Source: a virus
Lineage: Duplodnaviria > Caudoviricetes
Virus record (IMG/VR): IMGVR_UViG_3300031867_000006
Span: 32,001-96,000 of that record
DNA: 64,000 nucleotides
Direction: 5' to 3' (one strand)
Shown here: piece after piece, positions 1-64,000 of the stretch
How the letters are laid out: each line of letters starts with the position of its first letter
How positions within the stretch are numbered: the first letter of the stretch is position 1
Notes under the pieces: model-generated
Databases searched by the model: none
What the model saw: the letters and a program-made list of their open reading frames with translations, nothing else
Told to the model about the DNA's origin: nothing
Program-made: the position numbers and the translations under genes

Positions 1-1667
1 TAATTAAATGCCGGAACCTCTGTATTCATAAGTCGCTGAATACCAGTCTCATAATCGCCAGTATAAGAGTATTTAAGATCCTCTTTAGGTTTCTTATTGA
101 GAATTATATCCTTATATTTCTCAAGATAAGCTTTATTATCGAGCAAAATATTACTCATGCTCTCTAAGAACCTAGCAATCAGCCCTTTAGCGAACTCGAT
201 GAGTTTATTCCATTTAGCTTTGATATTATCAGAAGCCTTAGCCTCAAGCATAACAGACTCTTTAACAGTAATCATACCGCCGAGAGACTGTATAAGTTTG
301 CTCTCATTAGCAATCTTATTATTAAGATACTCATTATATGCTGATTCACTCATATAAATGCTAGATCCAAATCCAGAGCCTATAAATGATTCATCAGATA
401 TAGCATACTTAGGCTTTTCTACAGCAGTCTCCTCAGATGTAGTATCATCAGGGTTATCAACCACAGTAGGATTACCGCCGAAAGGAATAACGTCTTCCGA
501 ACCTTCGAATATATTAAGGTATTTATTAACCTCTTCCTGATACTCTGCAGATTCTCTCTTGCTATCAGGGCGATAGATCTTACCAAGAGCTCCATAAAGA
601 GTAGCACGGTCCTGCTTATAGCAATCTTTTACAGCATCAAGCTTAGCCGAGAAAGCCATAGCGTGGATATTAGAGAACTCTTGAATCTGCTCACATTTAT
701 TTTTGATATATACATCAAGCTGATATAAAAACTCACTAGAGATTCCAACGCCCTTAAGCTCGGAATTATCGATCCTTGTTTTATCAGGCTCAGGGAATTT
801 CTTAACCAACTCTTCAGGAGTAAGAGCTCCGCCTCTAGAAGTAATATCTTTAATATTCTTCTCAAGATGGCGATACGCATCATCAAGCCTCTTCATTTGA
901 GCTTCGATATCTTTCTTTGTTTTAGCAAAGTCGAAATATCTGTTCTTTGCGATACGTACATAGCTTGCATCTACAGTAATTTCATCTGTATCGATTTCGC
1001 CATTGCGATAAATACGGAAGAGCTCTTCATTATACTGAGCTGATGTGATTACGTCTGTAAATCCAAGCAGTGTGGCTCTGAATTTATCATATTCTGCTTC
1101 ACGATCTAATCTCCCGATTGCTGCTTTAACCTGTTCAGCGCCGATAGCACCATTAGCATCACCGATAAGATCTTTAACAAGATCATTAGACCAGTCTAAT
1201 CCAGCATTGGGATCGGGTATGTTGGGAGAGAATGTAAATTCATATCCAGTGATTTTAAACTCGTCTGCATCTTTGAACTTATCTAAGTCTTTTTTATGCT
1301 TAGCGATATATTTATCATTGTTAACGAAGCTATTGAGTGCGTTAACGAATCTCTGATAAATAGATTTAATCCATTTAAGGAATTTCTCTATAATATCGCG
1401 GACTTTAGCGAAGAAATCACTAAAGCTTTCCAGAACAACTACATCGCTAGTAGATTCAGAGATAGCTTTATAGAGAGTCAACTTACTCTCAGTAAGATCT
1501 CTAATCTGTTCATTAACGAAATCTACTGTTCTTAGATAGTATGATTCTTCCATATCCATAGTAGTTAATTTATTAATATCTACTATAGAAGGCTGAATCT
1601 CATCATCCATAAACATTAGATCGAATGTGGAATTCGCTAATGTATTAGTAGGAATCATCGTATCCAT
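1..1667 (-). CDS. Inner-head/virion protein of a paralog family; partial (runs off window start)
   Basis: ATG at 1667 with GGAGG at 1676-1680. Hand translation MDTMIPTNTLANSTF...VVLE-SFSDFFAKVRDIIEKFLKWIKSIYQRF. A second in-frame copy of the motif (VMLE-AKASDNIKAKWNKLIEFAKGLIARF) lies near 250. Absent from the ORF track, consistent with no stop inside the window. Confidence 0.75.
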   Translation of the reverse strand, partial: MDTMIPTNTLANSTFDLMFMDDEIQPSIVDINKLTTMDMEESYYLRTVDFVNEQIRDLTESKLTLYKAISESTSDVVVLESFSDFFAKVRDIIEKFLKWIKSIYQRFVNALNSFVNNDKYIAKHKKDLDKFKDADEFKITGYEFTFSPNIPDPNAGLDWSNDLVKDLIGDANGAIGAEQVKAAIGRLDREAEYDKFRATLLGFTDVITSAQYNEELFRIYRNGEIDTDEITVDASYVRIAKNRYFDFAKTKKDIEAQMKRLDDAYRHLEKNIKDITSRGGALTPEELVKKFPEPDKTRIDNSELKGVGISSEFLYQLDVYIKNKCEQIQEFSNIHAMAFSAKLDAVKDCYKQDRATLYGALGKIYRPDSKRESAEYQEEVNKYLNIFEGSEDVIPFGGNPTVVDNPDDTTSEETAVEKPKYAISDESFIGSGFGSSIYMSESAYNEYLNNKIANESKLIQSLGGMITVKESVMLEAKASDNIKAKWNKLIEFAKGLIARFLESMSNILLDNKAYLEKYKDIILNKKPKEDLKYSYTGDYETGIQRLMNTEVPAFN

Positions 1668-1735
1668 ATGGTTTACCTCCTTAATTTTCATTAAAGAATA
1701 TTACAATTTATTGCCTTACAGCTAATAGTATCAAT

Positions 1736-1747
1736 TATTTAAATGTC
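1736..1747 (-). promoter_or_regulatory. Late-type promoter motif GACA-N6-TA
   Basis: GACATTTAAATA upstream of the 1667 start; member of a motif seen at 13 or more gene heads. Confidence 0.6.
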
Positions 1748-1770
1748 TTAACTCTAAAGCAATAAATGCA

Positions 1771-1797
1771 AGGCTACGCTATTACTAGCGTAGCCCT
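1771..1797. terminator. Intrinsic terminator-like hairpin
   Basis: GGCTACGCTA-ttac-TAGCGTAGCC after the stop of 1852..2889. Confidence 0.65.
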
Positions 1798-1851
1798 ACA
1801 CTAAGTCTTATTTAAAACTGTTTATTGTATCCAGTTTGGTGCTTGGATAAA

Positions 1852-2889
1852 TTATGCGAAGTCAACCATATCGAAGATGTTAGTAGACTCGCTGACTGTA
1901 GCAGCCTCTTCCTTCTTCTTGTATGACATAACCTTTACGCAGATAGCCTTAGCCTGGCGATTAGCTTCTTTATGAGCGTTCGTAAGAGCGCCAAATGCAA
2001 CAGTAAGATCGTTAGAGTATGCCTTCCAAATCTTAATAGAGTTATTAACATGCTTCTGTACATTATCTGCCTTGCCGGAAAGCTTGTCGTCAGCCTCCAT
2101 AGCTTTAGCTGTAACACCCTTATTGTACTCTGAAGCAACCTTATCAAGAGCCTTGATATATTCATCGATCTTCTTAATAATATCCTTTTCCTGCTTTTCA
2201 ACGGTCTTAATAGAATCTTTAGTGCCCTTGATAGTTGTAAGAGCTGTACGTACATCAGCAGAAGAAACTTCGAAAGATTCCTTATCGCCGTAAAGCTCTT
2301 CTTTCAGTGCATCACGGAACTCAGACTCATCCATGCGACCTTTATTTGCTCCGATGATAGCACCACGCCTGGATTCAATTGAAGCATCAATATCTTCATT
2401 AGATCTCTTATCTTCATCTTCATCAGCTGTCGGATTAGTAGGAACATGAACATCTTTAATGCTGAATGTTACATTCATAAGCTTCTTGTAGCCGTTGAAC
2501 TCAAAGTCCTTAAGATTGCCAGCGTTACGAAGAATATCCTTCTCGTACTTCTTAATGAAGTCCTTATCTTTCATGGTGAAAGATCCGATAGTAGCAACAA
2601 ACTTCTTGAAGATAGACTTAATCTTCTCAATAACCTTCTGGAAGAAAGCTTTAACCTTCTCAATGAAGCCCTTGAATGCACCAGCCTCCTGAACAAAGAG
2701 GGAAGCATGATTCTCATTGTAGTACTTCAGCTCAGAGATGCCAACTGCACGCATAAGAGAATTGTAGTTGCACTCGTTCTCCCAAACATGCATAAGAGCT
2801 CCGCCGATACCCAGATCGTACTGACTCTCGCTTACTCCTTCAAGGCTGTAAAGTGCAGAATTCGACTCAAAATTTGTATCGAAAATCAT
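1852..2889 (-). CDS. Inner-head/virion protein, paralog family
   Basis: 345 aa, RBS; VQE-AGAFKGFIEKVKAFFQKVIEKIKSIFKKF amphipathic helix shared with neighbours. Confidence 0.7.
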   Translation of the reverse strand: MIFDTNFESNSALYSLEGVSESQYDLGIGGALMHVWENECNYNSLMRAVGISELKYYNENHASLFVQEAGAFKGFIEKVKAFFQKVIEKIKSIFKKFVATIGSFTMKDKDFIKKYEKDILRNAGNLKDFEFNGYKKLMNVTFSIKDVHVPTNPTADEDEDKRSNEDIDASIESRRGAIIGANKGRMDESEFRDALKEELYGDKESFEVSSADVRTALTTIKGTKDSIKTVEKQEKDIIKKIDEYIKALDKVASEYNKGVTAKAMEADDKLSGKADNVQKHVNNSIKIWKAYSNDLTVAFGALTNAHKEANRQAKAICVKVMSYKKKEEAATVSESTNIFDMVDFA

Positions 2890-2910
2890 ATCTATTTACC
2901 TCCTTAAATA

Positions 2911-4110
2911 TTAATAGAACAACTCGCCAAAGAATGCAGACTCTTTGCCGTTGTAATCGGTGTCAACGGTACCGTCAACCTTATCCTTCTCGTACTTCTC
3001 AACCTGACCCTTCTTCTCACCCTTAGCATAGTCAGCTACGTTCTTATCAGGATCGTCAGAAACATCACCGTCTTTAACGTTCTCACTAGCTACGGAAGAA
3101 GCTCCGATATCAGTAGCGTCAGCATTGGAATCGATAGCGCCCTGGATGACATCCTCAACTTCCTGCTCTGCAGCCTCAGCTACAGCATCAAGGAATTCAA
3201 CCTGCTCCTCAAGCTTCTTATCGTTAGCAGCAACCGCCTTCATGAATGCAGCTTTATTCTGCTTATATTCCGCTTTCGTCTTCTCTCCAACAACCTGGAA
3301 ATACTTAAGTGAAGCGGTCTGGAATGCAGATGCCATATCATAAGCCTTATTAGCCTCATCAATCTTGCTCTGTTCTGCACCAGATTTAGCAAGATCATTA
3401 GCCTTCTTATCAGCATCCTTAACAGCCTTATCACAAGCCTTGATAGCGTCCTTCTCTTTCTTTTCGGCATCCTTCGTATTCTTAGCAGAATCCTTGAGGA
3501 AGTTAATAACTCCACGAATACCGTTAACCTCAGAAAGCTTTACGGTTTCCTCATCATCAAGGAATGCGTCAAGGTTGGCATCCTCAAGTGAGCAGCTCAG
3601 GAAGTGCTCAACTCTCTTATCAGACTCAGAATCCCAGCCGTTAGCTGTTCCGCAGTCGCCTTCGTTTGTAAGACTGAAACCGCCTTTAGCCTTGCGCCAC
3701 TTAACCTCGAGTTTATCGATGTTAGTCTTGCGAAGAACCTCCGCCTCATATTTCTTGATAAGTTCCTTATCCTTCATATAAAGACCATTGATCTTGCTCA
3801 TGAAGTTATGGAAGATAGCCTTGATCTTTGCGATAAGCTTCTCAAAGAGAGACTTGATCTTAGCCCAAATACCCTTAACGGAAGCTTCCTGAAGTGCCTG
3901 CATTTCGCCTTCACGAACAACGCCGTTAGCAGATTCATTGATCTTGCATGCAGCAGCTTCAACTCTGATCATTGCGTTGAACATCTTAAAATCATTGCGT
4001 GCGCCCTCTACCAATGCAAGAGCAGCACCGTATGAATTGTTATAACTTTCGTCCATCGGAATAGCAGATGCGCCACCATTCAGACTTGTGAAATCATTAT
4101 CAAAAATCAT
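2911..4110 (-). CDS. Inner-head/virion protein, paralog family
   Basis: 399 aa; same MIFD start and LQE-ASVKGIWAKIKSLFEKLIAKIKAIFHNF motif. Confidence 0.7.
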   Translation of the reverse strand: MIFDNDFTSLNGGASAIPMDESYNNSYGAALALVEGARNDFKMFNAMIRVEAAACKINESANGVVREGEMQALQEASVKGIWAKIKSLFEKLIAKIKAIFHNFMSKINGLYMKDKELIKKYEAEVLRKTNIDKLEVKWRKAKGGFSLTNEGDCGTANGWDSESDKRVEHFLSCSLEDANLDAFLDDEETVKLSEVNGIRGVINFLKDSAKNTKDAEKKEKDAIKACDKAVKDADKKANDLAKSGAEQSKIDEANKAYDMASAFQTASLKYFQVVGEKTKAEYKQNKAAFMKAVAANDKKLEEQVEFLDAVAEAAEQEVEDVIQGAIDSNADATDIGASSVASENVKDGDVSDDPDKNVADYAKGEKKGQVEKYEKDKVDGTVDTDYNGKESAFFGELFY

Positions 4111-4201
4111 ACTGAATTTACCTCCTTATAATTTTTAGAGTTTTTCTCTTTTTATAAACAGATTTTTATAAGGAATCAAAGGCAGTTGTTCCTTACAAAT
4201 T

Positions 4202-4213
4202 TACATATATGTT
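4202..4213 (-). promoter_or_regulatory. Late-type promoter AACA-N6-TA
   Basis: AACATATATGTA upstream of 4110. Confidence 0.6.
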
Positions 4214-4220
4214 ATAGAAC

Positions 4221-5357
4221 CTAAAAGAGAATAGAGTTTGCTGAATCAGGGATGGAGTCAAGAACTTCATCCTGTTTATATTTCTTAGAGTCAAGCTTTT
4301 TGATTTCACTCTCAGCTTTCTTCTCGCCAGTTCTAGTTTCAACCTTAATACCATTGGAGATCTTCTTAAAGAAATCAGCAACCTTACGCTGCTTCTTAGC
4401 AACCTCTTTTTTGTCTTTAATGTCTTTTGCAAGGTTATTCTCTATATTATATGCGTTCATCTGCAACAATGTAGCCTGCGCATCAAAGTAGTTGGCTACC
4501 TTGCTGCGGCTATAATAAAAGAAAAATATTAATTCTCGGATAATAGGAATAATCAGTAATATTAATCCAAGCGATACTGCAATGCTACTTGCGGTAAACG
4601 CCACCCCATATCCAACAAAGTTCTTAGATCCTTTAGCAGCATTCTGTTGCATAACAAAATCCATAGCCTTATCGAATTCACCGGAGGCACAGATCTTATT
4701 GAACTTTGCCAGATCTCTGAATAACAGATTATCCTTAGTCTTAGCAAGTCCTGCTCTATCTACTGCAATTTCAAATCCTTCATCGTCAGGAGCTTTAATG
4801 AATTCAATACAACTACTAATCATAAAGGATACAGAGCTAACTATAGAAAGAGCTATTGTATTGTAGATGATGATGGGCATCTGCACATTCAAAGCATAAG
4901 CTTTTTCGAACATGTCCTTACGATCAATCAGATTCTGAAGACTTAAGCTTACCGTGTTAATGCTATCCAACGGCTGGTTATAGTTCTGCAGAATGTCGGT
5001 AATGATATTAATGCAATCTACCAGTTTGTCGTAACTGTCGATCTTAGTTATATCACCTCTAGACATAGGAATCGTGCCGAAATCTATGTCATCCACCTTA
5101 TCTACAATGTGCTTGTACAGCTTATTAGATAACGAAGTCATCACCACATTTTGATCGTTTTCATTTACAGTCAATAACACCTTCCGTGTCATCTCATCTT
5201 CCACAGAAAAGTATTTCATCGCCTCATTAAACTGACGGGATCTGTATATGGAATCGTAGTCAATATCATCCCTAGTGGTAGAGGCTTCGTCAAGCATATA
5301 GCCTGTAAAGTCAACAGCTTCTTCAGCTACCTGTTTAGGTTCATATGTAGTAACCAT
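4221..5357 (-). CDS. Hypothetical (probable virion) protein with a hydrophobic helix
   Basis: 378 aa, RBS; hydrophobic segment IAVSLGLILLIIPIIRELIFFFY. Confidence 0.7.
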   Translation of the reverse strand: MVTTYEPKQVAEEAVDFTGYMLDEASTTRDDIDYDSIYRSRQFNEAMKYFSVEDEMTRKVLLTVNENDQNVVMTSLSNKLYKHIVDKVDDIDFGTIPMSRGDITKIDSYDKLVDCINIITDILQNYNQPLDSINTVSLSLQNLIDRKDMFEKAYALNVQMPIIIYNTIALSIVSSVSFMISSCIEFIKAPDDEGFEIAVDRAGLAKTKDNLLFRDLAKFNKICASGEFDKAMDFVMQQNAAKGSKNFVGYGVAFTASSIAVSLGLILLIIPIIRELIFFFYYSRSKVANYFDAQATLLQMNAYNIENNLAKDIKDKKEVAKKQRKVADFFKKISNGIKVETRTGEKKAESEIKKLDSKKYKQDEVLDSIPDSANSILF

Positions 5358-5379
5358 TGCTCAGTGATCCTCCTTTCCA

Positions 5380-6693
5380 CTATCGATTTATCTTACTCAT
5401 TAAGTTAACAACTTTCTTATATGAGGAGTCCTTAGCCTCCTTCTCAAGTGCATCATAAGTGATGGTCTCGTAAGTACTGTCACCATCATCAAATAAGAAT
5501 TTAGCGATCTCAAGTGTTTCATCGCAAATAACAATATCCATAAGATTAAATTTATCCAGAATTGATCTGGTTACATGGCTCTTGTCCATATCAACGTCGT
5601 TATATTTCTTAAGATATTCAACCTCATCCTGAGACATCACAAGTGATGTAATGGGTGAAGCATCATTTCTCTTAAGCAGCGTCATGAATTTGTTCATAGT
5701 GGCTCTTCTTTCAAGAACCTTGAACATCTTCGCATTATTCGAATCACTAGCCATGTTGATGGCGTCAATCTTAGCTTTATCGATTGCAAATGCTAAATCC
5801 TTGAAGAATGAAATCTCTCTTGTTGATGCTCTCACAAGGTTAAATAAACTGTTCGAGTCCTTATATTTAGATACCACCCTATTTATAATTTCCATTGACT
5901 CTACTAAGTACATTTTTGCCTTGATACCAACAACTGCCATCTGATTGATAGCGTTACCATCCTTCGTGTAGATGAAGTTAATCTGCATCATAGTGGGCAT
6001 AAGTTCATTAGCCTTATCAAGCTGAGGCTGTGTCAATTGCTGCTTCAGGAAATCTGAAGTATCTTTATTGTATCTGGCATGATCTGTACCAAACCTAGTC
6101 GGCACAGTGCCCCTCGTATGCATAGGCATTCTCACACCCATGGGGGCTTCCGTCATAAGTTCTACGCTGGATTCACCATAAGCATTCTTGGTAATCTTAA
6201 AATCGTTAATTGAAGTCTCGTTATATACCTCATCGAGATAAAAGTTAAGATTCTTCATATCCTCTTTAACTATCTCGAAGGCATCACGATCTGTAATAGT
6301 AATTCCAGACTCCAATGCATCGATCTTATCCAGTGCATCAATTAGATCACTTAATCCATATCCCTTACGGAGATCCAGATTATTATGGAACTGGCTAATA
6401 TAGCCATCCAATGTATCTTTATCAGAAAACTGTATAGAATTGAATAAAAGCTGCATAAGTGAAGCACACTTACGTTCAACGGCTTTATTAACAATCATAG
6501 CAGTCTGATAACTAATTGAATCCGATACTAATACCGGAAATACCAAAACCAGATTGGAAGCTCGGCGAGCTATAGATCCAGTACTATTTCTTTTATTGAT
6601 CCAATCAACCTGGTCAAAATCTTTGACGCTAGTAATAACGTCATAAATGTCTCGCACAATCGTTTCGTGCAGTCTTTGACACTCGTTCATCAC
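5380..6693 (-). CDS. Hypothetical protein, probably structural
   Basis: 437 aa ORF with RBS and late-type promoter at 6717-6728. Confidence 0.7.
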   Translation of the reverse strand: MMNECQRLHETIVRDIYDVITSVKDFDQVDWINKRNSTGSIARRASNLVLVFPVLVSDSISYQTAMIVNKAVERKCASLMQLLFNSIQFSDKDTLDGYISQFHNNLDLRKGYGLSDLIDALDKIDALESGITITDRDAFEIVKEDMKNLNFYLDEVYNETSINDFKITKNAYGESSVELMTEAPMGVRMPMHTRGTVPTRFGTDHARYNKDTSDFLKQQLTQPQLDKANELMPTMMQINFIYTKDGNAINQMAVVGIKAKMYLVESMEIINRVVSKYKDSNSLFNLVRASTREISFFKDLAFAIDKAKIDAINMASDSNNAKMFKVLERRATMNKFMTLLKRNDASPITSLVMSQDEVEYLKKYNDVDMDKSHVTRSILDKFNLMDIVICDETLEIAKFLFDDGDSTYETITYDALEKEAKDSSYKKVVNLMSKINR

Positions 6694-6716
6694 GTAACCT
6701 CCTTCTGGTTAGACTT

Positions 6717-6728
6717 TAATAATATGTT
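6717..6728 (-). promoter_or_regulatory. Late-type promoter AACA-N6-TA
   Basis: AACATATTATTA. Confidence 0.6.
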
Positions 6729-6804
6729 TAATCGCAAAAAATAATAAAGTTATATAATTTATCTTATTTTTAAGCCAAAAAATAAAGAGACGAATAAAGA
6801 ACTT

Positions 6805-7002
6805 TTAATTTTTTATTCCTACAATAGCTTTTGCATATGCTTCGTTTTCGGTTCCCTTATATTTATTAACAAATTCCAACTTAGCTTCTAATGACTCTAA
6901 TACATATTTCTTACGAAAGCTGACTTTTGCAGCTGCTCTGCATCTAGCCTTTTCATAGTCCTCTTGTATATAGTCATATTCACTTGGTATTACGAACTCC
7001 AT
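6805..7002 (-). CDS. Small hypothetical protein
   Basis: 65 aa, AGGAGG RBS, early-type motif at 7127-7139. Confidence 0.7.
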   Translation of the reverse strand: MEFVIPSEYDYIQEDYEKARCRAAAKVSFRKKYVLESLEAKLEFVNKYKGTENEAYAKAIVGIKN

Positions 7003-7126
7003 TGTTGATTATCCTCCTACACGTTAAAAGTTTCTATATGCTATCATAGTGCTACTATAATGCTATACAAAAAATGTGGAGTAGAGATAATCCTTTGGAC
7101 TCCGTCTCTTTATCTCTTTACAGTAC

Positions 7127-7139
7127 TATAGTATGCAAT
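7127..7139 (-). promoter_or_regulatory. Early-type promoter motif ATTGCATACTATA
   Basis: Matches RTTRYATAHTATA seen at 8 accessory-gene heads. Confidence 0.55.
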
Positions 7140-7176
7140 TGAAATTATTATTAACCCAGTAATAGTCTAATCCAAA

Positions 7177-7188
7177 AACATTTATATA
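7177..7188 (+). promoter_or_regulatory. Late-type promoter AACA-N6-TA
   Basis: AACATTTATATA upstream of 7208. Confidence 0.6.
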
Positions 7189-7207
7189 ATTTATACGAAA
7201 GGAGGGA

Positions 7208-8302
7208 ATGAGGCGGTTTATGGCTACCAATATGAATCCTTTAGATGGAAGCAAAGAAACCAGAGGTAAGAAATCTTACACAAAAACTGGCGATATCGGA
7301 AAGTCCAGAACTTTCGAAATTAAGAATATCGGCGAAGTGATGGCTGCTAATAGATTATTCAAGAGATCTGAAATACAGATGTATAATAAGTTCTCTAGAT
7401 ATGGATTCATCAATCCATATGATAATGAGCAGTATCTCAGAGAATATCTATTCTTTACCAGACCGGATCTGAATCTATTAGCCGGCAAAAATAAATTAGC
7501 TTGCAAGGCTTATAAGACTGCTGGTGAAAATAGTACTAGAAGCCTTGAAGATATTCCTTATTTTGTGGATATGCTTAACAAGCAGTATTATACTCTGCTA
7601 TCTCTGCAGAGTTCTATGACTGATTTAAAGACTCCATTTATAAATCTACTCACTAATACATCTAGCTCTAGATTAGATCTTCCTGAGATTAACGCAGAAT
7701 CTCATGAGACTACCTCTAACATAATGGGATATACTATGAGTACAAGAGGTCACAGTCTTAAATCCGGAGTTGGATTTGATTTTAATTTGCAATTTAACGA
7801 CACGGCATATTTAGAGGTTTATAATCTGGCTAAAATTTATGATACTTATGTAAATATGTGTAGAGTCGGCGAGCATACTAATAAGAAGGATTATATCACT
7901 AATGGTATTGATCCTATACAGTTCTCTATATATAAGTTCTTAGTCGGTCAGGATGGCGAAACCATTATGTACTATGCTAAGATCACTGGAGTATATATAA
8001 ATAACGTCCCAAGAGGCGATATGTCTGATCCAACAGACTTTGGTAAGATTAGTTTAGGGTTCCATGGGTTCGATGTAGATGATTCTAACCCTGCTATACT
8101 TGGAGAGTTTAACTCTTTAGTTGGTAAATATCTTAATGGTACTAAAGAAGCTATGACCATGTTATATTCCCATGGAGGCGTAAACAATGATTGGGCTTGG
8201 CTTCCTTACGTAACTAGGAATATGGATGCTAGATCTAAGAGAAGAGCTCCCAAAGGATCTGAAAATACAAACTATGATTACAGACTTAAATGGATAAAAT
8301 AA
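7208..8302 (+). CDS. Probable baseplate/tail-tube-like virion protein
   Basis: 364 aa; YLFFTRPDLNL motif typical of jumbo-phage structural proteins; directly upstream of the wedge gene. Confidence 0.5.
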   Translation: MRRFMATNMNPLDGSKETRGKKSYTKTGDIGKSRTFEIKNIGEVMAANRLFKRSEIQMYNKFSRYGFINPYDNEQYLREYLFFTRPDLNLLAGKNKLACKAYKTAGENSTRSLEDIPYFVDMLNKQYYTLLSLQSSMTDLKTPFINLLTNTSSSRLDLPEINAESHETTSNIMGYTMSTRGHSLKSGVGFDFNLQFNDTAYLEVYNLAKIYDTYVNMCRVGEHTNKKDYITNGIDPIQFSIYKFLVGQDGETIMYYAKITGVYINNVPRGDMSDPTDFGKISLGFHGFDVDDSNPAILGEFNSLVGKYLNGTKEAMTMLYSHGGVNNDWAWLPYVTRNMDARSKRRAPKGSENTNYDYRLKWIK

Positions 8303-8323
8303 ACAGAAAGGAGTATAATTTGA

Positions 8324-11300
8324 ATGGCATCAACAAATACTAATACAAATAGTAATGTATTGACCACGGATATATATGAGATTGCTGATTTCATTGATAC
8401 TATAAGAAGCAATACTATATCCGAAGTCGACGCAACTGCTGCTATGGTTGGTATATTCGGTTATATGTCTGAAGTTCATTCGCAATCATTACAAGATGTA
8501 TTAATTAAGATATCTGAGACTAGTAATGAAGCTATCGCTACCAGAGCTAAGTTCTCTAAGAATATATTAGCTCATGCTATGAACGCTGCTATAACAGATA
8601 TTAATAGTCATCCTGCGATGATGACAATGATGATATATTTACCGATTGATTATATGATGCAGAACCTCGCATCATACGATAGCATTACAGGTAAATCTAC
8701 ATTCATTTTAAGCCATGAAGTACCATTTAATATAGATGATCATGAGTTCCATTTAGATTATGATGTAATAATCAATAGAACTCGTAATTCATCTGGTACT
8801 TATGTATATACAGCGATGTATGATCTGTTTGAACCTGGAACTACGCAGATTAAACAGCGCAATTCTATATCAAATATATCCAACCCTTATATCACTACTA
8901 TAATTCAGACTACTGTAGATAGTGAAGATTATGTAGCTTTCTCAGCAAGACTTCATCAGGTTAAGCTTGATGTTATCGAGAAGGATATCCTTACAGATAC
9001 AGATATCGAGAATAAAGCTATCACTTTTGAATTCGATAATCAGCTCGCTACATTTGATGTAGATGTTGTTGAGTCTGATGGTACTGTTAGACATCTGACG
9101 CCAATATATGCTGGTCTGCTTGATTATACAGTTGAGGATGGTCAGTGGTGCTACTATGAATATATAACTGAAAATTGCATAAGAATCCTCTTTTCCAGAG
9201 ATAGCTACATTCCAGGCCTCAACGCAACCGTTAAAGTTAACGTACAGATCTCTGAAGGCTCCGGAGGTAACTTCACTTATACTACTAATTTTAGGACTGC
9301 ACTTAAATCAGATACATATGATAACTATAATGGTATGTATGCTCTTATCTATCCACTTATGAATGGTATTTCAAATGGTGGTAAAGATAAGAAGTCTGTT
9401 GCTGATCTTAAGAAGATTATCCCTAGAGAAACCTCCTCTAGAGGCAGCGTTATTAATACTACTGATTTAAATAACTTCTTCAATAGTATTAATGATAATA
9501 ATACCCATCTGTACTTTTACAAGAAAAAGGATAATCCTTTTGAGAGATTGTACTATACTTATCTCATTATGAAGAAGAGAGACGTGGTATTTCCGACGAA
9601 TACATTGGATCTTAAGATTCAGCAGTCTGACTTTAAGAAAGACTCAGAGAATAATAATCTTATTATTACTCCTGGAACGGTATTTTATTATTATGATCAT
9701 GGTAGTGATTACTTGAATGATTATTGTACAGTGGTTCCACCTGAGTATGAGGAAGGCTTAGATCCTGAGCAGTATCCATATCCAATGGTTAAGAACGCCG
9801 ATGGTCAGCTTGTTAGAGTATTCGAATATGTAAGTCCTTTCTTAATGACTATAGATGATGATTTAATTATATCTTATCTCTTTACAGTAATGAATGAGAA
9901 TAAGACCTTTAAGTTTGAATCTATTAATACAGCTTCAGACACCCAGTTTATTGCTACTAATATGGATTGGACTCGGAAGTACGTATATAAAGATGAGAAT
10001 GGCAATGAGCAGTTCTATGAATATAAATACAATATGAAGATGGATCTGCTGATGAATACAAATCAGACAGATTATAAACTCTGTACTGTAGATACTGACG
10101 CTAACGGTAATAAGTTTATCTCAGATTGTAGAGTTAAAGTTATTATGGTTCTTTATGCTGATTCTACCGATAGGCATCCTTACAGATATCTTGAAGGTTA
10201 TATTACTGAGTATGATGATCTCGAAGGCATCTTCACGTTTAGTTTTGATCTTGATACTGATGATATGATGGATAGTAATAATAGAATTAATATTCTTAAT
10301 ATTTATAATGCTAAACCTGAAGCATACCAGAAAGTTGATTCTATGGAATCATCCCATGGTTATCTTAGCAAGAATACATTTGCTAAGATTTATATATTAG
10401 CAGATTTCGGATTAAGAGCTGGTGATGAAGTTGATGGTGTAGAGATCGATGAGGATGAAGAAACTATTGTACTCTTTGGAGATGATGGTATTGGTAATCG
10501 TACAGAAATAGAGAATATTGTTCCTACAAAGCAGGATCTTATAGATGAGTTCCTTAGGAATGAAATCTATTATGATGAAGATGGCAATCAAATTAACGTT
10601 ATCTCTATTATGAGATCAAAACCTGAGTATATGGAGGAAGTCTTCTTATATAATGGTAATGAGATTGCGACTACATCGGCTATACTGAGATATCTCCGTA
10701 ATAACCAGAATTCAGACTTTGTACAGAATGTGCTTCTGCAGGATGAGTATTCTAAGCTCGTAATAGAGTCTTACAACTTTATTGATTTGGCTAGATATAC
10801 ACTCTGTAATGTATTATCTGTAGATGGTGGTATAGACTTCTACCATGATTATTCTAAGATTATGACAGGTGTAGTCAATATCGCTAAAGTTAATAGAGTA
10901 GATATTCAGGGTAATCCTGTATATAAGGCAATTCCTAGATCAGATTCTTATGGTAATCCTTATAATGAATACAAACCTCTCTATGTAACCAATGATGATG
11001 GAACTCCGTTCTATAATTATACCATTAGTAGAATTCCTATGATAAAGAATGGGTTCCTTGTATCAGAAGCAGATGTACAGGAGTTTATTTTTGATATAGA
11101 AGAGCGTCGTAAATACATAGAAGAGTGTATGCTGGTTCTTGAGGATACATTTGGATTGGACTTCAAGTTTGTTAATACATATGGACCTTCTAAGAGATTC
11201 TATTATATTCTTCCTAACGAGAAGTCTTACTACGCTACGGCTATACTTAAGAGGGTATATATCTATAACAATACAGATGCTGAAGAGAAGATTGACGCAT

Positions 11301-11752
11301 TGACTATCGGTCAGCAAGTTAAGATTCTTAGCGCATCTGGAATCTGGGGATATATTGAATCTCCAACTGCTGGTTATGTAAGGCTCTCTGAATTAGAGAG
11401 GGTTAAGAACTACATTAATAATGTGGCTGTTAAATTTAAGTTTGCTCTTGAAGCTGAGACCTCCGCTGATAAGAATATTGGTGGAAATATTATCTATGAT
11501 ATTAAGAACTATGTGGAGACTATCAATGAAATTAATGAAATCCATGTTCCTAATATTATTACTCTCATTACGAATAACTTCAGGGAGCAGATTAAGTACT
11601 TTGAGTTCCTCGATGTAAATGGATATGGAGCTGCTTGTCAGCATCTATACCTCGATGATACAGAAGATGTAGATACTTGCCCTGAATTTATCAATATCGA
11701 ATCTTCTGATGATTCCACACATGCTCCAGTTATGGAGATTACGGTGTATTAA
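8324..11752 (+). CDS. Baseplate wedge protein (T4 gp6-like) with an inserted SH3b-like domain
   Basis: 1142 aa. GGKDKKSVADLKKIIPRETSSRGSVINTTDL resembles the gp6/baseplate-J GGxDxE...RAVTxxDY motif. SH3b-like segment at about 11230-11400. Confidence 0.65.
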   Translation: MASTNTNTNSNVLTTDIYEIADFIDTIRSNTISEVDATAAMVGIFGYMSEVHSQSLQDVLIKISETSNEAIATRAKFSKNILAHAMNAAITDINSHPAMMTMMIYLPIDYMMQNLASYDSITGKSTFILSHEVPFNIDDHEFHLDYDVIINRTRNSSGTYVYTAMYDLFEPGTTQIKQRNSISNISNPYITTIIQTTVDSEDYVAFSARLHQVKLDVIEKDILTDTDIENKAITFEFDNQLATFDVDVVESDGTVRHLTPIYAGLLDYTVEDGQWCYYEYITENCIRILFSRDSYIPGLNATVKVNVQISEGSGGNFTYTTNFRTALKSDTYDNYNGMYALIYPLMNGISNGGKDKKSVADLKKIIPRETSSRGSVINTTDLNNFFNSINDNNTHLYFYKKKDNPFERLYYTYLIMKKRDVVFPTNTLDLKIQQSDFKKDSENNNLIITPGTVFYYYDHGSDYLNDYCTVVPPEYEEGLDPEQYPYPMVKNADGQLVRVFEYVSPFLMTIDDDLIISYLFTVMNENKTFKFESINTASDTQFIATNMDWTRKYVYKDENGNEQFYEYKYNMKMDLLMNTNQTDYKLCTVDTDANGNKFISDCRVKVIMVLYADSTDRHPYRYLEGYITEYDDLEGIFTFSFDLDTDDMMDSNNRINILNIYNAKPEAYQKVDSMESSHGYLSKNTFAKIYILADFGLRAGDEVDGVEIDEDEETIVLFGDDGIGNRTEIENIVPTKQDLIDEFLRNEIYYDEDGNQINVISIMRSKPEYMEEVFLYNGNEIATTSAILRYLRNNQNSDFVQNVLLQDEYSKLVIESYNFIDLARYTLCNVLSVDGGIDFYHDYSKIMTGVVNIAKVNRVDIQGNPVYKAIPRSDSYGNPYNEYKPLYVTNDDGTPFYNYTISRIPMIKNGFLVSEADVQEFIFDIEERRKYIEECMLVLEDTFGLDFKFVNTYGPSKRFYYILPNEKSYYATAILKRVYIYNNTDAEEKIDALTIGQQVKILSASGIWGYIESPTAGYVRLSELERVKNYINNVAVKFKFALEAETSADKNIGGNIIYDIKNYVETINEINEIHVPNIITLITNNFREQIKYFEFLDVNGYGAACQHLYLDDTEDVDTCPEFINIESSDDSTHAPVMEITVY

Positions 11753-11754
11753 AC

Positions 11755-11766
11755 AACATTTTAGTA
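11755..11766 (+). promoter_or_regulatory. Late-type promoter AACA-N6-TA
   Basis: AACATTTTAGTA. Confidence 0.6.
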
Positions 11767-11789
11767 AATTATTAAGGAGGTAAATCACT

Positions 11790-12788
11790 ATGTATGATTC
11801 TAGAGATATAGAGTTTGCTGACATGAGCTATCCATCAGAAAGCAGAGCTGCTCTTTACGCAGACATTCACGCACAGCATGAAGCCCTTGTACAGGAAGAA
11901 GAGAACAGAAGAAATATGGAAGAGCTCGCAGCCCAGAGAGAATATGATGAGGCAGTGTCTTCTTATAATGAGTATGCTGGCATCGGCAATACTCTTGAAG
12001 CAGATCGTGTAGCTTACTTAGAGAGCGTTAAGAATGCGCTTCTCTGTGAGTCTCTGCTTAGAGTATATAAAGAGAGCTATGCTACTCCGCTTAGCAACTC
12101 TAATGCTCATAAAGCTAAATGTTTTATAATGAACTTCATTAAAGAGCAGGGCGCTAATGATATTCTTCGCACATGCAGAACAAAGAGTCGCCTTCTGTCA
12201 GAACTCTCCCAGGTTGTAGATAAAGCCTACGATAAGGTTATCGAGAATGCTGATGCTGCGGAGTGTGATGAGAATATAGATCTTGCAGAAGTTCTTAGAA
12301 ACAATAGACTTACTCAGGATATCACGGATGACTTCTACTCAGAGCTTAATGATATCGATATTAATGATGCTGCTTCTATGATCAAAGAGCGCGTATCTGA
12401 TACAATCGCTGATTTCATCGATACTAATACAGCTGCAAAGCTTGATTATCAGGAGATCCTCGATAATGCTAAGGATCAGATTGATTCTACAAGTAATGAA
12501 GAATATAAGGAAGACATCCAGGCTAGAGCAGAAGCTCAGATTATGCAGATGGAAAACTATAAGGATAAGTCAGTATTCCAGTGCATGATTGAGGCTATGA
12601 CTAAGCAGATCTTCAAAAATGATGATCTTAAGGCTAAGTACATTAAGGAAGGTACCAATGTAGATATGGATGCTATCGTAGAGAATGCACAGATTGCATA
12701 TACTCTTCTGGAGATGGTTAATACTCTTGGTATCATCAATGTAGATGAAGCTTACATTGCCAAGTATCTCGACGCACTTAATAAATAA
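11790..12788 (+). CDS. Hypothetical acidic helical (probable virion) protein
   Basis: 332 aa, AAGGAGG RBS. Confidence 0.75.
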   Translation: MYDSRDIEFADMSYPSESRAALYADIHAQHEALVQEEENRRNMEELAAQREYDEAVSSYNEYAGIGNTLEADRVAYLESVKNALLCESLLRVYKESYATPLSNSNAHKAKCFIMNFIKEQGANDILRTCRTKSRLLSELSQVVDKAYDKVIENADAAECDENIDLAEVLRNNRLTQDITDDFYSELNDIDINDAASMIKERVSDTIADFIDTNTAAKLDYQEILDNAKDQIDSTSNEEYKEDIQARAEAQIMQMENYKDKSVFQCMIEAMTKQIFKNDDLKAKYIKEGTNVDMDAIVENAQIAYTLLEMVNTLGIINVDEAYIAKYLDALNK

Positions 12789-12854
12789 GTGTATGCAAAT
12801 AGGCCGTCGAGTTGAGCGATGAGGCCGGCCCGGTGGTTTATTTCATATAAATTC

Positions 12855-12879
12855 ACCCCTAGGCAAATTGCCTAGGGGT
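12855..12879. terminator. CCCTAGG-family hairpin between convergent genes
   Basis: ACCCCTAGGCAA-a-TTGCCTAGGGGT. Confidence 0.7.
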
Positions 12880-12888
12880 ATTATCTTA

Positions 12889-13140
12889 TCAAATTTTAAT
12901 AAGTGTATTAGAAGCATTCAGCGTAAATATATTTAATACGCTGCGATCACATTTATCATTATACCATGCTTTGAATGCTGTTAATATAGCATCCACAGGG
13001 TCAGATGAATGTGTTACTCTAATAGTACGATCGCCATTATTAATAACACTATCACATTCGATAAGATCACAAAGATCATTAATATTATCCTTCTTATTGA
13101 TTTCTATACGTGCATTATACAGATCTTTTAAGTTATTCAT
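12889..13140 (-). CDS. Hypothetical protein
   Basis: 83 aa, RBS, tightly packed. Confidence 0.7.
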   Translation of the reverse strand: MNNLKDLYNARIEINKKDNINDLCDLIECDSVINNGDRTIRVTHSSDPVDAILTAFKAWYNDKCDRSVLNIFTLNASNTLIKI

Positions 13141-13145
13141 TATTT

Positions 13146-13859
13146 TTAACCTCCGAAATAGTCTACATTCATTCCGTCGGTAAAATCTTTCCTCTTTGTT
13201 ATTGATTTGTACTGGTTATAGCAACATAATTGATTAGCATATTTTAAATCAATTTCCATTCTTGGTAATACTGAATAATATTTGCGTAATGTAGCGTCTA
13301 CTACAACAATATCGTCTATCCATACATTCTGCGTGAACGCATCTGAATAGCTCTTCTCGATATTATCAAAGTCAGGTTTAATCATAGGCCTAATTAAGCC
13401 TATTTCAGCAAGGAACGTGTCGACTCTATTATAAGCCGCCGGTGTGGGAAAATATGCTTTGTATTCTATATCACATGGAGTACAAAGCAATTGCTCAAGA
13501 TGGCTTAAGTGCTCTTTGGTTATCATACTCATATATTCTCTATTCTGTCTACCAGTAATTGAATATACTTGTATAAATCCATTGAGTCCAGTCACAGCAT
13601 TTACAATACCTTTCTTATTGATTAGCCTAGCACGAGGTCTAGGTGTATATTCAGGTATTTCATAAAGAACTAATCTTATGGTTTCATAATATGTAGAATC
13701 AATGAAGTTTTGTCTAGAAGCAATTATCTGCTCTTGCATAAAGTCAGTTATTTTAAGAGTATCGCAAAGGTATTCTAACCTCTGTCTATAATCTCTAGGT
13801 ACATGACCATACTTCATTTCGTATTCAATCATTTTGGTCTTTTTACTTTTCTCCGCCAT
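13146..13859 (-). CDS. rusA: RusA-family Holliday junction resolvase
   Basis: PRPR motif and KPDFDNIEKSYSDAFTQNVWIDDIVVVD, the RusA catalytic signature (KPDxDNxxKxxxD...DD). Confidence 0.85.
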   Translation of the reverse strand: MAEKSKKTKMIEYEMKYGHVPRDYRQRLEYLCDTLKITDFMQEQIIASRQNFIDSTYYETIRLVLYEIPEYTPRPRARLINKKGIVNAVTGLNGFIQVYSITGRQNREYMSMITKEHLSHLEQLLCTPCDIEYKAYFPTPAAYNRVDTFLAEIGLIRPMIKPDFDNIEKSYSDAFTQNVWIDDIVVVDATLRKYYSVLPRMEIDLKYANQLCCYNQYKSITKRKDFTDGMNVDYFGG

Positions 13860-14151
13860 TGTTATCCTCTTCTTCAGGTGCCGCTAAGCACCTAAATACA
13901 TTAACGTTGCCTATAATGAGTTCTACAAATCTAAATATAAAGAAATCACTCTCATGTAAAACAACAGGTTTATAACCTTCCTTATAATAGATAGTATCAT
14001 TATCTGCTGTAACGTATACATTATCATAGTCTATTGGCTTAAATTTTTCTAAAATTTTAGCACTTCCTATTATTGTGAAGGATTCATAAGCCTTTTCAAA
14101 TATTTTTACTTTCTGGCTTACAAATCCATATAGTTGTGAGAATTCAATCAT
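13843..14151 (-). CDS. Hypothetical protein
   Basis: 102 aa, GGAGG RBS. Confidence 0.7.
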   Translation of the reverse strand: MIEFSQLYGFVSQKVKIFEKAYESFTIIGSAKILEKFKPIDYDNVYVTADNDTIYYKEGYKPVVLHESDFFIFRFVELIIGNVNVFRCLAAPEEEDNNGGEK

Positions 14152-14160
14152 ATAACCTCC

Positions 14161-14451
14161 TTAGATAAGCGGCAAAATATATACTCTATGAGGGTCACCA
14201 TAGAAATTAGTCTTAACCGTAACAAAATATATAGCGTTAGGACACTCTTCTGTAGGTTCTATGCGCTCTGTTGTAAAGCCATCTCTAGCTTTAAACGTTA
14301 TACGTATATTTGTTCGTATAGGTCTTATTCTTTCTATTGCCGTTTTGGGACCCAGTATTATTATCATTGCTGTTTCTGGTAGATCTATATGCTCATAAGT
14401 TTTAATCTTATCTATGGCATAATCGTATAGTTCTTTATGAGTCATAAACAA
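14161..14451 (-). CDS. Hypothetical protein
   Basis: 96 aa, AGGAGG RBS. Confidence 0.65.
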   Translation of the reverse strand: MFMTHKELYDYAIDKIKTYEHIDLPETAMIIILGPKTAIERIRPIRTNIRITFKARDGFTTERIEPTEECPNAIYFVTVKTNFYGDPHRVYILPLI

Positions 14452-14483
14452 TCCTCCTGTTTAAGTATATGTATATAGCATAA

Positions 14484-16184
14484 TCAAAATACACCAAACA
14501 CCTTGGCTACCTTATTGTTTAATGACTGTACTATAGATCCAAATATACCACTAGTAACCGCATCCTGTAAGTTACCTTTCTGCAATGTAAAGTATAATTT
14601 AGCCATTCTCTGAATATCCTGGTCATTTATATTGACGCCGCATGAATTGGCTATATAATCTAATTCAGTTATATTGCTGAATAATGCTAAACCGAACTTT
14701 CCTTTAGTAGATACTCCTTTGGTCATAGCCATGCCTTCATACATATCTTTTATACCAAAAGATACTTCAGCGACTGTAGGAATACCATCGACTGTCCATT
14801 CACCCTCAGCGCCCTTATTAACAGATAAGTCAGTAATAATACCCATATCTACATTAAATAAGCCTTTATAATAGCATCTAACGAGGAATGGTGAGTAATA
14901 AGCCTGACTAATAGATTCTCTTGGTAATGTAAGTGCTATCAGATGATATATAGGCACTAATATATACAAGAATACAGACAGTTTATCCCCCGCCGGAGCC
15001 ACAAGCTTCATAGACGCAGAGTAAGACCTACCGAAATTAGAATCAGTCCATATTTCAGGGAATATCAATTTACCACCGGCTAATAAAGTCTGCGCTTTAT
15101 TAATTATTCCAGTAAGCATATTATTACCACCAAGACCAACTCTCTTAACAGCATCCTGTACGTTTTGCATATTCTTCTCTAAATCGCCCTGGCCAGTAAA
15201 CTTATCAAGGGTTGCGCCAACTGTGGAACCTATAGTACCAGCTAAGAAGTTCATTTCTCTAGCCTGGTCGGATAATCCATTGATTGTTGATGATAATGAT
15301 GATTGTCCAGTGCTATTAGAAAAGCTATCGCTGACTGTAGAGCCACAATCTGCATAGAAAGCAATACAACCAGTGTAAGGTCCAAGAAATCTACTCATCT
15401 GACCATGTGAGAATATATTCAGTGAGCTCTTACCATCTGATGTATTGTAGAGCCAGTTCTTTGAACCAAGCTCTTTCCCATCTACAGTAACCTTATCGAT
15501 ACCTAATATGATAGCAGCAGCTCTAACCATAGTATTTACATAAGCGAAATAGCTTACATAATCATATTTAAGAGAATAATATTTTCCACTACCATTCTTC
15601 ATAAGTTTATCAAATGTAGCCTCAGCCATACCATTAAATATATTAGCTAATGCTATCTTCTTATCCTTCTTAGAGAAAGATGACATGAATGATGGTACAC
15701 CGGGTGTAATAAGTAATAGAGGAATATTCTTAATAATTCTTTCCGAATATACTCTACCAAATGCAGTATTATCACTAGATCCATCTATTCTAAAATCAGT
15801 GTTAGGTAAAAATTGCATAGGTAGACCTAATACACCTCGCATATCCCTAATACGTAATCCTTCTTGTAATTTATCATAATAGTTACCATCTGAGAATCTA
15901 GAATATTCAATAAGAAATGCAGAATCCAAATCTATATCATAATTATCTTCATCATTAGATGCTAAATATTCTTTATTTGATTCCTGGAATTGTTCATACT
16001 TAGTCTTGGTACTTTCCAGCTTCTTCTCCAGTTTTTTCTTCTCATCTTCATCTGTAGTCGCGGCGATCTCAGATTCAAGATTAGATATTTTACTTTGATA
16101 AGAATCAGATTTATCTTGAGCTTGCTGTTTCTTTTTGGCGTAATTACCAATCTCTTCAGCGGTCATTTTAGCCATAGGAATCAC
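14484..16184 (-). CDS. Probable tail/baseplate structural protein
   Basis: 566 aa; late promoter 16194-16205; C-terminal beta-rich FPEIW...GIITDLSVNKG...WTVDGIPTVAEVSFGIKD segment resembles tail-tube-like folds. Confidence 0.5.
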   Translation of the reverse strand: MIPMAKMTAEEIGNYAKKKQQAQDKSDSYQSKISNLESEIAATTDEDEKKKLEKKLESTKTKYEQFQESNKEYLASNDEDNYDIDLDSAFLIEYSRFSDGNYYDKLQEGLRIRDMRGVLGLPMQFLPNTDFRIDGSSDNTAFGRVYSERIIKNIPLLLITPGVPSFMSSFSKKDKKIALANIFNGMAEATFDKLMKNGSGKYYSLKYDYVSYFAYVNTMVRAAAIILGIDKVTVDGKELGSKNWLYNTSDGKSSLNIFSHGQMSRFLGPYTGCIAFYADCGSTVSDSFSNSTGQSSLSSTINGLSDQAREMNFLAGTIGSTVGATLDKFTGQGDLEKNMQNVQDAVKRVGLGGNNMLTGIINKAQTLLAGGKLIFPEIWTDSNFGRSYSASMKLVAPAGDKLSVFLYILVPIYHLIALTLPRESISQAYYSPFLVRCYYKGLFNVDMGIITDLSVNKGAEGEWTVDGIPTVAEVSFGIKDMYEGMAMTKGVSTKGKFGLALFSNITELDYIANSCGVNINDQDIQRMAKLYFTLQKGNLQDAVTSGIFGSIVQSLNNKVAKVFGVF

Positions 16185-16222
16185 CTCCTTTATTACATTA
16201 TTGTTTAAGCGGCATAAAATTA

Positions 16223-16246
16223 AGGGTAGCCACTTAGGGCTACCCT
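16223..16246. terminator. Terminator hairpin after the giant gene
   Basis: AGGGTAGCC-acttag-GGCTACCCT. Confidence 0.7.
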
Positions 16247-16261
16247 ATATAATCATAAGTT

Positions 16262-19200
16262 CTATTCTGCAGCTATAGCTTTCATAGCATTAACCACACT
16301 AGCGAGAGACTGATCATTTAATTGATCTGTATATTTATCATATGTAGAAGTACCCTTTCCGGTAATCTGACGTTTAGTAGATTGTCCAGATTGAGCATTT
16401 GCAACGTCTTCTGCTGTAATCTCCACGTTAAGCTTCTTGTTAAGGATCTTAACGATAGTATTAAGCTTATCAGTATTATCTGCTATGGTCATCAGGAAGT
16501 TTATGATCTGTGTAAGATCTATATCGCTACCTTTGCCATATCTAGGTTTATCTGTACCCTTAGGATCTTCATAATAGAGTGAAGACTCTTTACTGCTAGC
16601 TGTCTTCTTTGCAGGAATATAATTAAGGGTTTGTCCACCTCTACCATATTTATATGAATCTTGTAACTGACCATACTTAGACAGAGGTTTAATACCATTA
16701 TCTCCCTTGCCAAACGGGCTAGTAAGAGGTTCGCTATTACGTCTCCAGATTGTTGTATAGCTAGGATGGCTAGAACCAGATACTCCAGGTGTTCTAAGAG
16801 CATTGGTAGAACCACCATTCCAAACCATATGTCTTCCGCCTTCATTATGAGAGAAGATTTCGGCATGACCATTTCTAGAGATAATATCACCCTTCTGGAG
16901 TCCTTCCCATCCGGGCCATCCCATCTTAGTAAATCCCTTAAGAGAAATTCCTGAGCCACTGGTCCAAGCACCTGAAGCGGGAGGCCAAATACCTGTTTCC
17001 ATAGCACCGGCCGCCATTGCTGCTGCACTTGTAAGACCAGTACAGTCATTTCTATACTTAAGTTTCTCACCATTGATAGTGATGGTTGACATCATGGGTG
17101 CTTGATAAGTAGGATTATTAGCAGCGATAGCTTTCTTAACTGTCTCGATAGTGCTAATCCAACTAGACATATCTCCACTTGCAGCTCCGCCACTTTGATA
17201 AGGTGATCCAGCATCTCCACCGCTATCACCAGTAGTGGTTGTTGTAGTGCTAGATGATGAAGACATTAATCCCATAGCCTTACCAATTTTAGACTCACTC
17301 ATAGTCTTAGTCAATGCATTGGTAAAAGCTGATAAAGGATCATCTGGCTGCTGTGTTGTCGTATCTATAGATGCTGCAGCTCCATTAACAACACCAGTAT
17401 CAGCACCGGTTGAAGCTGCAGAACCAGCATCTCCTGCAGGTGCATTTGCACTACCATAGCATACAGCCTTAGTAATTGTAGTATTACCCCATTCAGGATG
17501 ACAACTAGCCGTACCAGGATTAGCATGCATAGAAGCAGCAGCACCACCTTTTGATGAGCTATACCAAGTACGTTTATCTACAACGAATTCTACAATGCAT
17601 TTACCATCCAGATGGCCCCAAGTGTTGCAACCTTTGTCTGTAGGATTCTTAATATCTGCAATTATACATTTAAGAACCTTACCGTTTGCTTTATAGAAGT
17701 CTACCGCATCACCAACCTGACCGAATGTTGTGGTACATGCTATTGTATATCTACCATCAATGATACCAAATCCTTCAGAGTTAAAGTTCTGACCCTTAGC
17801 AGCTCTAAGCTTGTACTGTGCTGAAGATGGCGATGTTATGCATTGCCAGCCCATATAGCTATGCACGCCACCTAAACCTGCAGGAATATTGATAGTGGTA
17901 GGACCAGTGCCATACTTACCAATTCCATATATAGGTATAATTCCAGAACCTCTACCATAAGCAGATACACCAAGCGATGTCTTATTAAGTAGTGATCTAG
18001 TATCATATAATTGGTTATCATAAGGACTCTCGGGATCTTGTACAATAGATTTATTCCCAACAGTACCTGTTACAGTTACATAGTGTGGTGATTTACCAAA
18101 TGGTGTAGATGAGGATGTTCCTCTACCATCTGAACCCATGAGTACGGTTGGCATACCGCTGTTAATATTTTTCTCAAGAGTATTCCTATTATAGCTTATT
18201 TCTGAACCTAAACCATTCTTGCTAAAGTAATCTGTAAAGAATCCAGGTTTTGTACCACCATCAGTTTCTTTATATCCTCTAGATACAGCATAATTAGATG
18301 CAGCAACTATAGGATTCTTACCTCTACCAAATGATTCAAGAACATTGACTGCAGCTGCTGGACCACAAGCAGAGTCACCAATAGTCTGTCTAGATCTATC
18401 AGCTGAACTATTGTAAGGCAAATTAGCTATGGAAGAATCGATCTGTTTGGAGTATCCTCTACCATAAGTACCTGTACCAGTAACGAACTTCTTAGCGGCC
18501 TGCCATTTATCGTTCAGCCAATTGCCAGCACTTGTCTTAGCACTATCATAAGCTTTAGAAGCCTTATCAGCTTTATCTCCAACCCAATCACTAACACCAT
18601 CAGCAAGGTCTTTAGCACCATCTACAAAATCACCAATTTTGTCTTTAACGTCATCGATGAAATTAAGCATGGGTTCAATTATCATATTGAATATACCCTT
18701 GATAGAACCACCAATCTTGCTTAAGCCAAGACTCATACTCCATACACCCTTAATAGGATCTCCGTCAGTTAAGTCTGCTTTAACATCCCATATTGATTTG
18801 ATATCATTCATGGATTTAACGTTATCAGCAGCTTTATTAATAGATTCTTGAGCATTATTTACTGCATTTGCATTAGTTCTAGATTTATCCATAGCACTTG
18901 TGAAAGCACTACTAATCTTACCACCAATCCAATGTAAACCAGCTCCAGGAACCTGTGTAAGTTTATATATTGTAAATAATCCCTTGTTTAAACCTGCCAT
19001 TGGATCACCTTCGGTAGGCGTAAACTCGGCACTCCATAATCCCTTAATATCTCCAGCCGCAGCTTTCTCTTTCACTGCTGGTATATTACTACCAAGCGAT
19101 TCGAATCCAGCCTTTGCTTTAGATACTATAGATTTAACAGCATCTGATACTTTATGACCAGCCCAAGATATGGCAGCTATAGGTACGCTGTATATCTTAG

Positions 19201-22200
19201 TAAAATGGTATAATGCAGTATTGATTCCAGAAAGAGGATCATTCTCTCCAGCCTCATAATTAGATGTAAGTATTCCAATAGGATCGCCAGACATCATCTT
19301 ATCTTTTACATTACCTGCATTGGTAAGTAAACTATTAAATGAACCCTTAACCCCATCTACTACTTTGCCAGCAAATTTCTTAATCTCATTAGCTATACGC
19401 TTAACAAGCATTATAGGGAATGACATAATTCTAGCGCCAAATGCAGCTGTATGAGCCATACCAGAAAGAGGTCCTTCCGGAGCAGCATCAATCTTAAGGA
19501 AATCAGTAAGACTACTATTAGGATCTTTTATGAGGGCTTCACCCTTCTGTTCCTGCTCAGCAATATACTTGCCGTAATCAACTGCCTTATTAACAGCTTT
19601 CGTAACGCCTTCCTTCACTGCAGTTCCAGCGTTCTTAGCTAAATTAATAGCATTAGAGCCAAGCTCTTTAGCTTTGTCAACCGCAAAAGCACCAGCTTTC
19701 TTGATGTTGGAACCTAACGCCTTAGCGCCTGCTTTAATTGCTTTGCCAGCCTTCTTAACTCCAGATTTAATTGCTCCGCCAATTCTGCCAGTTACAGAAT
19801 GCTTTTTCTTAAGATACTCTTCCTTAGTATCTGTAGATCCAGTCTTCTCAAGATAAGCCTGATATTCAGCATCTGCTTCTTTTTGACGCTCTTCGAGATC
19901 ATCACCCATGAGCTTAAACAGATTAGAGCAAATCCACGGTACACCCGGGATCACTGCAGGAATAATCAAAAGGTTAGCTAATGCATTAACTAAACCACAG
20001 CCTAACTCTTCGAGCAAGTTAGTATCAGAAACACCAAGTATAGACTCAGCCTGATCACAACCTGTAACAAAGTCTGCTATAAGGAATGCTACAGTTACAA
20101 TAAGATTAAGCTTAGAAGCAGCATTTTTAAGCAAAGCCTCGCCAGCTTCTGCACTACCTCTACCAATTGCTTTTAAGAAAGTCTCAGAAACCTGTTTCTT
20201 TAACTTAGCAGCATATTTCATAGCGTTCTCGCCAACAGCTTTAGCAGCTTTTGCTAATCTATTCTGTACAATAGGACTATTAAAGAGATTGTCTAATCCC
20301 TTAACAAGAGCATCCTTCATTTTAGCAACTACAGATGCAACCTTATCAGATTTAGATAATCCACCACCAGCACCTTCCATCAATGCTCTAGTAGCATCAT
20401 CAGCACTATTAATGAATTCACCCTTCTTTACGAAGTCTCCAACGCTTTTCTTAACAGCATCTTTAGCACCTTTGATTCTATTAACAACAGTCGCTCCCTT
20501 GGAACCATTCTCAAAGAATGTTTCGCCAGCAGCTTTCCTTCCAATACCTTTACCGATATCACCAGCTGCTTCAAGAGGTGTTGTAATAGCTTTACCAATA
20601 ACACCACCGGCTTTACCAAGTACAGATTTAGACTTAAGAAGCTTACCACTAAATTTAGAAACTTGTGTTACGAGTGGACTTCCGCCAACTGCAGCAGCAT
20701 GAGCCATTCCATTTGCTGTAACTTTAGCATAGCTTGATCCCTTAAAGCTAGGGTCTTTAAATGCAAGATTTCCATCTTTATCAATATAACCTTCAGTACC
20801 ATCAACATTATAGATCTTACTATACTGACCATTGGCTATCTGTCCATATGTAAGCTGATTACCATTCTCGTCATACATTCCAGATAATGTATCAGCTCCA
20901 TATTTCTCAACAAGTTCTTGTAATCTATTAGTAGAATACTTATTCTTAAAACCTACATTGGTCTTATTACCAGTAACATTATCCATTACTGTTAAAGCAG
21001 CTCCAGCAGCACCGCCAGGTCCATTACTGGGACCACCATCTTTATCACCATCACCACTGCCAAAGATAGCATCATGAATAATATCTCCAAGAGACTTATC
21101 GCCAAATAATGCTTCTTTTATAGAAGAACCGATATTAACAAGAGCAGTGCCAATTGCTGGTATTGCAGTTCCTGTTATCCAAGGCACAACCTTTTCAGTA
21201 ATCCAGGGATGTAATACCTTTTCCCATATAGGTTTAATAAATCCATCATAGATCTTCTTAAGAATTCCAGACTTCCAAAGCAAGTAACCACCGAATAACA
21301 TAGCAAGCGGATTAAGCTTTGTGCCTTTACCTTCTTCATCCATATTATCAAACATGGAGTTGAATCTATCAGACATCTTCTGCTGAGCAGTATGCAACTT
21401 CTCTGCAGCCGCATCTTTAAGCTTCTTGGCTGTTACAATAGCTTTAGTCTTAGGATCAGTAGTATCAGGATCAATAGATCCATCATTACTTTTCTTAAAT
21501 ATCATAGCTTCGCCATCGGCATTAATAATAGGCATCTTTCCATCGCCTTTATCATCAAGATCTCCGCCTAATACAGAAGAACCACCACCGGCCGAACCAG
21601 CTTCTTCTTTCTGTCCAAACGGAAGCATATCTTTTAATGCTTTAGCTTTCTTAGCACCGCCAAGCAAGGACTTGCCGGCACCTAAGATACCTTTACCGAT
21701 AGCGCCAATACCTTTAGCAGCAGCACCTAAGAGGAATGTACCAATACCATTAGATTCAATTTCCTCAGTATCAGCATTCTGAGTTAATCCCGTTTTAAGA
21801 TTTTGTCTTTCCACAGGAGATATTTTATCAACTCCCTGAATAGAATCATATGTAGTCCATAATTTAGCTTTAACTATCTCTTTGCATTTAGCATTAAGAT
21901 CATTTAAGTTAAACATATTAAGGGTTAATAAATAAGCAAGCTCATCCTTATTTACAAGTTTACCTCTACCCTTTGCACTTCTTGCTGCAAAGTAATGACT
22001 AATATATTTATAATCAGAGAATATACTATAAATAGTCTTAATCTCCTTTTCAGTAAGTTCATTATGAATATAATTATGAGCATCGCTATCAAATCTCATT
22101 TTGAATTTAGCAAATTGATTAATCTCTGCTAAATTATCAGAAAGATTTGCTCTGGTTTCGCCATTTCTAATAGCTTTATTAATATCTCTCCCAAGCTTAC

Positions 22201-25200
22201 GCTCTCCATGAACAGCAGCAATAGCATTAGCTCCAAATCTAATAGCTGCAGTTCCTGCAGTTAGCGGGCTCATAGCTATTCTTCTAACATCGTCAATACC
22301 AGTACCAATTAAATTCCTAGCTTTACCAAGTTTACCTTTATATTTAAAATCGGCAGACACACCATGTATACCAATTTTTCCAGGTATATTAGTAATATCA
22401 TCAGTATGAAATCCAGTACTACGTGTCAAATGATCTTTAAATTCATCTGTAAGCTGTCTATCATCACTACCGAACCATTTATCAATTCGTTTCTGATAGA
22501 TAGCATCGTATTTCTCATTAACCTTCTCAAGAGATTCATCGAATTTGGCAGACATTTTATTTACAATATCTTGAAGCCCACCATCTTCTCCATCAGCAAT
22601 TTTAATACCCTTAGTAGCAATATCACTAACAAATCCTTTAATATCAGCTACATTCTCAGGAGTTTTTAATTGCATACTCTGATCAACTTGATTACCTGCT
22701 TCTCTATTAGTAATCTCAGTATTAAAGTTCTTTACAAGTTTAGATATGTCATATCTACTACCAAGATTAACCTTCAGACCCATATTCTTGAATGTATCTT
22801 CAAGTTCAGCTCTGGTTTCGGCTAACTCTCCTTCTGTAAGCTTTCCAGCTCTAGCTTTACGCTCTCTGATATCAACATAGCCTTTAAGTTTAGATTGAAG
22901 ACCGGTATCCCCTTCCATAAGACTTTCAAGTTCTTTTTCACTGATACCAGTTGAAGAACCAGAAGTTCTATATTTCTGAAGTACTGCAGGAATCTTATCT
23001 ATTTCACCAGCGTCTAAATGCTTTCTTATTTGCTTAAGAGCGGCTCCACTAAGTTTATTACCATTACCATCTCTATAGTTATTAAGAATTGAATCTATCT
23101 CTTTGCGTCGCCTATTAGATTCTCTTGTAAGACTAGCATTATTATCAGAAATGTCTTCAAGCTTCCTAACCATATCCTTGGCATCTTCTAATGATAGGTC
23201 TCCCTCTGCAGAACCGCCAATGTTAGCAAGCATTCTATCAAAGTCACTTACTTTATTACCACGCTTATTATTCATTTGCCATTCGATACGCTCAGCAGCA
23301 GTCATATAATCTGCTTCTCCACGTTCGATAGCTTTACCTCTAATACGATCACCTGCAACTCCAAAAAGCTTAAGTGGGCTAGTAGCAATATTAAATGCCT
23401 TCTTACCTAACCATAAACCAGCACGAGCCGGCGCAGTAGCAGCTTTAGTAACTCCGAGTATAGATCTAGATAAAGTACCAGCTAACCCTTCATCACTTTC
23501 AGCCCATTCAGTAATCTTTCTAGGTATAGAACCAAGCGCTTTAGGTAATGCATGTATAGCAGGTACTGTAAATTTGTTTAATGGAAGAATTATATTCTTC
23601 TCAATTGTATTCATCAGATCATCTTTAAATGATAAAGCTGATTTGGTTAATGGTTCAAAAGCATCTGATAAGAATCCAACCAGTCCACCTTCTCTAACAC
23701 CATTAACATCTATACCAAGGATCATGTCCTTGAACTCGTCGGTGGTAGTCATCATGCCTAAACCAGCACCGATAGCCATATTACCAACTAATCCGAAAGG
23801 ACCACCAAATACAAGTCCGGCAATTGCTCCGCCAGCAGCACCTTTAGCAGCCCCAGGAAGTAACTGCTTAAGAATATCTGTTTCTTTGCTAGATAACTTA
23901 AGAGATCCACCCTCACCAAAGTACTTCTGCATGAAAGTTTCATTATTCTTAAGTAATCCAATAGTACCACCAACAAGAAGTCCGCCTATAGGACCTAATG
24001 GTGTAAGCATACCAGGAATAATTCCAGCAAGACCATACTTAACCATATCCGGGAAGTACTTCTTGAATGTATCCTGAAGATCTTTAGATATAATTCCACC
24101 AGAACGCGACTTGCCATCTTCCCCAAGTTTACCAAACAGCTTATCCTTAAGGAACGTAGAATTCCTAATAATATTAACACCAGCGCCTAATGCAGCTCCA
24201 AATAAAGGACCACCAACAACCATTCCAAGAGCTCCACCAGTTGCACCACCAGCCAATGCTTCTGGAGCATACTGCTTAGCTTCTTTCAGGAAGTCTTTAA
24301 CTGTAACATCACCATTGGAAATATCAATACTTCCACCAGCATGTTTTGCTACAGATAATCCCATTCTCTTAGCCATTAATTCTTCTCGACCAAGATCCTG
24401 CTGTTTACCAACCAACCCCTTAGGATTATAAATATGAGTATAATCACCAAGCCCATAAGCTCCAGTCTTAGGTACAGTTCCTCTATAGTCTAATACGTTA
24501 GGTGAACCATCGCCATTTACACCGTAGAGTTGCTCTCCTTTGGAAAGCATAGTAATACCCTTAAATGGAGCTTTGAATGTACCTTTAGCATGTTGCTGTA
24601 CATTAACTCGTTCTATGCGAGTAATAAGCATATTCTTATGCTTATTTTCATCATATCCACCGCGAGAAGCAGCCATACGTAACTCATCGATCTTAGTATC
24701 TGAAACTCCAAGCTTACGGCATTCCTCCTCAAGCTCTTCAGGAGTCATAGCTAACATCTTACGATAATCTCTACTAGCATAAGCTTTATTAGGACTATAT
24801 AAAACACTTAATCTCTCATCACGCTTCTCTTTTGTAGCTAAAGCATCGTTCTTCTTAACCCAACCAAGTTCACCTGATTTTGTTAATCCTTGCTGCCAAC
24901 CCTTAGCAGTCATTCTTTCCATAGCCGCTCTATTATTGCTTCTGATAGTAGCAGCATTCATTGGCTCCTTAATATATTTATCATATACAGGACCATAGAC
25001 TTCTTTATTAGCATTGACAAACATCTTGCCAAGACCAATAAATTGATCTTTAAGAGATTCAGTAAATCTATCCTTGAAATCGTCACCTAAACCAAGCTTT
25101 TCTTTAAGAGGGTCAAAGATTGTATCTTTGAGATAATCGCCGGCTTTAGTAAACAGATCATTGGTTTTGCCAATAAGCATTTCCATAAAGCCGCTATACT

Positions 25201-27733
25201 TATTCTTATCGCCATCTTGGTCAGTGCCTTCAATTTCAGTTCTGTAGAATATTTCATATATATTTTTATCAGCAGCATAAATAAGATCTGTCATAGCAGT
25301 GGTCATACCACCAGCTACAGCAGCTGTAATAGAACCATATTTATTAAGAGCTCCAGATATCTTAGTAAAGATATTTTTCTCTTCCGGAGTTTCTAATTCA
25401 TTGGTTTCTTTCTCAGCCTTCTTAGCCTCACGTTCAATATCATCTCTTGTAATAAACTTACCACCGTAAAGCTTTTCGTTAAGAGCTTTGCTTAATGCAT
25501 TGCTATTAACTTTATTCTTCATATCACGGTTATAAGTATCTGTATTTACATCGATAAGAAGATCTGCTAAGTGCTGAAGTGCTTCTGTATCTTCATCACT
25601 AAATCTGGAGAAATCAACAGCCTTACCTTCGAGGATATTCTTTATAGCTTTACGTTTGATCTCTTCATCTTTATTCTGTCTATCAGCAACACTAGTCTGA
25701 GGTTTATTAGGATTAGTAAGACTAATATTCTTAAAGTCTACTTTAACAGCATTATCTGCAACTGTACCACCAGTACCAGCAACAACTCCGCCGTTAACTC
25801 TAGCCCAGATAAGTTCCTTATTAATATTCTGAAGATAATTAAATAAGGAATTGCCATACTCATCCTTAATCTGAAGTAATGGAGAAGAACCTTCCCATTT
25901 CTCAGATTTAGAATCGCCTATTTTAGTCCACTTTCCAGCAGCTCTATCAGATTTAGATGTAGATTCATCCTGGAAGATAGTTGTTATAGTATCCGTAACT
26001 CCAGAATTAATACTGTCTATAATCCTCTGCTCCTGAGCTTTTGAATCAAGAACCTGACGAGAATTCATAAGCTTAGAATAGTCAGTAACTACATTACCAC
26101 GTCTATCTCTACGCTTAGCAGAATTCTTATAGATATCAGCAATCTCTTTATAATGCCTATAGAATGCCGGATATTCAGCATAGCTAACATCATTCTTTGT
26201 AGGCGTTGCATTAGGATTAAATATACCATTGTTATTATAGAGATACATCTGGAACTCAAGCATAGCCTGATTGATCTCATCAATTTCAGCCTGAGACTGT
26301 GCTCCTGCCTTACGTATATTTAATCCAGTTGTCATGTTAGCTTTAACATCAGCTGTAGCAGACTGAATAGCATTATTCTTAATATCATCATATCTTCTTC
26401 TTATAGCTCTAGCATCAGTAAATTTACCAGAGTTATAATCAAAGATTCGTTCAGGATTACTACTTAATACAGACTCAATCCTTCTCAAATATGCGGGGAT
26501 AACTTCAATGATAGCTTTACGAGTAATACCATCAAATGGGATTGGTCCCTTCTCATATTTAGAAGTATCTATAGATCTACTTACATTGGTATTTATACCA
26601 AATATCTTGGCTACCATCTCAAGAGGACCGCCTTTGCCGATCTGATTTCCAAGTGAACCTATAGCAGTAGCAAATGCGTTAGATATCGTTCCATTAAGTT
26701 CTTTAGTGGCTTCTTTAAGTGTAGCAGGAATAGCTGCTTTAACCATGAAATCGGTAATGAATCTTAATGGCGATGTCATCATAGCCATAAGCATATTGGA
26801 ATCTCCGCCCATTCCAGGCATAAGTGATTCCATTTCTTTATTGATATTAGTCTTTATATTCTTAAAGTAATTATCAATGTCAGGCATACCAGAACTGGAG
26901 ATTTCACTCCATTTCATAATACCTCTAGATTTCTGGTTTTTCTGAGCAGATTGCTTTTCTTTCTCCGCAGCAGACGTATACTGCTGCTTCTGAAGTTCTA
27001 GCATTTCCTTAAGTATAGAGTTGCGTTCTGTATCTAATTTAATAGATTCAGTAAAGTAACTGCTCATATTCTTATCCATATTTCCCAAGCTTGTCGCTAA
27101 AAGATTATGGATTGTTCCCATGGTAGAATTTACTACGGAGATATCATTATGAATGCCTCCGATGAGACGTTCATTCTGATTGTAAATCATACCAACGGAA
27201 GTTCTCATATTCTTAATCTGAGCATCTGATGCAGTCATTACAGCATTAACTGTAGCACCAGCGACAGCCTTATTAGATCCTTCTATAGCACTTGCTATAA
27301 TCTTATCTCCGGCTGTGACCTCTGATTTAGAACCTTGAGTGGATGTATCTTTAGATTTGCCATTAATAATGTCTTCCCAGTTGTCATCAATCCCGAACTC
27401 AGAAAGATCATTCATATCGTCGGCATCAATTCCAAGGAATTTACCAGCTTCTGCTTCGCGCTCTTTATTATAGAATTTACCAGTCTTCAAATCCTGGATA
27501 GCATTCTTCAAGCCATAATCAGCAGCTTGATAAATCTTAGAGTTCTTTACATAACCAATTGATCTGGTTATTGTAGTCGTAGGATGTCTAACTGCTTTAT
27601 ATACATTGACAAACGCATCCTTATTAGACGCAGCAAAATCTATCATTTCAGGAGCATCTTGCTTTGCAGTATCTACTGCACTATAAGCAATGGATTTCAT
27701 TACATTTTTCATGTAGTTATTACGAAGCGCCAC
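16262..27733 (-). CDS. Giant tape-measure-like virion protein with C-terminal peptidase C39-like, 3D/DPBB-like and NlpC/P60 domains
   Basis: About 3820 aa (probable GTG start 27733 after GGAGG). Long Gly/Ala/Lys helical body with glycine-zipper segments. Motifs QTIGDSACGP...PHYVTVTG...VQDP; GRYTIACTTTFGQVGD...IIADIK; NDCTGL...KGDIISRNGHAEIF. Confidence 0.75.
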   Translation of the reverse strand: MALRNNYMKNVMKSIAYSAVDTAKQDAPEMIDFAASNKDAFVNVYKAVRHPTTTITRSIGYVKNSKIYQAADYGLKNAIQDLKTGKFYNKEREAEAGKFLGIDADDMNDLSEFGIDDNWEDIINGKSKDTSTQGSKSEVTAGDKIIASAIEGSNKAVAGATVNAVMTASDAQIKNMRTSVGMIYNQNERLIGGIHNDISVVNSTMGTIHNLLATSLGNMDKNMSSYFTESIKLDTERNSILKEMLELQKQQYTSAAEKEKQSAQKNQKSRGIMKWSEISSSGMPDIDNYFKNIKTNINKEMESLMPGMGGDSNMLMAMMTSPLRFITDFMVKAAIPATLKEATKELNGTISNAFATAIGSLGNQIGKGGPLEMVAKIFGINTNVSRSIDTSKYEKGPIPFDGITRKAIIEVIPAYLRRIESVLSSNPERIFDYNSGKFTDARAIRRRYDDIKNNAIQSATADVKANMTTGLNIRKAGAQSQAEIDEINQAMLEFQMYLYNNNGIFNPNATPTKNDVSYAEYPAFYRHYKEIADIYKNSAKRRDRRGNVVTDYSKLMNSRQVLDSKAQEQRIIDSINSGVTDTITTIFQDESTSKSDRAAGKWTKIGDSKSEKWEGSSPLLQIKDEYGNSLFNYLQNINKELIWARVNGGVVAGTGGTVADNAVKVDFKNISLTNPNKPQTSVADRQNKDEEIKRKAIKNILEGKAVDFSRFSDEDTEALQHLADLLIDVNTDTYNRDMKNKVNSNALSKALNEKLYGGKFITRDDIEREAKKAEKETNELETPEEKNIFTKISGALNKYGSITAAVAGGMTTAMTDLIYAADKNIYEIFYRTEIEGTDQDGDKNKYSGFMEMLIGKTNDLFTKAGDYLKDTIFDPLKEKLGLGDDFKDRFTESLKDQFIGLGKMFVNANKEVYGPVYDKYIKEPMNAATIRSNNRAAMERMTAKGWQQGLTKSGELGWVKKNDALATKEKRDERLSVLYSPNKAYASRDYRKMLAMTPEELEEECRKLGVSDTKIDELRMAASRGGYDENKHKNMLITRIERVNVQQHAKGTFKAPFKGITMLSKGEQLYGVNGDGSPNVLDYRGTVPKTGAYGLGDYTHIYNPKGLVGKQQDLGREELMAKRMGLSVAKHAGGSIDISNGDVTVKDFLKEAKQYAPEALAGGATGGALGMVVGGPLFGAALGAGVNIIRNSTFLKDKLFGKLGEDGKSRSGGIISKDLQDTFKKYFPDMVKYGLAGIIPGMLTPLGPIGGLLVGGTIGLLKNNETFMQKYFGEGGSLKLSSKETDILKQLLPGAAKGAAGGAIAGLVFGGPFGLVGNMAIGAGLGMMTTTDEFKDMILGIDVNGVREGGLVGFLSDAFEPLTKSALSFKDDLMNTIEKNIILPLNKFTVPAIHALPKALGSIPRKITEWAESDEGLAGTLSRSILGVTKAATAPARAGLWLGKKAFNIATSPLKLFGVAGDRIRGKAIERGEADYMTAAERIEWQMNNKRGNKVSDFDRMLANIGGSAEGDLSLEDAKDMVRKLEDISDNNASLTRESNRRRKEIDSILNNYRDGNGNKLSGAALKQIRKHLDAGEIDKIPAVLQKYRTSGSSTGISEKELESLMEGDTGLQSKLKGYVDIRERKARAGKLTEGELAETRAELEDTFKNMGLKVNLGSRYDISKLVKNFNTEITNREAGNQVDQSMQLKTPENVADIKGFVSDIATKGIKIADGEDGGLQDIVNKMSAKFDESLEKVNEKYDAIYQKRIDKWFGSDDRQLTDEFKDHLTRSTGFHTDDITNIPGKIGIHGVSADFKYKGKLGKARNLIGTGIDDVRRIAMSPLTAGTAAIRFGANAIAAVHGERKLGRDINKAIRNGETRANLSDNLAEINQFAKFKMRFDSDAHNYIHNELTEKEIKTIYSIFSDYKYISHYFAARSAKGRGKLVNKDELAYLLTLNMFNLNDLNAKCKEIVKAKLWTTYDSIQGVDKISPVERQNLKTGLTQNADTEEIESNGIGTFLLGAAAKGIGAIGKGILGAGKSLLGGAKKAKALKDMLPFGQKEEAGSAGGGSSVLGGDLDDKGDGKMPIINADGEAMIFKKSNDGSIDPDTTDPKTKAIVTAKKLKDAAAEKLHTAQQKMSDRFNSMFDNMDEEGKGTKLNPLAMLFGGYLLWKSGILKKIYDGFIKPIWEKVLHPWITEKVVPWITGTAIPAIGTALVNIGSSIKEALFGDKSLGDIIHDAIFGSGDGDKDGGPSNGPGGAAGAALTVMDNVTGNKTNVGFKNKYSTNRLQELVEKYGADTLSGMYDENGNQLTYGQIANGQYSKIYNVDGTEGYIDKDGNLAFKDPSFKGSSYAKVTANGMAHAAAVGGSPLVTQVSKFSGKLLKSKSVLGKAGGVIGKAITTPLEAAGDIGKGIGRKAAGETFFENGSKGATVVNRIKGAKDAVKKSVGDFVKKGEFINSADDATRALMEGAGGGLSKSDKVASVVAKMKDALVKGLDNLFNSPIVQNRLAKAAKAVGENAMKYAAKLKKQVSETFLKAIGRGSAEAGEALLKNAASKLNLIVTVAFLIADFVTGCDQAESILGVSDTNLLEELGCGLVNALANLLIIPAVIPGVPWICSNLFKLMGDDLEERQKEADAEYQAYLEKTGSTDTKEEYLKKKHSVTGRIGGAIKSGVKKAGKAIKAGAKALGSNIKKAGAFAVDKAKELGSNAINLAKNAGTAVKEGVTKAVNKAVDYGKYIAEQEQKGEALIKDPNSSLTDFLKIDAAPEGPLSGMAHTAAFGARIMSFPIMLVKRIANEIKKFAGKVVDGVKGSFNSLLTNAGNVKDKMMSGDPIGILTSNYEAGENDPLSGINTALYHFTKIYSVPIAAISWAGHKVSDAVKSIVSKAKAGFESLGSNIPAVKEKAAAGDIKGLWSAEFTPTEGDPMAGLNKGLFTIYKLTQVPGAGLHWIGGKISSAFTSAMDKSRTNANAVNNAQESINKAADNVKSMNDIKSIWDVKADLTDGDPIKGVWSMSLGLSKIGGSIKGIFNMIIEPMLNFIDDVKDKIGDFVDGAKDLADGVSDWVGDKADKASKAYDSAKTSAGNWLNDKWQAAKKFVTGTGTYGRGYSKQIDSSIANLPYNSSADRSRQTIGDSACGPAAAVNVLESFGRGKNPIVAASNYAVSRGYKETDGGTKPGFFTDYFSKNGLGSEISYNRNTLEKNINSGMPTVLMGSDGRGTSSSTPFGKSPHYVTVTGTVGNKSIVQDPESPYDNQLYDTRSLLNKTSLGVSAYGRGSGIIPIYGIGKYGTGPTTINIPAGLGGVHSYMGWQCITSPSSAQYKLRAAKGQNFNSEGFGIIDGRYTIACTTTFGQVGDAVDFYKANGKVLKCIIADIKNPTDKGCNTWGHLDGKCIVEFVVDKRTWYSSSKGGAAASMHANPGTASCHPEWGNTTITKAVCYGSANAPAGDAGSAASTGADTGVVNGAAASIDTTTQQPDDPLSAFTNALTKTMSESKIGKAMGLMSSSSSTTTTTTGDSGGDAGSPYQSGGAASGDMSSWISTIETVKKAIAANNPTYQAPMMSTITINGEKLKYRNDCTGLTSAAAMAAGAMETGIWPPASGAWTSGSGISLKGFTKMGWPGWEGLQKGDIISRNGHAEIFSHNEGGRHMVWNGGSTNALRTPGVSGSSHPSYTTIWRRNSEPLTSPFGKGDNGIKPLSKYGQLQDSYKYGRGGQTLNYIPAKKTASSKESSLYYEDPKGTDKPRYGKGSDIDLTQIINFLMTIADNTDKLNTIVKILNKKLNVEITAEDVANAQSGQSTKRQITGKGTSTYDKYTDQLNDQSLASVVNAMKAIAAE

Positions 27734-27767
27734 TAGGTTCACCTCCCTTCATTTGGGTTATTTTAAT

Positions 27768-27779
27768 TACAGTAATGTC
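27768..27779 (-). promoter_or_regulatory. Late-type promoter GACA-N6-TA
   Basis: GACATTACTGTA. Confidence 0.6.
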
Positions 27780-27829
27780 AAATCTAACAAAAAATAACAG
27801 GCTATGGGTTAATTAAGCAAAAAAGAATC

Positions 27830-27851
27830 CCCTAGGGATTTCTCCCTAGGG
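27830..27851 (-). terminator. CCCTAGG-family terminator
   Basis: CCCTAGGGA-tttc-TCCCTAGGG followed by a T-tract on the minus strand. Confidence 0.75.
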
Positions 27852-27903
27852 TGTTAGAAAGGAATATATGTTTAACAAGGCGTCTATGCCATTGATTGCC
27901 TAA

Positions 27904-28434
27904 TTACTTAAGCCAGGAAGGGCAAGAACCTGCAACGCTGAGTGTCTCATAGCTGGGAACCTTTGTAGACTGCTTAGAATATGCAGGCGTTCCATCAGGA
28001 TTAACACCAGTCTTAATGGGGAATGTTGATACAGACTCAGGCTTGATCTTAAGCTTAAGAGATACGTCGCTCTTTTCACGCTTTCCAAGAGGAAGCTTCC
28101 TGCCAGTATGAAGATAGGTATTGATAAACTCCTTAGAAATTCCAACCATAGCTGTAGCATCAGCCTTGGTGAATTCGTAACCAGCTGCAAGAGTCTGAGC
28201 CTCTGCCTTGGGAATAGAACCAGCTCCAGCAAGGATATCAGTAGCAATTACAACTGCATCTTCACGAGGGCAGTACTGTCCTTCAACGCCAGACTTGCCG
28301 TAGATATCAACCTTATAATCCGGATCATTAAGCATTGCTCTCATTACGCTGATCTCATCTGCCTTGGATGCCGATGACTGTGTCTTCTCAGTATCAATTT
28401 TCTTTACAAGGTCTGTTACTTTAATTTGTTCCAT
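27904..28434 (-). CDS. Hypothetical protein, possibly HU-like DNA-binding
   Basis: Start MEQIK at 28434 with GGAGG; C-terminal TGVNPDGTP...KVP arm loosely resembles the HU GRNPxTGE...IP arm. Confidence 0.4.
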   Translation of the reverse strand: MEQIKVTDLVKKIDTEKTQSSASKADEISVMRAMLNDPDYKVDIYGKSGVEGQYCPREDAVVIATDILAGAGSIPKAEAQTLAAGYEFTKADATAMVGISKEFINTYLHTGRKLPLGKREKSDVSLKLKIKPESVSTFPIKTGVNPDGTPAYSKQSTKVPSYETLSVAGSCPSWLK

Positions 28435-28541
28435 TTGTTTATCCTCCTTATGAAACATAATATTGGTTTTCTGCTACTAAGACTACGCAAAGCCCTAATA
28501 ATCATTACAAATATGTATGTATATTTGTAAACTTTTACGCG

Positions 28542-28694
28542 TTAGGCAGTCTTAGCTTCCTTCTCTTTATCTACTATTCTACACATAACCACTTTCTTAG
28601 GCGGTTTACCCTTAGCTTTGATATAATCGTTCAATTCCGTATCTGTCATTGATGTCAATATATCTAAAAAGTCTTTTCTAGACATCTTTTTCAT
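28542..28694 (-). CDS. Small basic hypothetical protein (50 aa)
   Basis: MKKMSRKDFLDILTSMTDTELNDYIKAKGKPPK..., AAGGAGG RBS; below the ORF-track cutoff. Confidence 0.65.
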   Translation of the reverse strand: MKKMSRKDFLDILTSMTDTELNDYIKAKGKPPKKVVMCRIVDKEKEAKTA

Positions 28695-28738
28695 CGTACT
28701 CTACCTCCTTTAAGTACATGTAACCATAGAGATAAAGT

Positions 28739-29134
28739 TTAATATTTATCGCCGTTCATATCCATTATATTCTTGAGTACATTGGCAGTATCATATTCAA
28801 GATCCATTGTTTTATATAGAATCTTAATCTCATTGGTATCATGAGGATATTTTTCCTTTAGAGCATTATTAAATAGCATCTTAATAGATTTAGCTACTTC
28901 CATATCTGATATGTCATCCATACTAGATCCAGGAAACATATCATTGGTTAAATCTGTAAGACCAAGTATTCTCTTTGGAACTTCAACACGAATTTTATAG
29001 TTCTTATTCCTGACCATATTTAATAATACAGTTTCAGTATTTATGTAATCATTTAGATCTATAAATTTACACCCAAAGATTCTACCAATATATAATGGAT
29101 CACGCATCTTTTCCTGGTTCAGCATCGATGACAA
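28739..29134 (-). CDS. Hypothetical protein
   Basis: 131 aa, operonic; start uncertain. Confidence 0.65.
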   Translation of the reverse strand: MSSMLNQEKMRDPLYIGRIFGCKFIDLNDYINTETVLLNMVRNKNYKIRVEVPKRILGLTDLTNDMFPGSSMDDISDMEVAKSIKMLFNNALKEKYPHDTNEIKILYKTMDLEYDTANVLKNIMDMNGDKY

Positions 29135-29732
29135 TTGGATCTACCTCCTCTATACCTACAATATACATCTTATGATTAAACTCATTGAATGAATCTAATC
29201 CCTTCTTCATAATTAAAGCGCCCATCTTCTGCTCATCGAATGTAATGATAAAATCCTTATCTTCAATGGTCATATTAGCGTCAGATTTAAGAACGTGCCC
29301 AACTCTGCTGATTATAACAGAATTCTCTTTAATGGCGAATTTATTATTGTCAGCGTACTCTTCGAGCTCTTTGAGACATGCTTCTTCATCCTGACCATCC
29401 TTGGCTATGATAAGCTTAGCGTTGATGACTTTATCATCAGATCCAATAGGTTTATAGAATATGCCATAGATGGTATCAAGCTCATCATTCTTACCGACAG
29501 TCTTATTAGTCTTGAATTCATCTCTGCTGGCAATCCGAAATAATACCATAGATGATGTAATATTATACATCAAAGCATCGTTAGTAAACTTAGAGATATT
29601 CATATAAACCTTGCGGAATATGGATGTGGTATTCTCCGCATCTTCATCCTCAAGAAGCCTAACTCTAGTATTTATGTTAAACTCTTCTCCAGTGAGAAGA
29701 TGTATATCATTAAGTACAATATACTTATCCAT
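29100..29732 (-). CDS. Hypothetical protein
   Basis: 210 aa, GGAGG RBS. Confidence 0.75.
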   Translation of the reverse strand: MDKYIVLNDIHLLTGEEFNINTRVRLLEDEDAENTTSIFRKVYMNISKFTNDALMYNITSSMVLFRIASRDEFKTNKTVGKNDELDTIYGIFYKPIGSDDKVINAKLIIAKDGQDEEACLKELEEYADNNKFAIKENSVIISRVGHVLKSDANMTIEDKDFIITFDEQKMGALIMKKGLDSFNEFNHKMYIVGIEEVDPIVIDAEPGKDA

Positions 29733-29741
29733 CTTATCCTC

Positions 29742-30062
29742 CTACACTATCTCAACTTCCAAGCCATTACATCTGTCCTCAAGCCTAGCGAATACAGTTG
29801 CGTTATCGCAATTTGTAACTTCGCCATAAAGAGTAATAGCTTCTGATTCATTCTTTGCTACTATGGCTACAGGATTCCTCATAGATAAACCTGACTCTTC
29901 TGTATAGTCATTTTCGCATGCCAAAAATAAAGATTTATGATGAAGCTGGTTGGTCACGCCTTCTTCCATATAACCATTTACAAAATCACTTGTAAAGCCT
30001 ACCATATTATTATATAGTGCATCAAGCACATCAGGCTTTGGCCTATATATAAACTGAATCAT
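29742..30062 (-). CDS. Hypothetical protein
   Basis: 106 aa, RBS, ATGA overlap. Confidence 0.7.
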   Translation of the reverse strand: MIQFIYRPKPDVLDALYNNMVGFTSDFVNGYMEEGVTNQLHHKSLFLACENDYTEESGLSMRNPVAIVAKNESEAITLYGEVTNCDNATVFARLEDRCNGLEVEIV

Positions 30063-30463
30063 TTTTTATCTCCTTTCTTAATAATTTTTGGAGTTCTCAT
30101 TAGTTTTATAAACTGCAAACCACAGTTATTAGCATATATGGTAGTCTGGTTATACACTCTTATCTTAGAGGATCTATAATCATAACCGCCACTGATAGAT
30201 AAATATTTACCAACTACAAGTATATGCTTATCTGAGTCTAAGCATTCGCTGAAATTAATGAAATCTTCTATAGTAACAATACTGTTTAACCACGCAGTAT
30301 CAATTATATAATCAATACCAGGGATATCTCTAAATGCCCTCATAAACATAGCATATTTATTTTCAGAACCACTTAATATTTTCCCTCTATTTAGATTGCT
30401 GCGTGTATATATGATATGATCTTTCATAAGATATTCTTTAAGGATTGCCTCTTTCATAAGCAC
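30059..30463 (-). CDS. Hypothetical protein
   Basis: 134 aa, RBS. Confidence 0.7.
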   Translation of the reverse strand: MLMKEAILKEYLMKDHIIYTRSNLNRGKILSGSENKYAMFMRAFRDIPGIDYIIDTAWLNSIVTIEDFINFSECLDSDKHILVVGKYLSISGGYDYRSSKIRVYNQTTIYANNCGLQFIKLMRTPKIIKKGDKK

Positions 30464-30466
30464 CTC

Positions 30467-31531
30467 CTAAAGACCATTTAAATCCAAAGGATTATCTATG
30501 AAGTATTGATTGTTAATGTTCCGGACAGTATTTGGATCATGCAAATCAATCAGCCAGCTTATATCTCTAGATTCAGCCATAGAACTATAAATTCTATATT
30601 GGAACGGCAAATCCACAGCATTGAATCTATATTTGAAAGTGACTGGATCTGTATACTTAGCAATTCCCGGTAAGTTATTGTAAATATAATCAGTATCACT
30701 ATTATAACCATTAATGATCTTATTCGCAGAGACTGCCTCACTAAGCAATCTGCTACTTATGGTTATATTACACATAGCTTTAAGATTATACTCATACAAA
30801 CCAACGCATGTGATCAGTATACTTAATAATCCAGAATCTAACGTAGCCAAATAACCCAATGTCTTATCATTGTTTGTTTTGAATGATCTAGCCAATACGT
30901 TAGACTTATTCACATAGAATGATATGTCCTCAGCATTCTTCTTAGATGGTCTTAATATAACAGTATTGTTGAATAATGCTGGCAACTGATAGCATAATTT
31001 ATCCTTAGTGATTATCACTGCTGGAACATCCATATTCTTGGATATATTCTCATAGATAAACATAGAACAATTAGTGGTTCTCTTAATAAGATAAACACCT
31101 TCTATGTATGCTACCAGTATCTTTAATAATTCCAATTGGGATTCTATATATGAATTGGTATTGTCATATTCAAGAGTATCTTTGAAAGATTCGTTATTAT
31201 CACCGAATGATTGATAGAACTGTTTGTGGTTTCCAGATTCATTAGTACCATAGACTAAATATATTCTTGTTGCTACTCCATATCTAGTCCAATAAAATCT
31301 ACGCATATGGGCTGCTAAGTTTATCAATCCTGATACTATGAGAAGTTTCTTCTCTATAGATACTTGCCTCTTATACACACCCTTAAGCATATCAAATACA
31401 TCTATATATACATCTATCTTATCAGATGATGTATCGAAAGCTTCACTCATCAATTTTTCTAGCATATCATACTTTATATAATATGCATACATCAAGCTTT
31501 CTAATTTTACTTTGAAATCATCCATTTTCAC
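30467..31531 (-). CDS. Hypothetical protein, weak FEN/PIN-like nuclease resemblance
   Basis: 354 aa; VYIDVFDML...IYLVY...VIITKDKLCYQL pattern. Confidence 0.35.
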   Translation of the reverse strand: MKMDDFKVKLESLMYAYYIKYDMLEKLMSEAFDTSSDKIDVYIDVFDMLKGVYKRQVSIEKKLLIVSGLINLAAHMRRFYWTRYGVATRIYLVYGTNESGNHKQFYQSFGDNNESFKDTLEYDNTNSYIESQLELLKILVAYIEGVYLIKRTTNCSMFIYENISKNMDVPAVIITKDKLCYQLPALFNNTVILRPSKKNAEDISFYVNKSNVLARSFKTNNDKTLGYLATLDSGLLSILITCVGLYEYNLKAMCNITISSRLLSEAVSANKIINGYNSDTDYIYNNLPGIAKYTDPVTFKYRFNAVDLPFQYRIYSSMAESRDISWLIDLHDPNTVRNINNQYFIDNPLDLNGL

Positions 31532-31775
31532 TACCTAAAATGAGTTCTAATACTTTAGCCTTAATCTCCGGATTGTTTAAAGCATCATGACATCGCTTAC
31601 ACATATAGGTTATATCATTAACCTCATCCAACATGAAAGGCTCGCCACAAATGATACAATCTCTTGCCAGATTGAATCCAAGAATTGTACCTTTATCATT
31701 GTTATTGCCAACAGGGATAACTTTCTCAGGTTTCTTAATAGATCCCCTTCTGATATTATCTTTATCAAGCAGCAT
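31518..31775 (-). CDS. Small Zn-finger protein
   Basis: CIICG...CKRC; RBS before MLLDK. Confidence 0.65.
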   Translation of the reverse strand: MLLDKDNIRRGSIKKPEKVIPVGNNNDKGTILGFNLARDCIICGEPFMLDEVNDITYMCKRCHDALNNPEIKAKVLELILGSENG

Positions 31776-32187
31776 CTTCGGAATCCTCCTCATCTTCTTC
31801 AGATTTATATTCTACAAGCTGGCTAGGGTCATAGAAATCTTCACTACCATCATCATCGTACCCAGCCGCTTCTATCTCAGTATAATGTTCAAGATCCTCT
31901 TCAAATGTATCTCTTGTACTGAGTCCTCTAAGGATACGTCTGGGATCTCCATATCCATTTTCTACTAATACACATGTAAGCTCATCTGCTGCTTCATCAG
32001 ATAATGATATGCCTTTAAGCATCTTCTCCTGACCATCTGCATATGTATATTTACGTAAATCCAGCTTTTCAGGTCTATCATTCCATGAAATCTTCCTTAA
32101 GCAGATATTACCCATTGATGATTCCTCGATGATGAAATCGAAATCTGGATTGACTTCATATTTAAATTCGCTTGATCCCCTTGCCAT
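31765..32187 (-). CDS. PC4/YdbC-family ssDNA-binding protein
   Basis: LRKISWNDRPEKLDLRKY...MLKGISLSDE signature and an acidic C-terminal tail. Confidence 0.8.
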   Translation of the reverse strand: MARGSSEFKYEVNPDFDFIIEESSMGNICLRKISWNDRPEKLDLRKYTYADGQEKMLKGISLSDEAADELTCVLVENGYGDPRRILRGLSTRDTFEEDLEHYTEIEAAGYDDDGSEDFYDPSQLVEYKSEEDEEDSEDAA

Positions 32188-32188
32188 A

Positions 32189-32347
32189 TTATTTAACCTC
32201 CTCGTCTCTTAACAGTGTCTGTAAGTTTACGTCAATATAAGAATCCTCTACATTACGTAATGAATTATATATACCTTTAAGTATCCACAGATTGAATGCA
32301 TTCAATCCTAAACTTAATATGCTAATCACTACAAAAATCACGTCCAT
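32189..32347 (-). CDS. Small membrane protein
   Basis: MDVIFVVISILSLGLNAFNLWIL, GGAGG RBS. Confidence 0.55.
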   Translation of the reverse strand: MDVIFVVISILSLGLNAFNLWILKGIYNSLRNVEDSYIDVNLQTLLRDEEVK

Positions 32348-32434
32348 CTTTCTGCCTCCAATCAAAAAATAAAATTCCGGGATGAGCCGTATGACCCATC
32401 CCAGAATAAAGTACAACAAAACAATACGCTGATT

Positions 32435-33322
32435 TTAGAAGAACTGCAGACCCATAGGTCTTACATACATTGTCGGGTTCTCCATAGCATCGATACGAGC
32501 GACCTCATCGGGATCAAACTGCTCAACATTCATGGAGAAAATACCATTAGCTGCGAGCGGCTTGATATAACGAACGTCATAATACGCCTTAGCCGTATAA
32601 GATACAGTCTCACCCTTAGCATTCCTACCGGTCTCAACAACCATTGTAGGTCCATACAGTGCACGCAGGATTGCCTTAAGATTCAGATTCTTAACTTTGA
32701 TAAGAACTTCCTGAGCGTTATTCCTGTACATTGCCTGTCCGGGATAAGATGCTCCCACATTGAGTACGATCGAATCGATGTTCTGCTCCCAACTCTTTGA
32801 GTTCTTCTTATTAGCATTCCGACCACCATACATGAAGTCGGACAGAAGAATTCTTGTTTCATTGTTGAGAGTGAAGGACTTGCCTTCTGATCTGCTGTAA
32901 ACACGCTTTACCGAATCAAAATATGAATCAGTTACAGCGCCGGGCTTGCTAAGATCAAGAATGCTTTCAATCTTTCCTTCCGGAAGCGGGTCCATATTCT
33001 TCTCAAAATAGAACTCTGTGAAGAAGTCCATTCTTCCATTCGGTGTGGGCTGATATGTGATCATAACACCTCTGAGCTCATGGAAGATACCCTGGAACTT
33101 AGCCTTGATAAGCTCGGACAGATCCTTGTTTGTTGTACGCATGAAGTTACCGAAAGACTTGAAATTCTCGAAAGTCAAACTAATGCTTGAATCTTCCGTG
33201 ATCGCCGGAGTCTTGGTCTCCTCATTCTGTACCTTCGCTTCTTCAGTATTCACCTGTACTCCAGATTCATTCTGAACAAACTTTGCCTCGTTGTTACCGT
33301 TGTTTTTGTTTTCGGATGCCAT
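32435..33322 (-). CDS. Hypothetical protein
   Basis: 295 aa, AAGGAGG RBS, early-type motif at 33389-33401. Confidence 0.8.
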   Translation of the reverse strand: MASENKNNGNNEAKFVQNESGVQVNTEEAKVQNEETKTPAITEDSSISLTFENFKSFGNFMRTTNKDLSELIKAKFQGIFHELRGVMITYQPTPNGRMDFFTEFYFEKNMDPLPEGKIESILDLSKPGAVTDSYFDSVKRVYSRSEGKSFTLNNETRILLSDFMYGGRNANKKNSKSWEQNIDSIVLNVGASYPGQAMYRNNAQEVLIKVKNLNLKAILRALYGPTMVVETGRNAKGETVSYTAKAYYDVRYIKPLAANGIFSMNVEQFDPDEVARIDAMENPTMYVRPMGLQFF

Positions 33323-33428
33323 ATCGCATTACCTCCTTATAAAATTTTTATATATAATCAGGAAACAACAATCCTGCTTATACCTAACTATAATATATCA
33401 TTATATTTTTGTTTAGCCTTGTGTAATT

Positions 33429-34367
33429 TTATACATTGAAGGCTTTGGCAATATCATCATCTAAGATCTCGCTTAATACAGTATATGCTATAAGATAGAT
33501 CTCTCCGTTCTTATCAGAGAACATACCGTGAGTCCTGGTAATAATATTCGCTATATCAATGTCTTTATCATATTTTAATATGATATCAATTGTTACATGC
33601 TGCCTGAGGAACTCCTCGAATAGCTTATGCTGTTTCTTATTAAATACAATATCACCTTCAGAATTATGATTAACTCCAATGTCTATAACAAAGTCTAACT
33701 GAGTTATATTGAATATAGATCTATATGCTGTCATAAATCCATTATCATTTAATAAACTCTGAAAGTCTTTGCTGCAACCCTTAATCTGCGGAGTCTCTCT
33801 AAGACCTACACGAATCTCTTCTAATGCCTCTTCAACCTTATCGAGAGTCTCCTTATTGATGCATCCCATTATATCGCCAACAGTATCCTCAAGATATAAT
33901 GCTATGGAATATCCATAATCTATAGCCTTATAATCGAACATGTCCGATATCTTCATATCTGGAGTCGGCAGAGTATCTTTGGTAAGACAATCGCCTATGT
34001 AGACATCGCCACCCATGATAGAAAACATATTCTTAGCCGTAGACACACAATTCTGTTTAACCACCAGATCTGGATCATTAGATGTAAGCAAAGACTGCCC
34101 CTTATGAACACAAGCATAAACATCTTTAATGATCTTCTCTTCGAATGTGGTTGATGTGATCATTATATTCATAAAAGCATCTGCATTGAGAATGAGGAAA
34201 CCATCTTCATTAAGCCCATCCTCTGTAGACATCAATCGCTTTGGCTCAGTCTTTGGACCTTTAATTAGCTTCAGCAGCATTGATCCATCTTTATTACCAA
34301 AATATCGGTACATGATGATGTTCTTATCATCGTCATATTTATATACTTTAGTACCAACTGTAATCAT
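33429..34367 (-). CDS. Hypothetical protein
   Basis: 312 aa, RBS. Confidence 0.75.
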   Translation of the reverse strand: MITVGTKVYKYDDDKNIIMYRYFGNKDGSMLLKLIKGPKTEPKRLMSTEDGLNEDGFLILNADAFMNIMITSTTFEEKIIKDVYACVHKGQSLLTSNDPDLVVKQNCVSTAKNMFSIMGGDVYIGDCLTKDTLPTPDMKISDMFDYKAIDYGYSIALYLEDTVGDIMGCINKETLDKVEEALEEIRVGLRETPQIKGCSKDFQSLLNDNGFMTAYRSIFNITQLDFVIDIGVNHNSEGDIVFNKKQHKLFEEFLRQHVTIDIILKYDKDIDIANIITRTHGMFSDKNGEIYLIAYTVLSEILDDDIAKAFNV

Positions 34368-34486
34368 GATAACTTACCCTCCTATAGAATTAGATTATTA
34401 TAAAGTACATATATTAATAATTTATAACATTTTATTAATAGTTACGGTTGTTTGTCATGTGTTTCTCCTTTCTTTTAAAAGCATCG

Positions 34487-34509
34487 CCCCTAGGGATAAT
34501 CCCTAGGGG
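34487..34509. terminator. CCCTAGG-family hairpin
   Basis: CCCCTAGGGAT-a-ATCCCTAGGGG. Confidence 0.7.
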
Positions 34510-34519
34510 TAAGCTATTT

Positions 34520-36133
34520 CTATAATATATACTTGATTATATCTTTAATCTGTCCAATTGTAGAACCTTTGACCTCTATAGTATGAGCATAGAAAGGCGA
34601 CTTCTCATAATATTCCGCAAAATTGAAGTTCCTATCCTTTCTAGATACTACTTTAATATACTTATTAAAGTCATTAAGTATTCTAGCTCTAGTCTTGATA
34701 TTCTTCTCCTTATTGGGAAGCATTTTATTATGATATAACTTTCTTTCAAGAACGTAATTCATATAGTATAATCTAGCCAGCTCATATTTCATACCTTCGA
34801 GATTATTGGTTCTATCATAATTCATCAGCAGCTTATGCGAGTTGAAATACTCAGCGTCAAAGTCAGGGAATGGGTTAGTTAATAACACATCTCCATCATC
34901 ATTAAACTCTATAGGTAGCTTTCTAGCTTCCTCTAAAGCACCTTCAATGATAGTGCATTCGTTAATCGGTAGTGCTTTTTTAGCAAACTTCTTAATATCT
35001 CTAGAAGCCTTCTTAAAATCAAAGTCTCCAACTATACCATCGAATACCTTATAAGCCTTAGGATTAGAACTAACCTTAAAAAATAATTGGTTAGGACTAA
35101 CTTTAGAAGATTTATTAGCTGTGAGATCAATATTAGCCATCTTAAGAACTGTATCTACAAATTGTGAGCATATCATCATGTCAGGCATATTGATGTTTAT
35201 ATTCTTAAATGGATAAGTAATTAGATTAATCACAGAATAAGTGCTCTTATTAATATTATAAGTAGCATTATTGATAAATCTCTCTATGGCCCTATAAGCA
35301 TCATTATCAACAAATACTGTGTATACAACCAGTCTACCATCCTTAGGGTAATTCTTGATATCCTCAATGGAGAACCCACCGAAAAGCTTATATTTATTAT
35401 CCATATTAAATGAATAAAGCTTGCTAATATCTGGATCTATAGATATAGCAGCATGAGAGAAATCACCTTTATCTACAGCTGTGATAATCTTAGCAATTGG
35501 ACTCATACCATTTACTACAACTATAGATATAGGATGCAATTCCTTATTACTCTTCTTGCGATTCCTATTAGCTTCTTCAACATATTCTGTTGTATCTGAA
35601 TCTACAGATATATTCATTATAGATTCATTAACCAACTTCTCAAATCTAGCCTTGGCCCTAATTCTATTCTCAGTATTGTATTCAACCTCAGGATTCCAAC
35701 CAAGTGCTGTAAGATCCTGCTTTATCTGGTTAATCTCTTCGGGGGAATTGGCATACTTAAGCTTAACTTCAAGCTCTTCTACTTTCTTATTCCAAGACTT
35801 TGGTTCTTCTGGAAGATCATAGAAATTCTCCTTAAGCTTGAACTCTTCATTACCCTCCGCCGGTTCTACACCAGTCTGCAATCTAACCTTATTAGATTCT
35901 ATCTTATTACGCCTAGTATATAAAGCAAAGTTGTCATTGATAGCCTTATAGAATTTATCAGCAGTCTCTTTAATATCATCAGATACAGATTCTGCATAAT
36001 AACCATCTAAAGCAAGAGACTCCTGTTGGGTGAAATATGGAGAATAATCGCCTATGACTTTGAAACTCATATCATTATTAATATTAGAGGTTCTATTAAC
36101 GAATGATTCTATAATCGAATTTACATTTTCCAT
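34520..36133 (-). CDS. Probable virion protein with a permuted papain-like (YiiX/NlpC-P60 permuted) domain
   Basis: FSHAAISID precedes MICSQFVDTVL (His before Cys); YSVINL motif between. Confidence 0.65.
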   Translation of the reverse strand: MENVNSIIESFVNRTSNINNDMSFKVIGDYSPYFTQQESLALDGYYAESVSDDIKETADKFYKAINDNFALYTRRNKIESNKVRLQTGVEPAEGNEEFKLKENFYDLPEEPKSWNKKVEELEVKLKYANSPEEINQIKQDLTALGWNPEVEYNTENRIRAKARFEKLVNESIMNISVDSDTTEYVEEANRNRKKSNKELHPISIVVVNGMSPIAKIITAVDKGDFSHAAISIDPDISKLYSFNMDNKYKLFGGFSIEDIKNYPKDGRLVVYTVFVDNDAYRAIERFINNATYNINKSTYSVINLITYPFKNININMPDMMICSQFVDTVLKMANIDLTANKSSKVSPNQLFFKVSSNPKAYKVFDGIVGDFDFKKASRDIKKFAKKALPINECTIIEGALEEARKLPIEFNDDGDVLLTNPFPDFDAEYFNSHKLLMNYDRTNNLEGMKYELARLYYMNYVLERKLYHNKMLPNKEKNIKTRARILNDFNKYIKVVSRKDRNFNFAEYYEKSPFYAHTIEVKGSTIGQIKDIIKYIL

Positions 36134-36149
36134 TATTTTATAACCTCCT

Positions 36150-38006
36150 TTAGAATAATGACATAATTAAAGCTTCGTCTATATTTTCTCTACTCGGTAC
36201 ATACGCTGTACGCTTGTTAAGAATCTTAGACTCCACATAATATCCATCTATACAATACTTGGTTTCAAGCTGGAAATCCTTATACTGATTAAATAAGAAT
36301 CGTTCCTTGCCCTCAGGTGCTGGAAGAATCATATTAACTTCTTTGATACCTTTTATATCAGAATCATATTTAGCCTTGACTGTTGCAAGCTCACTAAGTA
36401 TTCCAAGTTTTAACCCAGTGAAATCGACTTTCTTGAAGTTCTCATCGAAATCTATCTGATCTTCTGTAAGCATAGGCTTTCCAGTAAGTGCTGTATAGAA
36501 GAATGTATTATCTACAGTCTTATTAGTCCTATAAGCTTCATAGACTTTCATAAATCTATGAATATCTCCAACAAACTCATACTCTGCTTCTAGATAATAA
36601 TCAGCAACTTCTTTATGAGAGAGTATTGTGAGATGACCCTCTTCATCAATTGCAATGTACTTATCTGATACTACATCTGGTGAGAATAAATACTGGGTTG
36701 GATCTATAGTCTTATTATACTTATTAGTATGAACCTTCATGATGAATGGTTTCTTTATACCAGCTATAGGATTCATTGCTGCTAGAGACATAGCCTCATG
36801 TTTATATAATTCCATATACTGCTCATCATCATACCTTACGGGATACTGTATTTTCCATTCATATGATAAGTCATCTGCTACAGAGATGATGCCCACACAA
36901 ATTGGCGTAAGGTGATCCGGAAGATCCTCTCTAGAACCATTGCAAATGAATACATAAGCGTCTTCTTTCTCACCATCCTGATCTGGCGTATAAGCTTCTA
37001 TAGCATCCTGAATAGATTCAGCCCATATATCCTCAGTAACATCTCCGGGATTACGCTGGTCTGATATATACCAATGCTGAATTTTATCTATATCAATAAG
37101 TTTCAATCCGCATGGTGTAGATATAATAATATTATTCATTCCTTCCATTACATCGGCATCTTCTTTGAGATATTTAGCAACCTGAGAGGTGTCTTTAATA
37201 GAAATATTATATCGCTTTGCCGCAGATCTAATCCTTCTAGCTAATAATGGTTTCTTATCTTCACTAGCATGACCAAACAACTTTATGGCAGAATTTATAT
37301 GCTTTTCAGAATCTAATGGGAACTTGCGATCTTCAGGAATACCGAACGCAGAATCTGGTAAATTAGATCTCTTTGTCGCAGCCTCATTAAACTTATGATC
37401 TGTCCAAACCTGATAATTCGCTTTAGTAAGCTTATCCTTATGGGATAAGAGATATTCCAAAGTAAATGGTTTATTACCATATACATTAATATTGTCTTGC
37501 CCATTGGTTGTGAAGTACATAGATAAATCATGGATATGACCATGAATATTCAGATCCACTCCAGGAATCTGCTCCACATTCTCAGGTCTATGCGAGAAAT
37601 ATACTCTAACTCCATCAAAGTCATGAATAAGATATTCATATATAAAATCGAATCCACAGTTTTCATAGAAATCAGAACCCTGCATACCATCATGATTGCC
37701 TATAATAAGCAGCTTCTTTCCAGGTATTGACTTCATGATCTCTTGAGCCTGAGCAGAATCTTCTTCATTAGCATATCTAAAGCAGATGTCGCCTAAGAAA
37801 AGAAAGACGTCATTGTCTTTAATATTCTTCTTACACCAAGAAACCATATTCTGTATATTTATCTTATTCTTACCCTTGCCGTATTTATGAGCATTTATAT
37901 GCCAATCGGAAGATAAGAAAATTCTATCTTTAGGCGTATTATCTAAAAGATAATGAATATCATTACTATCTATCTCTTCAGGAGTATTCAAATTAATACT
38001 ATCCAT
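36150..38006 (-). CDS. Calcineurin-like metallophosphoesterase fused to a DUF6582-like domain
   Basis: SDWH, LGD, GNHD, SHRP and HGHIH motifs, then RSNLPDSAFGIPEDRKFPL...AIKLF; late promoter 38033-38044. Confidence 0.8.
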   Translation of the reverse strand: MDSINLNTPEEIDSNDIHYLLDNTPKDRIFLSSDWHINAHKYGKGKNKINIQNMVSWCKKNIKDNDVFLFLGDICFRYANEEDSAQAQEIMKSIPGKKLLIIGNHDGMQGSDFYENCGFDFIYEYLIHDFDGVRVYFSHRPENVEQIPGVDLNIHGHIHDLSMYFTTNGQDNINVYGNKPFTLEYLLSHKDKLTKANYQVWTDHKFNEAATKRSNLPDSAFGIPEDRKFPLDSEKHINSAIKLFGHASEDKKPLLARRIRSAAKRYNISIKDTSQVAKYLKEDADVMEGMNNIIISTPCGLKLIDIDKIQHWYISDQRNPGDVTEDIWAESIQDAIEAYTPDQDGEKEDAYVFICNGSREDLPDHLTPICVGIISVADDLSYEWKIQYPVRYDDEQYMELYKHEAMSLAAMNPIAGIKKPFIMKVHTNKYNKTIDPTQYLFSPDVVSDKYIAIDEEGHLTILSHKEVADYYLEAEYEFVGDIHRFMKVYEAYRTNKTVDNTFFYTALTGKPMLTEDQIDFDENFKKVDFTGLKLGILSELATVKAKYDSDIKGIKEVNMILPAPEGKERFLFNQYKDFQLETKYCIDGYYVESKILNKRTAYVPSRENIDEALIMSLF

Positions 38007-38062
38007 TTTAGTTTCCTCCTTAATTAATATTTTATTAAATTGTCCAAATTGGGCTTAATTAC

Positions 38063-38100
38063 AAAAAATAATAGACCCTCATAAAAGAGCCTATTATTTT
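38063..38100 (-). terminator. Intrinsic terminator closing the RAMP gene + pentamer array unit
   Basis: Minus strand AAAATAATAGGCTC-ttttat-GAGGGTCTATTATTTTTT. Confidence 0.75.
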
Positions 38101-38644
38101 AGTACAGCGCCTCGCTATACTCCACCGAACTCATAGTTACTGAACAGCACCACACCCTGCTTTACCGTAACAGAGCATTACAGTAATTCGCATTACTTCA
38201 CCCCACCACCACGGCACTTTACTCTACAATACCGTACCTATACTATAACCTACTCCACAGCACTCCTCCTTTACAATACGCTACGGGACATTACTCTGCC
38301 CGGCCATACCTTCGCACTACTCTAATTGACTACACATTACTTTACCTAAACCCCACGAAACATCACAGCGGAAGACCACACGATACCATTACTTTACGTC
38401 ACATTGTGAAACTAAACTAGACTTAGTCAAAACGTCGCAACAGCATACCGCATAATACTGAACAATACCGAAACACAACTCCACAGCAATGTACGCCACT
38501 ACACTATACCATTGCTACACACTACTTTGCCTTACTTTGCCTTAACTACACCAGGCCGAACCGTACGAAACTATACCTATACTTCACGTAACTCTACGAT
38601 ACTGCACCATAACAGAACTTCACTCTATTATACAACACCATTAC
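38101..38644 (-). ncRNA. Pentamer-periodic non-coding array (GY-NNN)n; candidate guide-RNA array
   Basis: By hand count, 94 of 106 plus-strand pentamers end in AC/GC; 14 single-C phase slips give 31/36/41-nt units; no ORF of 60 aa or more. Confidence 0.75.
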
Positions 38645-38651
38645 AAAGTAA

Positions 38652-39290
38652 TCAGTCTTCGATGATCTCATAAGTGAATCTACCATATGAGCCATTGCGC
38701 CACTGGCCGAGTCCATTATACTTACCGAAATCAAGCCATTCGTATACTGCCTTCTCAAGCTTGTCATTCAATAGTCTGATAACAAACTCTGCTGTTGCTC
38801 CTTCGTGGATCATTTCGCTATTAGCGAGAGATATACGAGGACCCTGCGCTGTCTCGGCACGCAATGATCTCTGAAGATTATCCATCTCTCCATCATATGA
38901 GATAGGTATCTTGCGAAGCGCAGCATCAGCATTAAGATTACCATCTTTGTCAGGCCCATAGACGAATACCATACCATCTATATATTTCTTATGGGCTTTG
39001 ATGCTGGCTGACGCGTTCTTCTCACCAAGCAGCTTAAGAATGCCGCAGGCATGCTTGAAGAACCCGCGGATCTGGTAATCCCAAAGCAAGGGGTTTCCAT
39101 CTTCATCACGAAGGAATACTGTTTTGCCCTTACGCTCAACTTCCTCAGTACCTAACGCTTCGATCTCTTCTTGCTTATTAGGAGCATCGGGCGCATTACT
39201 AGCAATATACTGACTATAGATGTCAGGATCGCTAGGTGCTGAGCCAAGAACTGGTGTTGTAAAGGTTATTCTAATCTTGATATCTTTCAT
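38652..39290 (-). CDS. Stand-alone RAMP/Cas7-like RNA-binding protein
   Basis: N-terminal beta strand IRITFTTPVLG, middle PLLWDYQIRGFFKHA helix, and C-terminal Gly-rich loop GLGQWRNGSYGRF, all characteristic of RAMP/Cas7-group proteins. Confidence 0.75.
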   Translation of the reverse strand: MKDIKIRITFTTPVLGSAPSDPDIYSQYIASNAPDAPNKQEEIEALGTEEVERKGKTVFLRDEDGNPLLWDYQIRGFFKHACGILKLLGEKNASASIKAHKKYIDGMVFVYGPDKDGNLNADAALRKIPISYDGEMDNLQRSLRAETAQGPRISLANSEMIHEGATAEFVIRLLNDKLEKAVYEWLDFGKYNGLGQWRNGSYGRFTYEIIED

Positions 39291-39334
39291 AATTTTATCC
39301 TCCTTATATTTAAGATATCTATATACTACAATAT

Positions 39335-39347
39335 TATAATATATAAC
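39335..39347 (-). promoter_or_regulatory. Early-type promoter motif GTTATATATTATA
   Basis: Upstream of the RAMP gene RBS. Confidence 0.55.
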
Positions 39348-39369
39348 TCAAATATCTTAAATTCACAAG

Positions 39370-39535
39370 GCGATGAATTGTTGGTTAAGTAGCGCTACAT
39401 ACAGGACTGGATCTGCAGAATACTATGATAATCAATACAAATTACAAATGTTTTGTTTAATAAATCCTGGATCTAATAATTTGGCTGGTAGAGAAATGGC
39501 TAATAATTTCCATAATGATGGAATATATTACGGCG
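39370..39535 (+). repeat. Solo variable-region cassette A
   Basis: GCGATGAATTGTTGGTTAAGT...TATTACGGCG; encodes AMNCWLSSA...GIYYG; 163 bp GCG to GCG; no RBS. Confidence 0.8.
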
Positions 39536-39542
39536 CGTAAAA

Positions 39543-39570
39543 TTGCAGGTACCACTATTGGTACCCGCAA
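39543..39570. terminator. Terminator hairpin after the Ig-domain gene
   Basis: TTGCAGGTACCA-ctat-TGGTACCCGCAA. Confidence 0.7.
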
Positions 39571-39575
39571 TATGA

Positions 39576-42119
39576 TTATTTTTTGATTGTGCCTTTAGAT
39601 TTAGCTTTCTCTTTTACACACTTATAGATGGTGGATTCATCTATTTTATCATTCTTGGCAATATAATAAGCCAGAAGCTTAAGAGCAATGTCTCTAGTAT
39701 CAAACGTAACAACCCATTGCTTTTTATTCTTAACTTTCTTGACTTTACCATACCATGTAACTTTACCCTTGTTTTTACCAGAGGTTCGTTTAAGCTTATA
39801 CTCTTTCTTAGCAGCCTCAACCCATGTTTTGATTTTACCACCATTGTTCTTGATAGTAACCTTAATGGATTTACCAACTTTAAGAGCTGCATTATATCCA
39901 GCACCATTATCAACAGTAGGAGATGAAGTATTCTTCTTATACTTCTTCCACTGCGTCTTCTGCGGATGAGCTTCTGTAGGATAAGTAGTGCTATCGCATC
40001 CACTTGTAGCAACCATGTAATCTTCTTTACAGTATCTACAAAGCATTACATATGGTATAGATCTAGATTCATCAAGCTTCTCTATCTTACCAACAGTATT
40101 ACATGATGGACAACCATATTTATAGTAATCTTTAGAAGATATTATTTTTGCAGGTCCGGCTGCTTTGATTTCTTTCTTGGCGCCATCGCCAGCTACAAAA
40201 CCACCATAGATAAATACTTTTCTAATTACCCATACATTTACAGTATAACCATAATTTAAGAAGTGGGTAAGTCCCTTAATGAATTTCTTAGCATCGTCAA
40301 TCTTCTTAAACATTTTAGCATCTGTAACGATATTAGATAACTCGATAACATCAGAATTCTCACCAACAAAGAGTATCTTACCATTATCCTTATGATTGGT
40401 AGTAATTACATAACGTGTATACAGCTTATAGCAGGACTCTAAATCTTTAAGATTAATCTGCTTATTATTTTTATCGTCCTTAATGGTGAGATCTGCAAAA
40501 TCATCATAATCTTCTAACTCTTCTGTTGTCTGACCTTCATCAGCATCTTCTTCAAGAACTAATGTCTGACCATCATCGGCAACAACATATCCAGCCGGAA
40601 TAACCCATATTGTACAGAAGGCATTATAAGATACGCCAGCGTAATAGTAAGTTGCTTGTAATCTAGCGCGACCCTCTGCTTTACCATAAACCATACCATC
40701 AGAATCTACTGTAAATATATTAGTATCTTGAGAAGTATAATACATTGTACCATATGCGACTGCTGTACCATAAGGCTGAATCTCTATGTTAGGATATTCA
40801 CTATCTCCAACATTGATAACAAATACTGATTCGTCAAATGCGATACCAGTGACAGTATCATCATTTAAGTATTTATTACTATCGTCAACTTCGGAATTAT
40901 CATCTAAATCGTCTTCAGAAGATCCAGTCTCATAACTTGCTTGTACTCCAGTCACATAGCATTCATCAAACTTAGTAGCATCAGATACAGATATACACTT
41001 TATAATCGCATTTCCTGGAGATAAACATGTCACATAACCATTTTCATCAACGGAGAAGCATTCTCCATTAGTATCATCACAATCACAATCCCATGTAACA
41101 CCCTCTTTAGAAGCTATGTATGGACTAATACTATAATTTAACCCTACTGTTGAACCTACAGTGATGAGTAGATTATGACTCTTTAATGTAACAGAAGATA
41201 CAGCAATCTCATCGCCATCTGTAACGTCCTCAGGAATAACTATAGATTCTGAAACAACCTGAGCGGTGGCTGAGAATGTAGCGTCAATTTCTTCTGGATT
41301 ATCCTTCTTATATCTAGTATGAACTACAGTAATTGTAGCCTCACCAATGCCTTGCAGAGTAAGAACACCATGGTTATCTACTAATGCAACTCCAGTATTC
41401 GATGAAGTATACGTTAAGTTAGGTTCTTCATTAGCCGTAGATGGGAAATACTTAAGTTTAGTATATATAGTAGAACCTTGCTTACCTTGATAGATGCTAT
41501 CATTAAATTGCATGCCTGTAATATTAATGATTGTCTCGCCAGTATCAGGCGTAGTAGGCTCCTGATCATTTATAACAATCGTAGAGAAGCACTGCACTGA
41601 CTCATTATATACCGATGCAGATAATACAGCTCTACCAGCGCTTATAGGATAAATATTACCATAAGCATCAACCTTAAAGATTGTAGTATTCGACGACTTG
41701 TATTTAACCTTAGGATAATTAACCAATCCATCAGGCTTAAAACCTAATACAGTCGGAAATGAGCTAGTATTTATAGGAATAGTATATGAATCAGACTCAA
41801 AAAATAACTGCTCAACGAGCTGTCTCTCATCATCCGCTCCAGTAACTAATATGGTAGTAGTACCCTCTATAAGATCATCACCAGAATAAGCTGTTATTTT
41901 AATAACAGCAGTACCATAGTTCTTACACTTAATAGAGACTATACCATTATCTATACTATCTACTGAAGCAATAAGATCATCTGATGATGAAAACTGAAAA
42001 TTAGCATTGCTGTCAGTCAAATCAGATGGTAGCAATATCAAATTAGCTTGTATGGTAGAACCCTGAGCAGATGAGTAAGAAGTCTTCTCAAACTGAATAG
42101 AAGTATATTTTCTAGCCAT
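39576..42119 (-). CDS. Bacterial Ig-like (Big_2) repeat virion protein with Zn ribbon and Lys-rich tail
   Basis: About five repeats of the type YxSSNTxVAxVDxxGxxxxxxxGxAxIT; CPSC...CRYC; late promoter 42149-42160. Confidence 0.8.
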   Translation of the reverse strand: MARKYTSIQFEKTSYSSAQGSTIQANLILLPSDLTDSNANFQFSSSDDLIASVDSIDNGIVSIKCKNYGTAVIKITAYSGDDLIEGTTTILVTGADDERQLVEQLFFESDSYTIPINTSSFPTVLGFKPDGLVNYPKVKYKSSNTTIFKVDAYGNIYPISAGRAVLSASVYNESVQCFSTIVINDQEPTTPDTGETIINITGMQFNDSIYQGKQGSTIYTKLKYFPSTANEEPNLTYTSSNTGVALVDNHGVLTLQGIGEATITVVHTRYKKDNPEEIDATFSATAQVVSESIVIPEDVTDGDEIAVSSVTLKSHNLLITVGSTVGLNYSISPYIASKEGVTWDCDCDDTNGECFSVDENGYVTCLSPGNAIIKCISVSDATKFDECYVTGVQASYETGSSEDDLDDNSEVDDSNKYLNDDTVTGIAFDESVFVINVGDSEYPNIEIQPYGTAVAYGTMYYTSQDTNIFTVDSDGMVYGKAEGRARLQATYYYAGVSYNAFCTIWVIPAGYVVADDGQTLVLEEDADEGQTTEELEDYDDFADLTIKDDKNNKQINLKDLESCYKLYTRYVITTNHKDNGKILFVGENSDVIELSNIVTDAKMFKKIDDAKKFIKGLTHFLNYGYTVNVWVIRKVFIYGGFVAGDGAKKEIKAAGPAKIISSKDYYKYGCPSCNTVGKIEKLDESRSIPYVMLCRYCKEDYMVATSGCDSTTYPTEAHPQKTQWKKYKKNTSSPTVDNGAGYNAALKVGKSIKVTIKNNGGKIKTWVEAAKKEYKLKRTSGKNKGKVTWYGKVKKVKNKKQWVVTFDTRDIALKLLAYYIAKNDKIDESTIYKCVKEKAKSKGTIKK

Positions 42120-42186
42120 TGCTGAATTCCTCCTTCTTTGTAATCAATTACATCAATGTCCTCCAAATAAATAATTGCCATATCTG

Positions 42187-42346
42187 GCGATGAGTTGGTG
42201 GTTTAGAGGGGCTACAAAAACTCTTACTAATTATAATCCACTTAATGGTTTCTTTGGAGTAGAAAATTGTAAGAATATTAATAATGCTGATTATGCTTGG
42301 GCTGCATATGATCCTAATAATGGTAATAAAATAATGAATAACGGCG
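42187..42346 (+). repeat. Solo variable-region cassette B
   Basis: GCGATGAGTTGGTGGTTTAGA...AATAACGGCG; encodes AMSWWFRGA...IMNNG; 157 bp GCG to GCG. Confidence 0.8.
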
Positions 42347-42425
42347 CTTATATAATCTCAAAACATAATATTAATGATCATCGGTCATAATAAACTATCA
42401 AATACTATATAAGGAGGTATTAGCA

Positions 42426-44111
42426 ATGGCTAGGATTTTATCCAATAGACCAGAGCAGGAAGTTTCTCTTTCCGTAATTACCCACTTTAAAGATGGTTCT
42501 GAATCATCCAGAACTTTTAAAGTTGGTGATGTTGTCGAAGGTCTTAGATACGTAAGTAACAGCAAAGTTGTTACTGTAACCGGTAAGATTTCTGCTATCA
42601 AGTATAATACATTCACAGTATCTAGAGTAGATGCAGAGAATGTAAAGGATTTCTTCAATGATGATATTAGAGCAGAATTCTTAGTAATTGATTGTAGTGC
42701 TCAGTATGAGTCTAACATCGTTACGGTTCCTGTAATGGAGATCGTTGAAGATGATGGGGTTGTAGATGTAGTTAAAGTTACATCTTCTCTTCATCCTAGA
42801 GTAACTATGGATATGGAATATACTGACGGGTCTGTTGTTAATCAGGATCTTGAGGTTGGCGATGTAATTACAGATTTCGTAGCAATGAGCGGTACACCCG
42901 GAACGCCTGATATTACTGGTGATTTCAGAATTACAGCATTTGCTTATAAGAACGTAACAGATACTCCTGTAGTGACAGGTCTCTATCTTACGCCTCTGGA
43001 TGGCGGTAAGGCAATTAACGTACCTTTCGGTAATATGATTTCATTTGTAGAGCAGGTTTCCGCATACGTTACAGCAGATAACTCTCTTGGAGAAATCGCA
43101 GATGCTTTAACAGCTTCTGAATCTGGTGTTGTATACGCACAGCTTAATAATGACGTAACTATACCATTGCGTGAAGATGGCAGGATAACCACTCTTATGG
43201 TAGGAGAAGGACAAGAGCTCAACTTGGACTTAAATGGTCATGAGCTTAACTGTGTAGCATACGCACTGTATGGCGACGGTGGCGTGATCAATGTTGAGAA
43301 TGGTACTATTAAGTGCGGTATTGTTGATAAGACTTATGGCGCTATTCAGGCCGCTGGTACAACAGAGCTTAACATGAAGAATATCACTCTTGATACTACT
43401 AATGTAGAGGTTGGTGATAATGAGCACAATTGGCTCTATGGTGTTGTTGGATCTGGTTCTGCAACTATCAATATCGAAGATTGCAAGATAACTACAGATG
43501 AAGCAAGCTGTATCGGTATTACTAACCAGACTAGCGATAATGCTACATTTATCATAGGTGGAGACTCTGTTCTTAAGACCACCAATTGTGGTTGTTTGTA
43601 CATTGCGGATGAACGCGAGGTTATTATTAAGGATAATGCAGTTATCGATGGCTCTATCGTAGCACGTATGGGCGAATTTACTATCCAGGATAATGCTAAG
43701 GTTATGTCTCCTGCAGACAGAGAGCTTGTTGATGGTATTGGTGTTCAGGTTACATTCAGTGGAGTAACTAAAGCTACTGCTGCATTCTGGGCTCTTACTG
43801 GTATTTATGGTACCAATACTGAGAATAATGACATGATCGTTAACGTTAAGGATAATGCTAAGATTATCGGTAAACTTGATAAGGCTATTGAAGTAATGAA
43901 GATTGATACAAAGTTCGATCAGAAAGTTGTATTTGATATTGCTTCTAAGGCTAATCTTGTATCTGTCGATGAAGATCCTATCAGAGTTTACGATAATGCA
44001 GAGCTTAGAGAGATCGCATCTGCTGCTGGTAAGACACTTGGAGCTGCTACAAAGATTACAGATCTTACTATTAAGATCGCTAAGCAGCAGGTTTATCCCG
44101 CAGCTGAATAA
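42426..44111 (+). CDS. Virion/surface protein with a C-terminal parallel beta-helix region
   Basis: 561 aa; LDLNGHEL followed by repeated INVENGTI / INIEDCKI / IIKDNAVI coils; late promoter 42362-42373. Confidence 0.6.
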   Translation: MARILSNRPEQEVSLSVITHFKDGSESSRTFKVGDVVEGLRYVSNSKVVTVTGKISAIKYNTFTVSRVDAENVKDFFNDDIRAEFLVIDCSAQYESNIVTVPVMEIVEDDGVVDVVKVTSSLHPRVTMDMEYTDGSVVNQDLEVGDVITDFVAMSGTPGTPDITGDFRITAFAYKNVTDTPVVTGLYLTPLDGGKAINVPFGNMISFVEQVSAYVTADNSLGEIADALTASESGVVYAQLNNDVTIPLREDGRITTLMVGEGQELNLDLNGHELNCVAYALYGDGGVINVENGTIKCGIVDKTYGAIQAAGTTELNMKNITLDTTNVEVGDNEHNWLYGVVGSGSATINIEDCKITTDEASCIGITNQTSDNATFIIGGDSVLKTTNCGCLYIADEREVIIKDNAVIDGSIVARMGEFTIQDNAKVMSPADRELVDGIGVQVTFSGVTKATAAFWALTGIYGTNTENNDMIVNVKDNAKIIGKLDKAIEVMKIDTKFDQKVVFDIASKANLVSVDEDPIRVYDNAELREIASAAGKTLGAATKITDLTIKIAKQQVYPAAE

Positions 44112-44125
44112 AAGGAGGTATAGAT

Positions 44126-44260
44126 ATGGCAGATATTAAAGGAATTCAGCTCCCTGTTGAAGATCCTATTAAAGCAGGAATTGTTGTTCCTGTAGGCACG
44201 GTAGGAGAGAAGGAAGCTCCTGTAACTCCTAAAGAAGAGCCTAAGGATGGCAATCAGTAA
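44126..44260 (+). CDS. Small protein (44 aa)
   Basis: MADIKGIQLPVEDPIKAG..., AAGGAGG RBS. Confidence 0.65.
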   Translation: MADIKGIQLPVEDPIKAGIVVPVGTVGEKEAPVTPKEEPKDGNQ

Positions 44261-44276
44261 ATAAGGAGGTAGCTTT

Positions 44277-44477
44277 ATGGCAAAACCTTCAAATAAAGAG
44301 GTTCATTTCGAAAACGGACCAATTATTATCGTACATGAATCCGCTAATTATCTATATGAGATAATGCAGCGGATATCTAACAACGAAAGTAGTATAGAAG
44401 GGAATGATGTTGATTTCGAAGACCTTGATAAAAATGGCGATGGAATCATATCTCCTGAAGAATTGCTTGGAAATTAA
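44277..44477 (+). CDS. Small EF-hand protein
   Basis: Canonical loop DKNGDGIISPEE; RBS. Confidence 0.7.
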   Translation: MAKPSNKEVHFENGPIIIVHESANYLYEIMQRISNNESSIEGNDVDFEDLDKNGDGIISPEELLGN

Positions 44478-44495
44478 ATATGGAGGTAAACTAAG

Positions 44496-44831
44496 ATGGC
44501 ACAAATCATCAAGAATTTTGAGAATAGCGTTATCGCTGAGATCTTAGAGGACGTTACACCCATCCCTGAGATAGTTATGGTTGTTACAACTAAGCAGTAC
44601 TGTGAGCTTACTGGAGCTGAGTTTGATGAAGCTACAATGGGTTCTGGTAATGTATGTATTTCTTTCTCAGCAGAAGAGGCAGATGCATTCAAAGAGGCTG
44701 TTGCTGAGGCAGTAGAGAATGCGAATAAACCTGTTGGTGGTGGAGAGGGTGCAACCGGTGGTCCTACTCCCGGATCTGGACCTGCATTTCCTACAGACGG
44801 TGGCAGTGCAAGTGGAACAAGTAATCCCTAA
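44496..44831 (+). CDS. Hypothetical protein with a Gly/Pro-rich tail
   Basis: 111 aa, RBS; hairpin terminator at about 44852-44874. Confidence 0.7.
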   Translation: MAQIIKNFENSVIAEILEDVTPIPEIVMVVTTKQYCELTGAEFDEATMGSGNVCISFSAEEADAFKEAVAEAVENANKPVGGGEGATGGPTPGSGPAFPTDGGSASGTSNP

Positions 44832-45053
44832 ATAATTTTGCAAAAAATAATAGAGGGTGGAGATATCCACCCTCGTTATTTGTTTATATGCTCAATAAAT
44901 ATCTAAGATAATCTACCACATTCATGATTAGCCCTCACGTCCGATTGTCTGATTGTCATCCATATTAATGACCTCCTCTCATTATTATTTTTCGAAAGAA
45001 GATCATTATAGATCATAGGATATTTCACCATACCTTTCATAACTCCTAATTAC

Positions 45054-45848
45054 TTAATCTACCGCAAAGATCTTGAATATCTTAGCATACGCATCGCCAA
45101 TATGCTTAAACACATCTGTCTTGGCGGTCTTATCATCTTTAGAGACTGTCATAACTACTCCAATATTAGATTTAATTATAAATATGAAGTAGTTATCAAT
45201 CTGATATTGACTGGCATAATTACTTTCTAAACTTACCACTTTGAAATAAGTATTTAATATATACTCATAAGCGTGGAAGTATGTATTAAAGCGTTTAACC
45301 TCGATACGTTTATCTTGCTTGCCGGGCTCATTCATAGGAAACGCATTAAGCTTCCAGACATCCATAACTATCTTATCTTCCAACTCAGATAGGAATATCT
45401 GGTATTCTCCCATCTTATAAGTATGGAAGATCTCATCATCTGCTGACTGATTAGCAAGGCCATCAATAGCTTCCTGATCTATATCTGGTTCATGTGTCAT
45501 ATCTGGATTTTGACATAACTTCTCACAAAATTCAGAATACTTGTTATTTGATGCTTTGATAAACGCATCATAATACATATCTTTCTTTTCATTATACCTA
45601 TCATAGTAAGCTTTGGAAAGATAACGATCTCGATAAGCACCAAGATAAGTATCAACCATAGCTTGATCGATGCGGAGCTTATCAACAAAATATTCTTTGT
45701 TTAAGCCAAATTCTGCTGCTTCTCTATTAAATAATTCAGCATACTCTTTAAGATATGCTTCAGATTTAGCAGCAACGACTATCTTGTCTGTTATCCCGCT
45801 TTTTGCATCTCGGACTCTCGATTTGAGAAAGTAAATATACTCCTCCAT
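45054..45848 (-). CDS. Hypothetical protein
   Basis: RBS before MEEYIY; early motif 45891-45903. Confidence 0.75.
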   Translation of the reverse strand: MEEYIYFLKSRVRDAKSGITDKIVVAAKSEAYLKEYAELFNREAAEFGLNKEYFVDKLRIDQAMVDTYLGAYRDRYLSKAYYDRYNEKKDMYYDAFIKASNNKYSEFCEKLCQNPDMTHEPDIDQEAIDGLANQSADDEIFHTYKMGEYQIFLSELEDKIVMDVWKLNAFPMNEPGKQDKRIEVKRFNTYFHAYEYILNTYFKVVSLESNYASQYQIDNYFIFIIKSNIGVVMTVSKDDKTAKTDVFKHIGDAYAKIFKIFAVD

Positions 45849-46047
45849 TTTAACCACCTCCTAAAATATTATTGGTTATTGCTACAACTTTATAATATAT
45901 AATTCAAAAACTTTAGTTGTCCTATTTATATATAAATATTCGACTCCAATACATATGCATCTAATGAAAACACTCATTGCAAACAATATGAATGGTATGC
46001 AACGCTCTACAAAAAAAGAATCCCTAGACCAAAGCCTAGGGTTCTTA

Positions 46048-46731
46048 TTATCTGAATGATTTATATATGTTATAAGCGGAATACTTCTCTGGGATCTGCC
46101 AATTGCTAATAGTGTCAGTGATCTCTGCATTCTTATTTATTACGTAATCATAAGAACCATATTGAAGCCATTCCTTATGGATTGGTTTATTATCGAAGTC
46201 ATAAAATACAACGTCTATTTGCACATTGCGATCTATTGCGTTACCGGTATTTTTAATAGTAATAACAAGATCGCCAACCTCATCAATTGTATCAGTCACT
46301 TTGATATTATCGATAGAAGCATTCTTTAATCTATCGTAAATGACCGCATTGAGATTATGCACGATCTTTAAATCCTTCTCATATAGATGAGCATCTTCGA
46401 TAACTTCCTGTCCAGGTTCTAATATCATAGAAGCGTAATTATTATTATGCTTCTTAGAACCAAAGTTGTCTCTAACCATCAATGTTTTGTCTGACTGGTT
46501 AATATAATGAGATACTATATAATCATCGCCAATCTCATCAACAACTTTAATAGAGCTAGAATAATCTTTACTAGCTTCATCCAGCTCTTCTGCTACTTCT
46601 TCTTTAGTATGCTTAGTTTCTGTCGACCCAAATAACACATAGTACACATAGTATACTGAAGTACAGAACAAAATAATTACTACAAGCGGTATTATTGGTG
46701 TAAATTCTTTGAGCCAATTCTTAATTTCCAT
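46048..46731 (-). CDS. Membrane-anchored protein with an FxLYD-like Ig domain
   Basis: N-terminal TM helix; IKNTG...VQIDVVFYD; early motif 46773-46785. Confidence 0.55.
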   Translation of the reverse strand: MEIKNWLKEFTPIIPLVVIILFCTSVYYVYYVLFGSTETKHTKEEVAEELDEASKDYSSSIKVVDEIGDDYIVSHYINQSDKTLMVRDNFGSKKHNNNYASMILEPGQEVIEDAHLYEKDLKIVHNLNAVIYDRLKNASIDNIKVTDTIDEVGDLVITIKNTGNAIDRNVQIDVVFYDFDNKPIHKEWLQYGSYDYVINKNAEITDTISNWQIPEKYSAYNIYKSFR

Positions 46732-46822
46732 TTTATATCCTCCTCTAAATGAATATTTTACTACTACATATTTATAGTATACAACTAAATATATTTAATA
46801 GACTAAAAATAATAGAGGTGGT

Positions 46823-47035
46823 TTAACCCACCTCTATAGGATACTTTTCTTTCCATTGTGCTAATAGATTTCTATGATATTCGCTATCACTACAAGAGTC
46901 GCCTTCATGGAATCGTTTACATTCTCTAACTCCAGATTCACAATGTTTATCAGATACCAAACATCTAGAACATTTATATTCACATATTGCACATAAACAC
47001 TTCTTTATATGGCATTCAGGATTTATAGCGCTCAT
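46823..47035 (-). CDS. Small Cys-rich protein
   Basis: 70 aa with 9 Cys; RBS. Confidence 0.6.
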   Translation of the reverse strand: MSAINPECHIKKCLCAICEYKCSRCLVSDKHCESGVRECKRFHEGDSCSDSEYHRNLLAQWKEKYPIEVG

Positions 47036-49137
47036 TCATCCTCCTTCAATAAATCTAAATCGCTAGGTTTATCAGATGGATCTTTAACCAATCCATTAGA
47101 TATAGATTTCTTCTCAGGATCAACATCAGTCTTCACCATGGGGTCATTTTCAGCAGTTTCTGATAAAATACTCTTAAATCGAGGATTATCTTCAATATGA
47201 TCAATTAGGAAACTGCTAAGTGTCGCATAGGCTTCGCTGAAAGGACTCTCTGGAATAACAACACTCTCTTTAAGCTTCTTTTTGAAGTCATTCTTCTGTT
47301 TTTCCATAGATAAATACCAATCTATATATTCTTTTAAACCAGCAATAGATTTAAATGATTTCATATATTCTAAGAAACCACATTCTTCTCTTTTATATGC
47401 TCGCCACATAGACTTAATCATAGAAGTATTAACTACTATAATTGGATATGGTTTAATAATATCTATTGAATCTGGAATATCCATAAGCTGTATACCTTCA
47501 AGGATGTATATTTTATCCTTATTCTTCTTGGCTATATCTATACAATATTTAAGAAATCTCTCAACTTCCTTAGCCCATGCTTTCTCATTGTTAGAAATCT
47601 TAAATTTATGAGCTCCATGATGATACTTTTCCATGTAATCTTTAATGATTAAATTACCTTCATCATTAGTAGTATTCTTATCGAAGATTATATCATTATG
47701 CTCCAGCAAATCTATCTCTATATTAACAGCGTCATACTTTTTAGCCAGTTTCGCAGCCATACTGCTCTTGCCGGAACCTGAAAGTCCTGTAATAAAGAGT
47801 ATATTAGACTGCTTAGGAAACTTCTCTACATTGTATTCAAGATTCTTAGCCTTCATAGGATTTCTATATTCATCCATGAAAGTCTCATGAATAATATCTG
47901 CAGAAGTATCTATAGTACACTCAATTATCCCTTCAGGATGTTCCAGATTAGGTTCAAACTCGATCTTAAGATCTACGAGCTGACCATCTCCTAAACGATT
48001 CCATGTAATCTTCCTAACGGAGCATAAGTTTATTCCCATATTATTAGGAATATACTCCAACTCTATAGGACAATCATATGGTTTACCAGGACCAATATCG
48101 TTAGGATCTACACGTATCATATCATATTGTACAGATCCATCATCATTAAACCATATGAAATGATAGAACTTATGCATATCATCTACCGAAGCCTCCTGAA
48201 TGAATGATTCATTAAGTTTCTTATATGAATCGCCGACTGTGCCTAAATAAGTATCGCAATCCTTGCATTTGAATATCGGTCCACCTTGAAGAAATATGCC
48301 AATATTTGTTGATCCACATTTTTTACATATTTTGGGTTTAGCATAATTAGCTTTCTCATTAACATGGATAGCTTTACGAGTATCTCCGCATAATTGCTTA
48401 TACTTAAGATCCATAAATATATTAATAAGCTGAACAAATTCATTATTGGTTAATCTGAGATAGTTATATTCACCATCTGATGTGAATAGCTTCTCCTTCT
48501 CGATTGTTCTAGCCCTTGAATCAGTTCTAGATGATGAAACTTGTGTATTAGGTCTGCTACCGCCATCTTTAACTTCAATGATAAGATTATATGGTATATA
48601 TAAGAAGTCAGGAATATACATATGTTTCTCACCATTATATTCATATTCCATTATCGGTCCAGGACTCAATATATCTTGAGATTTAATCTCTAAGTATTGA
48701 TCCATGAATTCAAGAGCCTGCTTCTCGAATGTACCAGTATAACCAACTTTACCACCATCTGTAAATGTATACATTCCAGATATGCGTCTATTCGCAAGCA
48801 TCTTCTCTTGCTGCTCAGGATCATTGAGAAGTGTCTCTTTGCCGTAGACCTTCATTGTGTTCTTCTTATACTTCTCATGAAGTGCTTCTTTACATCTAGG
48901 ATTACCGCATAATACATCATATCTCCCAGCCGACTCATTCCATGGAGTATCTTTACCGCATATTCTACATTTACCCCTCTTAGTCTCATTAGGGTTTGCT
49001 ATATCGAATACTACTCTTCTTGCTGTGTATCCTTCAGGGATCATCTCATCATGTCTTTTATATATATGATTTATTAAATCATTACGCTCATATCTATTCT
49101 TACAATATGGGCACGCTAATTTGGGTTTAGCCATCAT
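47032..49137 (-). CDS. Multidomain protein: Zn fingers + PD-(D/E)xK nuclease + Zn ribbon + P-loop kinase
   Basis: CPYC..H..H; CRIC..C..C; YIPDF...IIEVKDG; CKKC...CKDC; FITGLSGSGKSS; late promoter 49163-49174. Confidence 0.7.
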   Translation of the reverse strand: MMAKPKLACPYCKNRYERNDLINHIYKRHDEMIPEGYTARRVVFDIANPNETKRGKCRICGKDTPWNESAGRYDVLCGNPRCKEALHEKYKKNTMKVYGKETLLNDPEQQEKMLANRRISGMYTFTDGGKVGYTGTFEKQALEFMDQYLEIKSQDILSPGPIMEYEYNGEKHMYIPDFLYIPYNLIIEVKDGGSRPNTQVSSSRTDSRARTIEKEKLFTSDGEYNYLRLTNNEFVQLINIFMDLKYKQLCGDTRKAIHVNEKANYAKPKICKKCGSTNIGIFLQGGPIFKCKDCDTYLGTVGDSYKKLNESFIQEASVDDMHKFYHFIWFNDDGSVQYDMIRVDPNDIGPGKPYDCPIELEYIPNNMGINLCSVRKITWNRLGDGQLVDLKIEFEPNLEHPEGIIECTIDTSADIIHETFMDEYRNPMKAKNLEYNVEKFPKQSNILFITGLSGSGKSSMAAKLAKKYDAVNIEIDLLEHNDIIFDKNTTNDEGNLIIKDYMEKYHHGAHKFKISNNEKAWAKEVERFLKYCIDIAKKNKDKIYILEGIQLMDIPDSIDIIKPYPIIVVNTSMIKSMWRAYKREECGFLEYMKSFKSIAGLKEYIDWYLSMEKQKNDFKKKLKESVVIPESPFSEAYATLSSFLIDHIEDNPRFKSILSETAENDPMVKTDVDPEKKSISNGLVKDPSDKPSDLDLLKEDE

Positions 49138-49220
49138 ATCTAACCTCCTTATCTAGTAAGATTATTAAGATGTCGAGGCTTCAAAAAATAACGCTAGACA
49201 TATCGCCTAGCGTTATTATA

Positions 49221-50417
49221 TTATTTATTAAGATCCGATTTTATCCATTTCAGTATATTATTCTGTAATATCGCAGGATTTACATAATCACTATCATATG
49301 CACGTAATATAGATTTAGATATTTCTGGATTTAATCCAAAATCTCTACACATTTTATACGCCACATTTTTGCTTATATCTTCCATTTTAATTATCTTATC
49401 AAATCGACCGGCCCTTGTTACAGCTTCATCAAATAAATATATATAGTTTGTAGTTGCAACAAATATAGTATTATTTGGTGAACTTGGTGAATCTAATAAA
49501 GATAATAACTTAGCTATGTTTTCCTTATCCTGAGAAGTTATACTTTTTGATTCTCTTGATGATAAAATAGTATCTATATCATCTAATAGAACAACATTAA
49601 GATCTGTAAAGGCGCCGCCGCCGCAACAACTATCGATTTCTTTAGATAAATCTGATACATTCATATATTTGAATGTGGATAAATCTACCATTGTTAAATT
49701 GCAATTCATATAGCTTGCTATTGCATTTACTATGGATGATTTGCCTACGCCTGGTTTTCCATATAATAATATACCGGTTTTAAATTTGATGCCTCGTCTA
49801 TTATATATATTTTTATTATTTATCCATGTATCTAAATAATTTATTATATTTTCTTTAACACCATCATTTAAATAAATGGTTTCAAATTTCCTATATGCAG
49901 ATCTAATATCGTTACAAGTTATTTTACCATCTTTATCACAATGTAAACATGAAACGATTTTGCTCCTAGAAATATCAGTATTTGCTTTATTTAATATATC
50001 ATTATAATATTTATGTGCGTGCTTTCCAAATATATAAAATATACCATAGAAATTAGTTCCTTCTGAATTTGGAACTGATCTAAAATTATCATGATATATG
50101 AAAAGATATGTTCTATTATCAAGCTGTATCAATTTAGTTATTATATTAGAAGTTATTTCTAATTTAGCATTAGTGGCATCTCTAATAATTGTTTTATGCC
50201 CATATTCCTTCAAATACTTATTGATCGCATCAATTGATCGTGATTCAGTACCATCCCATATTATATACCCTAAGCTATCTATATACTTTTTCAGTATAAT
50301 TTTTATTGTTTTATTTCTAACTTTCCTAAGCATATGATTTATAGTTGCCGAATCCATAAAATCACTAACTTTAATTTTATCATTATCAAATACCATATTG
50401 ACCCTCTCTTTAAACAA
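49221..50417 (-). CDS. AAA+ ATPase (BCS1-like)
   Basis: GILLYGKPGVGKS, VLLDDID, ATTN, RAGRFD; early motif 50443-50455. Confidence 0.85.
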   Translation of the reverse strand: MFKERVNMVFDNDKIKVSDFMDSATINHMLRKVRNKTIKIILKKYIDSLGYIIWDGTESRSIDAINKYLKEYGHKTIIRDATNAKLEITSNIITKLIQLDNRTYLFIYHDNFRSVPNSEGTNFYGIFYIFGKHAHKYYNDILNKANTDISRSKIVSCLHCDKDGKITCNDIRSAYRKFETIYLNDGVKENIINYLDTWINNKNIYNRRGIKFKTGILLYGKPGVGKSSIVNAIASYMNCNLTMVDLSTFKYMNVSDLSKEIDSCCGGGAFTDLNVVLLDDIDTILSSRESKSITSQDKENIAKLLSLLDSPSSPNNTIFVATTNYIYLFDEAVTRAGRFDKIIKMEDISKNVAYKMCRDFGLNPEISKSILRAYDSDYVNPAILQNNILKWIKSDLNK

Positions 50418-50486
50418 AATTAAGTTTACTTTACTACATAATTATATTATACAATCTTAATCTTGTTTAAATAGTATTTTTGCTAA

Positions 50487-51077
50487 CTACTTTGCTTCAG
50501 TAAAGTTTAATCCTTTAAAAGTCTTAACTGGATTGCCTCTCTCGATATTATTATGCTTGCTCCACGCATCATTCTTCTGTTTAGCTTTAGCAGATCTTTC
50601 TTTCTCTGATAATATCGCATTGAGCTTCTTAATACACTCTTGCTTATTGGCATACTGGCTACGCTGAGAGGTAGATTGAGTAGTTATTCCTGTCGGAATA
50701 TGTATTACTCTAACTCCAGTTTCAACTTTATTTACATTTTGCCCACCATGACCACCAGAATGGAACTTCTCTATTCTGATATCATTATCTTTGCAAATCT
50801 CTTCTACTTCATCTATTATACTTACATTGATAAACCAATTCTTACGTTTGTGACCTTTACGGATAGGACTTTCACATGTCCACTTAATACTACCAGCATA
50901 TTCAGATAAATCAAACTCAGTATAAAACATCACTGATGTTAAGCTATCATTAAATCTAGATTCATGCTTAGATAATATCTCTATATCAGGATATTTTATT
51001 TCGAAAAAAGAAAGGAGCTTGCTTACAGCAAGCTCACATTCTACAGGTCCCATTCCAGAACTAATCTGTATTATCAT
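50487..51077 (-). CDS. prfH: Peptide chain release factor H
   Basis: MIIQISSGMGPVEC, SPIRKGHKRKNWF, SGGHGGQNVNKVETGVR, RSQYANK; RBS before 51077. Confidence 0.92.
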   Translation of the reverse strand: MIIQISSGMGPVECELAVSKLLSFFEIKYPDIEILSKHESRFNDSLTSVMFYTEFDLSEYAGSIKWTCESPIRKGHKRKNWFINVSIIDEVEEICKDNDIRIEKFHSGGHGGQNVNKVETGVRVIHIPTGITTQSTSQRSQYANKQECIKKLNAILSEKERSAKAKQKNDAWSKHNNIERGNPVKTFKGLNFTEAK

Positions 51078-51549
51078 TCTGTTTCTCCTTAAATTTATCA
51101 ACCGCTCTTATTATCTCAAGGATTTTATCTCCAAAATGAGTTTTAAATAAAGTTCGCTGATAATTCATTGCAGTTGCGCCTAAGAAGGCTGTAGTTATTT
51201 CGTCAAGTTTCTCTAATTCATCTTTAGTCTTTACGTACTGTTTAATATCTCTCAAATCGCGTATTATGATTATGCTATCATCTAATATACGTCTATATAT
51301 AAGTACATCTGTTGTTGATCGATCAATATATTTCTCAGTAGAAAATTCTGTATTTTTAATAGCGTCTTCTTTATTATCATAAAATTTAGCGCGTGTTGTA
51401 AAGATATTATAAAGTGGCGCCATTCCAATTGAATCTAAACCAATCTTACATGCCTCATCAAAAGAATTAGCTTCATGCTTACCAAAATATATTGGTAATA
51501 CGCCAGCAATACCATCAGTGTATCCATTTACCCATACTTCAAAGATCAA
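51061..51549 (-). CDS. Hypothetical protein
   Basis: 162 aa, operonic. Confidence 0.65.
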   Translation of the reverse strand: MIFEVWVNGYTDGIAGVLPIYFGKHEANSFDEACKIGLDSIGMAPLYNIFTTRAKFYDNKEDAIKNTEFSTEKYIDRSTTDVLIYRRILDDSIIIIRDLRDIKQYVKTKDELEKLDEITTAFLGATAMNYQRTLFKTHFGDKILEIIRAVDKFKEKQNDNTD

Positions 51550-52085
51550 TTTTCATCACCCTTTCTCCATGTTACACTAGCACTACAATCAGGCTTTTGA
51601 GCCACATCAACACTAAGTATGCGATCACCAACCATTCTTACAGCCAATGCATCGTCAGGTAGTGGATGCTCACATTCACCTTTGAATTTGGGAAGATTAT
51701 TCTGATGATTTTTAATGTAGTTCTCATAACTCTCCATAGCTTTATTATATAATCTTGCAGAATAATACCTATGATTTCTGGTATACTGATATATTTCTTT
51801 AAAATATTTATATAAGCAAGCATTTGTTGTTGCTACATTAACGTTATCTATAGTAATATCATAATATACCGATACTTTTAATTTAGCATACCTAGTATCT
51901 TCATCATATCCAGTTATGCTACATATCTCACCCATGCGATAATTAATATCGCCTTTGAATCTCTTCTTGATGAATTTGACCAGCTTCTCTTTGGATGAAA
52001 ACCAATATATGCTTGGATTTTTAACTTCAGCCTTAAATAAAGGATCTGTATTATTAATCTTTAAATAATATCGCTTCTTTGCCAT
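51546..52085 (-). CDS. Hypothetical protein
   Basis: 179 aa, RBS. Confidence 0.7.
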   Translation of the reverse strand: MAKKRYYLKINNTDPLFKAEVKNPSIYWFSSKEKLVKFIKKRFKGDINYRMGEICSITGYDEDTRYAKLKVSVYYDITIDNVNVATTNACLYKYFKEIYQYTRNHRYYSARLYNKAMESYENYIKNHQNNLPKFKGECEHPLPDDALAVRMVGDRILSVDVAQKPDCSASVTWRKGDEN

Positions 52086-52087
52086 GT

Positions 52088-53176
52088 TTACCTCCCATTC
52101 TTAAAGCTATACACAGGTCTGCATATAGTAATTATATTGATTTTGCCTTCAAGGGCCGATTTAATAGATTCAATATCTCTATATACCATAGGTGCTTCAT
52201 CAAGAGTCTTACTACTTATAGTGCTAGAATAAACACCTTCCATAGCCTTCTTATACTGATTAACTGTAAAGTTATCCTTAACATCAGATCTAGCCATCAA
52301 TCTACCAGCTCCATGAGGCAGACTATAGTTCCATGATTTGTCCTCTATAGGTTGAGCTAATATAATACCATCTCTAGAGTTTATAGGAATAACCGCAAGC
52401 TTCCTAATATCCTCATTGAATACTGCAGAGATAGCACCTTTGCGACATACATAAAGACTAATATCATTATGTATTCTATCTTCATGAATAGAACCTTCCT
52501 TCCAGCCCATATTTTTGATTATAGTCTTTGCTATATTGTATCTATTAGTCATAGCATACTCGCAAGCTAAGTTTACATCAGCAAAGTAATCATTAGCCTG
52601 CACACGCGTCAGATAAGCCAATTCTATAGGTAAATCCGGACAATTCTCCTTCGCCAGCTTAGTATAATAATTATATATAGACTGACCTAAATGGCGACTA
52701 CCAGTATGGATTGTTAAATAAATATCTCTAGCATCTGCATCAACTTCAATGAAGTGATTACCACCGCCTAAAGTACAGAATGCTTCTCTACATCTATCAA
52801 GATCTATATGATCTTTACATCTTAGATTATTTAATGTAGATTCTAATATGGGATCGTATTCATACTTCCTCTTAACAGCATTAATACAACGATCCCTGAT
52901 AATGGTATCAATTTTCTCCCAATTCATTGTCTTTGGTTTACAATTAATCTGTATACATAATACCCCGCAACCTATATCATTACCTATGACTGCTGGTATT
53001 ATATAATTCTCATCATAGCAACTTGCTGTAAATCCTATAGGAGCTACCTTTCCAGGATGACAATCTGGCATAAGTGCTATATAAGCATTCTTAAACATAG
53101 GTTGAGAAGCAAGCTGTTCCGCTTGCTTCATTGCATAATCTTCAATGTCTTTACAATAGTTGACAATTTCTGCCAT
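52088..53176 (-). CDS. rtcB: RtcB-family RNA ligase
   Basis: MPDCHPG, GNDIGCG, TLGGGNHFIEV, HTGSR, RKGA, PHGAGR, EAPMVYRD. Confidence 0.92.
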   Translation of the reverse strand: MAEIVNYCKDIEDYAMKQAEQLASQPMFKNAYIALMPDCHPGKVAPIGFTASCYDENYIIPAVIGNDIGCGVLCIQINCKPKTMNWEKIDTIIRDRCINAVKRKYEYDPILESTLNNLRCKDHIDLDRCREAFCTLGGGNHFIEVDADARDIYLTIHTGSRHLGQSIYNYYTKLAKENCPDLPIELAYLTRVQANDYFADVNLACEYAMTNRYNIAKTIIKNMGWKEGSIHEDRIHNDISLYVCRKGAISAVFNEDIRKLAVIPINSRDGIILAQPIEDKSWNYSLPHGAGRLMARSDVKDNFTVNQYKKAMEGVYSSTISSKTLDEAPMVYRDIESIKSALEGKINIITICRPVYSFKNGR

Positions 53177-53403
53177 TATTTTCTCCTCCAATCATAGTCC
53201 TTGATATGTGTCAGTTTCCCGCCACATTCATTGCAATAGTTCATATTCTGTTTAATGTAGACTATCTTACACTGATCGCATACAGACAAATCATACTCAA
53301 CGTATATAGAAGTCCATATAATATAACTAATGAAGTAGCCTAGCATTACAGCGCTAAATATTATTTTAAGTATGTCTCCTCCGGAAATTTCATATTTATA
53401 CAT
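53176..53403 (-). CDS. Small membrane Zn-ribbon protein
   Basis: TM helix; CDQC...CNECG. Confidence 0.6.
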   Translation of the reverse strand: MYKYEISGGDILKIIFSAVMLGYFISYIIWTSIYVEYDLSVCDQCKIVYIKQNMNYCNECGGKLTHIKDYDWRRK

Positions 53404-53405
53404 GA

Positions 53406-53720
53406 CTAAAACTCCTGTAAGGCTATATAATCATATTCAGCCTTCTTTATACAATCTCTCAATTCATTGAATAAACCACAATAGTTATCATTCATGAATT
53501 CTATTAACGAATCCTTATGATATACGCATGAATCAAAAGTACTTACTTCACAATCGCTATTCTCTGGTACAAATAGATGCTTACAGCGATTCTTAAGTTT
53601 ATACCAATCATTCATCTTTTCGCAAGTTAGATTGATATAATCTAAGTGTTCCCATTTAGTATTTGGATTAACTTGCAAATCTGGAAATTCAACTGTTAAT
53701 ACCTTAAGGTCTCGACTCAT
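53406..53720 (-). CDS. Hypothetical protein
   Basis: Start MSRDLK with GGAGG. Confidence 0.65.
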   Translation of the reverse strand: MSRDLKVLTVEFPDLQVNPNTKWEHLDYINLTCEKMNDWYKLKNRCKHLFVPENSDCEVSTFDSCVYHKDSLIEFMNDNYCGLFNELRDCIKKAEYDYIALQEF

Positions 53721-53863
53721 TATCTGCCTCCTGAAATGCTGTGACCGCAACCTTTGATGCGTTTTGTATTACCATTCTTGCGATCTGTATTAACCTTACC
53801 ACCTCCAAACTTAGAAGACTGCTTAAGCATATTGCTCTTTCTAGAACTCTTGGTCTTACTCAT
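53720..53863 (-). CDS. Small basic protein (47 aa)
   Basis: MSKTKSSRKSNMLKQSSKFGGGK...; RBS; stop overlaps next ATG. Confidence 0.6.
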   Translation of the reverse strand: MSKTKSSRKSNMLKQSSKFGGGKVNTDRKNGNTKRIKGCGHSISGGR

Positions 53864-53864
53864 T

Positions 53865-54362
53865 TTATTTACCCTCCTTTGTTGGTAATGCTATAACTTT
53901 ATCTGGATAGTATTGGGATTTGATAGACATAGCCCATTCATCCAGATTTATAATATACTTAAAATCATAATTAGCATTGAATGCACTGTTGTTATCCAGC
54001 ACTTTCAATCTTCCTGTTTGAAGCATGCTTTCAAATACATTCATGCCTGAGAAATCATTTATAAAGCATCTATTATCCAGCTCAGGATACATAACTAAGA
54101 ACTTCTTGTGTCCCTCGGGATCGGTCCATGTCTTTTCATCGAAATTATAATAATCATGCAATCCAGCAAGCTTAACCATCTCTACGTAATCATTTAGAGT
54201 GGCATATTCCATATCAAGGAACATCCTCTTTATCTTATTCTTCTCATTCGAGTTGAAAAACTTATTAAGCTGGTATAAATACATATCCGCATTGTACTTA
54301 TATTTAGTGCAGAACTTAGACTTATCATTTATAACAACTTTAATTATACCTGTATAATTCAA
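53865..54362 (-). CDS. Hypothetical protein
   Basis: 165 aa, TTG start with AGGAGG; early motif 54440-54452. Confidence 0.7.
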   Translation of the reverse strand: MNYTGIIKVVINDKSKFCTKYKYNADMYLYQLNKFFNSNEKNKIKRMFLDMEYATLNDYVEMVKLAGLHDYYNFDEKTWTDPEGHKKFLVMYPELDNRCFINDFSGMNVFESMLQTGRLKVLDNNSAFNANYDFKYIINLDEWAMSIKSQYYPDKVIALPTKEGK

Positions 54363-54537
54363 ATTAGATCACCTCCTAAATTAATTCTATGTAATATCGT
54401 ATTTATAAAGTTACCTGGCCAGGTAACCCCACACGTTACTATAATATGCAATTGTAAGCAATGTTAATAAAGCAAATAACATATGTAAATTTTAAATTGC
54501 GAAACTATAAATTAATATAAGGATGGAGGTGTATATA

Positions 54538-54936
54538 ATGGAAGCACATCTTTTATCTCTAAATAACTTTAATATGCCAAGGGTATTAGATAAGTCTAAT
54601 GCTAACTATATGCATATAGTTTATCTATTACTTTTAGATAAAGGCACTTTTCAATCTCATCCTAATATGGGTGTTGGTCTAAGATCAGAATACCGATATA
54701 ATAATGATGAGAATATGCTTGATCAATTACGTGAAGAGATTAGAGAGCAGATTACTACTTATTTGCCCCAAGTCGAATACGTAATGAACGTTACGGTAGG
54801 CTTCGCTGGACCAGATCATGTTCTTGGTATAGTCATCGAAGTCTCTGATGGAGCCTATGTTATATCATACGACCAAGAAAATGACGATATAAACGTAGGT
54901 AGTTCTTCTGTATTAAGTGATCTGATATCTAACTAA
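54538..54936 (+). CDS. Baseplate wedge subunit, gp25-like
   Basis: LLLLDKGTFQSHPNMGVGL...IREQITTYLPQV matches the gp25 GE/T...PxxGxxL...IxxxIxxyEPRV pattern. Confidence 0.7.
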   Translation: MEAHLLSLNNFNMPRVLDKSNANYMHIVYLLLLDKGTFQSHPNMGVGLRSEYRYNNDENMLDQLREEIREQITTYLPQVEYVMNVTVGFAGPDHVLGIVIEVSDGAYVISYDQENDDINVGSSSVLSDLISN

Positions 54937-54952
54937 AGGAGGATAATAAAAA

Positions 54953-56653
54953 ATGAGTAAAAAGATTACATTGGATGAGTTGGCAAGAAATAATAACGCT
55001 AAGGCTACCATCACAACTCCTAAGCCTGTTACAATGGGTACATCTAATAAAGCCAATATGAAGGTTGGTGATGTTAATGTATTAGGAGCTGAGCTTCAGA
55101 AAGCACACCCTGAGGCTGCAGCAGCGAAGGCAGAAGAGCAGGAGATTAAGAATCCTGAGATTGTTGATGATGCATTTGCTTCTCTTACAGATACCATTAA
55201 TAAGAAAAAGAAGATGGCTGATGAAATGATGAGTAAAGCGCAGGAAGTTGCTGAAGAGAATGAGAATAATGCAGAACTCCAGGCTGAGTTTGGTGAACTC
55301 GCTGGAGTAGAAAACGATGAAGTCGAGACTGAGAATGATGATCCTATTGATGTGATCGAACCGGAAGAAGAGAAGACTCCGGATGAGCTTATCGATGATA
55401 TTGATAAGGATCTTGCTGAGCTTGGTGGTGAAGATGACGATGATGAGGTAGAAGCACCTGCGACTGTTGTTAATATGAGCAACCAGCCTGATCCTGTTAA
55501 GTCTGTTACTAAGAATATTAAGAATGAGCCTAAGCAGCCGGTGAATGACGAAGAGTTCGCTAAAGAGCTTGAAGATATTGATGATCTTCTTAGCGAGGTA
55601 GAGATTTCTGATCTCGAAGAAGATGATGATGAGAGAATGGCTAGGATTAAGAGCAGCATTGGTGAGAAGGTTCATGCTTCTGATAATCTTATTGATTTCT
55701 CTCAGTATACTATCCAGAGTGAGCCTGTATCTATGTCTGCGATTCTTAACAGCACTAAGATGTCTAGAGATAAAAAATATGCAGATTGGCCCCTGTATTA
55801 CACTGGCAGAACCATTAGGATGGAAGAGTGCGATGGTATTGAATTGGATACGCTTCAGTCTACCATCAATAGATCTAATTCTATGAACAGAGTTATCGCT
55901 ACTCTTAAGTTTGCATATAACCATAATGTGGACGCTAATAAGCCTCCATTCGAAGCATGGTGCCAGTCCATCCGTACAGAGGACTTTGATTCATTGTATT
56001 TCGGACTCTTTATGGCTACATATTCTGACTCTTGTCTGTTAGCTGTAACAGATGAGGAGGGCGATGGTGCTTGCGGAAAGCCTGCTGTATATGATGTAGA
56101 TCCTATGAATATGGTATCTTTCAAGGATGATGATGTTAAGAAAGCTTTCTATGAGCTTATGAATACTGATACTACTACCAGCAGCAAGCTTCAGGAGTCT
56201 ATCCCTCTTCAGATTAGTGATGACTTTGTTATCACATATAAGCATGCTAGCTTATACAGCACATTCGTACAATATGCTACCATCAAAGAGGAGATTATGA
56301 ATAAGTATGGAGATATGCTTAATACCATGGCTTATGTAGATCAGTTCTTTAAGATCGATAGAGAGAATAAGAAGCTTGTTCCTCTTAAGATTAAGAGCTA
56401 TCCTAATGATCTTAATAAGACAGTGCTTACTAAGCTTAAAGCATATAACCAGATACTTAAGACCCTCAACGCAGATCAGTACAATATGCTTAATGGCAAG
56501 CTCAATAATATCATTAAGGAGCCTGAGGTTACTTACCAGTATCCGGAACTGAAGTGTTCTGAATGTGGTCATACTATCCCGAGTAAACCTCTGGATTCTG
56601 TAGTAAACTTGCTTTTTACACGAGCTCAGTTGGCCCAAATCAAGAATTCATAA
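54953..56653 (+). CDS. Baseplate-hub/tail assembly chaperone-like protein (T4 gp26-like C-terminus)
   Basis: Acidic N-terminal half; EDFDSLYFGLFMATY, CSECGH, and terminal LLFT. Confidence 0.5.
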   Translation: MSKKITLDELARNNNAKATITTPKPVTMGTSNKANMKVGDVNVLGAELQKAHPEAAAAKAEEQEIKNPEIVDDAFASLTDTINKKKKMADEMMSKAQEVAEENENNAELQAEFGELAGVENDEVETENDDPIDVIEPEEEKTPDELIDDIDKDLAELGGEDDDDEVEAPATVVNMSNQPDPVKSVTKNIKNEPKQPVNDEEFAKELEDIDDLLSEVEISDLEEDDDERMARIKSSIGEKVHASDNLIDFSQYTIQSEPVSMSAILNSTKMSRDKKYADWPLYYTGRTIRMEECDGIELDTLQSTINRSNSMNRVIATLKFAYNHNVDANKPPFEAWCQSIRTEDFDSLYFGLFMATYSDSCLLAVTDEEGDGACGKPAVYDVDPMNMVSFKDDDVKKAFYELMNTDTTTSSKLQESIPLQISDDFVITYKHASLYSTFVQYATIKEEIMNKYGDMLNTMAYVDQFFKIDRENKKLVPLKIKSYPNDLNKTVLTKLKAYNQILKTLNADQYNMLNGKLNNIIKEPEVTYQYPELKCSECGHTIPSKPLDSVVNLLFTRAQLAQIKNS

Positions 56654-56841
56654 AGAAGGTTGAATCTTTATGTACATTCTATAGAGGTAGAACAACATTT
56701 GGAGAAATGATGCATCTACCTCTAAGTTATATGAATGTGCTCTATAGAATAGCTGAGGAACGTGTTAAGACCAAAGAGGGCCAAGAACAACAAGAAGGCG
56801 AAGTATTAGAGGATGAATTGGAGGCTGCGATATATGAATAA
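56612..56841 (+). CDS. Start-less -1 frame extension of the upstream gene (probable programmed frameshift product)
   Basis: -1 frame is open 56587-56841 (FYTSSVGPNQEFIKKVESLCTFYRGRTTFGEMMHLPL...); no RBS/ATG at its 5' end; CTT TTT at 56612-56617. Confidence 0.55.
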
Positions 56842-57139
56842 TATAGAATTCGCAAAAGAAATTCCAGCGGCACAGTTAGCTGATATATTCAAAAGCTATT
56901 TTGAACAGCATATGATTGCCTATGGAATACTAAGGGATGTGGAATTCGTATCGCTAAATGATATAAGTATGGATAAGGCTTCCATCACATACTCAGTGAA
57001 ATTGCTTGATGCGGAGAATAAGGAAAGATTGCTGAATACATTGCAATCTAATTCTGCTAATATAATTATGTATGGCAAATCCTATACTCCTAACGTATTT
57101 TTGAATGGCGATCTACTATGTATTACTATAAATAAGTAA
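56834..57139 (+). CDS. Hypothetical protein
   Basis: MNNIEF start with GGAGG. Confidence 0.7.
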   Translation: MNNIEFAKEIPAAQLADIFKSYFEQHMIAYGILRDVEFVSLNDISMDKASITYSVKLLDAENKERLLNTLQSNSANIIMYGKSYTPNVFLNGDLLCITINK

Positions 57140-57174
57140 AAAATAATGGGGTGCTAATAAAGCACCCCGCTATT

Positions 57175-58104
57175 TTATTGCGATGATAAGAGCATGTTAT
57201 TCTGCATAGTTTCAACATCCCACTCTATAATATCTATTCTATGCTTAGTAGTGATTTTACCACCCTCATAGAGCTTTGAGCTGATTCTGGTGAATTTATT
57301 TAGTGCATCCTCATAGGACTTTGCTATAAAGCTCTCTGAGCCATAACCTGTGAGTGAAAATCTTAACTCATATAAAGTGTCTTCTAGATCTTCTATCTTG
57401 CATTTATATAAATATAATTTGCTTGACCTTATCTTTATATAAGTCATGAGTTCGTATATCTTGTTATTAGCCATCTCGAACTGATCGAAGATAACTTGTT
57501 CTACATAATAACCCAGAGAGTCCTCAGACTCCTTATGGTAATGCATGGCAACAAGATTTACTTGTCTAGAGCAGCATACCTTAATCACACTTGTTAAGGC
57601 GCAACTTAACCCAGTTACATACACTCTTATCGCTTTTGTGGCTTTTCCATTCATGAATATTATGTTTTCTTCAATGAACTTATTAACCACTGTTTCGAGA
57701 TAATCAAATTGGTTAATCTGATCATCTGCAATGTTGTTGAATATATATTTACCAACAGGTATCTTATGCCTCTTGGCGACTAGACCGCATTCTACAAATA
57801 AGTTATTATTATTTGCTTCTATATCATTAATCAGATTATTTAGTTCTTCATCTGGGATAAACGCTATACTATAATCATAGCCTGCGTCAATAATTTTATT
57901 TATAGATGATGTAGATTCATCCTCTAAGAGATTATTAACTTGGAGTGGGACTAGATTTTTATCATCGCATATTTCATCTAGCGATTTACCGTTATCTATA
58001 TCTTGTTTAATAGACTCCATCTCTTTCTTGTCTGTAAGAAGTCTATACTGCCCCTTTATATTAAGTCTCTTCCTTTTCATTTCACACACCTTTCTGCGAT
58101 CCAC
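57175..58104 (-). CDS. Hypothetical protein
   Basis: About 300 aa; start may be 58080; early motif 58154-58166. Confidence 0.7.
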   Translation of the reverse strand: MDRRKVCEMKRKRLNIKGQYRLLTDKKEMESIKQDIDNGKSLDEICDDKNLVPLQVNNLLEDESTSSINKIIDAGYDYSIAFIPDEELNNLINDIEANNNNLFVECGLVAKRHKIPVGKYIFNNIADDQINQFDYLETVVNKFIEENIIFMNGKATKAIRVYVTGLSCALTSVIKVCCSRQVNLVAMHYHKESEDSLGYYVEQVIFDQFEMANNKIYELMTYIKIRSSKLYLYKCKIEDLEDTLYELRFSLTGYGSESFIAKSYEDALNKFTRISSKLYEGGKITTKHRIDIIEWDVETMQNNMLLSSQ

Positions 58105-58218
58105 ACATTCGCTAGTTGGTTATGTAAAACACGGTCTCATATATATCTACATATATAATATGCAATCGAAATATTTTACCGAAACAATAAATTAATAATC
58201 ACCCAAGGAGGTTATAAG

Positions 58219-60197
58219 ATGGCTAATAAACGATTTAATATAAGCCAATTGGATCAGAAAAGGTTCATTAAAGTTAATGATAGCACATTAGAAGTTACTA
58301 ATCCTGCCATGTTTAACGCTACGAATGGACCAACGCCAGATGGCTTATTAAGTAATACAATATTTGGTATCACCAAAGCTGAGCGTTCTGGTATATATGG
58401 ATATATAGATCTTAAGGAGAAGTTTATCAATCCTTACTTCTATAAGATATGGCTTAAAATAGATAATAAAGTACGTGGATTAATCTATGAAACAGAAACC
58501 TTCTCTATAGATAAGCATGGCTATCTTGTTCAAGATGATAATGGTCAGACCGGTATAAAGTTTATCGAAAAGAATATTCAGGACTTTAAGTTTAAAGATA
58601 CAAAGCAGAAGCACTTTGTGGAAGCTCTCATGAAGGGCGCTAAAGATGGCTTATTCTTTACAGATAAGCTTATTATTATCCCTCCATTCTATAGAGATGT
58701 AGATACATCTGGAGGTGGTCGTATAGGTGTTGGTGAAGTTAATAAGCTATATATTAACGTTCTTAATAAGGTTAAAGCATTGCAAGATGCTAGCGATTAT
58801 GGATTCGATATCAAGGGTGGTATCAGAGGACAAATCCAGGATATTCTATTAGAGTTATATAACTGGTTTACTCTTGGTGAGACTACTATAGGTGGTGAGC
58901 ATACTGGCTCTGGCATATTTAAGAAATTTGGTAGTATGCGAAGATCTGTAATGGCTAAGACTGCAGATTATAGTAATAGATTAGTACTCTCTGCAGCGGA
59001 TACTAATGTAAATAGCAAAGAAGAACTAATGGTAGATTTAGACTATTCTGCTATACCATTAGCATCTGCTTTATCTGTTGCATATCCATTTGTGGTTTAT
59101 AATCTAAGACAGTGGTTTAATAATGAGTTTGGTGGAAAGACTCATTATGACTATATTGATAAAGATGGTAAACCTCAGCAGGTTGAATTAGATAATATCC
59201 TTATTGAATTCTCTGATGATAGAATCGATAAGGAGATTAATGAGTTCATTCATGGATACTCTAATAGATTTAAACCTATAGAAGTGCCCAATAAGGAAGG
59301 TAAGAAGATTTATGTACGCTTTAAGGGTTATTCTATTACTAGAGAGGAATACGCTAAAGGCGTAAGAGAGAATGATACTCTTATAGACAGAGATATAACC
59401 TGGTGCGATTTATTTTATATAGCCGCGTGTGAAGCAACTAAAGATAAATATGCTATTATAACAAGATATCCCATAAGTATGAATTGTGGCATCACATTGG
59501 AAACAGTGTGTTGAAAAATCCATTGAATTGCTGGGAAAGGCTAAAGCTTAGATTCCTATAACGGTGAAGAAATTCAGAAACAATATCTAAGATTGATTAA
59601 TGATGAAATACAAGCCTATATTTAGGTTCTACAATCAATTAATGTCTAATCAGCATCCAGAAATACTGGTTCAACGACTAACCCTGGAATGGGTGTAGGG
59701 CTATTCAATAGTTCGAAGTGATGGAGACCTAAGTCTTATATAGATATGGTCGTGATATAGTCTAATCTTTATGTAACTCATAAAGCTGAATCTTATAATG
59801 AGATTCATACTTCAATAATTTATATAGCAAGGTTCATATATCTTCTACAAATAAGACAGAGCCTGTTGTTATAGATGGCGAATTCTATCAGTGGTATCCA
59901 ATGATACGTCAGAATGATATTGGTGAGAATACATCTAATAGATTTGTAGATACTTGCAATATCTGCAATCTATACTGTAAAGGCATGGGTGCCGATTACG
60001 ATGGTGACACGATATCAGATAAGCTTATGTTTACCAATGAAGCTAATGCCGAGCTTGAGAAATATGTAAATTCCAACGCTCAGTTTATAGCCTTAAATGG
60101 TGTAAGCTTAAGATACCCTTCCATGGAGGCAGTCCAAGCTATATATAACCTTACACTTACATTAGATCAGAATCAATTAACAGATCCAAAGTTCTAA
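58219..60197 (+). CDS. rpoC: Multisubunit RNA polymerase beta'-like subunit, spliced: join(58219..59474,59801..60197), 550 aa
   Basis: GLLSNTIFG, GYIDL..NP, IIIPPFYRD, KTADYSNRLVL, spliced TRYPIDSYFN, catalytic GADYDGD; late promoter 58183-58194. Confidence 0.88.
59475..59800 (+). ncRNA. Group I intron (326 nt, no homing endonuclease)
   Basis: P AATTGCTGGGAA, Q AATCAGCA, R GTTCAACGACTA, S GATATAGTCTA; exon ends in U and intron ends in G; intron 5' AAGTATGAAT is complementary to 3' exon ATTCATACTT (P10). Confidence 0.92.
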
Positions 60198-60204
60198 TAT
60201 TAAT

Positions 60205-60227
60205 ACCCTAGGCTTATAGCCTAGGGT
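60205..60227. terminator. CCCTAGG-family terminator left of the cassette array
   Basis: ACCCTAGGCT-tat-AGCCTAGGGT followed by a T-rich tract. Confidence 0.75.
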
Positions 60228-60252
60228 TATTCTTTTATTTTAGCTTAATACT

Positions 60253-62077
60253 GCGATAACATTGGCTACGGTTTTAAGATCAATGGCATCCTCTTCATCT
60301 CCAGAAGTTTGTATGGTTGGCTGGTTAGATTCTGGTAAAGATAGGCCTTGGTCTGCAGCATTACATGATAATGGTAGTACATTATATAATTACGGCGCGA
60401 TGGAATGGTGGTTAAGGGGAGCTGCTGATCATGGTTTATCAATACCTCCGCATATAACAAATGGAGTATTTACAATGGTATCTAAAGATGCTAGATCTGA
60501 AAGGGTTAATGCTTATACTCAAAGTAATATAACTAATGGAGTTAAATACGGCGATGTATTGGTGGAGTAGAACTAGCACGTACTATCCAGAAGCCCCTAA
60601 TCATTCTGATAATAAAATTAGATTTAATGCTAAAGCTGATGGTGAAGAACATATATGGACAATTCCAGCTTATAGTTGGAATGGTGTTGATGTAGTAATT
60701 GTCGGCGATGAATTGTTGGTGGTTTAGATCAGGATGTTATGTATATATAACTGGAGGTGGTTGGCCAGCTAGGTCTGATAAATCTGCATTCGTTATGTAT
60801 ATGAAAGAAAGGAATCCACCAGTATGGGCTCATTGTGCTAATTTTACATATGTATATGATATTAGTACACCATGTAATTACGGCGATGGAATTGGGATGG
60901 TTATTTAGATCATTTTATGATGTAAGGACACAACCTTCAAATTATTTAAATAAAGATGGAACTGGATATTGTGTATATTGCCAAAGCTATAATAATACTT
61001 CTGGATTAAATTGGATTGCTTATCCTATAAATAAGCCAACTGATAGATATTATTACGGCGATGAGTTGGTGGGAAAGATCTGGCTATAAGCCTGACAAGG
61101 CATCATTTTGTTGTTCAGGATATTATAATACACCTAATGGAACACCTCAAGGTACTAATGCTGCAAAACATAGTGGTACTGGACAATTATTTAATCTCGG
61201 CGATGGAATGGTGGTTGAGGACTTGCCCAAATCATGATATAAATGCTGGTGCTTTAGAAAATAATAAGTCTGTTATAAGTTGCGTTTGGGCGGATGGTAA
61301 GAGTTATTATGCTATACAAGGCGGTAATGGCTATTATGTAAGAAATTTCGGCGATGGATTATTGGGATAGATCTGCTTCATCGAAAATAGTGCAATGTTA
61401 TTAATATTTTCAACAGATGATAGATTTATAAATACAGGTTGGAAAGTTCCGGCATATAAATTCCCTAGTGGTATTGATTGTATTTACGGCGATAATTTGT
61501 TGGTTAAGAAGTGCAGATTATAAAAGTATACCGTGGTATGGCACTCAATATGATAATAAAGATGTGAGTTTTATTTATATTAGCCCAGATGGTTCAGTAA
61601 ATTGTACTGTTGCATGCCATGGATCATCTAGCCCTAGTAATTACGGCGATGTATTGGAGAACAAGAACTAGTTCATCTCAAGCTGGCGATTGGGCTACAG
61701 ATAATAAAAGTTGTTATATGTGTATTAATGGTACTTATGTAATTAAAGCGGTGAATACATATGCTGCAACTAGTGTCGGCGATAACTTGGTGGAATAGAT
61801 CCGCTGCTGGAAACCATTGGAAATATAAAACTATTGGATTTACTGAAACTACTATTGATGGAGTATCAGACTTTAATTATGCGTGGAGATGGGAATCTGC
61901 TGAACCATATCAAATAATATATCACGGCGATGGATTGGTGGACAACTAGTGCTATGTCTGTATATGCTAATATTTATCATAGTGGTAGCACTGGTAAAGA
62001 TTATTGCCCTATAGATAATAAAGGTGAACCATCGTATCAATTTGCTGGTAATTGTGGATATAATATAGATTTCGGCG
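60253..62077 (+). repeat. Tandem array of 12 variable-region cassettes (CLec/DUF6273-like W-W-x-R-S...G segments)
   Basis: CGGCG(AT) at 60393, 60549, 60703, 60881, 61056, 61198, 61349, 61487, 61644, 61777, 61925, 62073; each unit reads A-[MI]-x-W-W-x-R-[STG]...[YFVLH]-G (degenerate in some). Confidence 0.88.
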
Positions 62078-62093
62078 TTTAAAAAAAGAAGCA

Positions 62094-62115
62094 CCCTAGG
62101 CAATTAAGCCTAGGG
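62094..62115. terminator. CCCTAGG-family terminator right of the cassette array
   Basis: CCCTAGGC-aattaa-GCCTAGGG; T-tract on the minus strand. Confidence 0.75.
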
Positions 62116-62148
62116 CAATTATTAATGGAAAACAATAAATATGAATAA

Positions 62149-62736
62149 TTAACCCTCTGCGAGAGTCTCATTACCTTCATTAGTCTGAGCCTGTTTCTCA
62201 GCTTCTGCACGCCTTGCAGCTCTGCGCTCAGCCTTTGTGAGATGTTTAACCTGAGGCTGCTGTTTGGGCTGTTCTGCAGGTTTCTCATCGACCTTCTCTT
62301 CTTCAGCCGAAGTTTCTGCTGACCCTCCTACGCTGGGTAATGCAGGAGCTTCATTAGCATTATCATGCTCAGAATCATCAACCGGCTCTTCAGCAGGTTC
62401 TTCTGCCTTAGGAGGCTCTTCCTTCTTGGGATGTTCTACAGGTACAGCAGCCTGCATGGGGGAGATCTTATCTCTCTCAGCCTTACGCTTTGCTTCTTCT
62501 GCTTTCTTGATCTCTGCTTCCATCTGGCTGTCAGCATTACTCTTATCATAGTTAGTGATATCGAGATTTACTATAGTACCATCCGGCAGGACTTCTTCTA
62601 CCATAGCTCTCCCCATAAGTGCAGCGCGAATCTCCTCGTTGGTCATGCGAGTATTCTTTACAGCGCTCACGATAGGCGGGTTAAACATGGTAAGTGGAGC
62701 CTTCGGGTAAACGTTAACGACTTTTCTTTGTTTCAT
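62149..62736 (-). CDS. Hypothetical protein with a low-complexity C-terminus
   Basis: 195 aa, RBS. Confidence 0.75.
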   Translation of the reverse strand: MKQRKVVNVYPKAPLTMFNPPIVSAVKNTRMTNEEIRAALMGRAMVEEVLPDGTIVNLDITNYDKSNADSQMEAEIKKAEEAKRKAERDKISPMQAAVPVEHPKKEEPPKAEEPAEEPVDDSEHDNANEAPALPSVGGSAETSAEEEKVDEKPAEQPKQQPQVKHLTKAERRAARRAEAEKQAQTNEGNETLAEG

Positions 62737-62738
62737 TT

Positions 62739-63086
62739 TTAATCATCCTCCTCATTATCTTCGCTATCGTCATCAGAGTCATCATCAGACATAGCGTTCT
62801 TTACAGCCTCAAGATCATCCTCGTCGTCATCTTCGTCATCGGATAAATAAAGAACATCATCTGTGCCTTCATTATCTACCGGAGCATCATAATCCTCATC
62901 TGCGAGGAATTCTTCATCCTCGTAAGGATCATAATCACTGGCTTCAATATCCTCATCGGTAATCTCTGCGATGTCATCAATGTCGGTACTATCATGCTCA
63001 ACAACGTCTTCCATTGCATCTTCAATATCTTCAGCTTCAGAATCTAACAGATCATCATTAGCCATATCTACCATAAAATCATCCAT
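62739..63086 (-). CDS. Extremely acidic hypothetical protein
   Basis: RBS before MDDFMV; roughly half Asp/Glu. Confidence 0.7.
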   Translation of the reverse strand: MDDFMVDMANDDLLDSEAEDIEDAMEDVVEHDSTDIDDIAEITDEDIEASDYDPYEDEEFLADEDYDAPVDNEGTDDVLYLSDDEDDDEDDLEAVKNAMSDDDSDDDSEDNEEDD

Positions 63087-63099
63087 TGTTAATACCTCC

Positions 63100-63294
63100 T
63101 TAATCAAATAAGTCATCTAACTCGTCATCATCGAGATAGTTATCACCATCTCCAAAGAGATCAGTGTTTTCTGCATCATCTAAGAGATCATCAATAGCGT
63201 AGCTATTTTCATCTTCTCTTACTATCTCGCGTGTATCATCGTCCATCATTTCCCTAAGAAGCATATCTTCTATAGGTGTTCTTAATGAATCCAT
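63100..63294 (-). CDS. Small acidic protein
   Basis: RBS before MDSLRT; late promoter 63313-63324. Confidence 0.7.
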   Translation of the reverse strand: MDSLRTPIEDMLLREMMDDDTREIVREDENSYAIDDLLDDAENTDLFGDGDNYLDDDELDDLFD

Positions 63295-63323
63295 AGTATT
63301 TACCTCCTGGCTTAATATCATGT

Positions 63324-64000
63324 TTAAGATAACATATTTTTTAATTGCGATGTTAAGCAATATATTACCATAGGAATCTCATAAAACTGCTCCCTTGTAG
63401 GCATATAATCTAAATGCTTGAGAAGATCAATATCATCATCAGTAATCTCTTCATGATTGAAGTATTTGATTATGATATTCTTAAGAATATCCTCTTCTCT
63501 ATATTTAGTATTGCTCTTTATATTATCCGCAAATGCTGGATCATCAAACATATTGAGCATATAGAATTTACCCATATGATCAATCTTACGATAATCCATT
63601 ATATAGTAATCAATTGGATACTGATATAATAAGCTAAGTCTCTGTTCGCATTTAAGAGCATGACCTACATAGGTTCCAATATGGTGCTTAAGATCACATT
63701 CCTCTACATTAACAAAAAACGTCTTGCTATAATCTATAGGAAATGTTGTCGGCATGATATATTGATGTTGTACATAGATATATTTAGTAGACCCACCGAG
63801 AATATCATTTCTAATTAGGAACTCAATTAGGTAAGGATCATATATCTTAAAGCCTATAAAATCATGATATCCATAAGCATTAGGTCTGCTGCCACCATCA
63901 GTACCATTATTGCTATAATTAAGAGCAAATGATTGAATTCTATTATCATAGAATAAACCAATATAATAGTCTTTCAATGCTGTCAATGTGCTCTCAATAT
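63324..64000 (-). CDS. Hypothetical protein; partial (start beyond window)
   Basis: Frame open to the window edge. Confidence 0.7.
   Translation of the reverse strand, partial: IESTLTALKDYYIGLFYDNRIQSFALNYSNNGTDGGSRPNAYGYHDFIGFKIYDPYLIEFLIRNDILGGSTKYIYVQHQYIMPTTFPIDYSKTFFVNVEECDLKHHIGTYVGHALKCEQRLSLLYQYPIDYYIMDYRKIDHMGKFYMLNMFDDPAFADNIKSNTKYREEDILKNIIIKYFNHEEITDDDIDLLKHLDYMPTREQFYEIPMVIYCLTSQLKNMLS

What the first reader, a model, noticed from the sequence alone, without database searches (positions are those of the whole stretch)
38063..39347. Minimal candidate RNA-guided system: lone RAMP/Cas7-like gene plus a pentamer-coded RNA array
Seen: early-type promoter, RBS, and a 212-aa protein with RAMP hallmarks (Gly-rich GLGQWRNGSYGRF loop). 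Eight bases after the stop, a 540-nt non-coding tract begins with strict 5-nt periodicity (sense strand GY-NNN, e.g. GGT GC AGT AT CGT AG AGT TA CGT GA AGT AT), closed by a terminator. There are no other cas genes and no CRISPR repeats. Known: Cas7-family proteins polymerise on RNA with a fixed nucleotide step. Inference: one protomer binds each pentamer, the GY acts as scaffold, and the variable bases spell a gapped target code. From memory and unverified, this resembles recently reported phage VIPR systems (GGY/NN RNAs); here the first base is relaxed to NGY.
Basis: partly seen in the sequence, partly recalled or inferred. Interest (0 to 1): 0.9.

Follow-up and report, generated by a model that had tools for sequence, protein, structure and literature searches.

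The report
Phage VIPR system, staggered NGY-NN array
A large uncultured gut or rumen phage carries a small CRISPR-like RNA-binding protein followed by about 14 short five-letter-repeat guide RNAs; this is a real copy of the VIPR RNA-guided silencing systems first described in 2026, so it is a new member of a known kind and not a new kind of system.

Summary
A 212-aa gene (38652-39290, minus strand) is followed 6-12 nt after its stop by a ~545-nt non-coding tract of N-G-Y-N-N pentamers, closed by a hairpin terminator. The tiling score is 299.5, against 42 +/- 14 in shuffles.

The protein folds as a minimal RAMP. All top 49 structural matches are CRISPR RAMPs, the best being Csm3 at Z 13.4. A profile comparison aligns it over its full length with the experimentally studied Vipr of phage SUSP1 (E 5e-5).

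More than 560 viral contigs and 137 gut or rumen MAG contigs encode relatives. In 146 of 162 sequences examined (161 fetched loci plus the window's own record), a same-strand pentamer array abuts the gene.

The periodicity is not strict. The array is cut into ~14 units of 5k+1 nt, each starting with GGY, which gives a +1 register shift at every boundary. This matches the "staggered array" and "YNNNG" variants that the VIPR preprint mentions but did not test.

The SUSP1 residues that read the first G (H17, D177) are replaced here. Those that read G2 and Y3 (W178, R179) are kept, which fits NGY.

No vap gene, cas gene or CRISPR repeat lies nearby. Targets were not found. This scan has already reported VIPR in over 300 other genomes.

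The parts
39333..39360 (-). Promoter-like element TTAAGA-16-TATAAT upstream of the gene, flanked by a 9-nt inverted repeat TTAAGATAT / ATATCTTAA (39311-39360)
   Evidence: Consensus scan; sequence. Consensus match only. The number of such sites in the region equals the shuffle expectation.
39298..39305 (-). Shine-Dalgarno AAGGAGGA, 7 nt before the ATG
   Evidence: Read from the sequence.
38652..39290 (-). vipr gene: 212-aa minimal RAMP, with an RRM core, a thumb beta-hairpin at about residues 137-161, and the G-loop G193-L-G-Q-W-R-N-G-S-Y-G-R-F205
   Evidence: ORF. AF2 model pLDDT 87.7. Foldseek against PDB: type VII Cas7 at E 2e-8 and Csm3. VIA Z 13.4 to Csm3, with the top 49 entries all CRISPR RAMPs. 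hhalign against the SUSP1 Vipr clade: E 5e-5 over 181 columns.
38102..38645 (-). vrRNA array of about 105 N-G-Y-N-N pentamers (Y is mostly T here) in about 14 units. Each unit typically begins GGTAT/GGTAA, ends NGTWAW, and is 5k+1 nt long, so the register shifts by +1 at each boundary ('staggered').
   Evidence: The same architecture is seen in relatives.
38065..38100 (-). Intrinsic-terminator-like hairpin followed by a T-run, closing the gene-plus-array transcription unit

Best explanation
This is a VIPR (Viral Interference Programmable Repeat) system of the vap-less kind with a staggered array, carried by an uncultured large gut or rumen phage.

Shown here:
- A minimal RAMP-fold protein homologous to Vipr.
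- Directly downstream on the same strand, between a promoter-like site and a terminator, a ~545-nt array of NGY-NN pentamers organised in about 14 units of 5k+1 nt.
- The gene-array pairing and the unit architecture are conserved in well over a hundred related viral and proviral loci.
- G and Y are constrained while the three N positions drift freely.
- Array content turns over faster than the gene.

Inferred from the SUSP1 work:
- Gene and array are co-transcribed.
- The RNA is cut at the unit boundaries into guides of about 31-46 nt.
- One Vipr protomer binds each pentamer, sequestering the G-Y scaffold through the conserved G-loop Trp and Arg.
- The two bases after Y are presented to pair with double-stranded DNA, skipping every third target base.
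- The filament silences transcription of a competing mobile element or a host gene.

The relaxed first scaffold base fits the replacement of the two G1-reading residues of SUSP1 Vipr (H17 absent or Ser, D177 to Gln) in this clade.
For: Fold. The AF2 model has pLDDT 87.7. Foldseek against the PDB gives 208 hits at E<=1e-3, led by type VII Cas7 and Csm3. VIA-align gives Z 13.4 and rmsd 3.4 over 152 residues to Csm3, and ranks 1-49 are all CRISPR RAMPs. In BFVD the top hit is a gut siphovirus 'RAMP superfamily protein' with TM 0.84-0.92.

Sequence.
- The family profile against the PDB gives type VII Cas7 at E 2e-5.
- Profile-profile against the SUSP1 Vipr clade gives E 5e-5, probability 67%, 181 aligned columns end to end. 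The N-terminal MKxxxIxIT..P.L and the G-loop G.G.WR...GRF..E are shared.
- I located the SUSP1 vipr gene myself from its flanking GGY-NN arrays.

Array. The tiling is about 19 sd above shuffles and unique in the window. All 14 register shifts are +1.

Conservation.
- 79 of 80 IMG/VR loci have a period-5 tract abutting the gene. In the later set, 146 of 162 sequences have a strong array.
- 85 of 90 tracts lie on the gene strand, and +1 shifts outnumber -1 shifts 1276 to 290.
- The first pentamer of a unit is GGY.
- In mid-unit pentamers, positions 0, 3 and 4 carry 0.0-0.1 bit, against 1.2 bit for G.
- Substitution frequency among near-identical units is 0.033 at G and 0.066 at Y, against 0.09-0.12 at the N positions.
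- Loci with 95-98% identical genes share only 13% identical units.

Mechanistic residues come from the cryo-EM preprint. Context: a viral record with phage neighbours and no CRISPR repeats.
Against: - No experimental datum exists for this locus or for any staggered array. The preprint states that only the ribozyme and single-vrRNA architectures were confirmed by sRNA-seq.
- Homology to SUSP1 Vipr is remote (22-24% identity, hhalign probability 67%).
- The thumb residue R138 and the bundle residue K33 could not be mapped.
- Guides are short, at 5-9 pentamers, which gives 10-18 specified bases. That is little for specific DNA recognition.
- No vap gene is present.
- No target was found that stands above chance under any skip rule.
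Confidence: 0.82

Rival explanations
1. It is a VIPR-family system with a different decoding rule. Because the first scaffold base is free in this clade, three bases per pentamer (N4, N5 and the next N1) might be presented and read contiguous DNA triplets. Alternatively, the short units might act cooperatively or unprocessed as one long filament with a hinge at each +1 shift.
For: Position 0 carries no information and mutates as freely as positions 3 and 4. The G1-reading residues are lost. NN-only guides of 5-9 pentamers specify only 10-18 bases. One unit (unit 9) read as contiguous triplets matches the phage's own record at 18 of 20 positions (genome position 114924), while 0 of 300 shuffles reach 18.
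Against: Contiguous-triplet matching showed no enrichment in the 2.3 Mb of related loci: 6 observed against 12 +/- 7 expected for 5 pentamers. The single 18/20 hit is A-rich and is one of about 70 tests. In SUSP1 the pocket for the skipped target base is built by the thumb and the helical bundle, not by G1 recognition, so the loss of G1 reading need not change the DNA step.
Confidence: 0.1
2. The RAMP is a counter-defence or RNA-processing protein, for example a Cas7 or Cas6 mimic that sequesters host crRNAs or cleaves RNA. On this reading the periodic tract is its decoy or substrate and not a guide library.
For: The fold alone does not separate Cas7-like from Cas6-like or Cas5-like RAMPs; Cas6 and Csm4 chains also appear in the lists. 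Phages are known to carry cas-derived anti-CRISPR components (general knowledge).
Against: The full-length alignment is to Vipr, whose guide function has been shown. The N positions are hypervariable and units turn over between near-identical phages. That is the signature of a specificity library, not of a fixed decoy.
Confidence: 0.04
3. The tract is a DNA-level or chance compositional feature, such as phased bending or a replication or packaging signal, or a decayed relic. The neighbouring gene would then work without it.
For: Tandem Repeats Finder and Rfam find nothing. The RNA folding z-score is unremarkable at -1.6.
Against: The motif is strand-specific: G-Y on the gene strand in 85 of 90 tracts. 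The tract always abuts the gene, upstream or downstream, in phages that are otherwise unrelated. It lies between a promoter-like site and a terminator. G is under constraint. The gene keeps all family-invariant residues.
Confidence: 0.03

Closest known systems
VIPR systems with staggered arrays and YNNNG repeats (bioRxiv 10.64898/2026.04.26.720920, Methods 'VIPR type classification' and legend of fig. S18)
   Same: A stand-alone Vipr RAMP in a virus. The pentamer repeat has only G and Y fixed, which is YNNNG in the paper's register. Consecutive short vrRNAs abut with a one-base offset and have no tail, ribozyme or spacer between them.
   Different: I could not see the figures or tables, so I cannot say which of the seven types this is or whether this clade is among the 667 representatives. 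The paper did not confirm the staggered architecture by RNA sequencing. Here Y is mostly T, whereas the Clostridia prophage relatives use C.
Type II VIPR of Escherichia phage SUSP1 (NC_028808.2; vipr at 28474-29061, vap1 at 28031-28471)
   Same: A protein of about 200 aa with the same fold class. It aligns end to end, with a shared N-terminal strand motif and the G-loop G-x-G-x-W-R...G-R-F. An array lies on the gene strand next to the gene. The context is viral.
   Different: SUSP1 uses a strict GGY scaffold, with 9-16 repeats per ~100-nt vrRNA. Each vrRNA has its own conserved 3' tail and pseudoknot, and there is a vap1 partner gene. The window locus has NGY, 5-9 repeats per unit, no tails and no vap. 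The G1-reading residues are replaced (H17 to Ser or a gap, D177 to Gln).
CRISPR Cas7-family backbone subunits: Csm3 (type III-A), Cas7 of type VII, Csf2 (type IV)
   Same: The best structural matches. All share an RRM core, a thumb hairpin and a glycine-rich loop. They polymerise on RNA with a fixed nucleotide step and flip out bases periodically.
   Different: The step is 6 nt with one flipped base in Cas7, and 5 nt with three displaced bases in VIPR. Here there is no CRISPR repeat-spacer array, no Cas5, Cas6, Cas10 or other partner, and no adaptation genes. The guide information is interleaved with the scaffold.

Membership tests
VIPR (Vipr + vrRNA) | Stand-alone minimal RAMP of about 20 kDa with a single RRM, a G-loop and a thumb | tested here: met
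   212 aa. AF2 pLDDT 87.7. Csm3 and Cas7 are the top matches at Z 13.4 and Foldseek E 2e-8. The G-loop is GLGQWRNGSYGRF.
VIPR (Vipr + vrRNA) | Sequence homology to an experimentally characterised Vipr (SUSP1) | tested here: met
   hhalign of the family profile A3 against the SUSP1-clade profile A2 gives E 5e-5, probability 67%, 181 columns over the full length. The homology is remote (22% identity), so support is moderate.
VIPR (Vipr + vrRNA) | Adjacent same-strand array of pentanucleotide repeats with a fixed G/Y scaffold and hypervariable N positions | tested here: met
   for the window; for relatives. The scaffold is NGY, not GGY, which is a published alternative.
VIPR (Vipr + vrRNA) | Scaffold-reading residues of the G-loop (SUSP1 W178 stacks on G2, R179 holds Y3; H17 and D177 read G1) | tested here: met
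   W197 and R198 are conserved in the clade. D177 is replaced by Q196, and H17 has no equivalent, being Ser or a gap. This pattern fits an N-G-Y scaffold. R138 and K33 could not be mapped.
VIPR (Vipr + vrRNA) | Non-CRISPR, mostly viral context | tested here: met
   The record is an IMG/VR virus of 165,769 bp. Neighbours are phage genes. There are no direct repeats of 20 nt or more within +/-9 kb.
VIPR (Vipr + vrRNA) | Accessory vap gene beside vipr (typical, not universal) | tested here: not met
   The gene is flanked by an Ig-domain structural gene and a phosphoesterase gene. No neighbour family is shared across the 81 loci. The preprint lists six vap genes for seven types, so a vap-less type is implied.
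VIPR (Vipr + vrRNA) | Array transcribed, processed to discrete vrRNAs and bound by Vipr | not testable with these tools
   This needs sRNA-seq and pull-down experiments.
VIPR (Vipr + vrRNA) | Natural DNA targets matching the NN code with a one-base skip | tested here: inconclusive
   No self-target was found. There was no enrichment in 2.3 Mb of related loci. Exact IMG/VR hits for two units were few (8 and 30) and other guides did not converge on them.
CRISPR-Cas class 1 (types III, IV, VII) Cas7 | Cas7-type RAMP fold | tested here: met
CRISPR-Cas class 1 (types III, IV, VII) Cas7 | CRISPR repeat-spacer array and partner cas genes (Cas5, Cas6, Cas10, Cas8, Cas14) | tested here: not met
   No direct repeats. 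Neighbours are not cas genes. There were no PADLOC or NCBIfam hits above cut-off.

The most novel reading that the evidence does not exclude
In this very large gut and rumen clade, the loss of first-G recognition frees a third base per pentamer. Together with the unusually short tail-less staggered units, this could mean a decoding rule or mode of use that differs from the published NN/one-skip code. Candidates are triplet reading, or cooperative or unprocessed multi-unit filaments. No staggered array has yet been examined experimentally.
Probability: 0.12. Interest if true: 0.7.

Novelty: new member of a known kind. Interest (0 to 1): 0.33.

Why it matters
The locus adds a clean natural example of the least-studied VIPR architecture: staggered, tail-less, NGY scaffold, no accessory gene. 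It also shows that this clade is very large, with 2,122 clusters at 50% identity at E<=1e-3, spread through prophages of gut and rumen Clostridia and at least one large phage.

The link between the lost G1-reading residues and the relaxed first scaffold base is a testable structure-function prediction. The short guides raise a practical question about how few repeats suffice for specific DNA recognition, which bears on the use of Vipr as a minimal programmable DNA binder.

It does not change the picture of what VIPR is.

Tried and rejected
- Pfam, PHROGs, PADLOC and NCBIfam gave no family for the protein.
- Rfam found no hammerhead or other family in the locus.
- Tandem Repeats Finder does not see the tract.
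- RNA folding of the array is unremarkable, z -1.6.
The array could therefore not be compared with those of sister phages.
- The metagenome scan gave only one locus, 56% identical.
- No RNA holder was listed for the locus.
- megablast of the locus against GenBank phages found no match.

Target search:
- The phage's own 166-kb record has no match above shuffled guides under the NN, NNx, NNxx or NNN rules. The one exception is unit 9 under NNN, at 18/20, which I judged weak after multiple testing.
- 1,742 family units against 2.3 Mb of related loci gave 47 NNx matches against 32 +/- 10 expected, which is not significant. The NNxxx excess is residual array homology.
- Exact IMG/VR scans of unit 5 (8 hits) and unit 10 (30 hits) were run. 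Five of the unit-5 hits fall in frame on one conserved motif, IVGTAGWLW, of a ~100-aa membrane protein of unrelated phages. The other 13 guides do not converge on those contigs. I treat these hits as chance.
- No shuffled-pattern control scan was run in IMG/VR.

Not attempted:
- Complex prediction, because it offers no RNA chain and a filament job has little value.
- A second structure prediction, because no pairwise structural aligner was available.

Full report
**What is in the sequence**

On the minus strand, an ORF of 212 aa runs from 39290 to 38652. It is preceded by AAGGAGGA 7 nt upstream of the ATG, and by a sigma-70-like TTAAGA-16-TATAAT at 39360->39333.

Six nucleotides after the TGA stop, a tract of about 545 nt begins (38645->38102). 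No long ORF crosses it. It ends in a hairpin followed by a T-run at 38100->38065.

Read on the gene strand, the tract is a chain of pentamers N-G-Y-N-N, with Y mostly T. Identity at lag 5 is 0.44 and at lag 10 is 0.42, against about 0.20-0.30 at other short lags. A dynamic-programming tiling with this motif scores 299.5, against 42.2 +/- 13.7 in 200 shuffles. No other 550-nt stretch of the 64-kb window on either strand approaches it.

The periodicity is not strict. The tiling needs 14 register shifts, and all 14 are +1. They divide the tract into about 14 units of 26, 31, 36, 41 or 46 nt (all 5k+1), plus a last one of 65 nt. Eleven units begin with GGY, typically GGTAT or GGTAA, and most end in NGTWAW.

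There are no tails, spacers or ribozymes between units, and Rfam finds nothing.

**The protein**

No Pfam, PHROG, PADLOC or NCBIfam family is assigned. An AlphaFold2 model built on 51 homologues is confident, with pLDDT 87.7 and pTM 0.82.

- Foldseek against the PDB gives 208 matches at E<=1e-3. They are led by the Cas7 of type VII (8z4j_J, E 2.3e-8) and Csm3 of type III-A.
- The Foldseek-independent VIA-align search puts CRISPR RAMPs in the top 49 places. The best is Csm3 9g9a_D, with Z 13.4 and rmsd 3.4 over 152 residues.
- A profile of the family also reaches type VII Cas7 by sequence (E 2e-5).

The model has the RRM core, a long beta-hairpin at about 137-161 (the thumb), a small helical insert at about 24-54, and the glycine-rich loop G193-F205.

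**Comparison with VIPR**

Three 2026 preprints describe VIPR. Their main points are:
- Vipr, a stand-alone RAMP, forms a helical filament with one protomer per pentamer of a GGY/NN vrRNA.
- The GGY bases are sequestered.
- The NN bases pair with double-stranded DNA while every third target base is skipped.
- The outcome is transcriptional silencing of competing phages and satellites.

The first preprint names alternative repeats NNNGG, YNNNG and NNNNG. It also names 'staggered arrays', in which consecutive vrRNAs come from positions overlapping by 1 nt. N-G-Y-N-N is YNNNG in the paper's register, and units of 5k+1 nt that each start at a GG are what such a stagger looks like. The paper says that only the ribozyme-interspersed and single-vrRNA architectures were confirmed by sRNA-seq.

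**Direct test of homology**

I fetched SUSP1 (NC_028808.2, named) and located its vipr gene (28474-29061, minus strand, 195 aa) and vap1 from the GGY-NN arrays in both flanks. I then collected its clade.

Profile-profile comparison of my family (A3, 57 sequences) with the SUSP1 clade (A2, 37 sequences) gives one end-to-end alignment of 181 columns, with E 5e-5 and probability 67%. The N-terminal strand (MKxxxIxIT..P.L) and the G-loop line up.

Using the cryo-EM description:
- W178, which stacks on G2, corresponds to W197.
- R179, which holds Y3, corresponds to R198. Both are conserved in this clade.
- The two G1 readers are not kept. D177 is Gln196 here, nearly invariant in the close-homologue alignment, and H17 aligns to Ser17 or to a gap.

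This fits a scaffold in which only G2 and Y3 are fixed. It is an inference from an alignment, not a structure. R138 and K33 could not be placed.

**The pairing is conserved**

- The family is large: 312 proteins in the word-indexed search, and 2,122 clusters at 50% identity with E<=1e-3 in the exhaustive profile search.
- More than 560 IMG/VR contigs encode relatives.
- 137 hits came from contigs of species-representative genomes. Most of the 80 loci listed are MAGs of gut and rumen Clostridia: Oscillospiraceae, Lachnospiraceae, Ruminococcus and Faecalibacterium.
- In 79 of the first 80 loci, a period-5 tract directly abuts the gene, downstream in most and upstream in some.
- In the full set, 146 of 162 sequences (161 fetched loci plus the window's own record) carry a strong array.
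- 85 of 90 tracts are on the gene strand, and +1 shifts outnumber -1 shifts 1276 to 290. Units have mostly 5-7 pentamers.
- The first pentamer of a unit is GGC-A-N. The unit end is N-G-Y-A-A plus one base, often '...AGCAA nGGAAn'.
- In mid-unit pentamers, G carries 1.2 bit and Y 0.5 bit, while positions 0, 3 and 4 carry 0.0-0.1 bit.
- Among 391 pairs of near-identical units, substitutions hit G at 0.033 per site and Y at 0.066 per site. Positions 0, 3 and 4 are hit at 0.093, 0.088 and 0.124. The pairs are not phylogenetically independent.
- Loci whose genes are 95-98% identical share only 13% identical units. Some pairs with identical genes share only 36-57%.

Together this is the pattern of a fixed scaffold carrying a fast-changing specificity library.

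**Context**

The window lies in an IMG/VR virus record of 165,769 bp with 35.9% G+C. CheckV estimates it as 59% complete, and it holds one vipr copy.

The neighbours on the same strand are an Ig-domain structural gene (39576-42119) and a 618-aa phosphoesterase (36150-38006). No neighbour family is shared across the 81 loci, so there is no vap here. The relatives sit mostly in 30-60-kb temperate-looking phages, next to HTH repressor and antirepressor genes. No CRISPR-like repeat lies within +/-9 kb.

**Targets**

I could not find any target. See the Tried and rejected section for the numbers.

With 10-18 specified bases per unit, exact-match scans of a collection the size of IMG/VR cannot by themselves separate signal from chance.

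**Verdict**

The finding is real and correctly interpreted. It belongs to a family published in 2026 that this scan has already met in more than 300 genomes. It is a new member of a known kind.

What remains open, for this locus and for the whole clade:
- how staggered arrays are processed;
- whether such short guides work alone;
- whether the freed first base changes the code.

Noticed in passing
window 38403-38430 (minus strand), inside the array: A promoter-like TTGACT-16-CACAAT coincides with the one unit boundary that lacks a G-Y hexamer ('tgacta'). It could be an internal promoter splitting the array, or it could be chance.
   Followed up: no
window 39311-39360: A 9-nt inverted repeat TTAAGATAT / ATATCTTAA brackets the promoter-like site upstream of vipr, which makes it a possible operator. 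TTAAGATAT occurs 14 times in the 166-kb record.
   Followed up: partly
window 39545-39572 (minus strand): A G+C-rich hairpin (GCGGGTACC...GGTACCTGC) followed by AATTTT lies right after the Ig-domain gene. The vipr-array unit therefore looks like an autonomous insert bounded by two terminators.
   Followed up: no
L083 and L084 (JAGCAN010000001.1, 22454-29074 and 70347-76967): Two copies of the locus, identical over the compared 540 nt of the gene and in all 22 units called, lie 47.9 kb apart on one 86-kb MAG contig. This is probably a ~48-kb phage assembled as a concatemer, not two prophages.
   Followed up: no
related loci, e.g. L014:2280-3020 and L026:3530-4220: In the Clostridia prophage relatives every unit ends in a conserved '...AGCAA nGGAAn' before the next GGCAx. 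This short shared boundary word could be the processing site or a minimal handle. It is much weaker in the window's array (NGTWAW).
   Followed up: partly
L163, L164, L167, L168, L169 (IMG/VR contigs): Read as codons, unit 5 of the array spells I-V-G-T-A-G-W-L. This is an exact in-frame match to a conserved motif of a ~100-aa membrane protein (…WYVKW…IVGTAGWLWVG…WHDRAL…) in five phage contigs. I judged it chance because no other guide hits these contigs.
   Followed up: yes
window 16262-27742 (minus strand): A single open frame of 3,826 aa, not examined.
   Followed up: no
phage records KP282676 / NC_028651 (Hydrogenobaculum phage 1) and BK013345 (Aquificae Conch Spring virus): These encode distant relatives of the protein (25-26% identity, tblastn E 5e-5 to 1e-4), annotated as hypothetical. 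They were not checked for pentamer arrays.
   Followed up: no

What the first reader, a model, noticed from the sequence alone, without database searches (positions are those of the whole stretch)
38101..38644. Hidden punctuation: single-base phase slips cut the pentamer array into 5n+1 units
Seen: an extra C (G on the sense strand, so units usually start GGY) at 38166, 38207, 38238, 38269, 38310, 38346, 38387, 38428, 38469, 38510, 38541, 38577, 38608 and 38639. Unit lengths are 41, 31, 31, 41, 36, 41, 41, 41, 41, 31, 36, 31 and 31, plus a terminal 65-nt unit of 13 pentamers. All units differ in sequence, so this is not a slippage microsatellite. Inference: about 14 separate guides of 6-8 pentamers, with the register break as the filament boundary or processing site.
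Basis: partly seen in the sequence, partly recalled or inferred. Interest (0 to 1): 0.78.

Follow-up and report, generated by a model that had tools for sequence, protein, structure and literature searches.

The report
Punctuated VIPR guide-RNA array in phage
The five-letter-repeat tract behind a small CRISPR-like gene of this rumen phage is split by single extra G's into about 14 short units, and it belongs to the phage RNA-guided VIPR systems first described in 2026, so it is a real and tidy but already known kind of element.

Summary
On the minus strand, 38101-38644 reads as (G-Y-N-N-N)n blocks.

This is not chance. In 149 distinct related arrays, 1773 of 2016 register breaks are +1 nt, and 96% of the inserted bases are G. 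Unit lengths cluster at 5-8 pentamers.

A boundary motif flanks every unit, including the first one just after the stop codon. It reads GCAAN-G-GCA in the family and GTWWN-G-GTA here. Close relatives differ by whole units, for example indels of 26 nt and of 93 nt (31+26+36).

The adjacent 212-aa gene has a Cas7/Csm3-type fold, and 159 of 161 loci with a homologue carry such an array.

This matches VIPR systems (bioRxiv 10.64898/2026.04.26.720920 and .720927): one Vipr protomer per 5-nt repeat, fixed bases held by the protein, variable bases reading DNA. The preprints also mention YNNNG repeats and 'staggered' abutting vrRNAs.

The scan has found this family before on other DNA. RNA processing at the slips and the targets remain untested. 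My target searches found nothing.

The parts
39333..39360 (-). Promoter-like site upstream of the vipr-like gene (TTAAGA, 16 nt, TATAAT)
   Evidence: Consensus scan, 10 of 12 matches. The number of such sites in the region is not above shuffles, so this is weak.
38652..39290 (-). vipr-like gene: 212-aa lone RAMP protein with a Cas7/Csm3-type fold
   Evidence: AF2 model pLDDT 82.7. Foldseek top hits are type VII Cas7 (8z4j_J, E 8.9e-8), Csm3, Cmr4 and Cas7-11. Profile against PDB: type VII Cas7, E 0.006, at the G-rich loop. hhalign to SUSP1 Vipr: E 0.002 over the full length, with the G-loop GQWR aligned to GDWR. No Pfam, PHROG or NCBIfam family.
38639..38644 (-). Lone boundary pentamer GTAAT plus the first extra G, 7 nt after the TGA stop codon
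   Evidence: Sequence. The same lone boundary half-site follows the stop codon in 53 of 74 distinct array heads of relatives, mostly at offset 0-2.
38166..38638 (-). Thirteen abutting units of 6-8 G-Y-N-N-N pentamers, each closed by one extra G (at 38608, 38577, 38541, 38510, 38469, 38428, 38387, 38346, 38310, 38269, 38238, 38207, 38166); candidate short vrRNAs
   Evidence: Parse. Junction context. Family-wide statistics.
38101..38165 (-). Terminal unit of 13 pentamers without an internal slip (one pentamer, TATGA, lacks the G)
   Evidence: Its length falls in the 9-16 repeat range reported for type II vrRNAs.
38065..38100 (-). Intrinsic-terminator-like hairpin (16 pairs) followed by a T run, directly after the last unit; possibly also a 3' cap for the terminal unit
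   Evidence: Terminator scan. Fold energy -21.4 kcal/mol, z -4.08, 0 of 200 shuffles as stable. The cap role is inference only.

Best explanation
The locus is a VIPR (Viral Interference Programmable Repeat) system of the G-Y-NNN (YNNNG, here W-G-T/NN) repeat kind. The 212-aa RAMP gene and the array are transcribed together, from a promoter-like site upstream of the gene to the hairpin terminator at 38065-38100. By homology with the solved type II system, the protein polymerises on the RNA with one protomer per pentamer. It holds the fixed G and pyrimidine in protein pockets and presents the variable bases for gapped pairing with double-stranded DNA of competing genetic elements. The single extra G, embedded in a conserved boundary motif (GTWWN-G-GTA here, GCAAN-G-GCA in GC-richer relatives), breaks the 5-nt register, so a filament cannot run through. 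It therefore delimits about 14 separate tail-less guides of 6-8 protomers, roughly one helical turn each, plus one 13-repeat terminal guide that ends at the hairpin. The boundary is most likely also where the transcript is cut. Shown here: the grammar, its conservation, its strict link to the gene, the Cas7-type fold, and unit-wise evolution. Taken from the literature: the protomer-per-repeat filament and DNA silencing. Inferred only: cutting at the slips, the number of bases read per repeat in this family, and the targets.
For: The grammar holds at the stated coordinates. 159 of 161 loci encoding a homologue, in viral contigs, prophages of many gut phyla and one metagenome contig, have a G-periodic array; the other two are cut off by a contig end. 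It lies on the same strand, a median of 8 nt from the gene, in the 136 loci where I mapped the gene. 88% of breaks are +1 and 96% of the inserted bases are G, against 25% G at that pentamer position elsewhere. The boundary motif is seen over 579 distinct junctions. It also stands alone before the first unit and closes the last unit before the next gene's ribosome-binding site. Substitutions in near-identical units fall at 1.8% of position 1, 5.1% of position 2 and 7-10% of positions 3-5. Whole-unit indels occur: 26 nt, and 93 nt = 31+26+36. At 98-99.9% gene identity only about 54% of units are shared. The protein has a Cas7/Csm3-type fold. In the alignment to SUSP1 Vipr, the residues that hold G2 and Y3 (W178, R179) are kept as W197 and R198. 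Both residues that hold G1 (H17, D177) are replaced by S17 and Q196, which matches the loss of the first G of GGY in these arrays.
Against: No small-RNA data, so neither transcription of the array nor cutting at the slips is shown. Sequence relation to a characterised Vipr is weak (hhalign probability 14%, E 0.002) and no Vipr structure was in the fold library, so the fold match is to CRISPR Cas7 proteins. No target was found under any pairing rule. Units of 6-8 repeats with semi-conserved first and last pentamers would carry only about 8-16 specified bases under the published two-bases-per-repeat rule, which is little for a guide. No accessory (vap) gene is conserved beside the module. I could read only the legend of the preprint's 'staggered array' figure. 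It speaks of 1-nt overlapping positions, whereas this grammar is a 1-nt insertion, so the two may not be identical.
Confidence: 0.78

Rival explanations
1. The array is one long RNA coated by a continuous protein filament. The extra G is a hinge or register reset that relieves helical strain about once per turn, not a boundary between separate guides, and no cutting occurs.
For: Unit length (5-8 protomers) is close to the 5-6 subunits per turn reported for the Vipr filament. No nuclease or ribozyme is evident at the junctions. The array as a whole has no significant secondary structure (z -1.7).
Against: Units are gained, lost and swapped individually between close relatives, which fits independent information units. 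A lone boundary motif precedes the first unit. In gut phages the array sits inside an operon ahead of the next gene's ribosome-binding site. The preprint describes processed, abutting vrRNAs.
Confidence: 0.12
2. The periodicity acts at the DNA level. A protein binds every half turn of the double helix, and the extra base every 31-41 bp keeps the sites in phase with a helical repeat of about 10.3 bp.
For: 31/3, 36/3.5 and 41/4 all give 10.25-10.33 bp per turn (arithmetic on the unit lengths).
Against: The array is on the strand of the RAMP gene in all 136 loci where I mapped the gene, a median of 8 nt away, which a symmetric DNA site would not require. The inserted base is specifically G within a directional motif. 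The adjacent protein has an RNA-binding RAMP fold. In the characterised systems the repeats are RNA.
Confidence: 0.03
3. The +1 junctions are scars of how arrays grow, by recombination or duplication at a short GG-containing core. They have no role in RNA or filament function.
For: Units duplicate and diverge within arrays and are exchanged at junctions. A short conserved core would favour such recombination.
Against: The motif around the junction is conserved well beyond what recombination needs, across proteins only about 40% identical and across several bacterial phyla. The narrow unit-length distribution suggests selection on length. A solitary boundary half-site at the array head has no recombination rationale.
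Confidence: 0.07

Closest known systems
VIPR systems, type II exemplar of Escherichia phage SUSP1 (Vipr YP_009199429.1 + vap1 + four vrRNAs); bioRxiv 10.64898/2026.04.26.720920, 10.64898/2026.04.26.720927, 10.64898/2026.10.15.759431
   Same: Both are phage-borne. Both have a lone small RAMP protein of about 200 aa with a G-rich loop carrying a W-R pair. Both have a non-coding tract of 5-nt repeats with fixed G/pyrimidine and hypervariable bases on the gene's strand next to the gene. Neither has a CRISPR array or other cas genes.
   Different: SUSP1 repeats are GGY-NN; here only one G and the pyrimidine are fixed, so three positions vary. SUSP1 vrRNAs have 9-16 repeats, each with its own roughly 40-nt pseudoknot tail and spacing. 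Here 13 units of 6-8 repeats abut with a single extra G and no tail. No vap gene is conserved beside this family. G1-contacting residues H17 and D177 are S and Q here.
'Staggered vrRNA arrays' and alternative repeats (NNNGG, YNNNG, NNNNG; WGT/NN, TGH/NN) noted in the VIPR preprint (fig. S18, methods) and in bioRxiv 10.64898/2026.10.21.760802
   Same: Tail-less vrRNAs lie end to end, so that the end of one marks the start of the next. The YNNNG and WGT/NN consensus fits this window (position 5 W 68%, G 90%, T 84%).
   Different: Only a legend and one methods sentence were readable. The legend speaks of 1-nt overlapping positions and, per the text, this architecture was not confirmed by small-RNA sequencing. 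Not given there: the 5n+1 grammar, the boundary motif, the lone boundary at the array head and the unit turnover measured here.
Type III / type VII CRISPR-Cas backbone (Csm3, Cmr4, Cas7) with crRNA
   Same: These are the best structural matches of the protein. One protomer binds per fixed RNA step, and guide lengths come in multiples of the protomer footprint plus a constant.
   Different: The step is 6 nt and not base-specific. Guides come from repeat-spacer arrays cut by Cas6 and need Cas5, Cas10 or Cas14 partners. None of these is present here.
TIGR-Tas tandem interspaced guide RNA arrays (from my own knowledge; named)
   Same: Compact non-CRISPR arrays of short abutting guide units with conserved edges, often in phages.
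   Different: Different protein (Nop domain), an 18/36-nt unit with two spacers, and no 5-nt step.

Membership tests
VIPR system | Lone RAMP protein with an RRM core, G-rich loop and thumb, without a second RRM domain | tested here: met
   AF2 model (pLDDT 82.7) matches Cas7/Csm3/Cmr4 chains of about 200 aa at Foldseek E about 1e-7, TM about 0.5. The C-terminal G-loop GLGQWRNGSYGRF is invariant at G, Q, W.
VIPR system | Homology to a characterised Vipr protein | tested here: inconclusive
   hhalign of the family profile against SUSP1 Vipr gives E 0.002 and probability 14%, with 176 aligned columns over the full length. The G-loop GDWR aligns with GQWR. tblastn does not link them. No Vipr structure was in the fold library.
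VIPR system | Adjacent tandem 5-nt repeats with fixed G/pyrimidine and hypervariable remaining bases | tested here: met
   Window profile is G 90%, Y 99%, then three variable positions. Substitution rates are 1.8/5.1/8.1/10.0/7.3% for positions 1-5. This is the YNNNG form that the preprint lists as an alternative.
VIPR system | Array linked to the vipr gene, on its strand, in phage or prophage DNA | tested here: met
   159 of 161 loci carry an array; the other two are cut off by a contig end. In the 136 loci where I mapped the gene, the array lies a median of 8 nt from it on the same strand. Hosts span Clostridia, Coriobacteriia, Negativicutes, Bacteroidales and Synergistaceae.
VIPR system | vrRNAs expressed and bound by Vipr as a one-protomer-per-repeat filament | not testable with these tools
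   There are no RNA-seq or binding data. Only a shared promoter-like site and a terminator bracket the gene plus array.
VIPR system | Guides match DNA of competing elements by a gapped rule (two bases read, one skipped) | tested here: inconclusive
   No enrichment over pentamer-order permutations for eight tested rule settings in 1.27 Mb of related phage DNA. No self-target in the own genome under full complementarity. Two exact gapped patterns found nothing in IMG/VR. The databases searched were small.
VIPR system | Structured 3' tail capping each vrRNA (type II feature) | tested here: not met
   Internal units abut with one G and the array has no significant structure (z -1.7). Only the terminal 13-repeat unit is followed by a hairpin. 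The preprint says array architectures vary between types, so this does not exclude membership.
VIPR system | Accessory vap gene beside vipr | tested here: not met
   No neighbour family is shared across the loci. The window's two flanking genes have no homologue in any of the 161 loci. The preprint names six vap genes for seven types.
CRISPR-Cas type III / VII | Repeat-spacer array, 6-nt protomer step, and partner cas genes (cas5, cas6, cas10 or cas14) | tested here: not met
   TRF and Rfam find no repeat array or CRISPR repeat. The step is 5 nt. Neighbours are an Ig-domain protein and a metallophosphoesterase.

The most novel reading that the evidence does not exclude
In this tail-less branch the GG junction within its boundary motif is a self-sufficient signal. 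It both nucleates and terminates one-turn mini-filaments, and is cut by Vipr itself or a host RNase. Because the pocket for the first G of GGY is lost (H17 to S, D177 to Q), three bases per repeat are free. The pairing code may then differ from the published two-read, one-skip rule, for example three bases read per repeat.
Probability: 0.2. Interest if true: 0.6.

Novelty: new member of a known kind. Interest (0 to 1): 0.4.

Why it matters
VIPR systems are a months-old discovery, and only type II has been dissected. This locus and its roughly 150 distinct relatives give a clean, quantified grammar for the tail-less form. The grammar has four parts: units of 5n+1 nt, a directional boundary motif on both sides of every guide, guides of about one filament turn, and unit-by-unit turnover faster than the protein gene evolves. 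It also yields a testable link between two substituted G-loop and beta-sheet residues and the loss of one fixed base in the repeat. That is useful for annotating such arrays, which current protein and RNA family libraries miss entirely. It is also useful for designing compact multiplexed guides. It does not change the picture of what these systems are.

Tried and rejected
- **Self-targets.** Full-complement search of all 15 units in the phage's own 166-kb genome gave best hits equal to reversed controls.
- **Gapped 4-of-5 seed search.** In 1.27 Mb of related loci it gave 5 antisense hits against 4 in controls.
- **Published and alternative pairing rules.** Eight settings were run against the permutation control: positions 3-4 or 4-5 with skip 1, positions 3-5 with skips 0-2, and positions 2-4 with skip 0. 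An apparent threefold excess for contiguous triplets against a reversed control (47 vs 16) vanished with whole-unit scoring. It also vanished with a pentamer-order permutation control (17 vs 12.9 +/- 2.4). The individual 16/18 matches are therefore chance level.
- **Exact gapped patterns.** Two window units found nothing in IMG/VR.
- **Stop-codon depletion.** Variable triplets show only a weak TAA/TA deficit.
- **Close relatives of this phage.** blastn against phages gave nothing. The single metagenome scan gave one locus at 56% identity.
- **Family libraries.** Rfam, Pfam, PHROGs and NCBIfam have no family for the RNA or the protein.
- **Nucleotide-level indel lengths.** These are noisy because replaced units misalign; 15 of 44 indels of 10 nt or more are 1 mod 5, which is only mildly supportive.
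- **DNA helical-phasing idea.** Considered and rejected on strand specificity.

Full report
**The sequence**

Window 38101-38644 lies between two minus-strand genes. On the minus strand it is poor in C (G 180, T 177, A 128, C 59). G recurs every fifth base, with autocorrelation +0.38 at lag 5 and +0.24 at lag 10.

I wrote a dynamic-programming parse that lets pentamers follow each other directly or after a gap of 1-9 nt at one flat penalty. It returns blocks of 6-8 pentamers of the form G-Y-N-N-N, each followed by a single extra G.

- Eleven are called directly as a +1 G.
- The parse did not cover 38639, behind the lone leading pentamer; I read that slip by eye.
- Two slips (38428, 38269) are called as +6 because the next pentamer is atypical.
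- The unit lengths and the terminal 13-pentamer unit are as stated.
- A lone pentamer, GTAAT, plus G stands at the head of the array, 7 nt after the TGA stop of the upstream gene.
- Shuffles never approach the observed parse score.
- The chance that all 11 unambiguous inserted bases are G is about 1.6e-8.
- Tandem Repeats Finder sees no repeat, so the units do differ.
- No other tract in the 166-kb genome has this periodicity.

**The neighbouring gene**

The 212-aa ORF at 38652-39290 (minus strand) has no Pfam, PHROG or NCBIfam family. It has more than 300 homologues in metagenomes.

An AlphaFold model built on 33 of them (pLDDT 82.7) matches type VII Cas7, Csm3, Cmr4 and Cas7-11 at Foldseek E about 1e-7. 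A profile search of PDB sequences finds the type VII Cas7 G-rich loop.

A promoter-like site lies upstream of the gene. A strong hairpin terminator (z -4.1) directly follows the last unit, so gene and array look like one transcript. The array itself has no significant fold.

**Comparative evidence**

I collected 80 viral contigs, 80 prophage or MAG loci from Clostridia, Coriobacteriia, Negativicutes, Bacteroidales and Synergistaceae, and one rumen metagenome contig.

159 of these 161 loci carry a G-periodic array; the other two are cut off by a contig end. In the 136 loci where I could map the gene, the array is on the gene's strand, a median of 8 nt away. It lies downstream in 106, upstream in 29, and overlapping or on both sides in 1.

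Nothing else is conserved around the module. In temperate gut phages it sits in the early operon, after Cro/CI-type and antirepressor genes and before SSB and RecT.

In the 149 distinct arrays:

- 1773 of 2016 register breaks are +1.
- The inserted base is G in 1708 of those, against 25% G at that pentamer position elsewhere.
- Units between two breaks average 6.28 pentamers with sd 2.04 (a random process would give 5.76).
- 84% of units have 5-8 pentamers.

Over 579 distinct junctions the consensus is GCAAN-G-GCA. In the two AT-rich relatives, this window and L161, the C's are T's.

Arrays open with a lone boundary pentamer plus G, mostly within 0-2 nt of the stop codon (53 of 74 distinct heads). 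In the gut phages they close with the boundary motif just before the next gene's ribosome-binding site. Every unit is therefore flanked by the motif on both sides.

**Evolution of units**

In near-identical unit pairs, differences fall at 1.8% of position 1, 5.1% of position 2 and 7-10% of positions 3-5.

Between close relatives whole units are inserted, deleted or replaced at the junctions:

- L077 has one extra 26-nt unit relative to L037.
- L076 has three extra units (93 nt = 31+26+36) relative to L013.

At 98-99.9% identity of the gene only about 54% of units have a counterpart, and at 90-95% only about 23%.

**What it is**

A look-up of earlier notes of this scan pointed to 'VIPR' systems. 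I checked the papers.

The discovery preprint (10.64898/2026.04.26.720920) describes phage-borne lone RAMP proteins (Vipr) with vrRNAs made of GGY-NN pentamers.

- In type II, a vrRNA has 9-16 repeats plus a structured tail.
- The variable NN bases read double-stranded DNA with one base skipped per repeat.
- The result is silencing of competing phages and satellites.
- The methods list alternative repeats, including YNNNG.
[quoted passage not shown] This architecture was not confirmed by small-RNA sequencing.

The cryo-EM preprint (10.64898/2026.04.26.720927) shows several details.

- One protomer binds per repeat.
- There are six subunits per turn, or five when DNA is bound.
- G1 is held by H17 and D177.
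- G2 is held by R138 and W178.
- Y3 is held by R179 and neighbouring residues.

A third preprint lists non-canonical motifs such as WGT/NN, which fits this window.

I fetched SUSP1 and aligned its Vipr to the family profile. The score is weak (E 0.002, probability 14%) but the alignment runs the full length. The G-loops align as GDWR with GQWR, and H17 aligns with S17.

The two published G1 contacts are thus replaced, while the G2 and Y3 contacts are kept. That agrees with arrays in which only the second G and the pyrimidine of GGY are fixed. This correlation is my inference from a weak alignment.

The SUSP1 arrays themselves are GGY-NN runs, each with a hairpin tail. They are unlike the abutting units here.

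**How the punctuation most likely works**

A protomer-per-pentamer filament that reads a fixed G and Y cannot continue across a 1-nt insertion. The junction also recreates a full GGY at the start of each unit. The simplest reading is that each 5n+1 unit is a separate short guide of about one helical turn, and that the boundary motif marks where the transcript is cut or where filaments start and stop.

The terminal 13-repeat unit followed by a hairpin resembles a canonical tailed vrRNA. Cutting, the enzyme responsible and the number of bases read per repeat are not shown.

**Targets**

I found none. Tests covered the phage's own genome and 1.27 Mb of related phage DNA under eight rule settings with permutation controls. 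Two exact patterns were also run against IMG/VR. The databases within reach were small, so this says little.

**Verdict**

The element is an unannotated member of a kind described in 2026, and this scan has already met the same protein family in gut phages.

New here are the quantified 5n+1 grammar, the two-sided boundary motif, the unit turnover and the residue-to-repeat correlation.

The closest relatives of this phage (70-81% identity) could therefore not be examined.

Noticed in passing
L037, L071, L077 (about 4620-5260 in each locus): An ORF of about 200 aa with an HNH-type homing-endonuclease look is inserted between the vipr-like gene and its array. The array still starts right after that ORF's stop codon with the lone boundary motif.
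   Followed up: no
L109, L110, L133, L135, L137, L153: Pentamer-periodic tracts lie on both sides of the vipr-like gene, like the upstream plus downstream vrRNAs of SUSP1.
   Followed up: no
L013, L022, L037, L076, L077 and others, inside the arrays: A widely shared element is seen in which a +1 break is compensated 9 nt later by a 4-nt step (GCAAA-G-GCTAT-GGAT-GCAAG). This gives long 13-pentamer units. It is conserved while neighbouring units turn over.
   Followed up: no
window 36150-38006 (-): A 618-aa protein with an N-terminal calcineurin-like metallophosphoesterase domain and DUF6582 starts about 60 nt after the array's terminator. It has no homologue next to any other vipr-like gene, so there is no support for an accessory role.
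   Followed up: partly
L081 and L082 (contig JAGCAN010000001.1, 70347-76967 and 22454-29074): The same vipr-like gene and array appear twice, about 48 kb apart, on one 86-kb contig of an Oscillospiraceae MAG. This may be a concatemer assembly of a phage or two copies.
   Followed up: no
phage records BK013345.1, KP282676.1 / NC_028651.1: Distant homologues (about 25% identity, E 5e-5 to 1e-4) of the protein occur in Aquificae Conch Spring virus and Hydrogenobaculum phage 1, annotated as hypothetical. The family therefore reaches thermophile viruses.
   Followed up: no
L008-type gut phage loci, about 5370-5580: A 69-aa NrdR-like zinc-ribbon ORF follows the array in about 38 related loci. It could be a small DNA-binding partner in that sub-lineage, but it is not conserved across the family.
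   Followed up: partly

Follow-up and report, generated by a model that had tools for sequence, protein, structure and literature searches.

Two lone members of a CGGCG-bounded coding-cassette family flank an Ig-domain gene in a jumbo-phage genome

The DNA analyzed here (the window) is a stretch of 64,000 nucleotides, positions 32,001 to 96,000 of a jumbo-phage record of 166 kb (165,769 bp; IMGVR_UViG_3300031867_000006). The record is 59% complete, with 41% of the genome absent. Two lone cassette units, solo 1 and solo 2, lie in the gaps on either side of a Big_2 gene on the minus strand, as the preliminary description had placed them. The features are as follows, in window coordinates except where record positions are named.

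38652..39290, minus strand: gene of 212 aa, with solo 1 in its upstream gap
39369..39535, plus strand: solo 1, a 5' GGCG core and a 163-nt unit ending in the 3' CGGCG core
39542..39571, no strand assigned: two-way terminator-like hairpin (-10.1 kcal/mol, z -2.8)
39576..42119, minus strand: Big_2 Ig-domain structural gene of 847 aa, with a solo on each side
42186..42346, plus strand: solo 2, a 5' GGCG core and a 157-nt unit ending in the 3' CGGCG core
42426..44111, plus strand: gene of 561 aa, downstream of solo 2
60253..62077, plus strand: array 1, 12 head-to-tail units with single shared CGGCG joints, used as the reference for the solos
Record positions about 155-156 kb and 161.5-162.4 kb: two other arrays

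The hairpin is located 6 nt 3' of solo 1, directly past the Big_2 stop codon. A promoter-like word, ACATAATATTAAT (42363-42375), was found between solo 2 and the 561-aa gene, and it is also present in the relative L023. A search of 5.8 billion clustered proteins revealed no close homologue of the Big_2 protein.

Solo 1 consists of GGCG at 39369-39372 and the unit at 39373-39535 (163 nt; ATG AAT TGT TGG ... TAT TAC GGC G), and solo 2 of GGCG at 42186-42189 and the unit at 42190-42346 (157 nt; ATG AGT TGG TGG ... AAT AAC GGC G); both unit lengths are 3n+1. Translated in the frame of the head, solo 1 yields a peptide of 54 aa that starts with MNCWLSS and ends with IYYG, and solo 2 a peptide of 52 aa from MSWWFRG to IMNNG. 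The family is characterized by (G)GCG followed by the head ATG-NNN-TGG-TGG-NNN-AGR-AGY (M-x-W-W-x-R-S) at the 5' end, by the tail NNT-NNC-GGC-G at the 3' end, and by a length of 3n+1. On these features both solo 1 (head GGCG ATG AAT TGT TGG TTA AGT AGC, tail TAT TAC GGCG) and solo 2 (head GGCG ATG AGT TGG TGG TTT AGA GGG, tail AAT AAC GGCG) were classed as members. The earlier statement that the solos share their ends (GGCGATG...CGGCG), orientation, 3n+1 length and peptide pattern with array 1 was thus borne out, the head-frame coding character being shared as well. When the unit was taken out in silico, GGCGC was left at both solo sites, as had been described. The hairpin reported to extend upon removal of the solo 2 unit does fold; however, it is weak (-3.6 kcal/mol, z -2.3), and its 5-bp core is already there with the unit present.

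The pattern GGCGATGN{3,6}TGGN{116,146}CGGCG matched the two solos, six array units and nothing else, with 0 matches expected (100 shuffles). The regular expression suggested in the preliminary description, run over the whole 165,769-bp record, gave 26 matches, all of them units, and 25 of the 26 were 3n+1 and stop-free, compared to 0.1 matches in shuffles. With a profile built from array units alone, the solos were the top two non-training matches in the genome and covered the full model length, with weak scores of 12.5 bits (E 0.029) and 9.7 bits (E 0.22). The letter flanking the 3' core differed, being CGGCG-C at the solos and CGGCG-T at the copy inside a gene (the tip frame, below) and all four array ends. 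The ends, lengths and pattern matches support the view that the solos are true members of the CGGCG cassette family and that (G)GCG/CGGCG is its joint.

We examined the coding character of the units. The head frame contained no stop codon in either solo, and the other forward frames contained 4 to 14. Codon usage was gene-like in the head frame only for both solos (+0.22 and +0.54 bits per codon), and the head frame was open in 30 of 31 units, the other forward frames in none. The number of sites in a promoter scan was no higher than in shuffles, and scanning for promoters and terminators gave nothing usable. Neither Rfam matches at the solos nor tRNAs were found.

The record contains 27 units, distributed over array 1, the two further arrays, the two solos and a single copy within a gene. 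All 27 were mutually unrelated and none was duplicated, which argues against copy-and-paste, as this should leave duplicates. The array joints are bare CGGCG without a hairpin. Because about 77 further occurrences of CGGCG in the record carry no unit, the CGGCG core alone cannot be the target. The two ends of a unit are direct repeats (GGCG ... CGGCG). No terminal inverted repeats were detected, the head and the reverse complement of the tail sharing nothing more, and a MITE or transposon was ruled out by this lack of inverted ends. An integron was also ruled out, with neither an attC site nor an integrase found in the 59%-complete record, as was programmed +1 frameshifting through the arrays, given the lack of a slippery context, some non-ATG heads and one broken unit; frameshifting would in any case be irrelevant to the solos.

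The copy inside a gene is carried by a frame at record positions 14628-13696 on the minus strand, the tip frame, which reads ...GGSA/MNWWLLS...NNG/VSPFCAI (slashes mark the joints). It harbors the family segment in frame and with the same cores, the joints being TCGGCGATG on the 5' side and AACGGCGTT on the 3' side. The 5' core is read as G/GCG/ATG (Ala-Met) and the 3' core as GGC/G.. (Gly-Val); therefore, every unit is 3n+1 and neighbors in an array are out of frame. DUF6273 (PF19789) matched the tip frame with 22.1 bits (23.3 in a six-frame search and 23.7 with neighbors) and the target of the resident diversity-generating retroelement (DGR) with 31.1 bits. DUF6273 is described as a C-type-lectin-like domain and a receptor-binding DGR target (PMC10743442; bioRxiv 10.1101/2024.10.15.618418). 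In alignment A3, the unit occupied the position of the DGR variable region, between the conserved GSA and V[AS]PFC motifs. This C-terminal placement within DUF6273 was found for the cassette family (tip gene, alignment A3) and not for the solos themselves. An AlphaFold2 model of the tip, from a 3-sequence alignment only, had a pLDDT of 33.7, too low for use, and no relative of the tip was found by sequence in the PDB. These comparisons indicate that what each unit encodes is confined to the variable segment (M-x-W-W-x-R-S ... Y-G) at the C-terminal end of a DUF6273 domain.

The N-terminal two thirds of the fibre are missing from the tip frame, in which no clear start could be made out. Because of this truncation, no working acceptor was found in the 59%-complete record, and one may lie in the absent 41% of the genome. 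The tip unit matched none of the 26 stored units, and an expression site with a copied silent unit was not found.

The 212-aa gene served as a query for relatives whose solo 1 place carries different units or is empty. Cassette places in relatives held 0, 1, at least 2 or 4 units, differing by whole units. In L016, whose 212-aa gene is 81% identical, two different units with the same orientation occupied exactly the solo 1 place. The head of the first of these (154 nt, 3n+1) aligned with the solo 1 head, and its 5' edge was ACACATG instead of GGCG. L022 had 4 units, all 3n+1, at a place where L017-L021 (five samples) had none. In the syntenic relative L023 (55%), the order Big_2(-)/563-aa(+) was conserved, the solo 2 place being a unit-free gap of 92 nt, and the position of solo 1 was occupied by a complete DUF6273 fibre gene. 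In L026 (96.3% nucleotide identity) solo 2 was identical, as was the entire 338-nt stretch. These differences indicate that units are gained and lost as wholes. The preliminary description had proposed that the units are mobile and integrate at a GCG core. The joints, the family and the whole-unit differences between relatives agree with this proposal; however, the precise empty sites that it called for did not appear, as no relative showed a base-precise one and the empty relatives, only 55-70% related, lack GGCG there.

Wider searches were also performed. No close relatives of the Big_2 gene or the 561-aa gene were found in IMG/VR, three jumbo phages with 52-58% identity had no units by pattern or profile, and junction patterns across IMG/VR gave no matches or single ones that were probably chance. 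One JGI metagenome that was scanned contained a single 56% relative, without units. GenBank phages gave no DNA match, and tblastn with either solo gave none. No relative of the solo 1 peptide was found among 1.84 billion representative proteins, and its exact product is nowhere else on record. Among Logan contigs of sister bovine-gut samples, one from X2 spans 42005-42405 with no difference. A contig from X3, 98% alike, matches 38626-39376 and continues with 27 unlike letters directly after GGCGATGA, a run below the 31 needed to count; this is a weak hint that the X3 strain may carry another unit at the solo 1 place. Among the Logan matches listed, no X3 contig covered 39377-39621, a coverage gap that proves nothing, and the joints, with short flanks of 21-25 letters, appear to be spurious. 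The relatives and contigs compared gave no sign of a transfer event for either solo.

We consider it reasonably likely that each solo is a single-unit outlier of a reserve of silent coding cassettes, smaller than genes and spread over the genome, which serve as spare loops exchanged with an acceptor tip gene. The units would be kept as spare binding loops for a lectin-like host-recognition protein, and exchange with the tip gene would proceed by breakage-and-joining or short-homology recombination, with the CGGCG cores and the ATG-NNN-TGG-TGG head as exchange points. Because no unit is duplicated, exchange would probably be conservative, by swap or cut-and-paste. The 27-unit library probably lets the phage change what it binds. 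A solo would originate either by insertion of one unit or by unit loss from a small array, and for solo 1 loss from a former small array may account for the observations equally well as insertion. Against this reading, unit and acceptor share no more than 5 to 7 nt of homology on the 3' side, less than ordinary homologous recombination requires. The weak profile scores of the solos, their CGGCG-C ends, the tip unit without a stored match, the lack of any recombinase in the 59%-complete record and the lack of an observed transfer event also count against it.

The preliminary description had favored another route, in which the units would be mobile, as circles or cDNA, and integrate at a GCG core. 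Copying would then run through RNA, perhaps with the DGR reverse transcriptase, integration would occur at GCG/GGCG, and the solos would be recent single integrations; we regard this as unlikely. The DGR is canonical (record positions: VR 25333-25459, TR 26304-26430), with 17 of its 18 TR/VR mismatches at template adenines. Its reverse transcriptase (RVT_1, 40.6 bits, record positions 26984-27685, about 44 kb from solo 1) is the sole nucleic-acid-transfer enzyme found in the record, which would suit this route; searches for an integrase (Phage_integrase), a resolvase, RecA and serine or tyrosine recombinases gave none in the 59%-complete record. The sequence CGGCGC follows directly 3' of the template repeat, but CGGCG cores are absent from the DGR variable region. 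Solo 2 and the tip unit are AAY-rich like the template repeat, with 12 AAY codons each (12 of 52 in solo 2); however, the 27 units include neither duplicates nor adenine-specific variants, and no adenine-specific partner repeat above background similarity was found for the solos or the array units. Integration at the core would also fit the GGCG that bounds each solo on both sides and collapses to one GGCGC on removal, as well as the empty solo 2 place in L023. It is at odds with the unit-free CGGCG copies, with the missing 5' GGCG of the first L016 unit and with the empty relatives, which have no GGCG at the spot.

That the solos are leftovers, either small arrays whittled by deletion between repeated joints or useless fossils of past fibre-gene rearrangements, appears quite unlikely. 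The presence of at least two units in L016 compared to one in the window agrees with whittling, and the fibre gene of L023 at the solo 1 place with rearrangement; the solos are also the lowest-scoring units against the array profile, and solo 1 has no relatives anywhere among the proteins searched. However, DUF6273 homology begins and stops exactly at the cores, solo 1 having a stop codon 5 codons upstream and no trace of the conserved VSPFC tail downstream; a decaying gene would not break twice at an identical pair of points. Each solo retains a single open, gene-like frame, and solo 2 is unchanged in the 96.3% strain, although all 338 nt there are identical.

We hold it quite unlikely that the units are sub-genic mobile cassettes moved conservatively, cut at one CGGCG and pasted at another, with the solos as fresh single landings in intergenic DNA. 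A phage or host enzyme would then read the core and the ATG-NNN-TGG-TGG head. If true, this would be an integron-like trade in domain pieces, not genes, beside a DGR acting on the same kind of receptor-binding domain.

Hardly tenable is a reading of the solos as ordinary small genes for free peptides of 55 and 66 aa: both run from an ATG start through to a stop codon, the solo 2 frame was called as a gene in two assemblies and the solo 1 frame is present in a protein library, but no Shine-Dalgarno core of at least 5 nt was found upstream of any of the 23 unit ATGs, those of the solos included, while most genes of the phage have a strong one (62-71% of long ORFs), the peptides are internal fragments of a lectin-like domain, sister units overlap out of frame and have non-ATG heads (ATA twice in array 1; GCT, GTT, GTT and GGT in L022), and the promoter-like word sits 3' of solo 2. 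With no ribosome-binding site, a partial domain only and such sister heads, the solos are not stand-alone genes, in agreement with the preliminary description.

The solos show that a unit can stand alone outside arrays with exact ends, and the places that hold units vary by whole units among related phages. Their sites have simple, unique flanks at which insertion, loss and replacement can be scored by PCR or in reads, which is hard within a repetitive array.

We found no paper in the literature on such a library. Silent-cassette antigenic variation is known from Neisseria pilE/pilS, Borrelia vlsE/vls and the Treponema tprK donor sites. Like those cassettes, the units are alternative segments, with neither promoter nor start, for a surface-exposed protein region; short conserved words delimit them, and their frames remain open though unexpressed. 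Unlike them, the units belong to a virus, are complete loops whose ends coincide exactly with a 5-nt core, have neighbors that are out of frame and include lone copies in intergenic gaps; in addition, the acceptor showed no donor copy, and the record gave no RecA-type enzyme.

Integron cassettes comprise entire genes, each with a folded attC site of 60-140 nt, and are mobilized by a tyrosine integrase. The units resemble them in being promoterless and arranged head-to-tail at a short core, in varying in number between relatives and in occurring singly. They differ in being part of a domain without an attC-like hairpin, and there is no integrase match in the 59%-complete record. Invertible tail-fibre segments and shufflons (Mu Gin, P1 Cin, R64 Rci) depend on inverted repeats and a dedicated invertase. 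They likewise supply a binding protein of a phage or pilus with alternative C termini, kept beside or away from the gene, whereas the repeats here are direct and no serine or tyrosine recombinase was found.

DGRs with DUF6273 or C-type-lectin targets (Bordetella phage BPP-1 Mtd; gut-phage tentaclins, PMC10743442) vary the same domain and the same segment, and a canonical DGR is present in this genome. In contrast to DGR products, the units vary in length and are unrelated in sequence, and so do not derive from a single template by adenine mutation; no template partner was found for the solos, and the DGR target has no CGGCG cores. Phage receptor-binding tips are known to vary by DGR point hypermutation, by inversion switches and by module swaps between phages. 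Dozens of ready-made, mutually unrelated binding loops in one phage would be a further route to a changed host range.

Two solitary units (solo 1 and solo 2), short coding segments lying alone on either side of the Ig-domain (Big_2) gene, had been noted in the preliminary description to share the ends, orientation and 3n+1 length of the array units, and our analysis confirmed their coordinates and their lengths of 163 and 157 nt. In each solo, GGCG is followed by an ATG with a W-rich head, a body and NNT-NNC-GGCG. A two-gap head-and-tail pattern matched both solos and six array units, whereas 0 matches were expected from 100 shuffles. The genome-wide regular expression proposed in the preliminary description gave 26 matches over the whole record, compared with 0.1 in shuffles. 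All of these were units, and 25 of the 26 were 3n+1 in length without a stop. Together with one further unit with a deviant head, the record thus contains 27 units (record positions number the whole record):

Window 39369-39535, + strand (that of array 1): solo 1, unit of 163 nt, 3n+1
Window 42186-42346, + strand (that of array 1): solo 2, unit of 157 nt, 3n+1
Window 60253-62077, + strand: array 1, 12 units
Record positions 162380-161477, - strand: second array, 6 units
Record positions 155861-154943, - strand: array B, 6 units
Record positions 14628-13696, - strand: tip frame, 1 unit inside a gene

The IMG/VR record (165,769 bp, estimated 59% complete, 36% G+C; the window is its positions 32001-96000) encodes a split phiKZ-type RNA polymerase subunit, tail sheath and tube genes and a family B DNA polymerase, and its genes have strong Shine-Dalgarno sites. 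Sequencing runs containing the stretch were bovine gut metagenomes. The RNA polymerase beta-like gene lies in two pieces (window 58219-59514 and 59901-60197), both matching phrog_2986, and its gap (window 59465-59783) gave a sub-threshold group I intron match (27.9 bits against a gathering score of 50; E 1.9e-4). A G/T-rich, nearly C-free non-coding tract of ~540 nt (window 38100-38640, - strand) lies 3' of the 212-aa gene with a terminator-like hairpin at its end; Tandem Repeats Finder reported only a short 10-nt repeat in it.

The only unit within a long frame forms the end of the 311-codon tip frame at record positions 14628-13696 (- strand). This frame matched Pfam DUF6273 (22.1 bits; in a second search 23.3 bits, and 23.7 bits with neighbours) and shared 58% identity with the C-terminal 311 residues of a 915-aa fibre protein. 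We regarded it as a spare without a start, not as an established site of expression. The fibre protein, which has a DUF6273 end, is the target of a canonical diversity-generating retroelement (DGR) lying complete ahead of the window (record positions 22718-27997). The DGR variable region (25333-25459) and template repeat (26304-26430) showed 18 differences, 17 of them at template adenines. Downstream of the template repeat, a 420-codon frame encodes a reverse transcriptase. Sequence alignment showed that the unit fills the interval flanked by the conserved motifs G-S-A and V-[AS]-P-F-C, the part that the DGR mutates. DUF6273 has been described as a C-type-lectin-like domain of phage receptor-binding proteins, in which its variable C-terminal region forms a hairpin on the surface (PMC10743442; bioRxiv 10.1101/2024.10.15.618418). 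No relative of solo 1 was found among 1.84 billion representative proteins.

The joints of the tip gene read TCG GCG ATG (5') and AAC GGC GTT (3'). GGCG is read there in two different frames, so that a unit from ATG through GGCG is 3n+1, and units stacked on one common CGGCG are each out of frame with their neighbour. The 3n+1 length is a rule of the DNA level, not of the protein level. At the joint of units 0 and 1 of array 1, which reads CGGCGCGATG, the two units are in frame via an Ala codon. CGGCG-T (GGC GTN, Gly-Val) was present at all four array ends and in the tip gene (window 62073-62080; record positions 161477, 154943 and 13720; position 1138 of L022, a contig of a related phage), whereas both solos end in CGGCG-C. 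The word terminating both solos, CGGCGC, also lies directly 3' of the DGR template repeat. The hairpin that virtual removal of solo 2 was said to extend proved marginal (-3.6 kcal/mol, z -2.3).

We further considered whether the solos are translated stand-alone genes, an outcome that the preliminary description had named as contrary to its proposal. A Shine-Dalgarno core of at least 5 nt preceded 0 of 23 unit ATGs, compared with 62-71% of long ORFs. Sister units have non-ATG heads: two units of array 1 begin with ATA, and the four units of L022 with GCT, GTT, GTT and GGT. The head frame was open in 30 of 31 units and other forward frames in none, and the codon usage of the solos was gene-like in the head frame only. 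An open, gene-like head frame that yet lacks start signals thus indicates that the units are not translated where they are located but are kept translatable.

Relatives were fetched by means of the genes flanking the solos. In the Logan contig L016 (212-aa gene 81% identical), two units occupy the solo 1 place in the orientation of solo 1; the head of the first aligns with that of solo 1, and the bodies of both differ from it. This first unit (154 nt, 3n+1) has ACACATG instead of GGCG at its 5' edge and is closer to array-1 unit 61492 than to solo 1. L022 (70% identical) carries four units of 148, 181, 136 and 157 nt (positions 516-1142), with the terminator of a structural gene homologue of 801 aa on one side and a 213-aa gene on the other. 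In five contigs from five samples (L017-L021; 70%), nothing but terminator and promoter separates these two genes. Judged by neighbour genes, the L022 array is the counterpart of array B; its unit 1 resembles array B unit 3 (z 5.3) and its unit 4 array B unit 1 (z 6.9), indicating a changed order. In L023 (561-aa gene 55% identical), the Big_2(-)/563-aa(+) order is kept with a 92-nt gap without a unit, and the word ACATAATATTAAT, located 3' of solo 2, is also present. The solo 1 place is occupied in L023 by an entire 504-aa DUF6273 fibre gene (positions 475-1989), convergent with its Big_2 gene and free of CGGCG cores. Solo 2 was unaltered in L026 (96.3% nucleotide identity) and in a contig from a sister bovine-gut sample. 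With 0, 1, at least 2 or 4 units in relatives, cassette places vary by whole units. A base-precise empty site was not found, the unit-free relatives being too distant and lacking GGCG at the spot.

All 54 differences between L026 and window 40929-42388 precede position 42050, within the coding part of Big_2, and the final 338 nt (gene start, gap and solo 2) are without difference, a pattern suggestive of a mosaic produced by recombination between strains. The Ig-domain gene (window 39576-42119) had no homologue above 29% identity among 5.8 billion clustered proteins, and its two neighbours have hundreds of relatives each. It fills a variable slot bracketed by two direct-oriented units.

The units probably constitute a store of spare loops, and the data fit a proposed exchange of loops between this store and a tip gene via the cores. 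The earlier view of the solos as cassettes bounded by GCG-type cores is supported. Their putative mobility as circles or cDNA is weakened by the lack of duplicates. The record contained 0 duplicated units and the unit of the tip gene was unlike every stored unit, which argues against copy-and-paste by gene conversion or cDNA. Both observations fit better with conservative exchange, or with the absence of any recent exchange. CGGCG occurs ~77 times in the record besides the units, so any enzyme must recognise more than the core. Searches of the 59%-complete record for a tyrosine recombinase, a serine recombinase or RecA found none, only the DGR reverse transcriptase.

In full-text literature searches, no account of such units in phages came up. 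Among known systems, the closest are silent-cassette variation in bacteria, DGRs acting on DUF6273 domains, integrons and the inversion switches of fibre genes. Fibre inversion switches require recombinases that were not found in the 59%-complete record, and integrons are defined by a tyrosine integrase, for which that record gave no match, and by a folded attC per unit, whereas the joints here are a bare CGGCG lacking a hairpin. Bacterial silent-cassette variation is defined by an expression site with sequence copied from a silent unit, which was not seen in the 59%-complete record. DGRs on DUF6273 are defined by a partner repeat differing almost only at template adenines, and in this the units differ from them.

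Follow-up and report, generated by a model that had tools for sequence, protein, structure and literature searches.

Cassettes for DUF6273 variable regions, bounded by a CGGCG core, form a probable silent library of binding-site alleles in a jumbo phage genome

Phages vary their receptor-binding proteins by DGR mutagenesis, by invertible segments and by modular recombination with other phages. Shufflons and other invertible segments (R64 Rci/pilV, Mu Gin, P1 Cin) keep alternative C-terminal ends of a receptor-binding protein silently in their own genome. Cellular pathogens follow a different scheme for surface proteins, exemplified by tprK in T. pallidum, pilE-pilS in Neisseria and vlsE in Borrelia. 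Clustered, promoterless, sub-genic donors code for alternative versions of the exposed variable regions within a protein family; they are arranged in tandem, mostly in the same orientation, and some are decayed. For tprK, 53 donor sites are clustered at tprD (PMC7593977). Integron arrays are likewise tandem and promoterless; a short conserved core connects their mutually unrelated coding cassettes, and cassette content and order vary among close relatives with breakpoints at that core. With the lack of promoters and the surface exposure presumed, the cassette arrays described here have all of these last features as well as those of the pathogen donors, and by analogy they would work most like silent-cassette segmental gene conversion and like integron arrays. 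Their host is a lytic-type jumbo phage and not a cellular pathogen, and we could not find a description of such arrays in phages in the literature. A self-contained archive of pre-formed, complete binding-site alleles, swapped at a core of 5 nt, would add a principle to phage variation, conceptually near antigenic-variation cassettes and integrons but acting inside a protein domain.

The DNA analyzed here (the window) is a stretch of 64,000 nucleotides from a single viral contig of 165,769 bp with a CheckV completeness of 59%; genome coordinates equal window positions plus 32000. The phage, which is uncultured, is distantly related to jumbo phages of the AR9/PBS1 type, which encode their own RNA polymerase, as this one does. 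Array A occupies window positions 60253-62077 on the plus strand and consists of 12 head-to-tail units (A1-A12) joined via common CGGCG cores. The units start at 60253, 60397, 60551, 60705, 60883, 61058, 61200, 61351, 61489, 61646, 61779 and 61927, the last one ending at 62077, and from A1 to A12 they are 145, 157, 157, 181, 178, 145, 154, 141, 160, 136, 151 and 151 nt long. Every unit has the form GCGAT[AG]...GGCG, and the unit bounds are marked by the near-invariant CGGCGATG. Eleven of the 12 are 3n+1 nt long and free of stops in the frame set by their own GCG. The remaining one, A8 (61351..61491, plus strand), is decayed, with a length of 141 nt (3n) and two in-frame stops. Terminator-like hairpins lie on both sides of the array: one (60205..60227, plus strand) follows the RNA polymerase β' gene directly upstream, and the other (62092..62117, minus strand) belongs to a convergent 195-aa gene directly downstream. 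A preliminary description had reported 12 units with common ends, a list of their peptides, stop-free interiors in all but the eighth unit, and flanking hairpins, and each of these points is borne out. Because most neighbors in array A have a GCG in common, the reading frame moves by +1 per unit, as at the A1/A2 junction, which reads GGCGCGATG in frame. A ribosome exiting one unit would hit a stop 6-14 codons into the next, which it would read out of frame.

A search with the junction motif shows that the contig carries 26 such units, 25 of them intact, in arrays A, B and C and as two solitary copies. Arrays B (genome 162378-161473) and C (genome 155859-154939) are on the minus strand and have six units each. 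The solitary cassettes, s1 (window 39370..39535) and s2 (window 42187..42346), are on the plus strand and have the same cores. Cassette s1 starts ~80 bp past the start of an ORF at 38652-39290 (minus strand), and behind it lie a stop codon and a T-run hairpin; s2 is located in the divergent gap between a gene for a Big_2 protein and a 561-aa gene. Array B and both solitary units start 65-95 bp from a divergent gene start. The probability that a unit interior is open by chance is 0.7-11% (mean 3%), giving a joint value of ~1e-40 for the 25 intact units, and the remaining two frames of the units contain 1-14 stops each. Comparison of the array flanks revealed no common element and no attI/Pc platform shared at the array heads, and annotation of the neighboring genes revealed no common partner gene.

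Judging from codon use and copy number, the CGGCG core is a DNA-level signal. The alanine codon at the unit start is GCG in 26 of 26 units, although GCG makes up 8% of the alanine codons in the long ORFs of the genome, and the glycine codon ahead of every junction is GGC, which accounts for 19% of glycine codons genome-wide. The CGGCGATG sequence occurs 22 times in the genome versus 1.1 expected, and 21 of the 22 copies are at boundaries of cassettes or of the tip gene discussed below. The core is followed by ATG in 23 units and by ATA in three. The position of the ATG, after "GSA", is unconstrained in the wider family (N, Y, T, E, S or V), and the conserved ATG is therefore not explained by the protein fold. 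GGCG precedes even the first unit of each array and the last unit ends in CGGCG-T, so the core bounds the unit on both sides. We also considered an adenine footprint in the cassettes, which the differences between moved cassettes do not support. The NNC codon before GGC reflects the C conserved in the core. Pattern scans of IMG/VR and JGI metagenomes, using the junction or three cores at cassette spacing, gave no 3n+1 array among the matches listed, which are single chance matches or in-frame GC-rich repeat proteins.

The retained ATG counts against a silent library, as start codons would fit it too. Each unit could be a mobile small gene of ~50-65 aa, starting with the ATG right after the core, moving in integron-like fashion and translated in place; any likeness to a DUF6273 variable region would then reflect origin only. 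The stop codon and terminator directly after s1 agree with such micro-genes, and gene callers predict the unit ORFs. However, an SD-like motif is found upstream of only one of the 26 units, as opposed to 80 of 120 real, long ORFs, in line with the lack of an RBS noted in the preliminary description. The three ATA units, which all stay open, are also at odds with translation in place, and the interior ones, A9 and A11, are open across their 50-53 codons. Furthermore, each ORF would extend 6-14 out-of-frame codons into the next unit, a 50-aa loop segment without the scaffold or the final V-x-P-F-C strand is unlikely to fold, and the same segment is found in frame inside a DUF6273 domain. Given the missing SD motifs, the missing fold scaffold and the ATA units, we regard independent translation, which had been named earlier as a point to check, as improbable. 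Sigma-70-like sites are at chance level, but the phage has its own RNA polymerases, which makes the absence of promoters, noted in the preliminary description, a presumption. The constant +1 offset at a conserved sequence might also bring to mind one long repeat protein, produced through serial programmed +1 frameshifts at every junction. The chance of this is very low: NNC-GGC-GAT provides no slippery or hungry-codon context, the array has no start or RBS, ten consecutive shifts would be needed, and cassettes also occur singly and in the tip gene.

The silent-library reading draws support from what the cassettes encode. No mutual similarity is detectable among unit interiors, either as DNA or as protein, as had been noted by eye. 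Nonetheless, aligned units have a common architecture, in which A-M-x-W-W-x-R-S is followed by a variable loop, an aromatic-Cys/Val strand, a second variable loop and G, and the inner F-C/V strand of the DUF6273 family is present across cassettes. The cassette profile maps to the variable-region columns of a DUF6273 tip alignment (hhalign 93%, E 2.7e-7), a comparison in which the tip's own variable region (VR) is a row in both alignments. BLASTP with single units identifies DUF6273 proteins P0006, P0011 and P0007 at the C-terminal VR position (best match P0006, E 6e-7); Pfam searches with single units gave nothing significant. The DUF6273 domain has been described as C-type-lectin-like, with a C-terminal segment that serves DGRs of gut phages as the variable region (PMC10743442; bioRxiv 10.1101/2024.10.15.618418). 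The fold is assigned from this literature and not from an AlphaFold2 model of the 311-codon tip, which has a mean pLDDT of 59 and values below 50 over residues 215-304, being weak in the variable region. The preliminary description had placed WW-x-RS...G-V around the DUF6273/CLec variable region, and Pfam, BLAST, the profile comparison and the literature back this assignment. It had also called the interiors rich in Y, W, N, G and C; we find W, C, H, N, Y and G enriched and K, E and L depleted, the composition of a binding surface. Together with the open frames, this composition argues for selection on the coding content of the cassettes. In all likelihood, the cassettes form a silent library of binding-site alleles.

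The same genome contains a canonical DGR. Its target is a 915-aa Ig-repeat protein with a C-terminal DUF6273 domain (genome 22718-25465; Pfam DUF6273, 31.1 bits), in which the VR spans genome positions 25333-25459. The TR is at 26304-26430, with 17 of 18 VR/TR mismatches at TR adenines, and the reverse transcriptase (RT) gene is at 26756-28000. The GC content is 58% in the VR and 50% in the TR, compared with 36% for the genome, and the TR is directly followed by the core-like GGCGCTATG. The cassettes and the DGR concern the same segment of the same family, the C-terminal VR of DUF6273/CLec proteins, with the 5' boundary at the same codon. Unlike DGR repeats, the cassettes are unrelated to the TR, have lengths of 136-181 nt and differ from one another throughout, not at adenines only; the ~85-95% identity to the TR with differences at TR adenines that characterizes a DGR repeat is not seen in them. 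The expressed DGR target has no CGGCG cores, which counts against the silent-library reading.

A gene with matching anchors, which the preliminary description had advised looking for, is found ~10 kb from the DGR, inverted relative to the expressed target. This start-less DUF6273 tip (genome 13693-14628, minus strand) is a 311-codon frame that opens right after a stop, with a Pfam DUF6273 match at 13810-14193 (minus strand) of 23.3 bits (23.7 with neighbors; cut-off 23.5). The tip aligns collinearly with the final ~290 aa of the DGR target, and the similarity begins abruptly at a common 16-mer. Since the tip lacks a start codon at the homology boundary and its internal ATG is not preceded by an SD, it is taken to be silent. 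Its VR is framed by tcGGCGatg...aacGGCGtta, which are the cassette cores. These sit one base offset in frame, which results in the +1 shift per unit when cassettes chain through common cores. The VR of the tip has a GC content of 32%, close to the 36% of the arrays, and the tip body 43%. Thus silent partial copies and a locus with matching flanks, as in the silent-cassette systems, are both present, with that locus itself start-less. The only recipient with cores is itself silent, a further point against the silent-library reading. The preliminary description had envisaged an archive of binding-site alleles swapped into an expressed adhesin; the archive is supported, and the swap into an expressed protein is hypothetical, as the matching recipient is silent.

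Close relatives show the arrays in other states. The two contigs compared, L330 and L331, are short and were recovered via the cluster membership of called ORFs; searches for related loci with one protein at a time had yielded no relatives. At the array C locus, L331 is 96-97% identical in the flanks and carries four units versus six here, with periods of 151, 160 and 145, all 1 mod 3. Only its last unit matches one of ours (C6, 97.6%); the other three are absent from our contig. In L330 (JGI 3300037400), the right flank of array A is matched at 89% and the order is X-A11-A10-Y-end versus A9-A10-A11-A12-end here. Units A10 and A11 (window 61646..61929, plus strand) are 97% identical in L330 and reversed in order, the terminal unit Y is new, and unit X is frameshifted. 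At all five junctions compared in L330 and L331, the similarity switches on or off inside the core. The preliminary description had asked whether arrays would be identical across strains; they are not, with whole cassettes replaced, lost or reordered and breakpoints in the core. Furthermore, one cassette occurs both in the tip and in an array. The tip's 248-aa ORF falls into a cluster whose representative is P0139, a 60-aa protein from another, 54-kb JGI contig, and 50 of the 50 central residues of P0139 are identical to the tip VR in a protein-level comparison. P0139 is an internal array unit, which has other residues before A-M and continues after the final G into an out-of-frame reading of the next unit. 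The cassette system is real, statistically unambiguous and comparatively dynamic. We note that array A is equally long in three assemblies of this strain, which counts against exchange within the population. Unit Y of L330 (586-790) and unit 3 of L331 (861-1009), from the array A and array C loci, respectively, have a C-terminal half in common (~24 aa, roughly 75% identical), a likeness that hints at mosaic cassettes or exchange between arrays.

The RT is the only recognizable sequence-replacing enzyme in the contig, and the 5' boundary of the cassettes (GCG-ATG) is at the codon position where the TR/VR homology starts (GCG-AAT). Both facts make RT-dependent homing of cassettes attractive. The arrays would be banks of alternative TRs, and the DGR RT, or another RT encoded in the part of the genome that the contig lacks, would copy array RNA into the tip VR, with the short GC-rich 3' core acting like an IMH and the longer 5' anchor serving as homology. 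The resemblance of the sequence right after the TR to the core is in keeping with this, and transcription is likely at three of the five cassette loci. Nevertheless, the substitutions that separate shared cassettes with changed neighbors from their orthologs are of the ordinary kind and about as frequent as in the flanks: A is involved in 7 of 13, versus 18 of 46 in the flanks, so that moved cassettes show no adenine bias. The array flanks have no look-alike of the spacer downstream of the TR, the cassettes are not Asn/AAY-rich in addition to being unrelated to the TR, and the reordering of A10 and A11 is a DNA rearrangement within the store that retrohoming leaves unexplained. RT-dependent homing is therefore unlikely in our estimation.

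More distant relatives (63-70% identity in the adjacent polymerase subunit) have a 50-250-bp terminator gap at the site of array A and no cassettes nearby, and no empty CGGCG site is evident in this syntenic gap. One relative, the 236-kb phage G001, has seven complete DUF6273 paralogs in tandem (325-668 aa) at the locus syntenic with the DGR target (positions 2849-13888 of L329, G001:C1:103001-120000). All seven are preceded by an SD-like motif and combine a conserved MSAIVRN-type N-terminus with Ig-like repeats and a DUF6273 tip of their own. CGGCG is absent from these expressed paralogs, as it is from the whole 17 kb. Cores and arrays are thus specific to the present lineage. Such a distribution, with arrays confined to dispensable terminator or divergent gaps and missing in more distant relatives, would also suit a non-adaptive by-product. 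The arrays would then be selfish repeats, or debris left by template switching or aberrant recombination at microhomologies rich in GC, and would play no part in tropism. Two decayed units, A8 and unit X of L330, and the failure to find a dedicated enzyme point the same way. We give this explanation a low probability, because the open frames and the binding-surface composition indicate selected coding content, the core is kept even at synonymous sites, in contrast to the saturated interiors, and the strict 3n+1 spacing extends to the new units of the relatives.

The search for an enzyme, advised in the preliminary description as one for an RT or a recombinase, was successful for the RT of the DGR only. 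No integrase, resolvase, large serine recombinase, Y1 transposase, TnpB or RecT/annealing protein was found in the contig, which is 59% complete according to CheckV; searches of the contig with PF00589, PF00239 and PF07508 gave no match, and no recombinase, integrase or transposase gene is next to any array. In this, the system differs from integrons, which have an IntI-type tyrosine recombinase. It also lacks attC hairpins: nine junctions folded as ssDNA give z-scores from -1.6 to +2.2 and share no structure. The five loci are dispersed, with no attI or Pc in common, and the cassettes are in-frame domain fragments, not whole genes. Compared with tprK, pilS and vlsE, the units are complete VRs set by an invariant core of 5-8 nt in place of long conserved flanks, the stores are rearranged at the core, and the matching recipient is silent. 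Transfer in those systems is non-reciprocal, whereas exchange here is read from differences between genomes only. The 311-codon tip, inverted with respect to the expressed gene and sharing a 16-nt junction with it, resembles a shufflon; unlike in shufflons, the array cores are direct and not inverted, there is no recombinase of the Rci, Gin or Hin family, and the units replace an internal segment, which needs two junctions, and not just a C-terminal end.

Taken with these comparisons, array A may be viewed as one of at least five stores of silent coding cassettes that lack RBSs and presumably promoters. Each cassette would constitute a complete alternative variable region, that is, the ligand-binding loops, of a DUF6273 tail or decoration protein, and would behave as a discrete DNA module bounded by the CGGCG core, with CGGCGATG on the 5' side. 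Recombination at the core, either site-specific or guided by microhomology, would excise, insert, reorder and replace whole cassettes. With a core-to-core spacing of 3n+1, any cassette placed between the two cores of the recipient stays in frame, and within an array, reading through from one unit into its neighbor falls out of frame and soon meets a stop. Cassettes would move from the stores to the start-less tip, which could then replace the end of the expressed 915-aa fiber by inversion or conversion at the common 16-mer. We consider it reasonably probable that array A is a silent library of binding-site cassettes exchanged via core-directed recombination. More tentatively, and with somewhat less than even confidence, the system might be described as an "intragenic integron", where a putative phage-encoded enzyme cuts and pastes alleles at CGGCG(ATG) between dispersed stores and the receptor-binding tip, creating a heritable and reusable archive of specificities for host recognition beside the DGR and hierarchically linked to it, from store to silent tip to expressed fiber. 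An archive of this type would explain switching between very different specificities, rather than exploration around one template. The exchange of cassettes points to a putative core-specific recombination activity, and the in-frame grammar of the cassettes (CGGCG, 3n+1) could serve the engineering of phage host range in laboratory strains.

Several other features of this phage were observed. In the ENA assembly ERZ27256863 of the same phage, the DGR target (P0137, 907 aa, versus P0136, 915 aa) is identical through ...LHSIFE and then has a different C-terminal module of ~90 aa. Comparison of the two proteins supports a module exchange at the 915-aa target gene. The ENA assembly breaks near the variable region of the tip and just after the target gene; the former break is suggestive of heterogeneity and was not used as evidence. 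Upstream of array A, the RNA polymerase β' gene consists of a 431-aa piece (window 58219-59514) and a 98-aa piece (59901-60197), with a group I intron-like element between them at 59465-59783 (plus strand; Rfam RF00028, 27.9 bits, E 5e-5, under the gathering score). In most relatives, the β' subunit is one continuous protein of ~548 aa. Finally, a single open reading frame of 3826 aa spans window positions 16262-27742 on the minus strand.
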